Below, piece after piece: positions 1 through 32,000 of a DNA stretch of 32,000 nt. The translations under genes were made by a program, and so were the position numbers. Numbering within the stretch: position 1 is the first letter of the stretch; each line of letters starts with the position of its first letter. The DNA comes from Dubosiella newyorkensis (GTDB lineage: Bacteria > Bacillota_I > Bacilli_A > Erysipelotrichales > Erysipelotrichaceae), in assembly GCF_001945605.1 (NCBI RefSeq), contig NZ_MPKA01000064.1:1-32000 (forward strand). The letters run 5' to 3'. The notes under the pieces are model-generated. The model was not told where the DNA came from. It was given only the letters and a program-made list of their open reading frames with translations, and made no database searches.

Positions 1-431
1 CTGTCGGGATCTTTTGGATTGAATTGTCTTTTCAGAAGATTGTGAAGTTTTCGATCATTCCCTTTAGATATGGTCGTTTTTATCTTGTGTTTCAGATATT
101 TCGGTTTGATATTGGCTTCTTTCATGATCGAATAGACATACTTCTGGCATCCTTGGATCCCATGCTTGTGCAGGATCTCTGCGATCTTGGGCGAGCCATA
201 CAGCTGGTGCGAATCGTTGTAGATCTTGACGATTGCTTTTTTTGTTTTTTCCCGTCGGACTTTTGTCTTGGATGGTTTTGATCTTAAATACTTGTAGTAG
301 CCGGAAGGGCTCTTCTCCAATATAGCCAGTATACCCGCTATCGATGCTTTGGGATGTTTCTCTTTGTATTCCTGGACCGATCGATAGAGGAGACGAGCCG
401 TTACTTGCCGAGTATACTGATTGCTTTTTTT
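1..431 (-). CDS. IS3-family transposase OrfB, N-terminal part only, entered by a -1 frameshift from orfA
   Basis: The minus-strand frame offset by -1 from orfA is open from the A7 run (425-431) to position 1. It reads ...LLYRSVQEYKEKHPKASIAGILAILEKSPSGYYKYLRSKPSKTKVRREKTKKAIVKIYNDSHQLYGSPKIAEILHKHGIQGCQKYVYSIMKEANIKPKY...NLLKRQFNPKDPD, a typical IS3 OrfB N-terminus preceding the DDE core. Confidence 0.75.
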
Positions 432-688
432 AATACATTGAGTGCGTCCTGGGTATCTCTGAGCTGCTTTTTAAGATGGGCGATCTCTTTGGCTTCATCG
501 CTGGCATAGTTGCCGGATCCTCTTACGACGACCTGATCGTCATGCTCTTTATAGCTTTTTACCCATCCTCCAATTGTTGTGTCATGGACTCCGAACTGTT
601 GCGCGATCTGGGTGTAGGCAAGGTCTGGATGATCGAGTACATACTGAATCACCTGTTCCTTAAATTCTTTGTCATATTGCTTTGCCAT
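401..688 (-). CDS. IS3-family transposase OrfA (HTH DNA-binding subunit)
   Basis: The 95-aa product reads MAKQYDKEFKEQVIQYVLDH...YTQIAQQFGVHDTTIGGWVK, followed by a leucine-zipper-like C-terminus, which is typical of IS150/IS3 OrfA. An RBS (GAGGAGGAATGAAAA) lies upstream. The gene ends just after the slippery run TTA-AAA-AAA-G. Confidence 0.85.
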   Translation of the reverse strand: MAKQYDKEFKEQVIQYVLDHPDLAYTQIAQQFGVHDTTIGGWVKSYKEHDDQVVVRGSGNYASDEAKEIAHLKKQLRDTQDALNVLKKAISILGK

Positions 689-785
689 TTTTCATTCCTC
701 CTCATTCTGGAATTCAAATTGTTCTTCTTATGACATTCTACCACTTGAATTTTCAGAGGTTTAAGGAATGCACCATTAATACTAA

Positions 786-1295
786 ATCCACATCTGGGGT
801 GATTGCCCTGCATGTCCTGTCAGCCATATTGCAATCTATGACCATGATAATGGCCAGAATGCGGTTTATTTCCTTGGTCAGAATCAGGGACCTGTTCCAG
901 GACGTGTTTCCATTGACCGCATTCCTGTTAATGGAATCATTGGTGTGTTCAGACCGAAACATATCAAAGGTGAAGGTGATGCAAAACCTAAAGCTGCACC
1001 GAAGCCCAAGAATGGTGCTGTACTGAATTCCATTCCAAGTGATTTCCATAGGGAGAACGCAACCTTTACGGTAACTGCCAACAAGATCCATATCCGTCAG
1101 GCTCCTTCCGTATCCGGTAAAGATACGGGTCTGTTTTATGAAAAAGGACAGAGTGTCAACTATGACGGCTATGTTGTCAGGGAGGGATTCACCTGGATCA
1201 GCTGGATCTCTGCTTCCACCCACACCCGCCGCTGGATGGCTTGTGGTGAAAACCAAGGCGGAAGAACAACCGTTCCTTACGGAACCTTCCGCTAG
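786..1295 (+). pseudogene. 5'-truncated peptidoglycan hydrolase/endolysin: the tail of a CHAP-like domain, an Ala/Lys/Pro linker and an SH3b (SH3_5) wall-binding domain
   Basis: The frame is open from 786 and reads IHIWGDCPACPVSHIAIYDHDNGQNAVYFLGQNQG..., consistent with the His-containing end of a CHAP domain. The linker is GEGDAKPKAAPKPK. The SH3b-like C-terminus reads ATFTVTANKIHIRQAPSVSGKDTG...GFTWISWISASTHTRRWMACGE. There is no N-terminal catalytic Cys region and no start/RBS, and the frame abuts the IS3 end. Confidence 0.65.
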
Positions 1296-1307
1296 CTAAA
1301 CGAAAAT

Positions 1308-1360
1308 GCCCATCGGGTAGACTGGCTTTGAAAGCTGGTTTGCCAGATGGGCTGTTTTTT
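1308..1360 (+). terminator. Rho-independent terminator, partly bidirectional, between the lysin remnant and the VOC gene
   Basis: GCCCATC (1308-1314) pairs with GATGGGC (1346-1352) and is followed by TGTTTTTT. The loop is long and could fold further. Confidence 0.5.
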
Positions 1361-1402
1361 CGTAAAAAACAAATTGTATAAATATAACTCTTATGAAGGA
1401 AT

Positions 1403-1843
1403 TTAAAATTCGTCCTTATCAAAGGAAGTTTGATAAGGATTATTTTCCCAAGCACTTATCTCAATTAAGTTATTTTCAAGATCCGTAATTACGCATGTCC
1501 GTTGTCCCCAGAATTCAGTTGTTGGTGGGTAAACAGCATTTGCCCCTTTAGCAACAACTTCTTCATAAGCCTTATCAACTTCTTTAAAACTATTTACAGA
1601 TAAAGATATTTCGAAATGGCCATTAATACCGCAACAGTAATTATATTCATGACATGTTAAAAACTCGAAGCTTTCTCTTTTATAGAGCATAAAAAGAGTG
1701 TGATCTTTTACTAAATAAACAAATCCTGTGTCTTCGCCCTCAGTAATCTCAAAACCTAGGACATCCCTATAGAAGCGAACCATTTTTGGCATATTTTCTA
1801 CCATTAATTGGATTCCATCTAATCTCATCTCTATTAAACTCAT
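1403..1843 (-). CDS. VOC (glyoxalase/bleomycin-resistance/dioxygenase) superfamily protein
   Basis: The 146-aa product has an N-terminus typical of VOC-fold proteins (LDGIQLMVENMPKMVRFYRDVLGFEI) and the tail FWGQRTCVITDLENNLIEI. It is the first gene of the low-GC island. Confidence 0.7.
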   Translation of the reverse strand: MSLIEMRLDGIQLMVENMPKMVRFYRDVLGFEITEGEDTGFVYLVKDHTLFMLYKRESFEFLTCHEYNYCCGINGHFEISLSVNSFKEVDKAYEEVVAKGANAVYPPTTEFWGQRTCVITDLENNLIEISAWENNPYQTSFDKDEF

Positions 1844-1864
1844 CGATTATGATTAAACTGCATC

Positions 1865-2065
1865 TTATTCCTGGTACGAAAGGCAGCCTTGTCTTTCTCC
1901 GGGATAATAGTAGGACCCATAATGGCTAAAATACTGTCGTCCATTACTATCTTTATCATATGGATTCCAGTAAATGCAGCCATCACTACAGTTATGCCCA
2001 CATAATGGCATAATGGGGATAGAAATTCTGACTTCTTTTCTATCCTCGTTTTTAATTTTTTTCAT
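1865..2065 (-). CDS. small Cys/Tyr-rich hypothetical protein (66 aa from the RBS-supported start)
   Basis: The internal ATG at 2065 is preceded by GAAGGAGAAAATT, whereas the track start at 2086 has no RBS. The product reads MKKIKNEDRK...PLCGHNCSDGCIYWNPYDKDSNGRQYFSHYGSYYYPGERQGC. I do not recognise the family. Confidence 0.45.
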   Translation of the reverse strand: MKKIKNEDRKEVRISIPIMPLCGHNCSDGCIYWNPYDKDSNGRQYFSHYGSYYYPGERQGCLSYQE

Positions 2066-2143
2066 AATTTTCTCCTTCGATTTCATATTTCAATTCAACT
2101 ATCTTTTCGAACGATATAATTTATAAAAATAGATATTTTAAGT

Positions 2144-2347
2144 TTACTGTTCTATCAATTGATTTAACGGAAGATAAGCATAATATCCGTCCTCGGTTTT
2201 TAATAAAACTAAATCTGTATTTTCTTTATCCCAGAACCATAAAAATGAAGTCGGTATTGAACCTCGATCAGGTTTAGTTCCAAAGCAACCGTTCTTATAC
2301 CCTACAAACTTGGTTCCTGCTGGAAAATCTGCAATTTTTGAAGGCAT
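2144..2347 (-). CDS. hypothetical ORF, probably the C-terminal part of a longer frame that continues in-frame from the upstream membrane ORF across a single TAA
   Basis: The ATG at 2347 has no RBS. The same frame is open from 2473 down to 2144 and is in phase with ORF 2474..2974. See the finding covering 2144-2974. Confidence 0.35.
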   Translation of the reverse strand: MPSKIADFPAGTKFVGYKNGCFGTKPDRGSIPTSFLWFWDKENTDLVLLKTEDGYYAYLPLNQLIEQ

Positions 2348-2473
2348 ATAATAACATTTAAGAGTTGTTCCGTGGAAAATAGACGTTTCTTTAATTTCAT
2401 TTGCTAAATATCCTGGAATCTCTGATGTTGAAACATATTCTTTTTGATTATCAACAATAAATGATTCTGAAAT

Positions 2474-2974
2474 TTATTGCTGAAAACTCTGCGTTAAAAC
2501 AGTTTTTGTAATAGAGAAACCAAGCAAAAGCACAACAGGTAACAATATTAAAATTAGTAGGTTCCATTTCTTTAGGGAGCTTTTTGCTAAATATACCAAC
2601 CCAATCATCGCAGCAGTAATAATAACCATGGACAGGCATAAAATTGACCAAATCTTTAGTGATCGCAAAGCGAGTCCTGCTTGCGTTATTGAATAAACAG
2701 AAACGGCGGCCACCAAAGTGACTAGAACGCTTACGATTACTTTCACAATAGAACTGATGCCATTTGTATCAATCATCCAAGTTTGATATAAAAATGTTAT
2801 TAAACAAGCTATACTTCCAAAAATCCATAAACATAACCACAAAAAAAATGCGAAATTTTGAAAATCCTCAATAAAACCTATGAGTAATATTAGCGGAATT
2901 CCGATTATGATTAAGAGAGGGGCTTCAAATATTACGAATAAATGTGTTTCTCTGTTATTCATATTTTCTTTCAA
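2474..2974 (-). CDS. polytopic membrane protein (about 5 TM segments), translationally coupled to idi
   Basis: The 166-aa product consists almost entirely of hydrophobic helices. Its start overlaps the idi stop as ATGA (2971-2974). Confidence 0.6.
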   Translation of the reverse strand: MKENMNNRETHLFVIFEAPLLIIIGIPLILLIGFIEDFQNFAFFLWLCLWIFGSIACLITFLYQTWMIDTNGISSIVKVIVSVLVTLVAAVSVYSITQAGLALRSLKIWSILCLSMVIITAAMIGLVYLAKSSLKKWNLLILILLPVVLLLGFSITKTVLTQSFQQ

Positions 2975-3561
2975 TCCATCAATAAATTTGGCGATTGAGT
3001 ATTAAACATTGATTGCTCAACGCATGAAAAGACTTTTTCAAACCAAGCAGTAAATTGCTTTGGATGTTCCTCAATAGTTTGAACTAAAACTTTAAATTCA
3101 ATCCATTCGACCTCAGATACTTCAGCCGGGTTGGGAATCACTTCTAAATTAGTACTATCTACAGGAAGTACAAAAACATAGTCGATTTCATTTTCAGATA
3201 AGTTTCTAAAATCGTGTTGATACCGGATTGTTCCTACTTGCTTGATATGATTAGTAATAAATACACTTGTTTCCAACCAACTCTTATCAAGAAATCTTAT
3301 GCCTAATTCTTCTCTTAACCTTTTAATAATTGTATCGATTAGATTTGTATTTGGATCGGGGTGAGAGCAGCAAGAATTTGACCATAATCCACCTGAATGA
3401 TATTTACTGATTTGGCGTTTTTGGAGAAGAACTGTTTGTTTCTCAGAATCAACGATAAAAACTGAGAACGCTCGATGCAATTGATTATTTTTATGGGCTT
3501 GAATCTTTTCTTCACTCCCAATGATTTCATCATTTTCGTTAACAAGAATAACTTGATCCAT
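2971..3561 (-). CDS. idi: isopentenyl-diphosphate delta-isomerase, type 1 (Nudix-fold)
   Basis: The type-1 IDI active-site pattern is present: metal His residues in AHKNNQLHRAFSVF, WSNSCCSHP (catalytic Cys plus His, compare E. coli WTNSVCGHP), REELGI, and SENEIDYVFV (compare ENEVCPVF, catalytic Glu). Length is 196 aa. Confidence 0.85.
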   Translation of the reverse strand: MDQVILVNENDEIIGSEEKIQAHKNNQLHRAFSVFIVDSEKQTVLLQKRQISKYHSGGLWSNSCCSHPDPNTNLIDTIIKRLREELGIRFLDKSWLETSVFITNHIKQVGTIRYQHDFRNLSENEIDYVFVLPVDSTNLEVIPNPAEVSEVEWIEFKVLVQTIEEHPKQFTAWFEKVFSCVEQSMFNTQSPNLLMD

Positions 3562-3565
3562 ATAA

Positions 3566-4138
3566 TTACCCGAGAAAGTCCGATAAATCTTTTATGAAGC
3601 CTACGTTTAGTCCTTTAACTTGTTGCGACATATTATAGACGTTAGTTGCAAGATATCTTGCAAACGTATACTCTTCTATTTCACAGCATAAATTAATCCA
3701 GTTTCTAAACCAAAATTCAAAATTTTTGGGATCCCTAAACCTCTTAAAGAAACTCGGTTTACAGTCTTTAAAATAATCTTCCCATATCTCTAAATCTGTT
3801 CCGAGTATAGCTAATGCAGCATAATATAAGTCTCCTTTAGGAAATTTATACTGGATATTCCCATACACTTCCTTGAAATGTTGGTCTAGTTTTGACTGGT
3901 ATTCAGTTAATCCATTACGAATAAGTTCTAAAGCTACAGCTAGCTCAATAATTGAGCAAACAAATTCTTTTTGCACTCTGTTAAAAATCTCTTCCTCCGT
4001 TTCAGACGGTGTTGACTGTCCGGTTACCATATTTGCCATAACAAGAATATGCCTTTTCATCCGAATACGATCTAACCGACTATATTTCTCTATCATTTGC
4101 TCATTGTTCATTAGTGTTTCAGTAATTCTCCTTTCCAA
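3566..4138 (-). CDS. hypothetical protein with helix-like composition, no recognisable motif; start uncertain (TTG at 4138 or ATG at 4111)
   Basis: The 190-aa ORF is tightly packed between the prenyltransferase-like gene and idi. No DDxxD, P-loop or metal motif was seen. Confidence 0.5.
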   Translation of the reverse strand: MERRITETLMNNEQMIEKYSRLDRIRMKRHILVMANMVTGQSTPSETEEEIFNRVQKEFVCSIIELAVALELIRNGLTEYQSKLDQHFKEVYGNIQYKFPKGDLYYAALAILGTDLEIWEDYFKDCKPSFFKRFRDPKNFEFWFRNWINLCCEIEEYTFARYLATNVYNMSQQVKGLNVGFIKDLSDFLG

Positions 4139-4145
4139 TTACCAT

Positions 4146-5030
4146 TTACGAAATAATATAATATTTATTTATAGTAATATCTTTAAAATCATTATCTAGC
4201 GAAATCCCTATTGCAAATCCATAAAGAATAAGATCCCTATGTTCGTTTTCGAAAACAGCTAATTGCAACAGTTGCTTTTTAAGGCTGGGAAATATATTTT
4301 CCAATTCTTGGGTAAGAAAGCCATTATCCAGAACCTTAAAATATAATTTATATTTTATATTAGTTGAATAATCTATAGCATGAAGCCACAATTGAATTTT
4401 ATTTCTCTCTATTAGAACTTTTAGCGTATCCTTAATACAACAGAAGTCACTACCTATAAGGTTTATCGAAGCAAGTGTTGACTCTATAGTTAATTCATCT
4501 AGCAATTCGTACTTAGCTGGATCGAAATCATCCATTCCTCTACGTAACAACCATTCAAAGTTTAAGATATTTCCATTTTTTCCATTTTTTAAACCTATCA
4601 TGTGCAAAGAGCCATAATGATTTCGAGAAGGATTTAAGGAGAAAGCAGAAGAGATTTCTTTTAATTCATTAGCCATCTCTACATCGAGTGAGAAGTTGGC
4701 GTTTAGTAGCGAAAACAGTTTATTTATATTAGCGTTTGTTCGGTTTTGCAGAGCAAAGTAAATTCGTTGAGCTTGATTAGAATCAACACAGATACAAATA
4801 CAACGAATCATCTTAAATTCTTGTAAAAAAGAATAGAGAAGATATTGCTCTGGGGTAAGGGTTGCTTTATTTATAATATCTTGGAAATTTGAGGGGTCGT
4901 CTAATGGTTTCAGATATGTTTTCACTATAAATGGACAATCTTGCTTTATATTTATCCCAATAAAATCAATTGTTTCTGAGTAATCGACTGATTTAAACGG
5001 ATCAAATAGTGGTACTCTTCTAAATGACAT
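4146..5030 (-). CDS. candidate ABBA-fold (aromatic/peptide) prenyltransferase-like protein
   Basis: The 294-aa product shows ten short alternating-hydrophobic strand-like segments in five pairs separated by helical stretches. The pairs are FIGINIK/FIVKTYLKP, IRCICICVD/RIYFALQ, LHMIGLK/ILNFEWLL, LWLHAIDY/KYKLYFKV and LILYGFAIGISL/ITINKYYI. Size and layout fit a PT barrel, and a dedicated idi lies in the same operon. The start is coupled as GGAGGGATTAAATG to the kinase stop. No HMM or structure check was run. Confidence 0.5.
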   Translation of the reverse strand: MSFRRVPLFDPFKSVDYSETIDFIGINIKQDCPFIVKTYLKPLDDPSNFQDIINKATLTPEQYLLYSFLQEFKMIRCICICVDSNQAQRIYFALQNRTNANINKLFSLLNANFSLDVEMANELKEISSAFSLNPSRNHYGSLHMIGLKNGKNGNILNFEWLLRRGMDDFDPAKYELLDELTIESTLASINLIGSDFCCIKDTLKVLIERNKIQLWLHAIDYSTNIKYKLYFKVLDNGFLTQELENIFPSLKKQLLQLAVFENEHRDLILYGFAIGISLDNDFKDITINKYYIIS

Positions 5031-6059
5031 TTAATCCCTCCAAGCAAAAAATGAATCTACTTGCGTATACCCTTTCGCCAGAAAATCGATCATTAATGAT
5101 TTATCGGAAATATGCAAACCTTCTCTTATCAATCCTGCTATAAATCTCGATAGATAAATCCCGTTTAAACATTTTGATAAGATATTTATGTTTTCTTTTT
5201 CTAAAGTATTTAAACGATAATATTTTGAATATGATGAAATATAGGCGTTCCTGTATTGTTCCGCCATTTCAACAGAGCGTACTTCTCCAATGAAATCCTG
5301 CTGGTATCGTGAGCTATACCAGGTTATAAGAAAGTCAAGTAAGCACGGACATCTACCAGATAAATTAAAGTCTATAATTCTAAATGTACCCATAGAGTCC
5401 ATAAGAACATTACTTGTCAATCCTAAATCTCCATGGACGGCAGAGCAAGGAAGTTTATGAATCACTTCTATTATCGTTTTAATTGACTTTTTATGGACTT
5501 TTCTTAGAGGTTGCCATACTTCATTCGAAGTGTTAATCCCAGACCAGATTTGATCAAATTCAGTTTTTCCGTTATATAAAGCTCTCAGTGCGAAATTCAA
5601 GGGTAGTTTTCTATGAAAAGATTTTCCAAAAGAATGTGACAACCCAATCAATCTTCCAATAGCAGTAATATTTATCAAATTTATACTTTTTATGTCTCTT
5701 CCAACGTATTCTTGTAAAGAGACAAAAGCCCTAGCATTCTCATATAGATGATGTAAATCTGTCTCATAGCAGTATTTACCATCAGAATTAATTAATGGAA
5801 AAAATCTTGCTGTCGGGACTCCCTTACTACGAAGATATTCAGAAAACTCGATTTGGTCTTCATTTTGTTGGCGAGAAAAAGTATGATCACTAATCAATTT
5901 CATAACGAAATGCTCATTATCGATTGTTTCGATGAAATAAACGAATGAAAATTTAGGCGGCTCCCAAAAATCATCTATTACTGAGATTCTTGTGATAATC
6001 TTAATATCAAAATATTCGCTGAATATCTTAGCAACAGGAATTGTCTCTATCACAGACAT
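5031..6059 (-). CDS. APH/choline-kinase-fold phosphotransferase (protein-kinase-like superfamily)
   Basis: The Brenner motif HGDLGLTSNVLMD is followed by FRIIDFNLSG, the metal-binding D of the DFG-equivalent. Length is 342 aa. The 5' end overlaps the rSAM gene by 32 nt. Confidence 0.7.
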   Translation of the reverse strand: MSVIETIPVAKIFSEYFDIKIITRISVIDDFWEPPKFSFVYFIETIDNEHFVMKLISDHTFSRQQNEDQIEFSEYLRSKGVPTARFFPLINSDGKYCYETDLHHLYENARAFVSLQEYVGRDIKSINLINITAIGRLIGLSHSFGKSFHRKLPLNFALRALYNGKTEFDQIWSGINTSNEVWQPLRKVHKKSIKTIIEVIHKLPCSAVHGDLGLTSNVLMDSMGTFRIIDFNLSGRCPCLLDFLITWYSSRYQQDFIGEVRSVEMAEQYRNAYISSYSKYYRLNTLEKENINILSKCLNGIYLSRFIAGLIREGLHISDKSLMIDFLAKGYTQVDSFFAWRD

Positions 6060-7203
6060 GACTGCAAATACCTTTTAAAGGGGAGTCGGTACTCTCGATA
6101 GTCCCAGCGATTTCCTCAATTGCTTTTAGAACAAGTCGATCGTTTTCAGAAAAGACTTTTTTTAATTTAAGCCTATTGAATTGTATTTTTGCCGATGCCA
6201 AAATACATTCCCTATATGATAAGCACAGACCTAGATTAACCAAATGTGTACATCCAGATGTAGCTAGGTTCGCAGTATAACAATTAGGGCATAGGAAAAA
6301 AAATCTGCATCCTACACAAGGATTATTAGACGTCAAATCTAATTTGGAACAATCATAATTCTGAAATTTACTTGACTCATCACCAAGTGAAACTGGGGCG
6401 AATCCCTGACAGGGAAATATATTTCCTTCAGTATCAAAGCATTTTGTTAATTCCCCTGCAGCACAAAACCGATGTTTATTTTTTAAATGCGCAAACCAAA
6501 GACGAAGGTCAAAATTAAGTAAAGTGCAAAGATCTAAACTCGGATTATCAGTATAAAATTTGACAAGCTTTTCGAGTTCCCCGTTTAAAATTTCTCCAAC
6601 CTCTTCAAAGTTCCATTCAATACCAGTTGGAAGAGTAGCATCTGCAACGAATCCTAATTTATGTAAATGGATTACTCCTTCCGCCAAATGTGGAAGAGTG
6701 GCTTTTGAAAGGGTTAATTTAGCCTGACATTTTCCCGGCCATGTCCTTAAAAAGAAGTCCTTATCAATATGTCTGTAGCTTCCATCTCCGGACAATAGCG
6801 GTCTATTTAAGTTATGCATAGCCTCCGTACCATCGAGGCTGAGAGAAACAATATATTTCTCTTTTCTTTCTTGAAGCCATTCCTGAACTGGTCCGTGGAC
6901 TAATGTTCCATTGGTGGTAGTTTCAAAATAGGTATTCCGATCCCCGTAAACATCTTCGATGTAGGAATCGATTTTTTTTAGGAGAGCAAAGTTTGCGAAG
7001 GGCTCTCCACCAAAAACTTCGATCAGTGCTGTCTCGCCAGGAGGTATCTCCCCATAAAAACTGTCAATAATTTCTTTCGCGGTCTCCCAACTCATCTTTT
7101 TTTTATTCTTAAAGTGCTCGTAACAGTAGAGGCAGTTTAGGTTACACTCTTCGGTTAATAAGAGCATGATTTTTTTTTGATCTTTATCCATAATCTTTTC
7201 CAT
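6028..7203 (-). CDS. radical SAM enzyme with a C-terminal SPASM domain (anSME-like peptide-modifying maturase)
   Basis: The CNLNCLYC (CxxxCxxC) motif starts at residue 20, followed by GGEPF. The SPASM region reads FCAAGELTKCFDTEGNIFPC ... CVGCRFFFLCPNCY, and there is an extra Cys-rich tail GICSHVCDRDNSCC. There is no space for an N-terminal RRE/PqqD-like domain. Confidence 0.85.
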   Translation of the reverse strand: MEKIMDKDQKKIMLLLTEECNLNCLYCYEHFKNKKKMSWETAKEIIDSFYGEIPPGETALIEVFGGEPFANFALLKKIDSYIEDVYGDRNTYFETTTNGTLVHGPVQEWLQERKEKYIVSLSLDGTEAMHNLNRPLLSGDGSYRHIDKDFFLRTWPGKCQAKLTLSKATLPHLAEGVIHLHKLGFVADATLPTGIEWNFEEVGEILNGELEKLVKFYTDNPSLDLCTLLNFDLRLWFAHLKNKHRFCAAGELTKCFDTEGNIFPCQGFAPVSLGDESSKFQNYDCSKLDLTSNNPCVGCRFFFLCPNCYTANLATSGCTHLVNLGLCLSYRECILASAKIQFNRLKLKKVFSENDRLVLKAIEEIAGTIESTDSPLKGICSHVCDRDNSCC

Positions 7204-7215
7204 TCTAATAACATA

Positions 7216-7243
7216 AAGTGAAGAGAAATGTTTCTCCTCACTT
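7216..7243 (-). promoter_or_regulatory. intercistronic stem-loop between the precursor ORF and the rSAM gene (attenuator or mRNA-stabilising hairpin)
   Basis: The minus-strand RNA AAGUGAGGAGAAA-CA-UUUCUCUUCACUU forms a stem of about 11-13 bp with one G-U pair, followed by UAUGUUAUU. It lies 9 nt after the peptide stop and 12 nt before the rSAM ATG. Confidence 0.55.
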
Positions 7244-7252
7244 ATTTAGTAA

Positions 7253-7411
7253 TTAATCCCATCCACAGGATTTCTTATGAGCTGTGCAACTGCAGCTATA
7301 AGCAGTAAAACCTGGGTCATACGAATATTCAGTTTTATTCTGCGTTTTTTCTGCTTTCTGAATCATTGATTCAAGAGTTGCATAGTCTTCACTTGAAAAA
7401 TGAAAACTCAT
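7253..7411 (-). CDS. 52-aa candidate RiPP precursor peptide, absent from the supplied ORF track because it is under 60 aa
   Basis: An ATG at 7411 is preceded by AAAGGAGAAGAACAGT, and the stop TAA is at 7253-7255. My translation is MSFHFSSEDYATLESMIQKAEKTQNKTEYSYDPGFTAYSCSCTAHKKSCGWD. It lies immediately upstream of, and co-oriented with, the rSAM/SPASM gene. Confidence 0.7.
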   Translation of the reverse strand: MSFHFSSEDYATLESMIQKAEKTQNKTEYSYDPGFTAYSCSCTAHKKSCGWD

Positions 7412-7605
7412 ACTGTTCTTCTCCTTTCTTGTTTTCTAAGTTTGCAAAAGCAATTAAGCAAAAGTCATTCTATGCTTAACTACTTTGAAGCCCACAAACT
7501 ATTCACTTGCTAAGTAACATTCATGAGCTTTATTCAAAGGAAGAATTTAAATAATCCTCCCTATTGAACGACAACACTATTACCATTTACGGCAGATTTA
7601 TTTAG

Positions 7606-7815
7606 CTATCGAACCAAGCGTATGATTGCGGTCATTAACCACTTAAGGATAATTAGGCAAGTAGCTACATAACCTACTGCAAATCCAATCGCCGATCGAG
7701 CGATAAGTTTTCCGGTTCCCGGACCTTCGAGAGCGGGAATTCTACCCACCATAAACTTATTGCCTACGTAAAAGGCAATAGCAGAATAGACGAGTATTAC
7801 CAAAAGTCCTTCCAT
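7606..7815 (-). CDS. small two-TM membrane protein, hypothetical
   Basis: The 69-aa product has two hydrophobic helices. An RBS (GGAGAAAGAGAA) lies directly upstream of the ATG. Confidence 0.5.
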   Translation of the reverse strand: MEGLLVILVYSAIAFYVGNKFMVGRIPALEGPGTGKLIARSAIGFAVGYVATCLIILKWLMTAIIRLVR

Positions 7816-7862
7816 GATTCTCTTTCTCCTATCCTCTATATCCTCTAGAAAAACGAATTTCG

Positions 7863-8246
7863 CTATTCGATTCCCGTTTGCTCAGTAAACTCTGAGTAGG
7901 GAATAGATTCCTCAGCATCAAATAATTTGTTCGCGAACTCAAATTGCTTTGAAGGGCTGTCAATCAAATCTTCTTCAACATAAAGAAATTCATCGCCCGT
8001 TTTCGTATACACAATCGTTGAATTTCCTAGTCTGCCGTAGTTCACTACGATATTGCTCGGTTGCATAGAAGTATGCATAATTTTTGAAAAAGCAAAGTAA
8101 TCCTCAATGTTATCGACTGGTTTTTCTACAACTAAGTAATCTGTTTCATTTTTGCTGCTTGTTATTGAAACCTCGTCGGTAGTTGAGCAACCGAGAATGC
8201 TCAGGCTCATGCCTATCAGTAGGAGGAGCCGAAGTGTCCTTTTCAT
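7863..8246 (-). CDS. lipoprotein, hypothetical
   Basis: The signal peptide carries a lipobox: MKRTLRLLLLIGMSLSILGC-STT. Confidence 0.65.
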   Translation of the reverse strand: MKRTLRLLLLIGMSLSILGCSTTDEVSITSSKNETDYLVVEKPVDNIEDYFAFSKIMHTSMQPSNIVVNYGRLGNSTIVYTKTGDEFLYVEEDLIDSPSKQFEFANKLFDAEESIPYSEFTEQTGIE

Positions 8247-8261
8247 TTTTTGCTCCTTCTA

Positions 8262-8591
8262 TCACTTGACTAAGTTTCCAAGCTCTTGAATTTTTTTAAT
8301 CAAGCTTTTTTTAGGTATTGAAGCAGTGAAACCAGAGAGTTGCATTTCGCCTGCACCAACATTTCCTATTCCTACCTGCACCCAGCCGTAAATATTGAGT
8401 GCATGATCAACTTGATCAAACGTAAGAAACTGCATGGCAGTTAGCGCACCTGTTCCTTTTTTATAAACGGGGTTCTTATCAAGGGGACTCTCAATTTGTT
8501 TAAATCCATTACTAAGACAAAAATTATTGATGATTTGTGCGATGGTTTCTGGGTCTTTACTGGTAGTGTATGAGAACTTACTTCTAGACAT
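8262..8591 (-). CDS. hypothetical soluble protein (109 aa)
   Basis: The start overlaps the stop of the upstream membrane gene (ATGTCTAG), which indicates translational coupling. I do not recognise the family. Confidence 0.5.
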   Translation of the reverse strand: MSRSKFSYTTSKDPETIAQIINNFCLSNGFKQIESPLDKNPVYKKGTGALTAMQFLTFDQVDHALNIYGWVQVGIGNVGAGEMQLSGFTASIPKKSLIKKIQELGNLVK

Positions 8592-9012
8592 TACTTGCTC
8601 CTTTGGTCATTTTTAGCCCCACTAAGCCTAATATTGCAGTAATAACATCAATATAAATTCCATTTTCAAAGCCTTCGCAGACCCTTAGGAACAGATACTG
8701 TATGTCTGAATCTACATTCCCTCTCATCATAGGTGGAACAATTGCGATGATTAGGAGTTCAACTATTAAACCCACACCAATTCCTGAAAGCTTCCCTGGT
8801 CTATTTCCTTGAGAAATAGCAAAGAGTATATATAGGGCTTGAGCAACAACTATTAAGCCGACGACTGCAAACCAAATCGCATCTCCTGACGACATACCGT
8901 GCCAACCATCTAGGTTTCCTGACACTGAACCAAAATTCATCAGCAGGGAGGCGAGTATAGAACCAGTTAAACCAAGATAACCAATTAAAGCCAATATGTT
9001 TACTTTTTTCAT
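8584..9012 (-). CDS. four-TM membrane protein, hypothetical (start moved to the RBS-supported ATG)
   Basis: The ATG at 9012 is preceded by GGAAGGGAGAAAA and the product begins MKKVNILALIGYLGLTG. The longer track ORF extending to 9093 adds a basic, non-membrane extension without better support. Confidence 0.55.
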   Translation of the reverse strand: MKKVNILALIGYLGLTGSILASLLMNFGSVSGNLDGWHGMSSGDAIWFAVVGLIVVAQALYILFAISQGNRPGKLSGIGVGLIVELLIIAIVPPMMRGNVDSDIQYLFLRVCEGFENGIYIDVITAILGLVGLKMTKGASNV

Positions 9013-9189
9013 TTTTCTCCCTTCCTTTAGAATCCCCGACCATTCCCTCCTTTCTTTAGGTCTTTTTTTGTAGACTATTTTGAACATTACCAATGAACTT
9101 ATTTAAAGTTTGAAATAAACACAATTAAGGGATTAAAACCCGAATTATCAACTTTTTATTGACAAATTGCTGGACTAGTAAGATAATGA

Positions 9190-9244
9190 AAAGCAAAATA
9201 AAAGATTCCCGAAAAGTCTACTTTAAGGGAATCCTTCTTTTTTT
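9190..9244 (-). terminator. bidirectional stem-loop terminator at the 3' end of the recombinase gene
   Basis: GATTCCC (9204-9210) pairs with GGGAATC (9227-9233). T-runs follow on both strands: TTCTTTTTTT on the plus strand and TTTTATTTTGCTTT on the minus strand. Confidence 0.5.
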
Positions 9245-9817
9245 ATACTTATAATAGGTGTTTTTGCTAATGCTAAAGTGTCGGCAAAGATCTTTAACAG
9301 TGACCTCGTGGGATTCACATTTTTTAACCCACTCGTCAAATTCTTGAGGTAGTTCGAGCTCTGGTCTGCCAAATTTTACTCCACGTGCTTTTGCGGCAGC
9401 TATCCCCTCAGCTTGCCGTTTTTTTATTGCTTCTCTTTCCGTCTGGGCAACAAAAGAAAGAATCTGAAGGACAAGGTCAGCAATGAATGTGCCCATCAGA
9501 TTCTTTTCGGTTCTTGTATCGAGTAACGGCATATCAACCACTACCATATCCACGCCATTTTCTTTAGTCAGGACCCGCCATTCCTTTTGGATCTCCTCAT
9601 AGTTCCTGCCAAGCCTATCAATGCTATAGACATAAACCACATCACCTGGCTTCAACTTTTTGATAAGTGCTTGATAGTTTGGGCGATTAAAGTCCTTTCC
9701 TGATTGTTTATCAATAAACAGATGGTCAGACTCAATCCCGAGTTCGCTCAGAGCATTAACTTGTCTTGCTTCGTTTTGATCCATGCTACTAACACGGATA
9801 TAGCCATAAATTGCCAT
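9218..9817 (-). CDS. small serine recombinase (resolvase/invertase family) with a C-terminal HTH
   Basis: MAIYGYIRVSSMDQNEARQ contains the catalytic Ser motif, followed by SIDRLGRN and a C-terminal HTH (VTVKDLCRHFSISKNTYYKY). The start at 9817 has the strong RBS AGAGGAGGAATTT. The upstream 44 codons in the track ORF are unsupported. Confidence 0.85.
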   Translation of the reverse strand: MAIYGYIRVSSMDQNEARQVNALSELGIESDHLFIDKQSGKDFNRPNYQALIKKLKPGDVVYVYSIDRLGRNYEEIQKEWRVLTKENGVDMVVVDMPLLDTRTEKNLMGTFIADLVLQILSFVAQTEREAIKKRQAEGIAAAKARGVKFGRPELELPQEFDEWVKKCESHEVTVKDLCRHFSISKNTYYKYKKRRIPLK

Positions 9818-9992
9818 AAATTCCTCCTCTTTGGTTGTGATTGGTTTTAACTCATTCATCACAACTATTCGAGTAAGAATTCTGCTTTCTGTTAGATAGG
9901 AATCTGAGTGGATTTTCCTAAGAATAAGATCCTTCCAGAAAAGGGTCATGGCCGTATAATAGTCTGACAGATCTTTTGTTTTGGCTTGTTAG

Positions 9993-10307
9993 TCAAATAG
10001 CCATTTTTGCTGCTTTGTTCTGATTGTCCAGAAGTACTAATTTAGTGATTTCATCAGTATTTATAACAGGTTTCAGATATCCGCCCATAATCAAGTCAAT
10101 CACTGGTAGCGGGTTTTCATAATCACCAACCCAGTCCCCGTAGCTAATCTGCCAAAAACCATCTTTACTGTAGCTCATCATCAGTTCGTCATTGAAGTCG
10201 ACAACGACTTCGCCCTCTCTCAGGGTCGGATAGACCTCATCTGGTTCAGTGAGGATCTTTTCTGGGTTCCAGCGCTTTACGCCTTCCAGGATTGTATTTA
10301 GTTCCAT
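9993..10307 (-). CDS. hypothetical small acidic protein (104 aa from ATG 10307)
   Basis: The ORF has an AAAGGAC RBS-like sequence upstream. Its composition is reminiscent of small immunity-type proteins, but I recognise no motif. Confidence 0.45.
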   Translation of the reverse strand: MELNTILEGVKRWNPEKILTEPDEVYPTLREGEVVVDFNDELMMSYSKDGFWQISYGDWVGDYENPLPVIDLIMGGYLKPVINTDEITKLVLLDNQNKAAKMAI

Positions 10308-10383
10308 TGTTTGTCCTTTCTTAGGACCAGTCCGTATCTTGCTTAAGCAATTCAATCATACAGGAATTCAGAAGTTTTACAAG

Positions 10384-10640
10384 AGCAATAATCGACGAAT
10401 GTACTTTACCTAAAGCATATTTCAGTCATTTATTCTTCATAAAAAAGTCACAAATCATTCATCTTAAAGAGAAATACCGGAGAGAAGTGCAAGTCTAAAA
10501 CAGGATCATCTCTTATCCAGAAACCAAATTTCGGAATAGATTAGAAGCCGACCAAACTGGAAGGAAATCGTCCAGCATTGTGAGTTCCATGGAAGTTAGC
10601 ATCTCTCATAAAAATCCGTTTGATGCAAAAAATCTTACTG
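10384..10640 (+). pseudogene. possible decayed AraC-type HTH remnant (multiple stops and frame changes)
   Basis: Frame fragments resemble the two AraC C-terminal HTH signatures: LPKAYFSHLF.IKK (compare s.sYlsrlFKK) and, in another frame, EIVQHCEFHGS*HLS*KSV (compare eIA..vGF.d.sYFsr.FKk). This is a by-eye resemblance only. Confidence 0.25.
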
Positions 10641-10851
10641 GACATTTCCTTGATGCATTTCTACAGATGTTAACGCAAAATTTACAGTCTTGACGCAAAC
10701 TTCCGATTTTGTTGAGAGGGCATTTTCAGCCCTTAATACTGCTTGATTTACACTATTTTTTAGAGTTAGCAAATACCCGATACCTATCGCAGATTTAGCC
10801 TATTTTTTATGCGTTTATTGGTATCGGTTAGACGTCTCGGTTTTCAAAGCG

Positions 10852-11994
10852 ATGGAAGATGAGCAAGTCGTCAAGATCCTTTTATGCTGTTCTTCCGGGT
10901 TCACGACTTCCTATTTTGCTCAACGCTTGAATGAAGCCGCAAAGCAGCTAAGCCTAGACTATGAATTCGATGCCACTTCGTATTTTGATCTTTACTCAAG
11001 AGCGGAAGGATATGACATGATCTTGATCGCTCCGCAGATCGGTTACATGCTAAAGAAATTTAAAAAGGCGTTGCCAAAAAAACGGGTGTGTCAGATCCCG
11101 ACTTCTTTGTTCGCCTCGTACAATACGGGGGCCACATTTTCCTTTATCCAAGAGCAGCTCAAGGAATATCGCCAACAAAGTCAAGAAAAGAACTCATTGT
11201 TCAGCGACTGCAGGCTAGATTGTCCTATGCATCAAGAAACGGTGCTTGCGATCGCCGAATTGTATGATGGCAATTCGATCCAAGTCTATATCCATATTTA
11301 TAAAAAGGGCGAAGTCCTTTTTGATGATGTCGTCATCAAACCAAACTTTCAAAAAGTCGTCTTGTTCGATTTGATCCAATACGCTCTTGGGCAAGTCGAG
11401 GGTGTCGATTTGATCGTGTTGGCCGTTCCTGGCATCATCAAAGAAGGGACGATCATCGATTTCCCGCAGCGAGGTCTTAAAAATTATCCGATGAAGAAGC
11501 GGATCGAAGAGCGATTCCATATCAAAACGACTTTGATCAACAACACCAACGCAATCGCGCTCGGTTTTGCCTACCTGCATCCGGAGCATGAGATCGTGAC
11601 CTACCATTCGCAACCATATGGAAGAGCGATGGGCGGTCAAGGAACTGTCGTTCACCAAAATCTGATCAACGGCATAAGCGGGATCAGCGGCGAGATCAAA
11701 TTCTTTTTGCCACGCATGCAGTTTTCAAATGAGCTCGCTCGTCTTGCTAAAACCGATTTTGGGACCCAGGAAATCGTGACCAACGCCTTGCTTCCGACGA
11801 TTTCTTTGATCGGGCCCGATATTATCGTTTTAAGAGCGCCATTGATCAACGACTTAGAGGAATTGAAGAAGCGGATCGCCACCTTTATCCCATGTGACGC
11901 GATGCCTGAAATCGTCATGATCGAGGATATCAAGCCTTTTTTATTCCGCGGGATCGCCGAATACGCGTGCTCCTTTCTTCAAGAAACGGAATGA
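10852..11994 (+). CDS. fusion protein: an N-terminal PTS EIIB domain (lactose/cellobiose family) joined to a C-terminal degenerate ROK-like domain
   Basis: The N-terminus VKILLCCSSGFTTSYFAQRL...DMILIAPQIGYMLKKF matches the cellobiose-type EIIB phospho-Cys loop. The C-terminus carries ROK-like blocks LAVPGIIKEGTIIDFP...LINNTNAIALGFAY and GISGISGEIKFF. However, the N-terminal DxGxT phosphate-1 motif, the ND of NDAN, the GH of AGEIGH and the CxCGxxGC zinc motif are all altered or missing. No clear RBS was seen. Confidence 0.6.
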   Translation: MEDEQVVKILLCCSSGFTTSYFAQRLNEAAKQLSLDYEFDATSYFDLYSRAEGYDMILIAPQIGYMLKKFKKALPKKRVCQIPTSLFASYNTGATFSFIQEQLKEYRQQSQEKNSLFSDCRLDCPMHQETVLAIAELYDGNSIQVYIHIYKKGEVLFDDVVIKPNFQKVVLFDLIQYALGQVEGVDLIVLAVPGIIKEGTIIDFPQRGLKNYPMKKRIEERFHIKTTLINNTNAIALGFAYLHPEHEIVTYHSQPYGRAMGGQGTVVHQNLINGISGISGEIKFFLPRMQFSNELARLAKTDFGTQEIVTNALLPTISLIGPDIIVLRAPLINDLEELKKRIATFIPCDAMPEIVMIEDIKPFLFRGIAEYACSFLQETE

Positions 11995-12656
11995 AGTCTC
12001 GACTTTTTCATCGCTTCATAGCCGATCCAGATCGTCCACATATAGGCGCATGTCTTAGGAATCATAAGCATCCCGATCATTGGGATCTTTTCCGCCCATA
12101 AGACGACCGGAATATAAAATGCGAAACTCAATACAATCGTAAGAGCCATCCATCGAAACGCGCGATCGCGCGTTTCTTTTACTTTCCAAGCGAATAGAAG
12201 GATGATCACCGCTCCCAAAAGCGCAAACGGCACGTTTCGAATGATTCCCCAGGCGATTGGCGGATGGGCGTTGAGCCATTCATTTTGAGGAAACATGCAA
12301 AGAACGATCCGAACTAGCGCCAAGCCATAAACGAGCGCGTTTAGTTTTGGCGTCTTTTTCATTCCATACCGTTTTTTCCAGACTTCAAACAACAAAACAT
12401 AAAAGATCGTCATCGTGATCGATGTGATCCATTTTCCAACACCTAAAGCCGCAGTATAGTTTTCTAGGCCCGTGGTGCATAAGGCGTACGCTCTCGGGAT
12501 CAAATGGAACGCGTCTCCAGCACCCAAAACGATTGCCATCCAGCCAAACAAACGATATTGCGAGCGTGGACGACTTCTTTTGATCATCAAGATCCCGATC
12601 ACCGTCACGAACGCGAGATACAAAATATCAAAACTAGTTTCGAAGACTGCTCTCAT
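11979..12656 (-). CDS. polytopic membrane protein, hypothetical (225 aa)
   Basis: The ATG at 12656 overlaps the upstream stop as ATGA, with an AAAGGAG RBS. The longer track ORF extending to 12785 overlaps the upstream gene and is rejected. Confidence 0.6.
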   Translation of the reverse strand: MRAVFETSFDILYLAFVTVIGILMIKRSRPRSQYRLFGWMAIVLGAGDAFHLIPRAYALCTTGLENYTAALGVGKWITSITMTIFYVLLFEVWKKRYGMKKTPKLNALVYGLALVRIVLCMFPQNEWLNAHPPIAWGIIRNVPFALLGAVIILLFAWKVKETRDRAFRWMALTIVLSFAFYIPVVLWAEKIPMIGMLMIPKTCAYMWTIWIGYEAMKKSRLHSVS

Positions 12657-13099
12657 TTGAGATCTCCTTTCCTTTTCTTTTGTACGATCGCTTTTCCATA
12701 GCTGCAGCCAAAAAGAAGGCCTGCCCAAAACAAAGAAGCGCCCAGTCCGGTATAAAACACCGCGATAAAGCTGGAGGGAAGCCAATGAAATGTACGAATC
12801 ATGATCCCGCCAATCATCATGACGGCCATGATGATATACGATTTTGCATCAAAGAACTTTAAGACAAATTGCTTTTCTTGAATATAGTCTAAGATGCGTT
12901 GGGTGTGTTTTTGAACGAGCTTGCCAAACACAAACCACTGAAACACGCAAAAGACAACGATCGATAAAGCGATCGTGTACCAATGGATATAGGGCGGATA
13001 TTCTTGAAGCCCGATCCTTAAAATATTGAAGCCGGCAAAGATCCAGACGATCGATGCGATCAGCAACAAAGTCGTTTTTTGAACTTTCATCCTTTTCAT
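12653..13099 (-). CDS. small four-TM membrane protein, hypothetical (the start may be the ATG at 13090)
   Basis: It lies immediately downstream of tetR in the same operon. TAGGAG precedes the ATG cluster. Confidence 0.55.
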   Translation of the reverse strand: MKRMKVQKTTLLLIASIVWIFAGFNILRIGLQEYPPYIHWYTIALSIVVFCVFQWFVFGKLVQKHTQRILDYIQEKQFVLKFFDAKSYIIMAVMMIGGIMIRTFHWLPSSFIAVFYTGLGASLFWAGLLFGCSYGKAIVQKKRKGDLK

Positions 13100-13102
13100 C
13101 TC

Positions 13103-13663
13103 CTAGTCATAAAGCACGCGATGCACGATTTCAAGAACGATTTTTGGATCATACTCGCCTCTCAAAGCTAAACTTTGCAGCATGGAAAAGAGCGTGTGCG
13201 CGAATGCTTTTGGGGTAAAAGAAGCATTGAACGCGTCTTTTCGGATCTTGGGATCTTTCATAAGAACGCTTATTAGACTTTCCTCGATATGGTCCCAGAT
13301 TTTGTGCATATGTTTCTGCCCTTCTTTTTGTTCATTTTTCTCAAAGTAGATCGCGTGTAGTCGAAAAAAGTCGGGATATAGAGTTTGCGATTCTTCAAGT
13401 CTTTGCATGACCCATTCGATCCAAGCGTCTACGTCTTTAGGCGAGCTCTCCATATTTGAAGGATGGAAGATCTCTAGCCAGACGCTTTCGATCGTCTCTG
13501 AAATAAGGTCCGTTTTTGAATCGAAATAGTTGTAGATCGATCCAATCGAAACGTGGCAGGCTTGGGCGATCGCTCGGATGCTGATAGATCGATATCCTTT
13601 TGTTTGCAGGATAGAGCGGGATTGTTTTAAGATTTCTTGCTTGGATGTGACAATCGTATTCAT
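13103..13663 (-). CDS. TetR/AcrR-family transcriptional regulator
   Basis: The N-terminal HTH reads GYRSISIRAIAQACHVSIGSIYNYFDSKTDLI. The RBS GGGAGGAA lies upstream of the ATG at 13663. The gene is divergent from the ABC exporter pair. Confidence 0.85.
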   Translation of the reverse strand: MNTIVTSKQEILKQSRSILQTKGYRSISIRAIAQACHVSIGSIYNYFDSKTDLISETIESVWLEIFHPSNMESSPKDVDAWIEWVMQRLEESQTLYPDFFRLHAIYFEKNEQKEGQKHMHKIWDHIEESLISVLMKDPKIRKDAFNASFTPKAFAHTLFSMLQSLALRGEYDPKIVLEIVHRVLYD

Positions 13664-13860
13664 AGTTCCTCCCAAAGTGAACATTGTTCATTATAGACTC
13701 TTTTGTTTCTTTGTCAAACTGGACACAAAAGTGATTTCTCTTTATTCATTGAATGATTAAATTTTTATTCGTTGCTTATATTTTATATTATTGCTTATTT
13801 TAAATATATATTATAATATTAATTCAACCGTTATTCACGGATCCCTATCACAGGATAGAA

Positions 13861-13930
13861 AGGAGGCCCCTATGAAACAAAACATCACAAACTGGTCGAA
13901 TGTATTCATGGTGTCTCCTTCTTTTTTTTC
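13861..13930 (+). promoter_or_regulatory. leader region of the ABC operon: a strong SD, a short upstream ORF start and a T8 tract
   Basis: AGGAGG (13861-13866) is followed 5 nt later by an ATG at 13872 (MKQNITNWSNVFMVSPSFF...). A CTCCTTC segment complementary to the SD region precedes T8 (13922-13929). All of this lies upstream of the real ABC start at 13993. Confidence 0.4.
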
Positions 13931-13992
13931 GATAAGAGCGTTTCTTCATGAATCCATTGGCCCCCCTATTGTAAATAGAAAGGTCAAAAGGA

Positions 13993-15606
13993 ATGAAAAT
14001 CACAAACGAAATCAAAAATTTAACTTCTCATCTTCAATCTTTTTTTCATCTGCTCGTGCAGATGAAGCTTCAGAACACAACTGTAAAACTGCTTTTATGC
14101 GCACTGGCGACCGGCCTTTTCGAGATCCTTTTTTCTCTGGCATACGCCCGGGCCTTGGATCAAATTGCGCTTGAGGCGCTATGGCCCGTTATGCTCGTTT
14201 CCGGATTATGTCTTGCAAAGAGCGGAGCCATTCTCTTTCAAACAATACTGGACTGGCTGAGCCGCACAAACCGCAACGCCATGATCGCCAAACTGCGCCA
14301 TGAAATGATGCATTCCATCCTGAATATGGACTATGAATATTTTCTAACATTTTCCAAAGGAGAGCTCATCGACAAGATCCAGGCCTCCACCTTTGATCTG
14401 GCCGACAATCTTGGCATGTTCCTGCCCGATCTTTTCCGGCATGTCGTGATCGGAACGATCACGCTGGCTGCCGCCTTCTGCTTTGCGCCCGCACTTTCCT
14501 TCGTTTTTCTCGTCCTATGCATACTAATGTTAATAACACAAATCTATGGCGGAAAATTTTGTGAAAAGCCGATGAACGAAATGATCGCTATGCGTAATAG
14601 GCGGGACTCCTGTATCCACGAACTGCTTTCCCACACAAAAACGATCCAGATTTTTGATCTGGAATCTTTTGAAAAGAAACAGTTCCATCAGTCATCCGAA
14701 CATTTTATCGCCTCTTTTTCCAAAGCCATGCAACGTCTGGCGTCTGCGTTCAGTCCGGCGCGGATCTTTAATGACTGCGCGATCCTGTTTCCTTGCGTTC
14801 TGGCCGTCTTTGCGGTACGCGATCATACGCTGTCTCTTGAGCGGTTTTTCACTCTGCTGTTTCTTTGGAACATCTGCGCACAAGAATGGAAAGGACTCGA
14901 CGCCATATTCGGCAATCTGCCCGGACTGCTTGCCAATTACCGCGATCTTGATCAAATCTGGAACATGCCAAAAGAAAGAACTATTTCATACCCTATTCCT
15001 GAAGATACAGTACTCCTTGAAATCAAAGATCTAGGATATGCCTATCATGACAAAACACCAGTCTTTGCCAATGAGTCCTTAAAGGTCAATTTTGAAGAAA
15101 AAATTGCTATTGCCGGAAAAAACGGGTGTGGAAAAACAACATTTCTGCGCTGTATTGCCGGCCTGTATACCCGCTATACCGGAGTAGTAGCCCGATCTCA
15201 ATCTCTCAAAATCAGCTACGCCGGACAACGTCCGGGATGGTTCGAAGCTAGTTTTCGCGACAATCTCGATCCGTTACATATCCATTCCGACCAAGAGATC
15301 CACGCCTATCTCAAAGCATTCGATCTCGATTATCTATGTGGTAGGATCGATCAGATCCCTGCCGATCTGTCGGGTGGCGAAAAACAGCGGCTAGCCATCA
15401 TTCGATCTTTGCTCGAAGACCCGGATATTTTGCTTTTGGATGAGGCAACGAGCGCCGTAGACGCAAAAATTGCCCGCACCATTCATGAACAGCTAACATC
15501 TAGACCGCATCTTGCACTTCTTTCGATTGTGCATGATCCTTCCGTGCTTGATTTGTATGACCAGGTCCTTGTTCTTGACTCAAAGGAAGGACAACACTAT
15601 GAATAA
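13993..15606 (+). CDS. ABC exporter, fused permease/ATPase subunit (half-transporter 1)
   Basis: An N-terminal six-TM domain is followed by Walker A GKNGCGKTT, the signature LSGGEKQR, Walker B ILLLDEATSAVD and an H-loop (IVHD). Confidence 0.85.
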   Translation: MKITNEIKNLTSHLQSFFHLLVQMKLQNTTVKLLLCALATGLFEILFSLAYARALDQIALEALWPVMLVSGLCLAKSGAILFQTILDWLSRTNRNAMIAKLRHEMMHSILNMDYEYFLTFSKGELIDKIQASTFDLADNLGMFLPDLFRHVVIGTITLAAAFCFAPALSFVFLVLCILMLITQIYGGKFCEKPMNEMIAMRNRRDSCIHELLSHTKTIQIFDLESFEKKQFHQSSEHFIASFSKAMQRLASAFSPARIFNDCAILFPCVLAVFAVRDHTLSLERFFTLLFLWNICAQEWKGLDAIFGNLPGLLANYRDLDQIWNMPKERTISYPIPEDTVLLEIKDLGYAYHDKTPVFANESLKVNFEEKIAIAGKNGCGKTTFLRCIAGLYTRYTGVVARSQSLKISYAGQRPGWFEASFRDNLDPLHIHSDQEIHAYLKAFDLDYLCGRIDQIPADLSGGEKQRLAIIRSLLEDPDILLLDEATSAVDAKIARTIHEQLTSRPHLALLSIVHDPSVLDLYDQVLVLDSKEGQHYE

Positions 15607-17245
15607 GTCATGGCAAACAATCCGGCTTCTCATCAAAGAAAGCCCGAAATATTGGCGCCTTTCCATCCTGGGCGCCATCCTTGCTTCCCTGCCCTGGTTT
15701 GTTTCGACATGGATTGTTTCGTGGTTTCTTGCAAAGGCTATTGACCAGGTGAATGATATGGCTTGGGATCCGGTCGGAGCATTCATCTTCGTCCTTTTTG
15801 TGATCATAATGTTGCGTGTACCGGTTATATATGGATATCGTCTTAATTCATGGGCTGCCGAAAAGCTTTCTGCCCGCTTTCAATGGAAACTGCTTCGCTC
15901 ATGGAATCGAAGAGATCCAGCTGATGTTTCGATTTCTTTCAATGAAACATTGACCCGGATCCTGAACGATTGCGCGCAGTCCCTTTCCGAGTTTTTCTTT
16001 CAAGGCTTTGGCTTGAAAATACTAGAGCCAGTCCTGACTGGTGTGATTGCCTTGGTCGTTCTCTGGATGCTGCAATGGAAAATCGCTCTGCTTTCGATCG
16101 GACTTGGCGTCGTTTTATCGATCTTTACGATCAAGTTCACAAAAACGATCGAAGATCTGCATGCTGCACTTCAAACCAAAAACGACCAGTTGAACCAGAT
16201 TTTTAATGATAATTTATCCAATATGGAAACGATCAAAGCGATGGATCTAAGATCCCTAAAGCTCGATCAGTTCGATCGTTGCAGCTGTGAGATCCAAACC
16301 ACAGCCAATCAGTTGGCAAAAATAGAGATTCTATTAAAAACGCTCCCAAAGCTTGGCGAACTGATCCTGATCGTCTTCACGTTGCGCTTTTCGGTTCTTG
16401 ATCCGGCTTTTCCGGTTGGCAATATCGTTCTAGTCGTAGCCATGCAAGTGTTTGTGAACAATTTGTTCTCCAACTTTGGAACGATGCGTAATGAGCTCGT
16501 CAAAACAGCCATTCATGCGCATAGGATCCTCGATACGCTCGATGAGTTGCACAGCTCTGAGCGAAAAGAGAATAAAGCCATATCTTTTCCGGACCCTGTT
16601 ACATTTTTTCAAATGGACCACATCGATTTTTCCTATGGAAACCAATCAATCTTACGAGATGTTTGTCTTGTTGCGAAGAAGGGAGAGCTGATGATATTAA
16701 AAGCGCTTTCAGGAAGTGGAAAATCGACTTTGCTTGATATTATCCAGGGATGGAGACAAGCAGAACACGGAACAATTTTGTGGAATGGCCAAAAACACAT
16801 TCATTGCGGACTTTTTGAAACAAGAAAGAAGATCCGGCTATTTGGGCAAGCCCCTGTGCTTTTTCAAGGAACCATTCGAGAAAACATTGAACTCGCCGCA
16901 TCTAGACCTTTAAACGAAGAAGAACTGAAAAAGATAGCCGTATCGGTCAACTGGCAAAATTGCGAAATGGAAACCATGATCGAAGAGGGAGGTTCGAATT
17001 TATCGGGAGGCCAGCGACAGAAAATCACATTGATGCAGGCGCTCGTGAGCGATGTGGACGTTTTGCTTCTCGATGAACCAACATCGGCTCTGGATCAAAA
17101 GAGCGAAGAAGTGGTATACGAAACTTTGAATCGACTCAAACAAGAAAAAATCCTTTTGATCGCGACGCATCGACCTTTGCTGATTCGCAAAGCGGACAGC
17201 ATCTACTCTTGGCAAAACAAAAAATGGGTTCATATCGACCCATAA
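15599..17245 (+). CDS. ABC exporter, fused permease/ATPase subunit (half-transporter 2)
   Basis: The ATG at 15599 has an AAGGAAGGA RBS and overlaps the upstream gene by 8 nt. Motifs are Walker A LSGSGKST, signature LSGGQRQK and Walker B LLLDEPTSALD. Confidence 0.85.
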   Translation: MNKSWQTIRLLIKESPKYWRLSILGAILASLPWFVSTWIVSWFLAKAIDQVNDMAWDPVGAFIFVLFVIIMLRVPVIYGYRLNSWAAEKLSARFQWKLLRSWNRRDPADVSISFNETLTRILNDCAQSLSEFFFQGFGLKILEPVLTGVIALVVLWMLQWKIALLSIGLGVVLSIFTIKFTKTIEDLHAALQTKNDQLNQIFNDNLSNMETIKAMDLRSLKLDQFDRCSCEIQTTANQLAKIEILLKTLPKLGELILIVFTLRFSVLDPAFPVGNIVLVVAMQVFVNNLFSNFGTMRNELVKTAIHAHRILDTLDELHSSERKENKAISFPDPVTFFQMDHIDFSYGNQSILRDVCLVAKKGELMILKALSGSGKSTLLDIIQGWRQAEHGTILWNGQKHIHCGLFETRKKIRLFGQAPVLFQGTIRENIELAASRPLNEEELKKIAVSVNWQNCEMETMIEEGGSNLSGGQRQKITLMQALVSDVDVLLLDEPTSALDQKSEEVVYETLNRLKQEKILLIATHRPLLIRKADSIYSWQNKKWVHIDP

Positions 17246-17282
17246 GATAACTTAAAGCATTTTCATCAAAAAGAATCCATTT

Positions 17283-17345
17283 AAACGCTCCCCTTAAAAC
17301 GGATAAGCGAAATTTCTAAATAGAAGTTTTGTAAGGGGAGCGTTT
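17283..17345 (+). terminator. putative terminator after the ABC operon (long-loop hairpin)
   Basis: AAACGCTCCCCTTA (17283-17296) pairs with TAAGGGGAGCGTTT (17332-17345) and is followed by TTAG. The stem is strong, but the loop is about 35 nt and the T-tract is short. Confidence 0.45.
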
Positions 17346-17554
17346 TAGCATATTGTCGAGTTGTATAACGATCAAAATTTCTGTTTAAAAAAACAAATAA
17401 AATTTACTCGATTCCCATAGACTACGCCTTCCGCTTTTTAATTTGAACTTATCTCCAACATTTTAAGGTTAAATGACGGAAATAGTTTCTTAACAATCTG
17501 CAATTATTTTTAGGTATCCTGATAGAAAATAGGAAATTTTTCCGTAAATCGAAC

Positions 17555-17584
17555 ACAAAAAAAGCTTCCCGTTTGCAGGAAGCT
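17555..17584 (-). terminator. Rho-independent terminator of the murF-ddl/alr/acyltransferase operon
   Basis: The minus strand reads AGCTTCC-TGCAAACG-GGAAGCT followed by TTTTTTTG, and lies 6 nt after the acyltransferase stop. Confidence 0.7.
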
Positions 17585-17589
17585 AAAGA

Positions 17590-18603
17590 TCAAATCAAAT
17601 TATTCAAGATCGGATACTTTTCTTTTTCCCGTACGATCAAGGAAGCAAGTCCTTGCGATAAAGCGATCGTCAAGAAATAGACGACAAGATTGGCGTTTGG
17701 AAAAAACATGAACAAGATCCGAACGAATAAGATATGCGATGTATAGATAATCAAAGAATCGTAGCGCAAGATCTTGTACTGTTGACGATACGGGATCTTT
17801 ACCGCCAGTAAATAATTGACTAAAAAGTACGTGGCCGGCACGAGCATCAAATACATACAGCTCAAATCATACATCATGCCGATCCGAGTATAGATCCAAA
17901 CTTCCAAGATCAAAAGCGCGAAGCAGATCGAAAATGCGATCAAGCTCACCCTTGTTGGAAGCCTTCTTGTCTTCGCTAACAATAAACCGAGCGCCAAATA
18001 CATCGGTCCAAAGAAAAACCCATCTCGCGCCGTGACTAGTGTTTTCGTAAAAAAGCCATATAAGATAGATACATAAGGCAGTTTTTCCCACAATGGCGCG
18101 TATACGTTGATCAAATATCCGATCAAGTAAAGAGCAAAGGCTACTTTGAGCGTAAAGGAAAGTCCTTTTCGCTTATAGATCTGATATACGATTGCCATCC
18201 CGATGATAAGAGCTGGCAAAAACCATAGATGATAATAGCTTCCATTCAAGAAAAAATCACGAATATAGGCGAAGATCGAAATCAGTGAAAAGCCAGAACT
18301 CGCATAATTCCAAATCGTATAAGGAAGATAAATCACCGTCCAGATCAAATAAAGCTTCAAGATCCGCCATTCATAGTGTTTAAAACGAAAGTCGTTTTCC
18401 TCTTCATCCTCGCTCCATTTCCGAAAAAAGAAATAGCCCGATACGACAAAGAAAAATGGGACCGCCAGCCGGCAAACCGTCTGGATAAAATACGTATTGA
18501 ACGTTTTAGAAATATCGACAAACGGATACACATGGATACATACGACAAGCAGTGCAGAAATGTAGCGGGCGATATCGATCGCCCCAAATTGTTTTCCCCT
18601 CAT
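17590..18603 (-). CDS. acyltransferase family 3 integral membrane protein
   Basis: The 337-aa product has about 10 TM segments. The N-terminus IDIARYISALLVVCIHVYPF is typical of Acyl_transf_3 (OatA/VanT membrane-domain type). Confidence 0.75.
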   Translation of the reverse strand: MRGKQFGAIDIARYISALLVVCIHVYPFVDISKTFNTYFIQTVCRLAVPFFFVVSGYFFFRKWSEDEEENDFRFKHYEWRILKLYLIWTVIYLPYTIWNYASSGFSLISIFAYIRDFFLNGSYYHLWFLPALIIGMAIVYQIYKRKGLSFTLKVAFALYLIGYLINVYAPLWEKLPYVSILYGFFTKTLVTARDGFFFGPMYLALGLLLAKTRRLPTRVSLIAFSICFALLILEVWIYTRIGMMYDLSCMYLMLVPATYFLVNYLLAVKIPYRQQYKILRYDSLIIYTSHILFVRILFMFFPNANLVVYFLTIALSQGLASLIVREKEKYPILNNLI

Positions 18604-18616
18604 AATTCCCCTAATT

Positions 18617-19765
18617 CTATTTCTTTGGCAGTCTAGGCAGCCTAGAGGCCAAGGATGTCAGCGTTTCATTGTTGATGGTGTTCATCATTCTAGAAATACG
18701 GTCGATCGTCACTCGATTTCCTTCTTGTTCGCCAACGATCACCGCTTCATCGCCCTCTTGCACGCCTTCGATCTCTGTCACATCCGCCATGCATTGATCC
18801 ATACAAATGTTTCCGATCAATTTAGCCTTTTTCCCATGAAGCAGCACTTCTAGGCCTTGATTGGAGACAAGACGAGAAAGTCCATCCGCGTATCCGATCG
18901 AAAGTGTCGCGACCTTCGTTGGCTTTTGAGCGACAAAATGCCGTCCATAGCTCACGCTTTCTCCGGCTTTGATCCACTTCACCAAACTCACATTGGCTTT
19001 TAAAGTCAAGATCGGCTTCAGACCAAGATGATAGGCAGTGTCGATCGAATCATCGCTCGTCATACCGTTGAACAAAAGCCCAGGCCGGCAATAATCGAAA
19101 CCAAGATCCCCATAATTCAAGATCCCATAACTATTTTGAATGTGACGCAAACCAGGATCGATCCCTTCCTCTTTTAAATAAGAGATCGCTTCCTCAAACA
19201 ATTCGATTTGATGTTTCGTGAAGCGTCGAGCGTCTTGTCCAAGGTCATCGCTGACAGGAAAGTGGGAAAAGATCCCCTCCACTCTTAAATACGGCAATTC
19301 ATAGATCGTTTTGAGCGCTTCTATTTCTTTGTGCCCATCCTGAAAAGGAATCCCGATGCGATTCATTCCCGTATCCAATTTAAGATGCCCGCGAACGACA
19401 ACATCCTTCGCTTTGGCAAAGTCATTGAGCTTCTTGGCGTACTCTTCCGAAAGGAACGACTGCACAAGGTCGTATTCAACAAGTTTTGAAAAGTGTTCTG
19501 GCGGAGTATAGCCTAGAATCAAAATATTTTCTTGGATCCCGCCTTCTCTCAGCTCGATGGCCTCATCGACACTCGAAACCCCAAAATAATCGATCCCAAG
19601 ATCTCTTAATGTTTTTGCGATCGGCAAAGCGCCAAGACCATAGGCGTTGGCTTTGACGATCCCCATGACCTTGGTCTTGTTCATGAGCTTTTGGATCTCT
19701 TTCAAGTTGTGCTCGATCGTATCATAATCGATCTCGCACCAAGCGCGTGAATACGCTTCTAGCAT
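18617..19765 (-). CDS. alr: alanine racemase (PLP-dependent)
   Basis: The PLP-Lys motif GIVKANAYGLG is present. Length is 382 aa, and C-terminal blocks include SIGYADG and GNICMDQCM. Confidence 0.85.
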   Translation of the reverse strand: MLEAYSRAWCEIDYDTIEHNLKEIQKLMNKTKVMGIVKANAYGLGALPIAKTLRDLGIDYFGVSSVDEAIELREGGIQENILILGYTPPEHFSKLVEYDLVQSFLSEEYAKKLNDFAKAKDVVVRGHLKLDTGMNRIGIPFQDGHKEIEALKTIYELPYLRVEGIFSHFPVSDDLGQDARRFTKHQIELFEEAISYLKEEGIDPGLRHIQNSYGILNYGDLGFDYCRPGLLFNGMTSDDSIDTAYHLGLKPILTLKANVSLVKWIKAGESVSYGRHFVAQKPTKVATLSIGYADGLSRLVSNQGLEVLLHGKKAKLIGNICMDQCMADVTEIEGVQEGDEAVIVGEQEGNRVTIDRISRMMNTINNETLTSLASRLPRLPKK

Positions 19766-22176
19766 GCACTGACCTCTTTTTCCATCGCAAGATCGATCAA
19801 AAGATCGATCAATTCAGTAAAGGAGATCCCTGCAGCTTGCATCATACTTGGATAACGGGAAGTCGCTGTGAAGCCAGGAAGCGTATTGATCTCGTTAAGA
19901 ACGATCTCGTTTTCTTCGGTCACGAACATATCGACACGCGCCATCCCCGTGCATCCCATGATTCGGAACGCTTTTTTCGCCAATGCTTGCGCGTTGGCGA
20001 ATGTTTGTCCATCAATACGAGCTGGACAATAAATATTAGCGCCTTTCATCGCGTACTTGCCTTCAAAATCAAAGATGGCGCTTTGGATCTCGATCTCGTC
20101 GACACTACCGACCTGGATCTGATCATTTCCTAAAACGGCGCAGCCGATCTCGAAGCCATTGATCGCTTCTTCGATCAAGATCTTTCCTCTTCCATCCCAT
20201 TTGAACGCGTCTTTTTTCGCTTCTTCAAATTGGCTCTTTTCTTCGACAAAATGAACACCATAGCTGCTTCCCGCGTTGCATGGCTTGATGACCCACGGGA
20301 GCGGAAGCTGTTCTTGGATCTCTTCAAAGCTTGGCTGCTCTTCCCATGCCTTCAAACAAATATATCGGGCGCAAGGAATGTGCGCTTGATCGCATAAAAT
20401 ATGCATAATCTCTTTATCCATGCACATCGCCGAGGCGAGAATATCGCTTCCTACATAATGAATATTCATCATTTGCGCCAATCCTTGGAAGGCGCCATCT
20501 TCTCCATTTTTTCCATGGAGCACCGGGAATATCACATCGAGAGGAATAAAAATCTCATTGTCCTTGTCATAGACGCCTTTATGCATCCAAGAACAAGAAT
20601 GAATATACTCTTCTTTTTTCCACGTATCGCTTTCGATTGCTTCGATCGGACCCGTATAAATAAAGAATTGTCCGCCTTCATCGATTCCAATGCACGTTAT
20701 ATCGTATTTTGAGCGGTCGATCTGGTGTAGAAAACTGCCTGTCGAATGCAGCGAAACCGAATACTCACTGCTTTGTCCTCCAAAAACGACCCCCAATTTC
20801 AATTTTGCCATACTTCCTCCTGCTGTTAATTGTTTTACGATCGTATCCATCGCCATTGCACGGCTTCCTTTGATCAAGATCACACAATCCTCTTGAAGCA
20901 AAGGAAGCAAAGCTTGTACGATTTCTTCTTTCGTTTGAAAAGATGCTCCATTCTCGCCAAACGCCTTCGCGCTTTCTACGCTCAATGGACCATATGTATA
21001 AAGCTGGTCGACACCATGCTCTTTAGCGTACTTGCCAATCGAAGCGTGGAGTTCTCTTTCTTCATTTCCTAGATCCAGCATATCACCTAAGATGGCGATA
21101 TGCTTTTGAGCCGGAAGGGCAAGGAGCGTATCGATCGCCGCCTTGGCGCTTTCCGGATTCGATTTATATGAATCGTCGAGAACGCGGGCATGTTGAAGCG
21201 TGAGCAGTTGTGTCCGCATCTTCGTCATTTCTAAGTTTTTAAGTCCTTGTAAGATCGTCGCATCCTCGATACCATCGTATTTGGCAGCAAGAATGACCGG
21301 CAATGCGTTCATCGCTTGATGGGCGCCCAAAGCATGCAGCTCGATCAAATCCTGGATGCCATTGGTTTTAAAGAAGATCGAATCTTTTCCATAATCGATC
21401 GAGGAAACGATCGAAAGCGTGCCTCCTTGGCCAAAGGATCGGATCGTTTTGCTCGGATCGAGTTTTTTCTCTTGCAGTACTTCTTCGATTTCCGGCGATT
21501 CTTTATTGTAGATCAATACGCCACCTTCCTTGAGTCCATCATAGATCTCCAGCTTCGCTTCGGCGATCTGCTTTTTTCCGCCTAGATTTTCCATATGGGC
21601 GGAACCGATCGTCGTAATGATCGCGATATCCGGGGGCGCGATCTTTGTCAAATAGGTGATCTCGCCTTTGTTTTCCATTCCCATTTCAAGGATCGCGACT
21701 TGCAGATCGGCATCAAAGTCTAAGATCGTCAAAGGAAGTCCGATCTCGTTGTTTCGATTACCTGGTGTCGCCGCGCTCTTCTTTACAAGAGAATAGACAC
21801 TTTTCACCATATCTTTACAGCTCGTCTTGCCATTGGACCCCGTGATCGCGATCACTTCGGCATCTAAAGAAGCTAAATACGCTTGCGCGAGCTGGCCTAG
21901 CGCTTCGATCGTATCTTCCACCAAGATCAAAGGGATCCCTTCTGGATAAGGGGTATGATCTTTTTGCCAAAAAGCAAGAGCGGCTTGTCCGTTTTTAACT
22001 TGTTCAATAAATGAATGCCCGTCATTGTGAGCGCCTACGATCGGAACGTATACATTGCCTTTTTGCACATTTCTCGAATCGATCGTTACGCCTTTTACGA
22101 TTGTGTCTGGATCGTATGGTCCGCAAACTTCACTTTGCATGTAGGTCGCGATTTCCGCGATGGTCTTTTGAATCAT
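19759..22176 (-). CDS. murF-ddl: bifunctional fusion: UDP-MurNAc-tripeptide--D-Ala-D-Ala ligase (MurF, residues 1 to about 450) joined to D-Ala--D-Ala ligase (Ddl, residues 456-805)
   Basis: The MurF part has the P-loop ITGSNGKTS and the C-terminal block IKGSRAMAMDTIVKQL. The linker is TAGGS. The Ddl part has MAKLKLGVVFGGQSSEYSVSLHS, the ATP-grasp blocks and LNEINTLPGFT. It is a single uninterrupted 805-codon frame. Confidence 0.8.
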   Translation of the reverse strand: MIQKTIAEIATYMQSEVCGPYDPDTIVKGVTIDSRNVQKGNVYVPIVGAHNDGHSFIEQVKNGQAALAFWQKDHTPYPEGIPLILVEDTIEALGQLAQAYLASLDAEVIAITGSNGKTSCKDMVKSVYSLVKKSAATPGNRNNEIGLPLTILDFDADLQVAILEMGMENKGEITYLTKIAPPDIAIITTIGSAHMENLGGKKQIAEAKLEIYDGLKEGGVLIYNKESPEIEEVLQEKKLDPSKTIRSFGQGGTLSIVSSIDYGKDSIFFKTNGIQDLIELHALGAHQAMNALPVILAAKYDGIEDATILQGLKNLEMTKMRTQLLTLQHARVLDDSYKSNPESAKAAIDTLLALPAQKHIAILGDMLDLGNEERELHASIGKYAKEHGVDQLYTYGPLSVESAKAFGENGASFQTKEEIVQALLPLLQEDCVILIKGSRAMAMDTIVKQLTAGGSMAKLKLGVVFGGQSSEYSVSLHSTGSFLHQIDRSKYDITCIGIDEGGQFFIYTGPIEAIESDTWKKEEYIHSCSWMHKGVYDKDNEIFIPLDVIFPVLHGKNGEDGAFQGLAQMMNIHYVGSDILASAMCMDKEIMHILCDQAHIPCARYICLKAWEEQPSFEEIQEQLPLPWVIKPCNAGSSYGVHFVEEKSQFEEAKKDAFKWDGRGKILIEEAINGFEIGCAVLGNDQIQVGSVDEIEIQSAIFDFEGKYAMKGANIYCPARIDGQTFANAQALAKKAFRIMGCTGMARVDMFVTEENEIVLNEINTLPGFTATSRYPSMMQAAGISFTELIDLLIDLAMEKEVSAC

Positions 22177-22199
22177 TTTTGAGCCTCCATTTGGAAAAC

Positions 22200-22208
22200 A
22201 TTATAGCA
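22200..22208 (-). promoter_or_regulatory. extended -10 promoter (TGcTATAAT) for murF-ddl
   Basis: The minus strand reads GTGCTATAATGTTTTCCAAATGGAGGCTCAAAAATG. This gives TGn plus a consensus TATAAT about 25 nt upstream of the ATG. No good -35 element was seen. Confidence 0.5.
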
Positions 22209-22418
22209 CAGCTTCTCACAAATAGAGAGGAAGCCGAAAAAAAACACATATCCCTCTTGAAAACGGTTTCATTTGTGTTTTGTGACCGATAAATAGCTTT
22301 TTTTTGAACAATTTGGAGGAAAAACGTAAAAAATAGAAGCAATTCCCCCACAAATTTGTGATTTTGGTCATTTTCACATATTTTTACAAATTTATCCCAT
22401 ATATTACGATTCAGCTTA

Positions 22419-22546
22419 TGCTATACTGTTAAACAAGCAAGGAACAGAAGGCCTTGCCGGTATGAAATCGTGAATAGATATTCATACTATTTTCTATCCC
22501 CTTAATTTTATGGAAAGCCAGGCCTCCCCTTAGCCTGGCTTTTCAT
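22419..22546 (+). ncRNA. candidate small structured RNA or leader: an extended -10 promoter, three hairpins and a terminator
   Basis: The promoter is TGcTATACT (22419-22427). Hairpins are GCAAGG/CCTTGC, GTATGAA/TTCATAC, and the terminator-like AAAGCCAGG-N11-CCTGGCTTT plus TC (22514-22543). It ends 30 nt before the HIT gene start. I do not recognise a family. Confidence 0.3.
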
Positions 22547-22575
22547 ATGCGTTGGGGGTCAAGGAGGGAGAAAAA

Positions 22576-22977
22576 ATGGATATTTTTTGTCAAATCGCAC
22601 AAGGTTCGATTCCAAGTCATAAGGTGTATGAGGACGATCAAGTGATCGCGTTTTTCGATATAGCACCTACGAGCTATGGACATACGCTAGTCGTTCCCAA
22701 ACAGCATTGTGATTCTTTTTTAGATTGTCCGCCAGAACTACTCAGTCATATGATGGAAGTCGCACAAAAGCTGGCCAATAAGCTGATGGATCATCTCAAC
22801 TGCGATGGAATCAATATTTTGAGCAACGCCAAAGAAGCGGCCGGACAAAGCGTTCCGCATTTTCATATCCATTTGATTCCTCGATATGAAGATTCGCCAA
22901 AAGATCTTGTCGAGATCCGTTTCCACGAAATCGAGAAACCAGATTTTGAACAGCTCATCGCCAATCTCAGCCGATAA
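22576..22977 (+). CDS. HIT-family (histidine triad) nucleotide hydrolase
   Basis: The histidine triad HFHIHLIP is present, and the N-terminus reads IFCQIAQGSIPSHKVYEDDQVIAFFDI. The RBS AAGGAGGG lies upstream of the ATG at 22576. Confidence 0.85.
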   Translation: MDIFCQIAQGSIPSHKVYEDDQVIAFFDIAPTSYGHTLVVPKQHCDSFLDCPPELLSHMMEVAQKLANKLMDHLNCDGINILSNAKEAAGQSVPHFHIHLIPRYEDSPKDLVEIRFHEIEKPDFEQLIANLSR

Positions 22978-22979
22978 TA

Positions 22980-23002
22980 GATGCCACAAGGCATCTTTTT
23001 TT
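22980..23002 (+). terminator. Rho-independent terminator after the HIT gene
   Basis: GATGCC-ACAA-GGCATC is followed by TTTTTTT. Confidence 0.75.
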
Positions 23003-23055
23003 ATTTTTGTATTCGCTGAATTATAATTAGATCAACCAAAAAGAGGAGGTTTTCT

Positions 23056-23607
23056 ATGAAAAAAAACGCGATCATATTATTAGCCGACGGATTTGAAGAA
23101 ATCGAAGCCATCACACCATATGATCTGCTCAATGAAGCAGGCGTTGAAACAAAACTCATTTCTGTTTCCGACGAAACGAATGTGACAGGAACTAACGGCC
23201 TGAAAGTCATTGCGGATGGACTGCTTAAAGAAATCGATACCAAAAAAGCCGATTGCTTGATCATTCCAGGAGGCGCTGGCTATCAGATCTTAAAAAAAGA
23301 GCAGAGCGTTCTCGATTTGATCCAATCTTTTGCCAAGCAACCCGATAAAGTCCTAGGAGCGATTTGCGCAGGCAGTTCGATTTTAGGCGAGCTCGGCATT
23401 TACCAAGGAAAAAACTATACTTGCGTTCCTGGCTTGAATGGCGATTTTGGCGGTCACTATGAAAAAGTTCACGCCGTGATCGATGGAAATCTAGTCACAG
23501 GAATTTCAGTCGGCGGCGCGATGGAATTTGCCTACGATCTTGTCGAAGTCCTCTGTTCTAAAGAAAAGAAAGAGGCGCTTGAGCGTCAAACGTGCACGAT
23601 CGTTTAA
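23056..23607 (+). CDS. DJ-1/PfpI/ThiJ-family protein
   Basis: The nucleophile-elbow motif AICAGSSIL is present, and the N-terminus ILLADGFEEIEAITPYDLL is typical. The RBS is AGAGGAGG. Confidence 0.8.
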   Translation: MKKNAIILLADGFEEIEAITPYDLLNEAGVETKLISVSDETNVTGTNGLKVIADGLLKEIDTKKADCLIIPGGAGYQILKKEQSVLDLIQSFAKQPDKVLGAICAGSSILGELGIYQGKNYTCVPGLNGDFGGHYEKVHAVIDGNLVTGISVGGAMEFAYDLVEVLCSKEKKEALERQTCTIV

Positions 23608-23629
23608 ACGATCACATTTCAATTCACTA

Positions 23630-23668
23630 AAAAAAGCCATGGATCATCCTAAGTTCCATGACTTTTTT
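23630..23668 (+). terminator. bidirectional terminator between the convergent DJ-1 and rloB-like genes (overlaps the rloB 3' end)
   Basis: The sequence reads AAAAAAGCCATGGA-N11-TCCATGAC-TTTTTT. Confidence 0.5.
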
Positions 23669-24285
23669 AGAATCGGGGCCCGCATTTCTTCTGGCAAATA
23701 GCAAGCCAATTCCAGCACAAGCTCAAATACATACGTGCAAGGCCTTGCTTGGGAAGGCCTTTTCTTTTGTTGTTGGAGGGCGAGCTTTTTCGCGCTTTGT
23801 ACAGCAAGATGCGGATCGCCGATCTTCAATACGATCTCGAAAAGATCCTGTTCCTGTTTTTTGTACGTTAAAAACCCGTGTTTGCGAAAGATCTTTTTTA
23901 ATAGCCGAATATATTCATCCCGATGAAACAAAGTTTGATAATAAGAAAAATGCAGCAAGATCCACAACTCGAAGCATTCGTTGCTCCAGGCGCATCGATA
24001 CGTGTTGCCGCCTTTTCGTTTTTGATCGAGTTCTTTAACTTTTTGGATCGTTTCATCAAAATTCTTGGCCACAAAATCATCCCGATCGAACACGAGCCAA
24101 ATATGACTTTGCTTGATCTCATTTTTTCGAATATAGTTTTGCGCGAGCTCCAAGATCCTCAGCGTTTCTTTTCCTAGTCCAAAGCAGTTGATCTTCACTT
24201 GTTCTGGATCGGCATATCGAACAAATCCTTCAAAATAATTGGGCTCCGTCTTTTTCCCTTCGCAAAAAATATAATACGTTTCCAT
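23644..24285 (-). CDS. RloB-like protein (Toprim-like, DUF found in abortive-infection/OLD-like pairs)
   Basis: The N-terminus YYIFCEGKKTEPNYFEGF, together with WLVFDRDDF and AWSNECFELWILLHF, matches the RloB signature blocks as I remember them. Confidence 0.65.
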   Translation of the reverse strand: METYYIFCEGKKTEPNYFEGFVRYADPEQVKINCFGLGKETLRILELAQNYIRKNEIKQSHIWLVFDRDDFVAKNFDETIQKVKELDQKRKGGNTYRCAWSNECFELWILLHFSYYQTLFHRDEYIRLLKKIFRKHGFLTYKKQEQDLFEIVLKIGDPHLAVQSAKKLALQQQKKRPSQARPCTYVFELVLELACYLPEEMRAPILKKSWNLG

Positions 24286-24288
24286 GGA

Positions 24289-25119
24289 CTATTGCGGCAT
24301 TCGTTCAGAATTCAGCTCCATATGGACGCTTCCTTCTTCGATCGTATATTGTGAGCCATAGACCCGTTCGATATAACTTCCATAATCCGCGCTCGCTTGC
24401 TCCGCTTCTGACATATACGCTTTTTCACCATAAATGTTTCGAGCCAAGATTTGCTCGCTTTCATTGATATCGGGAACAAGCACCATATAATAGATCGTCT
24501 TCTCTTCTCCATCTTCATTGGCTTTGATTTGAAACAAACCAATGAACTTATCGCTGTTGTCGATACTGTTGGACTTTAAAAAAGCGAAGTAGACGAGCTT
24601 TTGCTCAACGATCGAGCCGTTCGATTCAAAATTGAGGGCGTCATAGCTCAGCACCTCTTTTTTATGCGAACCGAGATACGAATCCATCGCTTCTTGCACT
24701 TTGAGCAAAAAGGAGCGATTCATCTCTTGGATCGAATCGATTCGATTTGGCAGTCCTTCGACAATAACTTCTTTATCAGGATTTACGATCTGAAAATGAT
24801 ATTGCTGCGCGAGAGCCTCGTCATAATGCGACTGGATATGGAGGACATCTCCATTGGATAAAGCTTCGTTGGGCTCGATCGTATAGGTGAGCGTATCATA
24901 AAACTCTTGGATCCTTTGATTGAGATCTTCTTCTCCTGATTTTGCCTCGACACTCGCCCTGCCATTTTCCCCTGAATAATACAGACGGATGTTCTTTGTG
25001 ACATCGAGCTCGATCGTCCGCAAGAAAAAGAAGTACGCCACTAAGATCAGCCCGACGCACATCAACAGCAAGGAAACTAAATAAATCGCTTTACTTTTGA
25101 TCGTTTCTTTGGAAATCAT
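24289..25119 (-). CDS. membrane-anchored hypothetical protein (single N-terminal TM)
   Basis: The 276-aa product has a TM segment (AIYLVSLLLMCVGLILVAYFFFL) followed by a soluble domain. It is packed between recG and the rloB-like gene. Confidence 0.5.
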   Translation of the reverse strand: MISKETIKSKAIYLVSLLLMCVGLILVAYFFFLRTIELDVTKNIRLYYSGENGRASVEAKSGEEDLNQRIQEFYDTLTYTIEPNEALSNGDVLHIQSHYDEALAQQYHFQIVNPDKEVIVEGLPNRIDSIQEMNRSFLLKVQEAMDSYLGSHKKEVLSYDALNFESNGSIVEQKLVYFAFLKSNSIDNSDKFIGLFQIKANEDGEEKTIYYMVLVPDINESEQILARNIYGEKAYMSEAEQASADYGSYIERVYGSQYTIEEGSVHMELNSERMPQ

Positions 25120-25130
25120 ACTCTCATCTC

Positions 25131-27113
25131 CTAATCAAAATATCGTGCATTTTTTATAGACCGTTCCACATAATCGAGCATCGGCTTGTCGACCTTGGCC
25201 TGCAAGATCTCTTTCGCGTCTTGCACACAGACTTCCATGATCGCAGGATCTTTTTCAAAATCGCCAAGGATGAAAGTCGGCAAGCCCGATTGACGCGTTC
25301 CTAGCAAGTCACCTGGCCCACGAGATTGTAGATCATAAGCCGAGATCGCAAACCCATCATTCAGGCTCTCTAGCTTCTTCAAACGCTCGATCGCTTCTGG
25401 ATCCTTCGTTTTCGACAACAAAAAACAAACCCCTTGTTCTTTGCCTCTCGCGCTTCTTCCCCGAAGCTGATGGAGCGTGGACAAGCCAAAGCGGTGGGCG
25501 TCATAAATGACCATCATCGTCGCGTTAGGAACATCGATCCCTACCTCGATGACGGTCGTCGAGACGAGCAGATCGATCTCATGATCCGCAAAACGCTGCA
25601 TGATCTCCTCTTTCTCTTCCGCCTTCATCCGTCCATGCAATAAAGCCACCCGATATTTTGAAGGTAGCGTTTTGAGCATGCCTTCATACACTGTCGTGAC
25701 TGATTTTAGATTCGTCTCTAAATTCTCGTCGATCATCGGACACACCACATAGCACTGCCTTCCCGTATCGATCCCCGAAAGGATCTCTTTCAAGATCGGT
25801 TTCATGCTTGAAGTAGGCACATACTTTGTCTTGACCGGCTTTCTGCCTGGCGGCATCGTCTTGATCGATGAAAGTCGGATATCTCCATACAAAAAGTGGG
25901 CATACGTTCTTGGAATCGGCGTAGCGGACATCATCAAAAAGTCGACATTCGCTCCTTTTTCCAACAGCGCCCTTCGCTGATTGACCCCAAAGCGCTGCTG
26001 TTCGTCCGTCACGACAAGTCCAAGATTTTCAAAATTGACTTTTTCTTGAAACAAAGCGTGCGTGCCAACGACCATCCGAACATCTCCCGACTCCAAGCCA
26101 GAAAGGACTTCTTTTTTTTCTTTGGCCGGCAAAGAAGAGACGAGAAGCTTGATCGGAAGACCGAGCTTTTGCATCGTGGCATAGTGCTGACGAGCCAAGA
26201 TCTCGGTAGGCGCAAGAAAAGCGCTTTGATATCCTGCTAGATCGCATGCCATGATCGAAAACATGCCTACAACCGTTTTCCCGCTTCCAACATCCCCTTG
26301 CACCATACGGTACATGATAGTGTCTGATCTAAGATCGCGGATCACATCCTGTATTGCTTTATTTTGATCTTCCGTGAGCGGAAAAGGAAGCGAATCGATC
26401 TTTTCCTGGATCACGCTTTCATCGAACACTTTCGCTTCTTTGCCAATATTTTGTACTTGCTGGCCTTGCACACAGCATTGAAAACATAAAAACTCCTCAT
26501 ACTTCAAAGTCCGGATCGCTTGATGCAGTTGCGCAAAGGAGCGTGGAAAATGGATCCATTCATACGCTTGCTTTTGTGAAAGGAGCCGATACTTTTCTCG
26601 ATATCTTTGCGGGATCAGATCCGGGATCTCGTCGACTTTTTTCAAAGCTGCTTTGATGCTCGCGCTCATATCGCTTGGCTTCATCGCTTTGCTCAGCGAA
26701 TAAACAGGCTTCAATCCTGTTTGCTCTCGAAGCGGCTTTAAATTGTAGTTGCTGGCAACAAGCTTGTTGTTGCCTTGATAATGGCCAAAAAGCGTGATCG
26801 GATTTCCAAATTGAAACTGCGAGATCCAAGGCCGATTGAATAAACTCACTTCGATCTCTTCATTCCACGCGATGATCCGAAACTTGACCATAGAACGGTT
26901 TTTTCCAAGACGGATCAATGTGGGCTTGGAGGCGATCAAGCCTTCGACAGCGACCATTTCATTAACCTCCCATTTATCGAAAGGGATCGCTTGAATATCC
27001 TCGTAGCGGAACGGATACGTTTTGAGCAGGTCTTCCACCGTATGGATATTCATCTTTGTCAAAAGGCCAAACCGCCTAGCGGTGAGCTTGAGTTCGCTTA
27101 GTTCCATAGGCAT
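25131..27113 (-). CDS. recG: ATP-dependent DNA helicase RecG (start uncertain: TTG 27140, ATG 27113 or ATG 27107)
   Basis: The wedge-domain N-terminus reads TVEDLLKTYPFRYED. Helicase motifs are GDVGSGKT (motif I), TDEQQRFG (motif II), MSATPIPRT, and LHQLRGRSARG with the TRG-like motif QSGLPTFILGDF. Confidence 0.85.
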   Translation of the reverse strand: MPMELSELKLTARRFGLLTKMNIHTVEDLLKTYPFRYEDIQAIPFDKWEVNEMVAVEGLIASKPTLIRLGKNRSMVKFRIIAWNEEIEVSLFNRPWISQFQFGNPITLFGHYQGNNKLVASNYNLKPLREQTGLKPVYSLSKAMKPSDMSASIKAALKKVDEIPDLIPQRYREKYRLLSQKQAYEWIHFPRSFAQLHQAIRTLKYEEFLCFQCCVQGQQVQNIGKEAKVFDESVIQEKIDSLPFPLTEDQNKAIQDVIRDLRSDTIMYRMVQGDVGSGKTVVGMFSIMACDLAGYQSAFLAPTEILARQHYATMQKLGLPIKLLVSSLPAKEKKEVLSGLESGDVRMVVGTHALFQEKVNFENLGLVVTDEQQRFGVNQRRALLEKGANVDFLMMSATPIPRTYAHFLYGDIRLSSIKTMPPGRKPVKTKYVPTSSMKPILKEILSGIDTGRQCYVVCPMIDENLETNLKSVTTVYEGMLKTLPSKYRVALLHGRMKAEEKEEIMQRFADHEIDLLVSTTVIEVGIDVPNATMMVIYDAHRFGLSTLHQLRGRSARGKEQGVCFLLSKTKDPEAIERLKKLESLNDGFAISAYDLQSRGPGDLLGTRQSGLPTFILGDFEKDPAIMEVCVQDAKEILQAKVDKPMLDYVERSIKNARYFD

Positions 27114-27891
27114 TACACTTCTCTTGAATGAAGGCGACAAAGTTGAGCTCTAAATACGCGTATAAAAAACCAATCATAAATAAGAAAAAAAGGATCATGA
27201 ACATTTGCCCGAGCGGAAGGTTGGCCGCCATCGCCAAAAAAAGACTCATCATCCAAGAAAACATCGGATTGCCCACGTATAAAAGAGAATGCACGATCAC
27301 AGGCACATTAAATCCACCCGCTAAAGAAAGCGTCCCTCCACTGAGCGTATCGATCGCCATCATGAACAACAACATAGCGCAATACATATTCAAGATCACT
27401 TTATAATGCGCTTTGAAGACCCCAAAAATATAGGTCTTGATCTCTTGAAAGCTCCGTTTTCCCATAAACAACGCATAATAATACACAAGCTGGAATGGGA
27501 TCATAAAGATCAAGAAAAAGACGGAAACTAGCTGCATGAACACCATGAGCCACATTTGATTTTGTTCGATCGCGACTAGGGCGAGAGGAATCAAAAGCGC
27601 AGAGACTAGCAAGATATAGATCCCCTGCAAGATCAAGACGCGCAAAAGAGTGCCAAAATCTAGTTTTTCTTTCTGACTCGTCCAAACTTTCGTACAGATC
27701 CAATACATTCCGATCGAAGACAGTAAAGACAACACGACCTGGATAGCGTAGACACTGCGCGAAGAAAGTTGCGAAGAATACGTAAATAGATAGACTAAAT
27801 TGTATAAAAAAGACAAAACGATCGTCCAGATCAGCGCCTTCCAGATCGAGTAGATGTGAAAATGCGAAAAAAACGACTGCATATTTTTCAT
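27076..27891 (-). CDS. polytopic membrane protein, hypothetical
   Basis: The 271-aa product has about 7 hydrophobic helices. An AAGGAGA RBS lies upstream. Confidence 0.55.
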   Translation of the reverse strand: MKNMQSFFSHFHIYSIWKALIWTIVLSFLYNLVYLFTYSSQLSSRSVYAIQVVLSLLSSIGMYWICTKVWTSQKEKLDFGTLLRVLILQGIYILLVSALLIPLALVAIEQNQMWLMVFMQLVSVFFLIFMIPFQLVYYYALFMGKRSFQEIKTYIFGVFKAHYKVILNMYCAMLLFMMAIDTLSGGTLSLAGGFNVPVIVHSLLYVGNPMFSWMMSLFLAMAANLPLGQMFMILFFLFMIGFLYAYLELNFVAFIQEKCNAYGTKRTQAHR

Positions 27892-27919
27892 AAAAATCTC
27901 CTTATTTCTTTATTTTACC

Positions 27920-28672
27920 TCACTTTCTTTTTCCAAGCAAAAGAGCGAACGAATCGTATTGATGCCCGATGCTCAGATCGATCTCGATCGGCTTTGGACA
28001 ATAACGCTTCGCGATCTGAAGAAGCGTGTTTTCATTGTTGTAGTGCAAGAATTCGCTGAAATTCCCTAAAATCAGCCGATCGATCTGCTCAAAAACGCCC
28101 ATTTCAGCCAATTGCGCAAAATAGCTTTCGATCCTTTCCTGCTTGCCTGAATAGCTTTCTAAAAAAAGATGACCTCCATGCACGTCTGGAAAATAAGGCG
28201 TTCCTGCCAACTTTAAAAAGCAGCGCACATTTCCTCCTACCAGACGATCAGAATATTTGATCAGATCCTCGTTTTTATGAAATAAAAAATCGAGCAGCTC
28301 TTTGCTTTTTCCATGATTGCAAATCTGATAGAGAATCGTTTCTTTATAAGGAAGCAGCGCGTTGAGAACGCAAGTCACATCGCTATATCCCATAAAGATC
28401 GTGCGCGAATTTTTATAAGCGGCAAGATCCAAATACGGAAGTGTCGTATTCGCAAGATCTCCGCCCGATACATCGCAAATATAATCGAATGTATCTTCTT
28501 TGATCCAAGCGTTGAATACATCTGCCTTTTCTTTAGGAGAAGCGAGCGGATCGTACAAGTGTTTGGAGACGCTGACTTGGATCGAGTGGCGCTGAAGAAA
28601 ATCGATCGTTTCCGTGATCGGGTACGAGAGAGCGTTGGATAAATTCAATAAACCAATTTTTAGAGTTTTCAT
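27920..28672 (-). CDS. LD-carboxypeptidase (peptidase S66 family), a short form
   Basis: VSGGDLANTTLPYLD and FMGYSDVTCVLNAL (Ser nucleophile) are present, with the C-terminal LSIGHQYDSFALLLG supplying the His. At 250 aa it is shorter than typical LdcA/MccF proteins. Confidence 0.65.
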   Translation of the reverse strand: MKTLKIGLLNLSNALSYPITETIDFLQRHSIQVSVSKHLYDPLASPKEKADVFNAWIKEDTFDYICDVSGGDLANTTLPYLDLAAYKNSRTIFMGYSDVTCVLNALLPYKETILYQICNHGKSKELLDFLFHKNEDLIKYSDRLVGGNVRCFLKLAGTPYFPDVHGGHLFLESYSGKQERIESYFAQLAEMGVFEQIDRLILGNFSEFLHYNNENTLLQIAKRYCPKPIEIDLSIGHQYDSFALLLGKRK

Positions 28673-28731
28673 ATATTTTTCCTTCTTTTTCTCTATAATT
28701 ATAAACGTAAAACAGAAAGGAGTCTTTGAGG

Positions 28732-29793
28732 ATGAGTAATGACTTTCAAAAGACAGTGATCAAATTTTCGAACGCCTTTGGCCCTAGCGGCATGGAAGAA
28801 GAGGTCCAATCGATCGTCAAGGAACGCTTTACGATCGAGACGGATACGATCCAAAATACGTTCGTATTTTTGAACGAGAAAGAAGGCCTTCCGACTTTGC
28901 TTCTAGACGCCCATGCAGATGAGGTCGGATTTATGGTCCAATCGATTTTAGAAAATGGACGGTTGAGTTTTTTGCCTATTGGAGGGTGGGATCCGAGCAA
29001 TATCGTATCGTGTCCGGTAAAGATCAAAACCAAAAAAGGCTTTGTATCCGGAATCGTCGCGAGCATTCCTCCCCACTTTATGCGCGAAGATCAAAAAGGG
29101 CGCAAGATCGATTTTGACGATCTAGTGATCGATGTTGGAACGAGCTATAAAGAAGAGAGCATCGCTCTAGGCATCGAGCCTGGAGATTTTATCGTGCCCG
29201 ATGTTCAATGTGACTATATTCCTAGTCTTCAAGTATTCAAAGGCAAGGCGTTCGATTGCCGCATCGGATGCGCCGCCCTTTTCGAAACATTAAAGATCTT
29301 AGAGAATAAGGAGCTTCCTGTAAATGTGATCGGTTTGTTTTCAGCCCAAGAAGAAGTGGGAGAACGTGGCATAGAATGCGCGCTTCAAAAGATCCATCCC
29401 CAGCTAGCGATCTGTTTTGAAGGATGTCCTAGCGATGATACATTTGAAGCAAAAGACAAGATCCAGTCCGCGATGGCTAAAGGCGTGATGCTTCGGGCGA
29501 TGGATCGCAGCATGATCACGCATCCAAAATGGCAACGCTACGCTCTTGAGACCGCGAAGAAATACGATATTCCTTATCAAGTCGCTGTACGCAAAGGGGG
29601 CGGAACGAATGGAGGCATCTTGCATGTTCATGATATTCCCACGATCGTCATCGGGATTCCAGTCCGGTATGCGCACGCGAGCGTAGGCTTTTGCTCCGAA
29701 AAAGATCTCGAGGGAGCGATCGAGCTCGCTTGTCAGATTGCATTGAGCCTCGATAGAAAAGCGCTTCAAGCACTAGGCGTACTTCCCGACTAG
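28732..29793 (+). CDS. M42-family metallo-aminopeptidase (FrvX/YsdC-like)
   Basis: Motifs are LLLDAHADEVGFMV, FDCRIGCAAL and SAQEEVGERG. AAAGGAG lies 9 nt upstream of the ATG at 28732. Confidence 0.8.
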   Translation: MSNDFQKTVIKFSNAFGPSGMEEEVQSIVKERFTIETDTIQNTFVFLNEKEGLPTLLLDAHADEVGFMVQSILENGRLSFLPIGGWDPSNIVSCPVKIKTKKGFVSGIVASIPPHFMREDQKGRKIDFDDLVIDVGTSYKEESIALGIEPGDFIVPDVQCDYIPSLQVFKGKAFDCRIGCAALFETLKILENKELPVNVIGLFSAQEEVGERGIECALQKIHPQLAICFEGCPSDDTFEAKDKIQSAMAKGVMLRAMDRSMITHPKWQRYALETAKKYDIPYQVAVRKGGGTNGGILHVHDIPTIVIGIPVRYAHASVGFCSEKDLEGAIELACQIALSLDRKALQALGVLPD

Positions 29794-29827
29794 AATCATG
29801 GTATGATGCTCGAAAAGGAGGAATAGG

Positions 29828-30313
29828 ATGAAAAAGAAAAAAGTTGTCATCAAAATGAAAGATGGGAAAGAAATGGTTGGAGAATTATATCCAGAAATTG
29901 CTCCAAAAACAGTCGAAAACTTTGAAAAGCTCGCCAATGAAGGCTTCTATGATGGTTTGACGTTCCATCGGATCATTCCTGGATTCATGATCCAAGGCGG
30001 TGATCCAAAAGGAAATGGTACTGGCGGTCCTGGCTATACGATTCCTGGCGAATTCAATTCGAATGGTTTTAAAAACGATTTGAAGCATACTCGCGGCATC
30101 TTATCGATGGCTAGAGCGATGGATCCAAACTCCGCAGGCAGTCAATTCTTTATCATGCATGCAGACGCCCCTCATCTCGATGGGGATTATGCTGGTTTTG
30201 GCTTGATCACAGAAGGCTTAGATGAACTTGATGCGATCGCAGGCACGCCAACAGATTGGCAAGATCGTCCAAAAAAGCCTCAAGTGATCGAATCGATCCG
30301 GGTCGAGGACTAA
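29828..30313 (+). CDS. ppiB: cyclophilin-type peptidyl-prolyl cis-trans isomerase
   Basis: Motifs are [22 protein letters not shown] and [17 protein letters not shown]. Confidence 0.85.
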
Positions 30314-30742
30314 ATGAATCAAGAAGAGCTTAAATCCAAACTGAGCCCTGAGCAGTTCGAAGTCACTCAGCATGGGGCTACCGAACGCCCATTTACTGGA
30401 GAATACAACGATCATTTTGAAAAAGGGATCTATGTCGATGTCGTCGATGGTTCCCCGCTCTTTGTATCGAGCGATAAATTCGAATCGGGCTGTGGCTGGC
30501 CTGCTTTTTCAAAACCGATCGATCAAGACGCATTGATCGGTCTTGAAGATCGAAGCCATGGCATGCATCGAATCGAAGTGCGAAGCAAGCGCGCCGATTC
30601 GCATTTAGGGCATGTGTTCAATGATGGTCCTAAAGAGTCGGGTGGTCTTCGCTTCTGTATCAATTCAGCGGCCTTGCGCTTTATTCCTCTAGATCAAATG
30701 GAACAAGAAGGGTATGGAAAATATATCCCGCTCGTGAAATAA
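30314..30742 (+). CDS. msrB: peptide-methionine (R)-S-oxide reductase
   Basis: Motifs are [18 protein letters not shown] and the catalytic RFCINS. The start abuts the ppiB stop. Confidence 0.9.
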
Positions 30743-30747
30743 AAACG

Positions 30748-31230
30748 ATGAAAGAAGTGATCGAGGCGATCCGTCAAGTCAATCAAGAACGCGACTGGGA
30801 TCAATTTCATACGCCCGAAAATCTAGCCAAATCGATCGTGATCGAGGCGGCCGAGCTTTTGGAGTGTTTCCAATGGAAAAGCGATTATGACTCAAAACAA
30901 GAGGTGGAAGAAGAGATCGCAGACGTTTTATCGTATTGTTTGCAGTTGTGCGATGTCTTAGATCTCGATCCAAGAGAGATCGTCCTTAAAAAGCTCGAAA
31001 AAACGGTCCATTTTTATATGAACCGTTTTTTTATTGCTCGTTTTTTTGTTGATTCCGATACGCTTCTTCCCACTCGGTCGGGACGCTTGAATCGACACCT
31101 TGTTCTAAGACGCTTGCGTGTTCGAGCGTTTCGAAAATCAAAAACAACATATATTGATCAAATGTCAAACCAAGAGAATTGGCTTTCTCTTTTAAAAATT
31201 GGACGTGGAATTGTTCTTCGCTCATCATAA
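30748..31230 (+). CDS. MazG-like nucleotide pyrophosphohydrolase (DCTPP1/YpjD-like) with an aberrant long C-terminal extension
   Basis: The N-terminal 85 aa are canonical: RDWDQFHTPENLAKSIVIEAAELLECFQW...EEEIADVLSYCLQLCDVLDLD...KKLEK. After LEK the expected N..KYP tail is missing, and the frame runs about 70 codons, Arg-rich, antisense through a convergent small ORF. Confidence 0.6.
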   Translation: MKEVIEAIRQVNQERDWDQFHTPENLAKSIVIEAAELLECFQWKSDYDSKQEVEEEIADVLSYCLQLCDVLDLDPREIVLKKLEKTVHFYMNRFFIARFFVDSDTLLPTRSGRLNRHLVLRRLRVRAFRKSKTTYIDQMSNQENWLSLLKIGRGIVLRSS

Positions 31231-31237
31231 GTAGCAT
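31031..31237 (-). CDS. small hypothetical protein (about 65 aa; probable start at the ATG at 31228)
   Basis: AAAGGAG lies upstream. The product (MMSEEQFHVQFLKEKANSLGLTFDQYMLFLIFETLEH...) has a protein-like composition, unlike the overlapping plus-strand extension. Confidence 0.45.
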   Translation of the reverse strand: MLLMMSEEQFHVQFLKEKANSLGLTFDQYMLFLIFETLEHASVLEQGVDSSVPTEWEEAYRNQQKNEQ

Positions 31238-31299
31238 ATCTCCTTTAATGGCTATACAGTACCTAAATCGATTTCAAAATGCGAACCGTTTGCCTGCCA

Positions 31300-32000
31300 T
31301 TATTTATAGACCGCCCACGCGTAGCTCGTTTCTGAAAGGACCGTGTTCTTGTCCCAATTCCGCGTGTTTTTATTCGAGTTCGGATCAAGCACGTGATATT
31401 CTCCATTCTCGAGCGCGTTGACGACGATAAAGTGACCGACCCGGGTAAAATGGCCTGGCGCTACAGAAAGAAGCAGCGTCTTGCCTTGCGAAAGCGTCTC
31501 GTCAAAGGAAGCCTCGCTGATCGGAATGCTTTCAATATGAATGCCATATTGGCTGGCCGCCGCGTCAAGAAGCGCATGCGAAGTCCCTACACCATCCACA
31601 AAATAGCCATTGTCTTGCGAAAATTTAGCGAGCGCGTAAGGGGTGATAGAGGGATCTTGATTCAAATAAGAAAAGATCATCGCCAAACTTGTCGGCGCGC
31701 ATCCTGCGAACACGATATTCGAGCTTCCATATGGAAGATAGCCCCACCTCTCGTCCCATTGCAGAAGGTGAGGCATCGAATCCAGCGATTCTGTCAAGTT
31801 TCCTGGTTCTGGCGTATGGCCATTCAATGTGTGGTATTTTTCGACAAAAGGAAGACGGTCGGTATCGCGGCTTAAAAAGACAAGATAATCATCGGCAAGT
31901 TCTTGATCGTCATATAGCTTTTTATAACGAAGTCCATCTGTGGCTGGATCGAGTTTTGTATAGCGGGCAAGATCTTCTTTCGAGATCCAATTCTTGTTTT
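31300..32000 (-). CDS. papain-like C39_2/YvpB-like cysteine peptidase domain protein, 5'-partial (open to the window end)
   Basis: QWDERWGYLPYG and GCAPTSLAMIFSY (catalytic Cys context) are present, with GHFIVV supplying the His. The frame stays open upstream of the track start at 31827 all the way to position 32000. Confidence 0.7.
   Translation of the reverse strand, partial: NKNWISKEDLARYTKLDPATDGLRYKKLYDDQELADDYLVFLSRDTDRLPFVEKYHTLNGHTPEPGNLTESLDSMPHLLQWDERWGYLPYGSSNIVFAGCAPTSLAMIFSYLNQDPSITPYALAKFSQDNGYFVDGVGTSHALLDAAASQYGIHIESIPISEASFDETLSQGKTLLLSVAPGHFTRVGHFIVVNALENGEYHVLDPNSNKNTRNWDKNTVLSETSYAWAVYK

Follow-up and report, generated by a model that had tools for sequence, protein, structure and literature searches.

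A mobile island of the mouse-gut bacterium Dubosiella newyorkensis carries a group of genes which we read, with moderate confidence, as a RiPP biosynthetic cluster in which a small peptide would be crosslinked by a radical-SAM enzyme, prenylated and subjected to a kinase step, with an isopentenyl-diphosphate isomerase (IDI) of the cluster's own. The RiPP family is probably undescribed. As far as the accessible portions of the full-text literature and of recent prenylation papers extend, no description of a radical-SAM/SPASM enzyme combined with a kinase, an ABBA prenyltransferase and an IDI was found, in line with the preliminary description of the locus, which knew of no family that unites them. 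Within the window, i.e. the whole stretch of 32,000 nucleotides that was analysed, all seven co-oriented genes previously claimed at 2474-7440 were found as ORFs on the minus strand. From the precursor onwards, the features of the cluster are:

7253 to 7411, minus strand: precursor gene, 52 aa, Cys/Trp/Tyr-rich (ORF with an AAAGGAG ribosome-binding site)
7216 to 7243, minus strand: 12-bp stem-loop in the intergenic region of the precursor and radical-SAM genes (terminator-like match)
6028 to 7203, minus strand: radical-SAM/SPASM peptide maturase, 391 aa (Pfam Radical_SAM and Fer4_12 matches)
5031 to 6059, minus strand: APH/eukaryote-like kinase-fold phosphotransferase, 342 aa (above the Pfam APH cut-off)
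4146 to 5030, minus strand: ABBA (PT-barrel) prenyltransferase-like protein, 294 aa, of an unannotated family (predicted fold)
3566 to 4138, minus strand: orphan, 190 aa from TTG, 181 aa from the ATG at 4111 (public calls; ORF only)
2971 to 3561, minus strand: type-1 IDI, 196 aa (above both NCBIfam equivalog cut-offs)
2474 to 2974, minus strand: membrane protein, 166 aa from TTG, 162 aa from the ATG at 2962 (hydropathy scan)

Reading of the junction sequences bore out the reported 32-nt overlap of the radical-SAM and kinase genes, the TAA-ATG junction between the kinase gene and that of the 294-aa protein, and the 4-nt gap between the orphan and IDI genes. The junction of the IDI and membrane protein genes, given before as ATGA, is actually TTGA if the two genes overlap, or a gap of 8 nt if the second starts at the ATG, which is a minor correction. 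Both the precursor and the 294-aa protein are publicly annotated as 'hypothetical protein', and no recognisable leader-binding domain was found in the cluster.

The order precursor, radical-SAM enzyme, kinase, prenyltransferase is kept in approximately 40 independent, diverged metagenome loci, and because this order and the conserved small ORF recur there, the cluster is beyond chance. The seven-gene unit originally proposed thus has to be narrowed: these four genes are conserved, whereas the IDI is a frequent accessory and the orphan and membrane protein genes are lineage-specific. The orphan gave no match in Pfam, NCBIfam, PADLOC or PHROGs, yielded only two homologues in a search of 5.8 billion sequences, and is unrelated to the equivalently placed proteins in the loci L091 and L093. 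Five transmembrane (TM) segments were predicted for the membrane protein, which matches Pfam 5TMR-LYT only below threshold; as a guess, it might serve immunity or export.

The precursor consists of a leader with a conserved L...E helix motif and a putative core, YSYDPGFTAYSCSCTAHKKSCGWD. The homologous loci did indeed have a conserved small ORF ahead of the radical-SAM gene: 26 distinct precursor homologues, each directly upstream of the radical-SAM gene, share a near-invariant C-terminal core (Y…C.C[ST]….SC.W[D/H]), of which Y, C.C and SC.W are invariant and the last residue is Asp in one type and His in the other. The core stays near-invariant in diverged loci while the prenyltransferase-like proteins are approximately 31-36% identical and the radical-SAM enzymes 50-63%. 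The stem-loop that follows the precursor gene (-16.4 kcal/mol, z = -3.98) has counterparts in the equivalent place in six diverged loci (z of -4.4 to -5.5 in L009, L090, L091, L098 and L107, and of -2.57 in L116), with hairpin sequences that are unrelated among the six. It is probably an attenuator or an mRNA-stabilising hairpin.

The assignment of a radical-SAM enzyme with a full SPASM domain held, with a Pfam Radical_SAM score of 39.1 bits (cut-off 29.5) and conserved SPASM cysteines. The enzyme has a CX3CX2C motif and ten more conserved Cys, all of them invariant in six diverged homologues (C20/C24/C27, C226, C247, C255, C265, C296, C299, C305, C308, C327 and C333), a Cys-rich C-terminal tail, and no N-terminal RRE domain. 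Its best NCBIfam match is PapB, aligned over residues 11-320 including the SPASM cysteines; at 144 bits this is far under the cut-off of 340, so that the match does not fix the kind of crosslink. The best PDB sequence match was 5WGG (8.9e-15), which we take to be the thioether-forming enzyme CteB. By sequence similarity, the nearest models would thus both be thioether-forming maturases.

The kinase, recognised earlier by its HGDxxxxN and IDF motifs, scored above the Pfam APH cut-off (25.8 against 23.2). Across 32 distinct kinases with identities as low as 19%, at least 95% retain D211, N217 and I229-D230-F231, and the catalytic positions among these (D211, N217 and D230) are invariant. Among NCBIfam models it is weakly similar to SrkA-type Ser/Thr kinases (best single match) and to homoserine kinase. 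The kinase and prenyltransferase genes are adjacent in every cluster examined and are fused in one lineage (P0084/L091).

The 294-aa protein is predicted to be ABBA prenyltransferase-like. It has no match in Pfam or NCBIfam, none to a competing family, and no sequence-level match to any prenyltransferase family; its own family counts 131 representatives. A confident AF2 model built on a 108-sequence alignment (pLDDT 86, pTM 0.87) shows a barrel of five ββαα units, as the earlier proposal of a PT barrel had required, and the best 50 PDB matches in Foldseek were all ABBA aromatic prenyltransferases at probability 1.00, including AtaPT, AmbP3, NphB, AmbP1, EpzP, PirF, CdpNPT and NotF. TM-scores to these solved structures were moderate (0.42-0.63). 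With the fold and the conserved small ORF, the earlier proposal came through both of the computational checks that it had named for itself. Pfam Trp_DMAT was the sole recurrent family among the relatives, matching weakly in 10 of the 108. Conserved residues predicted to face inward (K37, Y39, R89, R163, K226, K228, Y230, N288 and Y290) follow an i/i+2 periodicity of Lys, Arg, Tyr and Asn along the barrel strands.

The identity of the type-1 IDI was likewise upheld, with scores of 136.5 (cut-off 127) and 112.6 (cut-off 105.8) against two NCBIfam equivalog models. The protein shares 30% identity with the E. coli Idi sequence used for comparison, and the His/Cys/Glu catalytic residues align. An IDI was found in approximately 8 of 18 diverged cluster types (the window, L009, L090, L091, L092, L106, L109 and L118/119), approximately half of the types having none within the fetched flanks. 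In L141-144 an IDI adjoins a divergent prenyltransferase-like gene, and sister clusters carry flavoproteins whose best full-length match is the geranylgeranyl-reductase family, below cut-off. The idea that a private IDI implies local use of DMAPP is strengthened by this recurrence of the IDI and by the reductase-like flavoproteins.

The surroundings of the cluster comprise the following features:

791 to 10847, no strand: mobile island (blastn against L002, 99.9% identity)
7606 to 9093, minus strand: four co-oriented small ORFs, lying between inverton and precursor gene (ORF list)
9070 to 9221, no strand: inverton, approximately 130 bp, with inverted repeats GTAGACTATT and AAAAGTCTAC (inverted-repeat detection)
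9159 to 9187, plus strand: promoter-like site TTGACA-17-GATAAT in the inverton (promoter match, 11/12)
9218 to 9817, minus strand: small serine recombinase (invertase), 199 aa from the ATG at 9817 (Pfam Resolvase, 6e-32)

The island is shared at 99.9% identity with L002, an Ileibacterium valens-type contig by naming evidence, in which it adjoins intact prophage lysin, holin and tail genes. Its GC content is 31-37%, against 40-48% in the flanks. The cluster is cargo of a degraded prophage. No protease or ABC exporter was found inside the island, as had been stated; an ABC pair at 13993-17245 belongs to the chromosomal flank. Neither the prophage setting nor the upstream inverton figured in the preliminary description.

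The inverton segment is flipped in L001, whose flanks are 99.97% identical to the window. L091 and L098 also carry the module, which makes three diverged cluster families with that of the window, and in the L098 family both orientations are seen in public assemblies. The invertase, publicly named 'recombinase family protein', is 60% identical to that upstream of the L091 cassette, and its ORF reaches 9949 in the inverton orientation of the window. The inverton, flipped by the adjacent serine invertase, probably switches cluster expression on and off. As its promoter lies on the plus strand, it faces away from the operon in the window (OFF). Four ORFs and weak hairpins separate inverton and operon there, and the sequence just ahead of the precursor gene yielded no good promoter match; the inverton promoter may read through to the operon. 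These four ORFs (a 169-aa multi-TM protein, a 109-aa protein, a 127-aa lipoprotein with an ILGC lipobox and a 69-aa protein with two TM segments) gave no family matches.

For the chemical steps and the residues modified, we infer the following pathway. The 52-aa precursor would be held via its conserved helical leader, and the RRE-less radical-SAM/SPASM enzyme would cross-link the core at three invariant cysteines, most likely by forming thioethers as in sacti- and ranthipeptides. The APH-type kinase and the prenyltransferase with its ABBA barrel, always adjacent, translationally coupled and in one lineage fused, would act as a pair. The latter would use DMAPP to attach a short prenyl group to one of the invariant residues, for which the penultimate Trp and the first core Tyr are candidates. 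Phosphorylation is probable, and the kinase would target one invariant hydroxyl, either of the Tyr, of the Ser/Thr that follows C-x-C or of the Ser that precedes the last Cys. The type-1 IDI of the cluster would increase the DMAPP supply.

A different role for the kinase within the same RiPP cluster would be to help make the prenyl donor, with prenol, isoprenol or a prenyl monophosphate as its substrate, for instance, and so to feed the fused or adjacent prenyltransferase, with the IDI equilibrating the C5 pool. Adjacency to the prenyltransferase gene and the P0084/L091 fusion fit this role, IDI co-occurrence suggests donor supply, and the best kinase family matches include small-molecule kinases, e.g. 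homoserine kinase; moreover, choline kinase, an APH-fold relative, phosphorylates isoprenol in engineered pathways. We nevertheless consider it unlikely: the cluster lacks the second kinase that the diphosphate would require, clusters without IDI have the kinase too, and its best single match is a Ser/Thr protein kinase model. Fused RiPP enzymes, furthermore, usually act successively on the peptide.

Lanthipeptide-like chemistry, with phosphorylation of Ser/Thr beside Cys, a barrel repurposed as a phosphate-binding lyase or cyclase, and the IDI as incidental cargo, has in our view only a slim chance of being correct. Class V lanthipeptides use APH-type kinases, S-C and C-[ST], both invariant in the core, resemble Ser/Thr and Cys substrates, and the Lys-rich conserved interior of the barrel could bind phosphate. 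However, similarity to HopA1, LanL-lyase or LanC was seen in 0 of 108 barrel-family members, the fold matches are exclusively prenyltransferases, and the IDI in approximately 8 of 18 types and the geranylgeranyl-reductase-like proteins would go unexplained without isoprenoid chemistry. We hold it to be very improbable that the locus serves phage defence or nucleotide modification as a prophage-borne system, with a viperin-like radical-SAM enzyme, a kinase, a Nudix protein and an irrelevant small ORF. The island is prophage cargo, some defence systems have kinase and Nudix partners, and the N-terminal core of the radical-SAM enzyme is weakly similar to pVip models of PADLOC (37 bits), but this similarity is limited to the generic radical-SAM core (residues 12-131). 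The full SPASM domain and the far better fit of peptide-maturase models argue against such a system, as do the conservation of the small ORF with its near-invariant Cys-rich core in 26 variants and the nature of the Nudix protein, a bona fide IDI; the other proteins of the island have no PADLOC matches.

The favoured RiPP cluster shares single traits with several known systems. As in the PapB/freyrasin and CteB/SCIFF ranthi-/sactipeptide systems, the gene of a short Cys-rich precursor immediately precedes that of a radical-SAM/SPASM maturase, and, like the PapB model, the maturase lacks a long N-terminal RRE extension. In contrast, the core motif differs from the CxxxD repeats of PapA, and neither an obligatory kinase-prenyltransferase pair nor a frequent IDI belongs to the ranthi- or sactipeptide clusters in the descriptions known to us or found. 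With the class III-V lanthipeptide synthetases (LxmK/LxmY; kinase-dependent dehydration) the cluster has in common an APH/protein-kinase fold in a RiPP cluster and core Ser/Thr beside Cys, but no HopA1/LanL-type lyase or LanC cyclase was detectable, and the candidate for thioether formation is the radical-SAM enzyme. The inverton resembles those of gut bacteria in its segment of approximately 130 bp, inverted repeats, near-consensus promoter, adjoining invertase gene and presence of both orientations in assemblies. Here, three diverged cluster families have the switch placed ahead of a RiPP cassette, and we know of no inverton-controlled RiPP cluster described so far.

The cyanobactin prenyltransferases (PagF, LynF, TruF, PirF, KgpF and LimF) and MppC are ABBA barrels of approximately 290-300 aa, as is predicted for the 294-aa protein; they prenylate ribosomal peptides with C5/C10 donors, and PirF is among the fold matches (TM 0.49). 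The 294-aa protein matched no prenyltransferase model at the sequence level, among models that, in NCBIfam, may not include a cyanobactin (LynF/TruF/PatF) one. The hosts of the cyanobactin enzymes are cyanobacteria, as opposed to gut Bacillota (Firmicutes) here, and the partners are cyanobactin proteases or LanM rather than a radical-SAM enzyme and a kinase. The lanthipeptide prenyltransferase MppC prenylates a Trp in a thioether-bridged peptide with the leader still attached (PMC12715784). The peptide prenyltransferases listed in the accessible part of a 2026 review are eukaryotic, cyanobactin/ABBA (including NctPC) and trans-IDS-like only, and the review assigns ComQ to the all-alpha isoprenoid-synthase fold rather than to the ABBA barrels (PMC13290415). 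Unlike the present cluster, the ComX/ComQ system of Bacillus is not known to have a radical-SAM crosslink, kinase or IDI, but its small precursor, which like the one here has a Trp close to the C-terminus, is prenylated to yield a signalling peptide. A signalling peptide would also fit the near-invariant core and the accessory-gene status of the cluster.

The operon comprises seven minus-strand genes, running from 7411 to 2474, with a stem-loop between the first two.

Features of the operon (genes from the list of open reading frames, ORFs)
7253-7411, minus strand: precursor peptide gene, 52 aa
7216-7243: 12-bp hairpin after the precursor gene, in the precursor-rSAM spacer (free energy -16.4 kcal/mol, z = -3.98)
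6028-7203, minus strand: radical-SAM (rSAM) enzyme gene, 391 aa
5031-6059, minus strand: kinase gene, 342 aa
4146-5030, minus strand: gene of the 294-aa protein, the putative prenyltransferase (PT)
3566-4138, minus strand: orphan gene, 190 aa (or 181 aa, starting at ATG 4111)
2971-3561, minus strand: gene of a Nudix-fold protein, the isopentenyl-diphosphate isomerase (IDI), 196 aa
2474-2974, minus strand: membrane protein gene, 166 aa (or 162 aa, starting at ATG 2962)

The junctions bear out the preliminary description as to the 32-nt overlap of the rSAM and kinase genes, the TAA-ATG junction of the kinase and 294-aa protein genes and the 4-nt gap between the orphan and IDI genes, but the ATGA given there for the IDI/membrane-protein junction has to be corrected to TTGA, or to an 8-nt gap. 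The precursor gene is preceded by a good ribosome-binding site, and the last ORF encodes a protein with five hydrophobic segments. No riboswitch or RNA family was detected with Rfam in positions 1-12000, and neither the 294-aa nor the 190-aa protein had a match in Pfam, NCBIfam, PADLOC or PHROGs. Just two homologues of the 190-aa orphan were found anywhere, and it shows no homology to its positional counterparts in the related loci L091 and L093; the orphan and the membrane protein are lineage-specific. Beyond the 3' end of the operon, yet still inside the island (791-10847), positions 1403-2347 hold a 67-aa ORF, a 73-aa Cys/Tyr-rich ORF (…CGHNCSDGCIYWNPYDKDSNG…) and a glyoxalase/VOC-family protein.

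The first four genes form a cassette that recurs in the same order. At least 23 contigs encode an exact copy of the 294-aa protein, all with the same synteny, and the order small ORF, rSAM, kinase, PT is kept in the diverged loci L007/8, L009, L090, L091 and L093. Scanning metagenomes with the rSAM alignment brought in ~50 further loci, many with a human-gut label, and HMM annotation of all loci recovered the four-gene order in ~40. The 26 distinct precursors, every one encoded directly upstream of an rSAM gene, align readily: their leader carries a conserved L…E helical motif, and in their core Y, C-x-C-[S/T], S-C-x-W and a final D or H never vary. The core comes in two types, the D-type (…YSCSCTAHK[K/M]SC[G/S]WD), to which the window peptide belongs, and the H-type (…FSC[K/R/S]CSGPA[Q/R]SCxWH). 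Variable leader, conserved core and tailoring enzymes are thus co-located across taxa, as is generic for RiPP clusters. The core is nearly unchanged across diverged clusters while the PT falls to ~31-36% identity to the window protein and the rSAM enzyme to 50-63%, which suggests a specific conserved target.

A hairpin after the precursor gene is common in bacteriocin operons. Six diverged loci have a strong hairpin 3' of this gene, with z = -4.4 to -5.5 in five (L009, L090, L091, L098 and L107) and -2.57 in L116. As their position is kept but their sequences are unrelated, selection appears to act on the stem-loop structure, which may set the precursor:enzyme mRNA ratio.

The rSAM enzyme scores above the Pfam Radical_SAM cut-off and carries the CX3CX2C SAM-cluster motif and the C-terminal SPASM domain (7-8 Cys) of radical-SAM/SPASM peptide maturases. 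C20, C24 and C27 and ten further cysteines are invariant in six diverged homologues, a set that fits the SAM cluster together with SPASM auxiliary clusters. The NCBIfam model of the PapB ranthipeptide maturase (NF047865) gave 144.3 bits over residues 11-320, against an equivalog cut-off of 340 bits; the enzyme is by this score a relative of the PapB family, not a member. Its closest solved relative by sequence is 5WGG (8.9e-15), which we take to be the thioether-forming enzyme CteB. Alignments begin at residue 10-11, so that there is no N-terminal RRE extension. At the C-terminus (window 6028-6090, ...SPLKGICSHVCDRDNSCC), four D-type enzymes among the six aligned have a Cys/His-rich tail of ~25 aa, before which the two H-type enzymes end. 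A scan of viral contigs with the rSAM alignment returned one unrelated rSAM enzyme and no more.

More distant rSAM relatives, at 41-46% identity, are accompanied by other Cys-rich precursors (…RWDCSISCYC…), with no kinase and no PT, which marks the kinase-PT pair as an add-on to a lineage of Cys-directed maturases. One such locus, L126, encodes an rSAM relative (~46% identity) with two tandem precursors that end in the same motif (6563-6969), again without kinase or PT, and looks like a simpler cousin cassette.

The kinase exceeds the Pfam APH cut-off (25.8 vs 23.2). D211, N217 and I229-D230-F231 are invariant or nearly so (at least 95%) in 32 distinct kinases, down to 19% identity, which gives the HxDxxxxN loop and the DF(G)-type metal-binding Asp of APH/protein-kinase-like enzymes. 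Retention of these catalytic residues argues for an active-type kinase under selection. A sequence-only search of the PDB with the kinase gave no match. Kinase and PT genes are adjacent in every cassette, usually overlapping, and are fused in the related locus L091 into one 635-aa protein (P0084, 2279-4186).

Full-length relatives of the 294-aa protein numbered only five (~33% identity) in a word-indexed search; 1.84 billion representatives, searched by profile, gave 131, mostly of ~290 aa. A first AlphaFold model from six sequences (pLDDT 60) already had five ββαα units with weak prenyltransferase matches, and is superseded by an AF2 model from 108 sequences (pLDDT 86, pTM 0.87), likewise of five ββαα units. 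The latter predicts the ten-stranded antiparallel barrel of the ABBA superfamily. All of its top-50 Foldseek matches in the PDB are ABBA aromatic prenyltransferases (probability 1.00; E-values down to 4e-7; TM-scores 0.42-0.63), among them AtaPT, AmbP3, NphB/Orf2, AmbP1, EpzP, PirF (cyanobactin), CdpNPT, FamD1, NotF, DMATS1 and FunA. Model and fold search thus agree with the ABBA prenyltransferase-like barrel proposed in the preliminary description.

These matches place the protein in the ABBA fold but, by sequence, outside the curated families: at E<1 the window PT had no match to Pfam Trp_DMAT or PTase_Orf2 or to NCBIfam DMATS. Ten of 108 relatives did match Trp_DMAT, the sole recurrent Pfam family, all below threshold (best E = 9e-4), and one of the 108 touches the NCBIfam DMATS model TIGR03429. 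The PT-family profiles A1 and A2 found no PT among PDB sequences. Scanning GTDB species representatives with A1 yielded at least 600 pattern matches and no true relative among the matches listed, a scan that is uninformative because the proteins are present in NCBI Dubosiella genomes; a BFVD fold search returned no meaningful viral PT relative. Distant family members (P0060, P0110, P0132) occur in other contexts, so the PT family as a whole is not tied to the cassette. Conservation concentrates on strands with i/i+2 spacing (G25, N27, K37, Y39, R89, R163, W215, D220, K226, K228, Y230, G271, N288 and Y290). K37, Y39, R89, R163, K226, K228, Y230, N288 and Y290 are 78-100% conserved, with a placement in the barrel that is predicted from strand spacing; Y39 is invariant across the family.

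Isoprenoid metabolism is linked to the cassette by further genes. The Nudix protein passes both NCBIfam equivalog cut-offs for type-1 IDI (NF002995, 136.5 vs 127; TIGR02150, 112.6 vs 105.8), upholding its earlier assignment. It is 30% identical to an E. coli Idi sequence, with which the H..H, NSxC-x-HP and ENE motifs align, and so has the catalytic Cys and Glu and the metal-binding His and Glu of this type. Within the fetched flanks, IDI accompanies about 8 of the 18 distinct types of kinase+PT cluster, being found in the window and in L009, L090, L091, L092, L106 (upstream), L109 and L118/119; it also adjoins a divergent PT-like gene in L141-144. The sister clusters L116, L144 and L092 encode flavoproteins whose best full-length model is the geranylgeranyl reductase (GGR) family (E ~1e-31, below cut-off), together with PT domains fused to a peptidase-U32-type domain and further rSAM enzymes. 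The peptidase U32 family includes O2-independent hydroxylases. PT-domain fusions, with a kinase or a peptidase-U32-type domain, and extra partners lie at 2279-4186 of L091 (P0084), 3184-5031 of L092 (P0040), 10050-11906 and 11911-12804 of L116, and 8110-10462 of L144. Taken together, the sister clusters make up a wider superfamily of rSAM and prenyl clusters on metagenome contigs, many of which carry a human-gut label. With a PT fold, an IDI and a GGR-like protein as independent partners, all three related to isoprenoids, prenyl chemistry is the best reading.

The explanation that we consider probable is one in which the rSAM enzyme crosslinks the peptide, kinase and PT modify it, and IDI boosts DMAPP. 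The rSAM/SPASM enzyme would cross-link the leader-bound precursor via the three invariant cysteines of the peptide, after which kinase and PT would phosphorylate an invariant hydroxyl and prenylate an invariant Trp or Tyr, with IDI raising the DMAPP supply. Alternatively, the kinase might feed the donor pool instead of modifying the peptide, which we hold to be unlikely. A lanthipeptide-like route, with the barrel protein as lyase or cyclase, is very unlikely: the IDI and GGR partners disfavour it, and no LanL/HopA1-type phospho-Ser/Thr lyase or LanC-like cyclase was found in the island proteins or the 108 PT-family members. Still more improbable, to a degree that we set it aside, is a defence system, against which the conserved precursor tells and for which PADLOC gave only generic similarity to the pVip rSAM core.

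A more far-reaching version of crosslinking plus kinase/PT modification is conceivable, though rather unlikely. Kinase and ABBA PT would here be an obligate pair of enzymes (fused in some lineages) and would give a radical-SAM-bridged peptide, its core almost unchanging across genera, a modification new to peptides. This might be a prenyl group whose addition depends on a phosphorylated residue or which is joined to the peptide through it, by a phospho-prenyl linkage. Gut Bacillota (Firmicutes) would then make a phase-variable signal or toxin that is mobile, spreads with prophages and acts on a conserved target, and its release might occur without a dedicated exporter, e.g. by phage lysis.

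The island differs in GC content from its flanks (31-37% vs 40-48%) and is 99.9% identical to contig L002, which we read as Ileibacterium valens from the names of island-protein variants; the island proteins are publicly named 'MULTISPECIES Erysipelotrichaceae'. On L002 (13736-18023) the island abuts an intact prophage GH25-SH3_5 endolysin, a holin and tail (tail-fibre) genes, and its other flank is a riboflavin operon. The window keeps only a 116-aa lysin remnant (945-1295; SH3_5 fragment), beside an IS3 element (401-688). The cluster is thus carried at one end of a prophage, as cargo, and this prophage is decayed in the window; a recent transfer between genera is suggested. Other cluster types likewise adjoin serine or tyrosine recombinases; a megablast search of phages and plasmids with the island gave no match. 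In the chromosomal flank, 19759-22176 encodes an unusual cell-wall enzyme of 805 aa, in which MurF (Mur ligase domains) and D-Ala-D-Ala ligase are fused; alanine racemase is encoded beside it, and exact look-ups give both as proteins of Dubosiella newyorkensis.

Upstream of the precursor gene lies an invertible promoter segment (inverton) with its recombinase.

Features upstream of the operon
9218-9817: small serine recombinase gene (invertase), immediately upstream of the inverton
9070-9221: inverton, 152 bp, inverted repeats at both ends, promoter TTGACA-17-GATAAT (near-consensus sigma-70, 11/12)
7606-9093: four co-oriented small ORFs between inverton and precursor (multi-TM protein, 109-aa protein, lipoprotein with ILGC lipobox, 2-TM protein)

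Assembly L001 carries the segment in the opposite orientation to the window, with flanks 99.97% identical. The window promoter points away from the operon, so that this copy is presumably OFF. A corresponding module in L091 (inverton 706-876) comprises an invertase 60% identical, 22-nt perfect repeats and a promoter matching at 12/12 positions; its invertible segment ends 24 nt from the annotated start of the precursor gene. In the L098 module (inverton 4339-4499) the promoter matches at 11/12, and both orientations occur among near-identical metagenome contigs of this family (L098/L104 vs L096/97/100/113). Repeats, promoter, adjacent invertase and both orientations, as found here, are those of an inverton. 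Together, these modules give good DNA-level support to a putative phase-variable control of the cassette. As four small ORFs intervene in the window, we can only infer read-through from inverton to operon there; these ORFs could encode immunity or surface proteins under the same switch.

A description of the cassette was not found in the full-text literature, of which subscription journals were only partly covered. A 2026 review, in its accessible text, groups peptide prenyltransferases as eukaryotic, cyanobactin/ABBA (including NctPC) and trans-IDS-like only (PMC13290415), and a 2025 paper covers cyanobactin, lanthipeptide and lasso-peptide prenylation (PMC12715784); in the accessible text of either, no rSAM or kinase partner is mentioned. 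Apparently new here are the combination of RiPP enzymes and the PT clade, with the inverton and prophage carriage as unexpected extras. Precursor and PT are publicly annotated as 'hypothetical protein', a label that may cause genome-mining pipelines to miss the family. If crosslinking and kinase/PT modification do act on the same peptide, this would be a new RiPP family joining radical-SAM crosslinking, ABBA prenylation and phosphorylation, and ~130 previously unannotated PT-like protein clusters would join the peptide-lipidation toolbox. Inverton control, if true, would make the biosynthesis of a natural product phase-variable, which is unusual, and with prophages as carriers such clusters could pass from one genus to another. 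As Dubosiella newyorkensis is a cultivable mouse-gut commensal, product and role are directly testable.

In known prenyltransferase barrels, a lining of Lys, Arg and Tyr binds the prenyl diphosphate. By analogy, the conserved residues of the window PT may correspond to the conserved Lys/Arg/Tyr lining of the barrels of ABBA prenyltransferases.

What the first reader, a model, noticed from the sequence alone, without database searches (positions are those of the whole stretch)
4146..5030. The 294-aa protein has a ten-strand, five-repeat pattern suggestive of an ABBA prenyltransferase barrel
- Five pairs of short amphipathic beta-like segments alternate with helix-like stretches across about 290 aa.
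- The last pair (LILYGFAIGISL and ITINKYYI) sits at the extreme C-terminus, as I recall for cyanobactin F-family enzymes, which end in a Tyr-rich strand.
- There are no DDxxD motifs, consistent with Mg-independent or atypical ABBA enzymes rather than trans-prenyl synthases.
- Peptide prenyltransferases of this fold would be unusual outside cyanobacteria and actinomycetes, to my knowledge.
Basis: inference. Interest (0 to 1): 0.7.

Follow-up and report, generated by a model that had tools for sequence, protein, structure and literature searches.

The report
Unannotated prenyltransferase barrel in gut RiPP operon
A gene annotated only as "hypothetical" in the mouse-gut bacterium Dubosiella newyorkensis is predicted to fold as a prenyltransferase barrel; it sits in a peptide-modification operon and probably attaches a small lipid to a tryptophan near the end of a ribosomal peptide, which would be a new enzyme family and a new peptide class for gut Firmicutes.

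Summary
The ORF at 4146-5030 (-) is a real 294-aa gene. With an alignment of 101 relatives, AlphaFold2 gives a confident model (pLDDT 86, pTM 0.86) with ten strands in five hairpins alternating with helix pairs. The 50 best PDB matches are all ABBA aromatic prenyltransferases (E down to 2.6e-7).

By sequence the protein is an orphan: it has no Pfam, NCBIfam or PDB hit. An exhaustive HMM search finds about 131 representative relatives. Of the 101 scanned, 18 weakly hit Pfam Trp_DMAT, so this is an unannotated ABBA family. It is not a cyanobactin F-type enzyme.

The gene sits in an operon: precursor peptide, PapB-like radical SAM enzyme, kinase, this gene, a 190-aa unknown, type-1 IPP isomerase. 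The core of precursor, radical SAM enzyme, kinase and barrel recurs in distant relatives. Some relatives are fused to the kinase, to a U32 domain or, weakly, to a PqqD-like domain. An IPP isomerase is present in five of about ten contexts. Every precursor found has Trp at the last or second-to-last residue.

Best reading: a peptide prenyltransferase that uses DMAPP, probably on that Trp. The kinase's role is unexplained. I rate it a new variant of a known kind, interest about 0.7.

The parts
4146..5030 (-). The 294-aa protein of the finding, predicted to fold as an ABBA (PT-barrel) enzyme and proposed to be a peptide prenyltransferase. Conserved barrel residues: D22, G25, N27, K37, Y39, R89, G146, R163, W215, D220, K226, K228, Y230, K232, G271, N288, Y290.
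   Evidence: ORF. No Pfam, NCBIfam or PDB sequence hit. Model with pLDDT 86. Foldseek top 50 all ABBA prenyltransferases. About 131 representative relatives. 18 of 101 relatives weakly hit PF11991. Conservation. NCBI names it 'hypothetical protein', WP_076341364.1.
5031..6059 (-). APH-type kinase, 342 aa, translationally coupled to the prenyltransferase-like gene. It is the constant partner of the barrel family.
   Evidence: PF01636 APH, 25.8 bits against a cutoff of 23.2. Catalytic D211, N217 and D230-F-N are invariant in 7 orthologues. Closest solved relatives are amicoumacin kinase, homoserine kinase II and YihE. It is fused to the barrel in P0084 and replaced by a Hanks-type protein kinase in L029.
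6028..7203 (-). Radical SAM/SPASM peptide maturase, 391 aa, PapB-like. Presumed to form thioether cross-links.
   Evidence: PF04055 and PF13353. Best NCBIfam hit is rSAM_PapB at 144 bits, below the equivalog cutoff of 340. Conserved next to the barrel gene in L001, L003, L008, L011, L012, L027, L029 and L030.
7253..7411 (-). Precursor peptide, 52 aa: MSFHFSSEDYATLESMIQKAEKTQNKTEYSYDPGFTAYSCSCTAHKKSCGWD. Trp51 is the proposed prenyl acceptor.
   Evidence: ORF. Homologous or analogous small ORFs lie upstream of the radical SAM gene in every related locus, all with Trp at the last or second-to-last residue.
7216..7243 (-). Terminator-like hairpin between the precursor gene and the enzyme genes. 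Possibly an attenuator that sets the ratio of precursor to enzymes.
   Evidence: Consensus scan only.
3566..4138 (-). Unknown protein, 190 aa by ORF and 181 aa as called by NCBI. It is an accessory gene found only in Dubosiella and Ileibacterium versions of the cluster.
   Evidence: No family hit. Not homologous to the 183-aa protein at the same position in L012. Cluster members.
2971..3561 (-). Type-1 isopentenyl-diphosphate isomerase, 196 aa. Proposed to supply DMAPP.
   Evidence: NF002995 at 136.5 bits against a cutoff of 127, and TIGR02150 at 112.6 against 105.8. The sequence carries NSCCSHP and ENEIDYVF motifs; I read these from memory as the catalytic Cys/His and Glu motifs of IDI-1. IDI-like NUDIX genes also occur in L003, L011, L012 and L030.
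2474..2974 (-). Membrane protein, 166 aa, whose start overlaps the IDI stop codon. Possibly immunity or export.
   Evidence: ORF. Only a weak 5TM-5TMR_LYT hit, E 0.0016. The function is inferred.
9070..9221 (.). A 152-bp invertible segment that carries a near-consensus promoter. Probably a phase-variation switch for the island.
   Evidence: The segment is inverted between the window and GCA_041448535.1, with the flanks 99.97-100% identical. 10-bp inverted repeats. TTGACA-17-GATAAT at 9159-9187 on the + strand.
9218..9949 (-). Serine recombinase of the resolvase/invertase family, next to the invertible segment.
   Evidence: ORF. PF00239 Resolvase on the called 199-aa product. A close homologue sits upstream of the L012 cluster.

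Best explanation
The 294-aa protein belongs to a previously unannotated family of the ABBA (PT-barrel) prenyltransferase superfamily. It is remotely related to DMATS-type enzymes.

**Proposed mechanism.**
1. The protein acts on the product of the upstream precursor gene (7253-7411).
2. Lys, Arg and Tyr side chains lining the barrel (K37/Y39, R89, R163, K226/K228/Y230/K232, N288/Y290) bind the diphosphate of dimethylallyl diphosphate.
3. The diphosphate leaves, giving an allylic cation shielded by the aromatic residues.
4. A nucleophile of the peptide attacks the cation. The most likely nucleophile is the indole of the invariant second-to-last Trp (Trp51 of ...KSCGWD), possibly positioned by D220 or D22.
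5. The operon's own type-1 IPP isomerase raises the DMAPP supply.
6. The PapB-like radical SAM enzyme installs thioether links from the core cysteines.
7. The kinase phosphorylates a Ser or Thr of the peptide. Whether that step is a final decoration, a pro-form, or a prelude to elimination is not known.

**Shown.** The gene, the predicted fold, the family, the conservation pattern, the operon and its recurrence, and the C-terminal Trp.

**Inferred.** Catalysis itself, the donor (C5), the acceptor (Trp), the order of steps, and the kinase's substrate.
For: **Fold.**
- The template-free model has pLDDT 86.2 and pTM 0.86, with five beta-hairpins alternating with helix pairs.
- The Foldseek top 50 are all ABBA prenyltransferases: AtaPT, AmbP1, EpzP, NphB, AmbP3, FamD1, CdpNPT, AnaPT, NotF, DMATS1, 6-DMATS and TleC. 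E values run from 2.6e-7 to 3e-5, probability is 1.00 and TM-scores are 0.43-0.62.
- The shallow-alignment model already pointed the same way.

**Sequence bridge.**
- 18 of 101 relatives hit PF11991 Trp_DMAT and 5 hit TIGR03429, while no other family is hit by more than 2 members.
- The three Trp_DMAT hits I inspected are co-linear: protein residues about 123-248 against profile positions about 120-255.

**Active-site-like conservation.**
- The invariant and near-invariant residues are basic, Tyr or amide residues spaced i, i+2 on strands. 17 of 18 lie on strands.

**Isoprenoid link.**
- A type-1 IDI that passes NCBIfam equivalog cutoffs lies two genes downstream.
- IDI-like genes occur in 5 of about 10 independent contexts, including very distant relatives.
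- One IDI-less cluster, L029, instead carries a DUF92 membrane protein.

**Peptide substrate.**
- The order precursor, radical SAM enzyme, kinase, barrel is conserved, with overlapping or abutting genes.
- Fusions exist with the kinase, with a U32 domain, and weakly with a PqqD-like leader-binding domain.

**Acceptor.**
- All seven distinct precursor C-termini carry Trp at the last or second-to-last position: SCGWD, SCAWH, SCVWH, GCTWG, HCTWG, SCMAWD and GATW.
Against: - The window protein itself has no significant sequence match to any prenyltransferase model or PDB chain.
- hhalign of the family profile against the single NphB sequence is not significant, E 0.34.
- Foldseek TM-scores are moderate (0.43-0.62, rmsd 5-9 A). 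This supports membership of the superfamily, not of a particular family.
- An IDI is absent from about half of the clusters.
- The constant partnership with a kinase has no role in a simple prenylation scheme.
- No export or leader-protease gene is evident in the island.
- There are no biochemical data.
Confidence: 0.6

Rival explanations
1. The ABBA barrel has been repurposed to act on the kinase's product. Its phosphate-binding lumen would bind a phospho-Ser or phospho-Thr peptide and catalyse beta-elimination, as a lanthipeptide phospholyase does, or some other reaction of the phosphoester. It would not transfer a prenyl group.
For: - A kinase is the most constant partner of the family. It is adjacent in the window, L001, L003, L008 and L027, nearby in L011 and L030, and fused in P0084.
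- In L029 the APH-type kinase is replaced by a Hanks-type Ser/Thr protein kinase. From my own knowledge, both kinase types are used for Ser/Thr activation in lanthipeptide classes III, IV and V.
- No recognisable lyase or LanC cyclase is present.
- The cores are rich in Ser next to Cys.
- An IDI is missing from about half of the clusters.
Against: - An IPP isomerase in 5 of about 10 contexts has no purpose in this scheme.
- The conserved Tyr and Trp residues (Y39, Y230, Y290, W215) fit carbocation shielding rather than a lyase.
- No conserved His or Lys general base stands out beyond the basic residues shared with prenyltransferases.
- To my knowledge no ABBA-fold lyase is known.
Confidence: 0.15
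2. It is a genuine peptide prenyltransferase, but the acceptor is not Trp. One option is S-prenylation of the Cys two or three residues before the Trp; CGWD, CAWH and CTWG look like CaaX boxes. Another is O-prenylation of Ser, Thr or Tyr, or prenylation of the phosphate put on by the kinase.
For: - In five of the seven C-termini a Cys lies exactly four residues from the end: CGWD, CAWH, CVWH and CTWG twice.
- Cyanobactin-type ABBA enzymes are known to prenylate Ser, Thr, Tyr, His, Arg and Trp (PMC12715784).
Against: - In L029 the Cys is five residues from the end (SCMAWD), and in L026 there is no nearby Cys (DGATW). Trp is the only invariant residue.
- The cysteines are the expected substrates of the PapB-like radical SAM enzyme.
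- The remote homology is to indole prenyltransferases.
Confidence: 0.15
3. It is a small-molecule aromatic prenyltransferase, acting for example on free Trp, a quinone or a phenazine-like metabolite, and merely sits next to a RiPP operon. Or it is a non-catalytic scaffold or immunity protein.
For: All solved structural neighbours act on small molecules. No substrate has been tested.
Against: - The gene is translationally coupled inside the operon.
- Synteny with precursor, radical SAM enzyme and kinase is kept at about 20-30% identity.
- Fusions exist to the kinase, to U32 and weakly to PqqD.
- There are no genes for a small-molecule pathway nearby.
- A strongly conserved polar lumen argues against a mere scaffold.
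Confidence: 0.07

Closest known systems
DMATS-type and Orf2/CloQ-type ABBA aromatic prenyltransferases (FgaPT2, DMATS1, CdpNPT, AtaPT, NphB, EpzP, AmbP1/AmbP3, FamD1)
   Same: - Predicted ten-stranded barrel of five alpha-beta-beta-alpha units, and the best Foldseek matches.
- Weak, co-linear Pfam Trp_DMAT hits in relatives.
- Basic and Tyr residues on strands, as in the diphosphate sites of these enzymes (from my own knowledge).
- No conserved DDxxD motif.
   Different: - No significant sequence match for the protein itself.
- At 294 aa it ends right after strand 10 and is far smaller than fungal DMATS enzymes.
- The likely substrate is a ribosomal peptide, not a small molecule.
- It always travels with a radical SAM enzyme and a kinase.
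- The hosts are anaerobic gut Bacillota.
Cyanobactin F-family prenyltransferases (PagF, LynF, TruF, KgpF, LimF) and the cyanobacterial lanthipeptide prenyltransferase MppC
   Same: Soluble ABBA-fold enzymes that prenylate RiPP side chains, including Trp. MppC is leader-dependent and acts after thioether ring formation (PMC12715784; PMC13290415). That is the closest functional analogy to what I propose here.
   Different: - No sequence-model match.
- Lower structural rank than DMATS-type and Orf2-type enzymes.
- No PatA/PatG proteases and no LanM.
- The partners here are a PapB-like radical SAM enzyme and a kinase.
- The hosts are Bacillota, not cyanobacteria.
ComQ/ComX and PalQ/PalX (prenylation of a Trp near or at the peptide C-terminus in Bacillota)
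   Same: A ribosomal peptide of a Firmicute with a Trp at or near the C-terminus as the prenyl acceptor. PalQ is selective for a C-terminal Trp (PMC10853753).
   Different: ComQ and PalQ are related to isoprenyl diphosphate synthases, with an all-helical fold and DDxxD chemistry. The protein here is a beta-barrel. If it works the same way, that is convergence.
Ranthipeptides (PapB / freyrasin type)
   Same: The best NCBIfam match of the neighbouring radical SAM enzyme is rSAM_PapB. The cores are rich in Cys, and the window peptide ends in C-x-x-D.
   Different: The score is far below the equivalog cutoff (144 against 340). No described ranthipeptide cluster that I could find carries a prenyltransferase, a kinase or an IDI.
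Lanthipeptide classes III/IV (Hanks-type kinase domain) and V (APH-type kinase plus HopA1-like lyase)
   Same: A peptide-associated kinase of the APH type, or in L029 of the Hanks type, encoded beside a Ser- and Cys-rich precursor.
   Different: No lyase, LanC or HopA1-like protein was detected. An ABBA barrel and an IDI are present instead.

Membership tests
ABBA (PT-barrel) aromatic prenyltransferase superfamily | Ten-stranded antiparallel beta-barrel built from five alpha-beta-beta-alpha units | tested here: met
   The AF2 model (pLDDT 86.2, pTM 0.86) has 10 strands in 5 hairpins separated by helix pairs. This is a prediction, not an experimental structure.
ABBA (PT-barrel) aromatic prenyltransferase superfamily | Structural similarity to solved members above that to any other fold | tested here: met
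   Foldseek against PDB: the top 50 are all ABBA prenyltransferases, E 2.6e-7 to 3e-5, probability 1.00, TM-score 0.43-0.62.
ABBA (PT-barrel) aromatic prenyltransferase superfamily | Detectable sequence-profile relationship to a curated prenyltransferase family (PF11991, PF11468, TIGR03429) | tested here: inconclusive
   - The window protein has no hit.
- 18 of 101 relatives hit PF11991 (best E 8.9e-4; one inspected hit 18.6 bits against a cutoff of 25) and 5 hit TIGR03429. The inspected hits are co-linear.
- hhalign against the single NphB sequence gives E 0.34.
ABBA (PT-barrel) aromatic prenyltransferase superfamily | Basic and Tyr residues lining the lumen that bind the prenyl diphosphate; no conserved (N/D)DxxD | tested here: inconclusive
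   - K37, Y39, R89, R163, K226, K228, Y230, K232, N288 and Y290 are conserved; all except R163 lie on strands, spaced i, i+2.
- No conserved DDxxD; NDFKD at 280-284 is in a variable loop.
ABBA (PT-barrel) aromatic prenyltransferase superfamily | Prenyl transfer from an allylic diphosphate to an acceptor | not testable with these tools
   Only indirect support: a type-1 IDI in the operon and in 5 of about 10 related contexts.
Cyanobactin F-family peptide prenyltransferases | Match to the curated family model, or closest structural similarity to PagF, LynF or LimF | tested here: not met
   - No NCBIfam or Pfam hit for the protein.
- Among the most frequently matched families listed for its 101 relatives, the only prenyltransferase models are the DMATS ones.
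- LimF appears only at rank 41 of the first search, and no cyanobactin enzyme is in the top 50 of the second.
Cyanobactin F-family peptide prenyltransferases | Cyanobactin cluster context (PatA/PatG proteases, macrocyclase, PatE-like precursor) | tested here: not met
   The operon encodes a radical SAM enzyme, a kinase and an IDI, with no protease.
DMATS family (PF11991 / TIGR03429) | Score above the curated cutoff, and a length of about 350-460 aa | tested here: not met
   No hit for the window protein. Among the relatives' hits whose scores I saw, the best is 18.6 bits against a cutoff of 25. The protein is 294 aa long.
ComQ/PalQ-type peptide Trp prenyltransferases | Isoprenyl diphosphate synthase-like all-helical fold with Asp-rich motifs | tested here: not met
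   The predicted fold is a beta-barrel, with no polyprenyl synthase Pfam hit. The resemblance is only functional: a Trp near the C-terminus.
Ranthipeptide clusters (membership of the operon as a whole) | PapB-family radical SAM/SPASM maturase at equivalog level and a Cys-containing core | tested here: inconclusive
   rSAM_PapB is the best hit, but at 144 bits against a cutoff of 340. The core has three Cys and ends in CGWD. The chemistry is untested.
Lanthipeptide class III/IV/V-like dehydration systems | A kinase together with a phospholyase (LanL-type or HopA1-like) and a cyclase | tested here: not met
   The kinase is present with intact catalytic residues. No lyase or LanC family hit occurs in any operon protein.

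The most novel reading that the evidence does not exclude
This operon would define a new RiPP class of anaerobic gut Bacillota. A ribosomal peptide would be cross-linked by a PapB-like radical SAM enzyme, phosphorylated by a dedicated kinase, and prenylated on its second-to-last Trp by a new ABBA prenyltransferase family.

That would make the family the first barrel-type peptide prenyltransferases outside cyanobacteria, and convergent with ComQ/ComX pheromone chemistry.

In Dubosiella newyorkensis the operon sits on a mobile island that abuts a prophage in one assembly and lies beside an invertible promoter. If that switch controls the operon, the peptide would be a phase-variable signal or weapon.

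A more radical sub-reading is also not excluded: the kinase and the barrel act on the same site. Examples would be a prenyl phosphoester, or a barrel-catalysed reaction of the phosphopeptide. That chemistry has no precedent.
Probability: 0.4. Interest if true: 0.85.

Novelty: new variant of a known kind. Interest (0 to 1): 0.7.

Why it matters
**Enzymology.** Barrel-type peptide prenyltransferases are valued as lipidation catalysts. As far as the literature I could search shows, they are known from cyanobacteria: cyanobactins and one lanthipeptide system. An independent family of about 131 representative clusters from public genome and metagenome assemblies would widen both the enzyme toolbox and the known chemistry of microbiome peptides. 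Its members whose surroundings I could read lie in Bacillota-like clusters. The family is invisible to Pfam and NCBIfam and always travels with a radical SAM enzyme and a kinase.

**Genome mining.** The family gives a concrete handle for mining: the motifs D-Y...K-Y-K-x-Y-x-K and N-x-Y, together with a precursor ending in W-x.

**Biology.** The host, Dubosiella newyorkensis, is a much-studied mouse commensal. A prenylated peptide that may be phase-variable would be a candidate signalling or competition factor, and it is directly testable by heterologous expression.

Tried and rejected
**Searches with the protein alone or a six-sequence alignment.**
- Sequence searches against Pfam, NCBIfam and PDB found nothing.
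- Only the exhaustive HMM search opened up the family.

**The first structure model.**
- Built on 6 sequences, it was poor (pLDDT 60) and its Foldseek matches had E of about 0.1.
- I did not rely on it and re-predicted with 101 sequences.

**Other profile searches.**
- The 101-sequence profile against PDB sequences gave only a marginal NIP7 hit (E 0.02), which I rejected as chance.
- P0035 against PDB gave nothing useful.
- hhalign of the family against NphB was not significant.

**Locus searches.**
- The search for related loci on GTDB genomes failed three times for lack of a conserved stretch and once found no relative.
- I used the last genome scan on RecG to place the host.
- No relative was found in IMG/VR.

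**Neighbouring genes.**
- The 190-aa neighbour is not homologous to the 183-aa protein at the same position in L012. I therefore treat it as an accessory gene, not as the missing lyase.

**Interpretations considered and set aside.**
- A cyanobactin-type assignment: rejected, see the membership test.
- A ComQ-like trans-prenyl synthase: rejected on fold.
- The kinase as a prenol or prenyl-phosphate kinase: made unlikely by its replacement with a Hanks-type protein kinase in L029.

**Literature.**
- Searches for this system, including the core peptide string, found nothing.
Full report
**1. The gene.** The ORF at 4146-5030 on the minus strand is intact, running from ATG to stop and encoding 294 aa. 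A GGAGG ribosome-binding site lies 5 nt upstream, and its ATG directly follows the TAA of the upstream kinase gene. The exact protein is on record in NCBI as WP_076341364.1 / OLU46459.1. It is named 'hypothetical protein' (MULTISPECIES, Erysipelotrichaceae) and assigned to Dubosiella newyorkensis. The neighbouring kinase also occurs in Ileibacterium valens. The window is 99.6-99.97% identical to three NCBI assemblies. Its RecG is 74-77% identical to those of Dubosiella muris and other Erysipelotrichaceae.

**2. The observation.** By sequence the protein is an orphan. It has no Pfam or NCBIfam family and no PDB chain, whether searched alone or as a six-sequence profile. The word-indexed search found only five relatives at 31-36% identity. 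A model built on that shallow alignment was poor (pLDDT 60), although its Foldseek matches already leaned toward prenyltransferases at E of about 0.1.

An exhaustive HMM search of 1.84 billion representatives then found 131 proteins at E <= 1e-3, of which 111 were at E <= 1e-10. With 101 full-length members as the alignment, AlphaFold2 without templates gave pLDDT 86.2 and pTM 0.86. The model has strands 21-29/35-40, 75-83/88-94, 142-150/153-161, 212-221/226-233 and 267-279/282-293, with two helices after each of the first four hairpins. The two segments it named are strands 9 and 10, and the chain ends one residue after strand 10. There is no DDxxD. The NDFKD at 280-284 lies in a variable loop insertion.

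**3. The fold.** Foldseek of the confident model against PDB returned 86 matches at E <= 1e-3. The first 50 are all ABBA aromatic prenyltransferases: AtaPT, AmbP1, EpzP, NphB/Orf2, AmbP3, FamD1, CdpNPT, AnaPT, NotF, DMATS1, 6-DMATS and TleC. Their probability is 1.00, E runs from 2.6e-7 to 3e-5, and TM-scores are 0.43-0.62.

I then scanned each of the 101 relatives against Pfam and NCBIfam. 18 hit PF11991 (Trp_DMAT) and 5 hit TIGR03429 (DMATS family), while no other family was hit by more than two members. The three Trp_DMAT hits I looked at are co-linear: protein residues about 123-248 against profile positions about 120-255. All are below the curated cutoff; the best of the three scored 18.6 bits against 25.

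hhalign of the family against the single NphB sequence was not significant, E 0.34. Its best local pairing put the family's D-Y...K-Y-K-x-Y strand on NphB's M-D-Y-K-K...N173-L-Y175 strand.

My conclusion is that the protein belongs to the ABBA superfamily at the fold level. It has a faint sequence bridge to the DMATS type, but it is a family of its own.

**4. Conservation.** Across the 101 members, Y39 is invariant. G25, N27, K37, D220, K226, K228, Y230, G271, A273, N288 and Y290 are at least 90% conserved. Among the 19 closest members, R89, G146, W215 and K232 are also invariant, and D22, R163 and K226 nearly so. Seventeen of these 18 residues lie on strands, although strands make up about 31% of the chain. 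They are spaced i, i+2 (K226-Y-K228-L-Y230-F-K232; K37-T-Y39; N288-K-Y290), with hydrophobic residues between them.

That is what a polar, aromatic barrel lumen packed against outer helices should look like. From my own knowledge, it resembles the Lys/Arg-x-Lys-x-Tyr and Gln-x-Tyr diphosphate-binding strands of DMATS enzymes.

**5. The operon.** On the minus strand, upstream to downstream:

| Coordinates | Product |
|---|---|
| 7253-7411 | 52-aa precursor, ...EYSYDPGFTAYSCSCTAHKKSCGWD |
| 7243-7216 | terminator-like hairpin |
| 6028-7203 | radical SAM/SPASM enzyme; best NCBIfam match PapB ranthipeptide maturase, 144 bits against a cutoff of 340 |
| 5031-6059 | APH-type kinase |
| 4146-5030 | the barrel protein |
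| 3566-4138 | 190-aa unknown |
| 2971-3561 | type-1 IPP isomerase, passing both equivalog cutoffs (136.5 against 127; 112.6 against 105.8) |
| 2474-2974 | 166-aa membrane protein |

**6. Is the association real?** I read ten further contexts of relatives down to about 20% identity.

| Locus (relative) | Gene order around the barrel gene |
|---|---|
| L001, L002 (P0006) | precursor, radical SAM, APH kinase, barrel |
| L003 (P0004) | precursor, radical SAM, APH kinase, barrel, then an IDI-like gene |
| L008-L010 (P0007) | precursor, radical SAM, APH kinase, barrel |
| L027 (P0030) | precursor, radical SAM, APH kinase, barrel |
| L012 (P0084) | resolvase, precursor, radical SAM, kinase fused to barrel, 183-aa unknown, IDI |
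| L011 (P0040), L030 (P0070) | IDI-like gene; a U32 domain fused to or adjacent to the barrel; PapB-like radical SAM; precursor; a homologous kinase (E 1e-18 for the L011 copy); further radical SAM enzymes |
| L026 (P0120) | barrel with a weak C-terminal PqqD-like (leader-binding) domain, then a radical SAM enzyme and a precursor |
| L029 (P0045) | APH kinase replaced by a Hanks-type protein kinase (Pkinase, E 4e-37); a DUF92 membrane protein follows |

- IDI-like NUDIX genes occur in five of these roughly ten contexts. The IDI models are their best hits; L012 passes the cutoffs, and L003 and L011 fall just below.
- The kinases keep the catalytic Asp, Asn and DFN motif.
- The kinases' closest solved relatives are amicoumacin kinase, homoserine kinase II and YihE.

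**7. The precursor.** The seven distinct C-termini are ...KSCGWD...QSCAWH...QSCVWH...SSGCTWG...SSHCTWG...SSSCMAWD and ...RDGATW. Trp at the last or second-to-last position is the only invariant residue. A Cys two or three residues before it is nearly universal, and Ser residues flank the cysteines.

**8. The mechanism I commit to.** The protein is a peptide prenyltransferase. The Lys, Arg and Tyr residues of the lumen bind dimethylallyl diphosphate. The diphosphate ionises to give an allylic cation shielded by Tyr and Trp. The indole of the second-to-last Trp captures the cation, possibly oriented by D220 or D22. The operon's IDI supplies DMAPP. No chain-elongating synthase is present, so I favour a C5 donor. 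The radical SAM enzyme makes thioethers from the cysteines.

The kinase most likely phosphorylates a Ser or Thr of the peptide. The swap for a Hanks-type protein kinase in L029 argues for a peptide substrate rather than a prenol. What that phosphate is for remains unexplained.

- Shown: the gene, the predicted fold, the family, the conservation, the synteny, the fusions, the IDI link, and the Trp.
- Inferred: catalysis, the donor, the acceptor, the order of steps, and the kinase's substrate.

I put 0.95 on the fold and about 0.6 on 'prenylates the precursor peptide'. Trp is the favoured acceptor, though not a secure one.

**9. Rivals.**
- (a) The barrel acts on the phosphopeptide, as a lyase or in some other phosphoester chemistry. 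The constant kinase partnership and the absence of any lyase favour this. The IDI genes and the aromatic lumen argue against it. Probability about 0.15.
- (b) A true prenyltransferase with a different acceptor, such as the CaaX-like Cys, Ser/Thr/Tyr, or the phosphate. Probability about 0.15.
- (c) A small-molecule prenyltransferase or a non-catalytic protein. Probability about 0.07, because the synteny and fusions argue against it.

**10. Comparison with what is known.** Structurally the protein is closest to DMATS-type and Orf2-type ABBA enzymes. Functionally it is closest to cyanobactin prenyltransferases and, above all, to the cyanobacterial lanthipeptide enzyme MppC. MppC is an ABBA enzyme that is leader-dependent and geranylates a Trp after thioether ring formation (PMC12715784; review PMC13290415).

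It is analogous in outcome to ComQ/ComX and PalQ/PalX of Bacillota, which prenylate a Trp at or near the C-terminus. Those enzymes, however, have an isoprenyl-synthase fold (PMC10853753).

It is not a member of the cyanobactin F family. There is no model hit, the structural rank is lower, and there is no cyanobactin context. I found no paper describing this family, this operon type or this core peptide. The library does not cover all journals, so prior description cannot be excluded.

**11. Verdict.** The specific link to cyanobactin enzymes is not supported, and the kinase and radical SAM partnership was missed. I rate the finding a new variant of a known kind: a new ABBA family in a new RiPP architecture and a new phylum. 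Interest is about 0.7.

Noticed in passing
window 9070-9221 (with the recombinase gene at 9218-9949, - strand): A 152-bp segment bounded by 10-bp inverted repeats (GTAGACTATT / AAAAGTCTAC) is inverted between this window and assembly GCA_041448535.1, while the flanks are 99.97-100% identical. It contains a near-consensus promoter, TTGACA-17-GATAAT (11 of 12). In the window it points away from the minus-strand island genes; in the other orientation it would point toward them and, further on, the RiPP operon. This looks like a phase-variation switch run by the adjacent serine invertase.
   Followed up: partly
window about 791-10847; L005: - The RiPP operon lies on a low-GC island (31-37% against 42-48% in the flanks).
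- In one metagenome contig (L005) the island has different right-hand neighbours. There it abuts a phage lysis cassette: GH25 endolysin, holin and a tail-fibre-like protein.
- In the window the endolysin is reduced to its SH3_5 end (945-1295, +), next to an IS transposase fragment (401-688, -).
- The island is therefore mobile and may be prophage-borne.
- No relative was found in IMG/VR.
   Followed up: partly
L029 4229-5017 and 1615-2616: In a distant relative's cluster the APH kinase is replaced by a Hanks-type Ser/Thr protein kinase, and a DUF92 membrane protein follows the barrel gene. From memory, and not verified here (one search did not confirm it), DUF92/COG1836 includes the plant phytyl-phosphate kinase VTE6. 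If so, this would be a second, independent link to isoprenoids.
   Followed up: partly
L011 3184-5031; L030 2914-3891: One subfamily of the barrel protein is fused or adjacent to a Peptidase_U32 domain. It sits among several further radical SAM enzymes, including a B12-binding one, and an FAD-dependent enzyme. From my own knowledge, U32 proteins include oxygen-independent hydroxylases. This suggests a more elaborate version of the pathway.
   Followed up: no
L003 5139-5375: A 78-aa ORF just after the IDI-like gene is an unusual Gly/Tyr/Asp/Arg-rich repeat, GYD..GYYR repeated about five times and ending in ...SVICY. It may be a second precursor or an unrelated small protein.
   Followed up: no
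window 1403-1843, 1865-2086, 2144-2347 (all - strand): Downstream of the operon, and conserved with it in all assemblies, are a glyoxalase/bleomycin-resistance-fold protein (PF00903, E 3e-16) and two small ORFs of 73 and 67 aa; the 73-aa one is rich in Cys and Tyr. These could be immunity or accessory genes.
   Followed up: no
window 7606-9093 (- strand): Four small genes lie between the invertible promoter and the precursor gene: a 169-aa membrane protein, a 109-aa protein, a 127-aa lipoprotein-like protein with a signal Cys, and a 69-aa membrane protein. They travel with the island. Their function is unknown, and they would be the first genes driven by the switch.
   Followed up: no
window 19759-22176 (- strand): An 805-aa ORF fuses a Mur ligase (Mur_ligase, _M and _C domains) to a D-Ala-D-Ala ligase. 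It is followed by alanine racemase (18617-19765) and an acyltransferase_3 gene. This is a compact cell-wall precursor module and is unrelated to the finding.
   Followed up: no

Follow-up and report, generated by a model that had tools for sequence, protein, structure and literature searches.

A conserved 52-residue peptide encoded ahead of a radical SAM/SPASM enzyme, an APH-fold kinase and a predicted ABBA-fold prenyltransferase is a probable RiPP precursor of gut Firmicutes

The stretch of Dubosiella newyorkensis DNA analyzed here (32,000 nucleotides, hereafter the window) contains a 52-codon open reading frame which, in our judgement, probably specifies a RiPP precursor whose product would carry thioether bridges, prenylation and, probably, phosphate. 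This precursor would be acted on by the three enzymes whose genes always follow it. We favor this reading because the synteny is conserved, the core of the peptide is under purifying selection and an attenuator-like hairpin precedes the enzyme genes; on the same grounds the proposal of an earlier note on this DNA, a leader joined to a Cys- and aromatic-rich core beside a radical SAM (rSAM) enzyme, stands. The operon runs in the order peptide, hairpin, radical SAM/SPASM enzyme, APH-fold kinase, 294-aa protein, 190-aa protein, type-1 IPP isomerase and membrane protein, with the following features:

7606..7815, minus strand: 69-aa membrane protein with two helices, encoded upstream of the peptide (from the translation)
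7421..7427, minus strand: Shine-Dalgarno (SD) sequence AAAGGAG, 9 nt before the ATG (read from the sequence)
7253..7411, minus strand: precursor peptide gene, 52 aa, first in the operon (from the translation)
7216..7243, minus strand: 12-bp stem-loop with a U-rich stretch behind it, in the interval from peptide stop to rSAM start
6028..7203, minus strand: radical SAM/SPASM peptide maturase (Pfam Radical_SAM and Fer4_12)
5031..6059, minus strand: APH-fold kinase, 342 aa (Pfam APH, PF01636)
4146..5030, minus strand: ABBA-fold prenyltransferase (PT), 294 aa, of a family without a curated model (predicted fold)
3566..4138, minus strand: 190-aa protein, hypothetical in RefSeq, confined to the cassette as found in Dubosiella/Ileibacterium
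2971..3561, minus strand: type-1 isopentenyl-diphosphate isomerase (IDI), NUDIX fold (NCBIfam)
2474..2974, minus strand: 166-aa polytopic membrane protein (ORF overlapping the end of idi)

The 52 codons translate to MSFHFSSEDYATLESMIQKAEKTQNKTEYSYDPGFTAYSCSCTAHKKSCGWD, followed by the stop codon, and the precursor can be divided into a leader of approximately residues 1-28 and a core of approximately residues 29-52, YSYDPGFTAYSCSCTAHKKSCGWD. As the earlier note had described, the 24 C-terminal residues contain three Cys, three Tyr and one Trp together with SCSC and KSCGW motifs, and the leader is acidic, with five acidic and three basic residues and a net charge of -2. The ORF had also been called unannotated; it was indeed missed by the 60-aa cutoff of the ORF track, but an identical protein exists in RefSeq (WP_158023798.1, 'MULTISPECIES: hypothetical protein [Erysipelotrichaceae]'). 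No model in Pfam or NCBIfam matches the 52-aa peptide.

Sequence and translation agree with the reported AAAGGAG, which is separated from the ATG at 7411 by the 9-nt spacer AAGAACAGT (7420..7412), and SD sequences of the GGAGG type lie 6-10 nt upstream of the start in 20/20 full-length homologous genes from the fetched loci. No convincing sigma-70 site emerged from a promoter scan of the DNA immediately before the peptide gene, and a search of the window against Rfam returned no match and hence no known riboswitch or leader RNA in that position. The stem-loop behind the stop codon has a folding energy of -15.1 kcal/mol (z -4.18; 0/200 shuffles fold equally well) and was scored as a terminator-like site. 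A strong hairpin is present between the peptide and rSAM genes in all nine loci examined, its sequences being unrelated among loci. We infer that it serves, in the manner of an attenuator, as a leaky terminator or an mRNA stabiliser that sets the peptide:enzyme stoichiometry.

Homologues of the peptide, 27 of them distinct, were found at approximately 40 loci in Dubosiella/Ileibacterium, Agathobacter rectalis, Thomasclavelia and gut metagenomes; in A. rectalis the exact peptide occurs on approximately 390 contigs. The conservation of the Cys and Trp positions relative to the leader, which the earlier note had singled out, is evident among these relatives: the core is near-invariant, the leader is variable, and it is the ORF and not only the DNA that is conserved. 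The last 15 residues, YSCSCTAHKKSCGWD, are near-invariant in the 20 peptides of what we call type A, where conservation spans approximately 24 residues and not the terminus alone, while the variable leader keeps an L-x-L...E...L...E pattern. Between the window and A. rectalis the core codons show 13 synonymous and 2 non-synonymous changes, versus 2 synonymous and 17 non-synonymous changes in the leader, and the contrast is similar in 14 other pairs. At the DNA level 7-22 of the 72 core nucleotides differ between lineages, mostly by synonymous changes, and the homologues keep both the peptide length (52-53 aa) and the stop position. Mean identity within type A amounts to 89% for the core, 71% for the rSAM, 45% for the leader, 41% for the APH kinase and 36% for the PT. 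By these sequence comparisons the 52-codon ORF is real, strongly conserved and under selection as a protein, and its conservation has two parts, a core under purifying selection and a variable leader.

A sister subfamily, type B, has peptides that end in …SCKCSGPAQSC.WH and rSAMs approximately 50% identical to those of type A. Type B retains Y29, C40, C42, S48, C49 and W51, whereas K46/K47 are replaced by A/Q. The end C-x-C-x6-C-x-W-x is common to both types, and both carry the rSAM/kinase/PT trio.

In every complete locus among the approximately 40 examined, the genes follow in the order peptide, rSAM, kinase (APH), 294-aa PT. This order spans Erysipelotrichaceae, Agathobacter, Thomasclavelia and gut metagenomes, the peptide always being the first gene, so that across the loci compared the peptide is obligately linked to the rSAM, the kinase and the PT. 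In the conserved cassette, Pfam, NCBIfam and locus comparison revealed neither a protease nor a transporter, nor any domain recognisable as leader-binding (RRE). The cassettes lie in low-GC mobile islands adjoining integrases and resolvases and vary between strains. A scan of species-representative genomes for the peptide pattern found one locus only, in a Thomasclavelia MAG, and therefore we regard the cassette as accessory and strain-variable; a scan of viral contigs found no cassette and no evidence of phage carriage.

The outer genes are less widely shared. The 190-aa protein has no match in Pfam, NCBIfam or the PDB and no counterpart in the other loci examined; a 183-aa protein at the analogous position in one of them (L021) was considered as a relative, but the two are not related on comparison. 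The 166-aa membrane protein gives a weak 5TM-5TMR_LYT match below the Pfam cutoff, was not found in the other loci examined, and may be an export or immunity protein. For the 69-aa protein a 36%-identical homologue occupies the same position in L008 and L010, the A. rectalis loci lack it, and we count it as an uncertain member of the system. Type-B clusters encode three additional rSAMs, one of them B12-dependent, and add a geranylgeranyl-reductase-like flavoprotein (126 bits) that also weakly matches QhpG.

The families and folds of the cassette enzymes follow from profile matches and, for the PT, from a predicted structure. For the rSAM, homologues and RefSeq favor a start at 7191 (387 aa, MDKDQKK...). 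It has 13 invariant Cys residues, namely those of a CX3CX2C motif at residues 20-27 (C20/C24/C27), which is preceded by no N-terminal extension, and ten others that include C296-x2-C299-x5-C305-x2-C308; its identity to other type-A rSAMs is 60-65%. The best NCBIfam match is the PapB ranthipeptide maturase (144.3 bits over a full-length alignment, cutoff 340), followed by the CXXX-repeat, SCIFF and QhpD thioether-forming maturases, with E-values of 6e-26 to 2e-32 against the QhpD family. Among the matches listed, the rSAM stays under the cutoff of every NCBIfam rSAM family, and its best 25 matches include no model of a streptide-type (KxxxW, StrB-type) maturase. The closest solved structure is PDB-code 5wgg (E 9e-15), which we take to be CteB. 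These comparisons support an enzyme closest to the thioether-forming PapB/CteB type, and the Cys thioethers suggested in the earlier note would fit it. Because the PapB score is 144 as against 340, however, the enzyme belongs to a different subfamily and might instead catalyse another reaction, such as C-C or C-O bond formation or epimerisation.

PapB accepts CX0-6D motifs and requires only a thiol and a carboxylate (PMC9413430), and it is able to take the C-terminal residue as acceptor (PMC12373016). Candidate donor/acceptor spacings in the window peptide are C49-x2-D52, C40-x2-T43 and C42-x2-H45, of which only C49...C-terminus is kept in both subfamilies.

The 294-aa protein has no sequence match in Pfam, NCBIfam or the PDB, and the profile of its family gave only spurious Nip7/L10 matches against the PDB. 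Weak, sub-threshold matches to Trp_DMAT appear in 3/29 relatives and are absent from the window protein. An AF2 model built from a 16-sequence alignment (pLDDT 78, pTM 0.80) shows five beta-beta-alpha-alpha units; an earlier 6-sequence model had been weak (pLDDT 60, Foldseek E-values of approximately 0.1). According to a Foldseek search of the PDB, the top 50 matches of the newer model are all aromatic (ABBA) prenyltransferases (E 5e-7 to 2e-4, prob 1.00), among them PirF, AtaPT, AmbP3, EpzP, FamD1, NphB and DMATS1. The residues invariant in the family (K37-x-Y39, R89, K226-Y-K228-x-Y230 and N288-x-Y290) lie on predicted strands. We are confident that the modelled protein is an ABBA prenyltransferase barrel. 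The family comprises only 32 representatives among 1.84 billion proteins, and some of these lie outside RiPP contexts (P0035, L016). Because of these non-RiPP members, prenylation of the peptide is suggested by the context and not by the fold. The 615-aa P0035 was also considered as a kinase-PT fusion, but it is a Peptidase_U32-PT fusion and uninformative on kinase-PT coupling.

The isomerase passes the cutoffs of PRK03759 (136.5 bits, cutoff 127) and TIGR02150 (112.6 bits, cutoff 105.8). Its gene recurs in L008/9, L018, L020, L023 and L024, with a near-cutoff version in L007. In total, IDI is found in seven locus types and passes the NCBIfam equivalog cutoffs in the window and three further loci, while the A. 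rectalis and Thomasclavelia cassettes have no linked IDI. Its role would be the supply of DMAPP. Prenylation, already raised in the earlier note, is supported insofar as it fits the predicted ABBA fold of the PT and the recurrent IPP isomerase; the geranylgeranyl-reductase-like gene of type B adds to this isoprenoid context.

The remaining enzyme, a conserved APH-fold kinase that the earlier note did not mention, is part of the invariant cassette and occurs in all complete loci. The first 32 nt of its gene overlap the rSAM gene, and at its other end the gene directly adjoins that of the PT. Pfam APH is matched by 8/9 members of the family (best 3.5e-18), the HGD...N and IDF motifs are invariant, and the family profile finds homoserine kinase II, amicoumacin kinase and YihE in the PDB. 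To our knowledge, rSAM RiPP pathways offer no other example of such a kinase; it could act on the peptide, on the finished product (as self-resistance) or on a small molecule. A role as a prenol/isopentenyl-phosphate kinase feeding the PT was ranked low, since such a route requires two phosphorylation steps and there is no second kinase nearby.

How could these enzymes act together on one peptide? For the RiPP precursor that we favor, we infer the chemical steps, acceptor sites, order of events, leader removal and export along the following lines. The peptide gene would be translated from its strong SD, and with the hairpin past the stop codon the peptide message would exceed the enzyme message. 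The variable, probably helical leader would dock the peptide on the enzyme set, and the PapB/CteB-like rSAM/SPASM enzyme would form at least one Cys-sulfur-to-carbon thioether bridge from C40, C42 and C49. The favored candidate is a bridge from C49 to the C-terminal residue 52, because the register of the C-x-W-x-COOH end never changes among the homologues and because a thiol with a carboxylate close by is all that PapB requires. The ABBA prenyltransferase would attach a C5 (dimethylallyl) unit, supplied via the linked IPP isomerase, to an invariant nucleophile, most likely the indole of W51, otherwise the phenol of Y29 or a Cys thiol. Finally, the APH-fold kinase may phosphorylate a conserved hydroxyl, that of S48, S39 or T/S43.

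APH-type kinases act in dehydration in the class V lanthipeptide and thioviridamide pathways, and the cassette could be read in the same way: the kinase would phosphorylate S39, S41, T43 and S48, elimination of the phosphate would leave dehydro-residues, addition of Cys to these would yield lanthionine-type rings, and the rSAM and the PT would tailor the product. As in the gene pairs of class V lanthipeptides and thioamitides, the gene of an APH-fold kinase adjoins a Ser/Thr/Cys-rich core; its catalytic motifs are intact in every cassette, and the conserved hydroxyls of S39, T/S43 and S48 are close to Cys residues. However, Pfam and NCBIfam detect no lyase of the HopA1 type and no other elimination enzyme in any cassette protein, the 294-aa neighbour has a prenyltransferase fold that is not HopA1-like, and no cyclase is present. 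The 190-aa protein could be a lyase, but it is missing from all other loci, and judging from the identities within type A it is the rSAM rather than the kinase that co-varies tightly with the core. We consider this route unlikely.

An equally improbable alternative would have the peptide serve as a sacrificial scaffold on which a small signalling or cofactor-like molecule is built, comparable to PQQ, mycofactocin or the thioether/quinone peptide QhpC. In this scheme modification and prenylation would be confined to the invariant C-terminal C-x-W-x (or the Trp), which would afterwards be cut out or put to use inside the cell. The extreme invariance of the core across genera and the fixed position of the motif at the very C-terminus recall precursors of the PqqA/MftA type, whose invariant motif lies at the C-terminus. 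The conserved cassette has neither exporter nor protease, the rSAM also matches the QhpD family and the type-B flavoprotein weakly matches QhpG, and the three extra rSAMs of type-B clusters, including the B12-dependent one, suggest heavy remodelling. On the other hand, the linked genes include neither a partner dehydrogenase nor an enzyme that would use a cofactor, approximately 24 residues and not merely the terminus are conserved in type A, and low-GC, strain-variable mobile islands typically house accessory genes for natural products more than they do cofactor pathways.

The earlier note had also pointed to the K-x3-W spacing, which is that of the streptide motif, and to a Lys-Trp carbon-carbon link. 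The spacing is real (K47-S-C-G-W51), K46, K47 and W51 are invariant in 20/20 type-A peptides, radical SAM/SPASM enzymes are capable of such bonds, and streptide (StrA/StrB/StrC) likewise pairs a short precursor with a radical SAM/SPASM enzyme in a commensal Firmicute. Yet type B, with the same trio, the same Cys/Trp spacing and invariant C40, C42, S48, C49 and W51, has AQ in place of both lysines. Because the lysines are not kept in type B, a streptide-like K47-W51 bond is not supported; moreover, the rSAM is nearer to thioether-forming maturases, its 25 best matches do not include a KxxxW maturase model, and the accessory enzymes differ from those of streptide. We regard such a bond as very unlikely. 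That the ORF is a chance one, or DNA kept for a non-coding reason, might be suggested by its shortness, the AT-rich DNA and the lack of a Pfam or NCBIfam model match, but is virtually excluded and, as far as sequence goes, refuted by core substitutions that are mostly synonymous, the SD before 20/20 homologous genes, and the conserved length, stop position and synteny.

The preferred reading, a modified RiPP precursor, places the system near several known ones without matching any. In common with the PapB (freyrasin) and CteB (thermocellin/SCIFF) ranthipeptides, a small Cys-containing precursor is directly followed by a radical SAM/SPASM maturase, for which PapB is the best-scoring curated family and 5wgg the closest structure. 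The carboxylate of C49...D52-COOH, three residues downstream of the Cys, falls inside the CX0-6D range of PapB (PMC9413430, PMC12373016). In comparison to PapB systems, however, the rSAM scores 144 versus 340 bits, and the peptide has only three Cys and no CX3D repeats. The window cassette also differs from ranthipeptide clusters in its obligate kinase and prenyltransferase, neither of which is known to us from such clusters.

The PT shares with the cyanobactin F-family (PagF, KgpF, LimF, PirF) and other ABBA prenyltransferases a predicted alpha-beta-beta-alpha barrel, a size of approximately 290 aa and a RiPP cluster with Trp/Tyr cores. It differs in having no detectable sequence membership, in belonging to anaerobic gut Firmicutes and not cyanobacteria, and in being combined with a radical SAM enzyme and a kinase; the cassette contains no cyanobactin protease/macrocyclase, and some relatives of the PT occur in non-RiPP contexts. 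The formal likeness to eukaryotic CaaX prenylation is limited to an invariant Cys four residues from the free C-terminus (C-x-W-x-COOH) and a linked PT. CaaX transferases are zinc alpha-alpha-barrel heterodimers with C15/C20 donors, whereas the window enzyme is predicted to be an ABBA barrel and is linked to IDI (C5). S-prenylation of a peptide Cys is one option among several.

The ComX pheromones of the Bacillus ComQXPA system are likewise short ribosomal peptides with a conserved Trp near the C-terminus, and the window peptide could be prenylated as they are; by analogy, a lipidated peptide signal is one possible function. ComQ, on the other hand, is trans-isoprenyl-diphosphate-synthase-like and not an ABBA barrel (PMC13290415), and the window cassette has a radical SAM enzyme and a kinase. 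No gene for a polyprenyl-synthase-like (ComQ-like) protein, a histidine kinase, a linked receptor kinase or a regulator was found in the cassette.

A search of the literature outside subscription-only papers found no description of the peptide family or the cassette, and the combination of a radical SAM enzyme, an APH-type kinase and an ABBA PT on one ribosomal peptide was not found in curated families or the searchable literature. We tentatively suggest, as a possibility we would not yet back at even odds, that the system is a new RiPP class in abundant gut Firmicutes (Agathobacter rectalis, Dubosiella, Ileibacterium, Thomasclavelia). Such a class would combine the near-invariant 15-residue core with a PapB-like thioether synthase, a kinase that acts on peptides, and PTs that would be the first peptide-modifying members of an ABBA family not recognised before, and its product would be a small bridged, prenylated, perhaps phosphorylated lipopeptide.

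Antimicrobial RiPPs do not usually keep their core invariant from genus to genus. If the new-class reading is true, the near-identity of the mature sequence across genera and the location of the cassette on mobile islands would imply a shared target for the product. Instead of being a strain-specific bacteriocin, it could then signal between species or be an effector aimed at the host or at competitors. A mature core that is near-invariant across commensals likewise suggests a conserved biological target. With the present analysis a 'hypothetical protein' becomes a four-gene system of a peptide and three enzymes. Its PT family, missed by sequence models and recognisable by fold alone, may interest those who develop biocatalysts for the lipidation of peptides. 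Among the producers, A. rectalis is a prominent commensal of humans, and Dubosiella and Ileibacterium are prominent commensals of mice.

The peptide is encoded on the minus strand as the first gene of an operon. The ORF, its Shine-Dalgarno sequence and its core composition are as the earlier note had described: the C-terminal 24 residues contain three Cys, three Tyr and one Trp, with SCSC and KSCGW among them, while the leader carries five acidic versus three basic residues. That note had also called the ORF unannotated, which is true of its ORF track but not of public databases: RefSeq has an identical peptide (WP_158023798.1), titled "MULTISPECIES: hypothetical protein [Erysipelotrichaceae]"; the RefSeq proteins flanking it have Dubosiella newyorkensis and Ileibacterium valens as their source. 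No Pfam or NCBIfam model for the peptide was found. The features of the region are:

7427 to 7421, minus strand: Shine-Dalgarno sequence AAAGGAG, nine bases 5' of the ATG
7411 to 7253, minus strand: putative precursor peptide ORF, translation MSFHFSSEDYATLESMIQKAEKTQNKTEYSYDPGFTAYSCSCTAHKKSCGWD
7243 to 7216, minus strand: stem-loop of 12 bp (dG -15.1, z -4.18)
7203 to 6028, minus strand: radical-SAM/SPASM enzyme (mechanical ORF, 391 aa)
6059 to 5031, minus strand: APH-fold kinase, with a 32-nt overlap with the radical-SAM gene
5030 to 4146, minus strand: 294-aa protein, adjoining the kinase stop
4138 to 3566, minus strand: 190-aa unknown protein
3561 to 2971, minus strand: type-1 IPP isomerase, above both NCBIfam equivalog cutoffs (136.5 vs 127; 112.6 vs 105.8)
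2974 to 2474, minus strand: 166-aa membrane protein
9949 to 9218: serine recombinase

The true start of the radical-SAM enzyme is probably at 7191, which places the mechanical start 12 bases too early, because the homologues and the 387-aa RefSeq form begin with MDKDQKK. A low-GC island (about 2000 to 10500; 31-39% G+C vs 42-48% in the flanks) houses the cassette together with the serine recombinase and several small proteins that are either unknown or membrane proteins. Integrases also flank the cassette in the homologous loci L007, L008/L010 and L001-4, and the island is probably mobile.

A protein search returned nine homologues of the peptide, and context look-ups and pattern scans enlarged the set to 27 distinct peptides from about 40 loci. 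These originate from gut metagenomes, a Thomasclavelia MAG and Agathobacter rectalis, where about 390 contigs carry this exact peptide. The order peptide, radical-SAM enzyme, APH kinase and protein of about 290-320 aa is found in every locus long enough to judge, and a GGAGG-type Shine-Dalgarno sequence precedes all full-length peptide genes (20/20). A strong hairpin separates the peptide and radical-SAM genes in 9/9 loci examined, with unrelated sequences. Hairpins between precursor and enzyme genes are familiar in bacteriocin and RiPP operons, where they may raise the precursor message over the enzyme message.

The peptides fall into two subfamilies, type A (20 peptides, including that of the window), ending in ...Y..DPGF..YsCSCTAHKKSCGWD, and type B (seven peptides), ending in ...SCKCSGPAQSC.WH. 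Residues E21, Y29, C40, C42, S48, C49 and W51 are invariant in both, S39 and P33 are almost invariant, all peptides have either Thr or Ser at position 43, and the spacing C-x-C-x6-C-x-W-x-stop does not vary. When the window is compared with A. rectalis, 15 of 24 core codons differ, 13 of these synonymously, compared to 19 of 24 adjacent leader codons with only two synonymous changes; the other 14 pairs behave alike. Within type A, mean identity is 89% for the core, 71% for the radical-SAM enzyme, 45% for the leader, 41% for the kinase and 36% for the 294-aa protein. The earlier note had named conservation of the DNA alone as a refutation; by the synonymous counts conservation is at the protein level, so that the ORF is a real gene, selected as a protein.

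The CX3CX2C motif of the radical-SAM enzyme spans residues 20-27, and no N-terminal domain precedes it. Ten more Cys are invariant, a pattern typical of SPASM extensions. The enzyme's best curated match, aligned end to end, is the ranthipeptide maturase PapB (144 bits vs a cutoff of 340), followed by the CXXX-repeat, nif11, CcpM, QhpD and SCIFF maturases, and the type-B enzyme ranks alike. Therefore, judged by sequence, the enzyme is a separate subfamily in the thioether-forming branch, outside every curated family. Among solved structures, the nearest in sequence is 5wgg, which we take to be CteB. The type-A enzymes carry an extra tail in their last ~25 residues, SPL.G...HVC....RC, with 2-4 Cys, which is missing from type B.

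For the 294-aa protein, no sequence match in Pfam, NCBIfam or PDB and no dedicated Pfam or NCBIfam model was found, and its family is rare, with 32 representatives in a set of 1.84 billion clustered proteins. The AlphaFold2 model, built on 16 aligned sequences (pLDDT 78, pTM 0.80), shows five beta-beta-alpha-alpha units, and all 50 of its top 50 Foldseek PDB matches are ABBA aromatic prenyltransferases (E 5e-7 to 2e-4, probability 1.00), including AtaPT, AmbP3, EpzP, FamD1, NphB/Orf2, PirF, DMATS1, CdpNPT and NotF. The ABBA fold has a basic/tyrosine diphosphate pocket, with which the invariant motifs K-x-Y, R, K-Y-K-x-Y and N-x-Y on the predicted strands would be consistent. Sub-threshold Trp_DMAT matches occur in 3/29 relatives. 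An IPP isomerase gene is linked in the window and in L008/9, L023, L024, L018 and L020, and a near-cutoff one in L007. Family members without the radical-SAM enzyme, kinase or peptide are found in P0035 (a 615-aa protein), L016 (7001-7894 with 10910-12646) and L017; therefore, the family is not restricted to RiPP clusters. One of these proteins carries a fused Peptidase_U32 domain, and the gene of another has a U32 gene and a glyoxalase gene nearby.

The kinase matches Pfam APH, with 8/9 family members matching (best E 3.5e-18), and a profile of the family finds homoserine kinase II, amicoumacin kinase and YihE among PDB entries. HGD...N and IDF are invariant, and type B has Arg in place of the beta-3 Lys.

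The peptide is thus always linked to a thioether-type radical-SAM enzyme, an APH kinase and an ABBA prenyltransferase, and it is very probably a genuine RiPP precursor of this cassette. We propose that the leader would guide the peptide to the enzymes, and that the radical-SAM enzyme would bridge Cys to carbon. The favoured pair is C49 and the C-terminal residue, because the C-x-W-x-COOH register is fixed in both types while residue 52 changes from Asp to His, and because PapB requires no more than a thiol with a carboxylate close by (CX0-6D; PMC9413430), and its acceptor can be the C-terminal residue (PMC12373016). For the prenyltransferase, we propose transfer of a C5 unit to one of the invariant nucleophiles, W51 being the first candidate, then Y29 or a Cys; C49 is formally in a CaaX-like position. 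The kinase may phosphorylate S48, S39 or T/S43, and the phosphate could be retained or serve as a leaving or protective group. Neither a protease for leader removal nor a transporter for export was found in the conserved cassette. On balance, we slightly favour a thioether-bridged and prenylated product.

Could the cassette work otherwise? Kinase-driven dehydration is possible but improbable, as no lyase was found. It is equally improbable that the peptide is a scaffold on which a small molecule, cofactor-like or excised, is made: the invariant core, the motif at the terminus, the lack of an exporter and echoes of QhpD/QhpG would suit such a role, but the context is mobile and strain-variable and has no partner enzyme. 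A streptide-like Lys-Trp link, which the earlier note had raised from the K-x3-W spacing, is very unlikely, since type B has A/Q in place of both lysines and the radical-SAM enzyme is not StrB-like. A chance ORF is excluded by the synonymous core changes, the synteny and the Shine-Dalgarno sequences.

The closest pathway in its proposed working is that of the ranthipeptides, with cyanobactin-style prenylation added here. The radical-SAM score places the enzyme outside the PapB family, the streptide motif is not conserved, and the prenyltransferase matches no curated family by sequence. A 2026 review of peptide prenylation covers cyanobactin F-family and ComQ-like enzymes and nothing of this kind (PMC13290415), and no description of the peptide (core string included) or the prenyltransferase was found in the full-text literature available without subscription. 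We rate the system as a RiPP in which both the enzyme combination and the prenyltransferase family are new.

Several neighbouring genes were also noted. Directly 5' of the peptide gene lies a two-helix membrane protein of about 70 aa (window 7606-7815, minus strand; L008 7591-7803; L010 3521-3733), with 36% identity between two distant cassette versions and missing in A. rectalis, which may help in immunity or export. A glyoxalase/bleomycin-resistance-fold protein lies 3' of the cassette (window 1403-1843, minus strand), and such a gene also follows the prenyltransferase in L016 and L017; the recurrence may be fortuitous, or the protein may serve in resistance or binding. At the island edge (10852-11994, plus strand), a 380-aa ORF is an unusual fusion of a PTS IIB domain to a ROK-family domain.

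The type-B clusters (L018 2606-11839, L020 1673-10941, L021, L044, L050) are much larger, adding a flavoprotein (closest to the geranylgeranyl-reductase family, with 126 bits against a cutoff of 159), two further radical-SAM/SPASM enzymes, one of them with an N-terminal extension, a B12-dependent radical-SAM enzyme and IPP isomerase. In A. rectalis, a second radical-SAM RiPP-like cluster lies just upstream of the cassette copy (L001 5490-9836) and encodes twin 40-aa peptides, a 273-aa protein, a 439-aa radical-SAM enzyme and a methyltransferase. The twin peptides end in ...ETASTCICRVSDG and ...EMASSCLCRVSDG, with S-C-x-C near an acidic C-terminus that echoes the SCSC/SCKC of the studied peptide. 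Between them and the radical-SAM gene lies a 70-aa repeat ORF (6003-6215; GAYR.(F/W)GEDFID..GNW.R) with a high content of Gly, Tyr and Trp; its product could be a further substrate for peptide modification.
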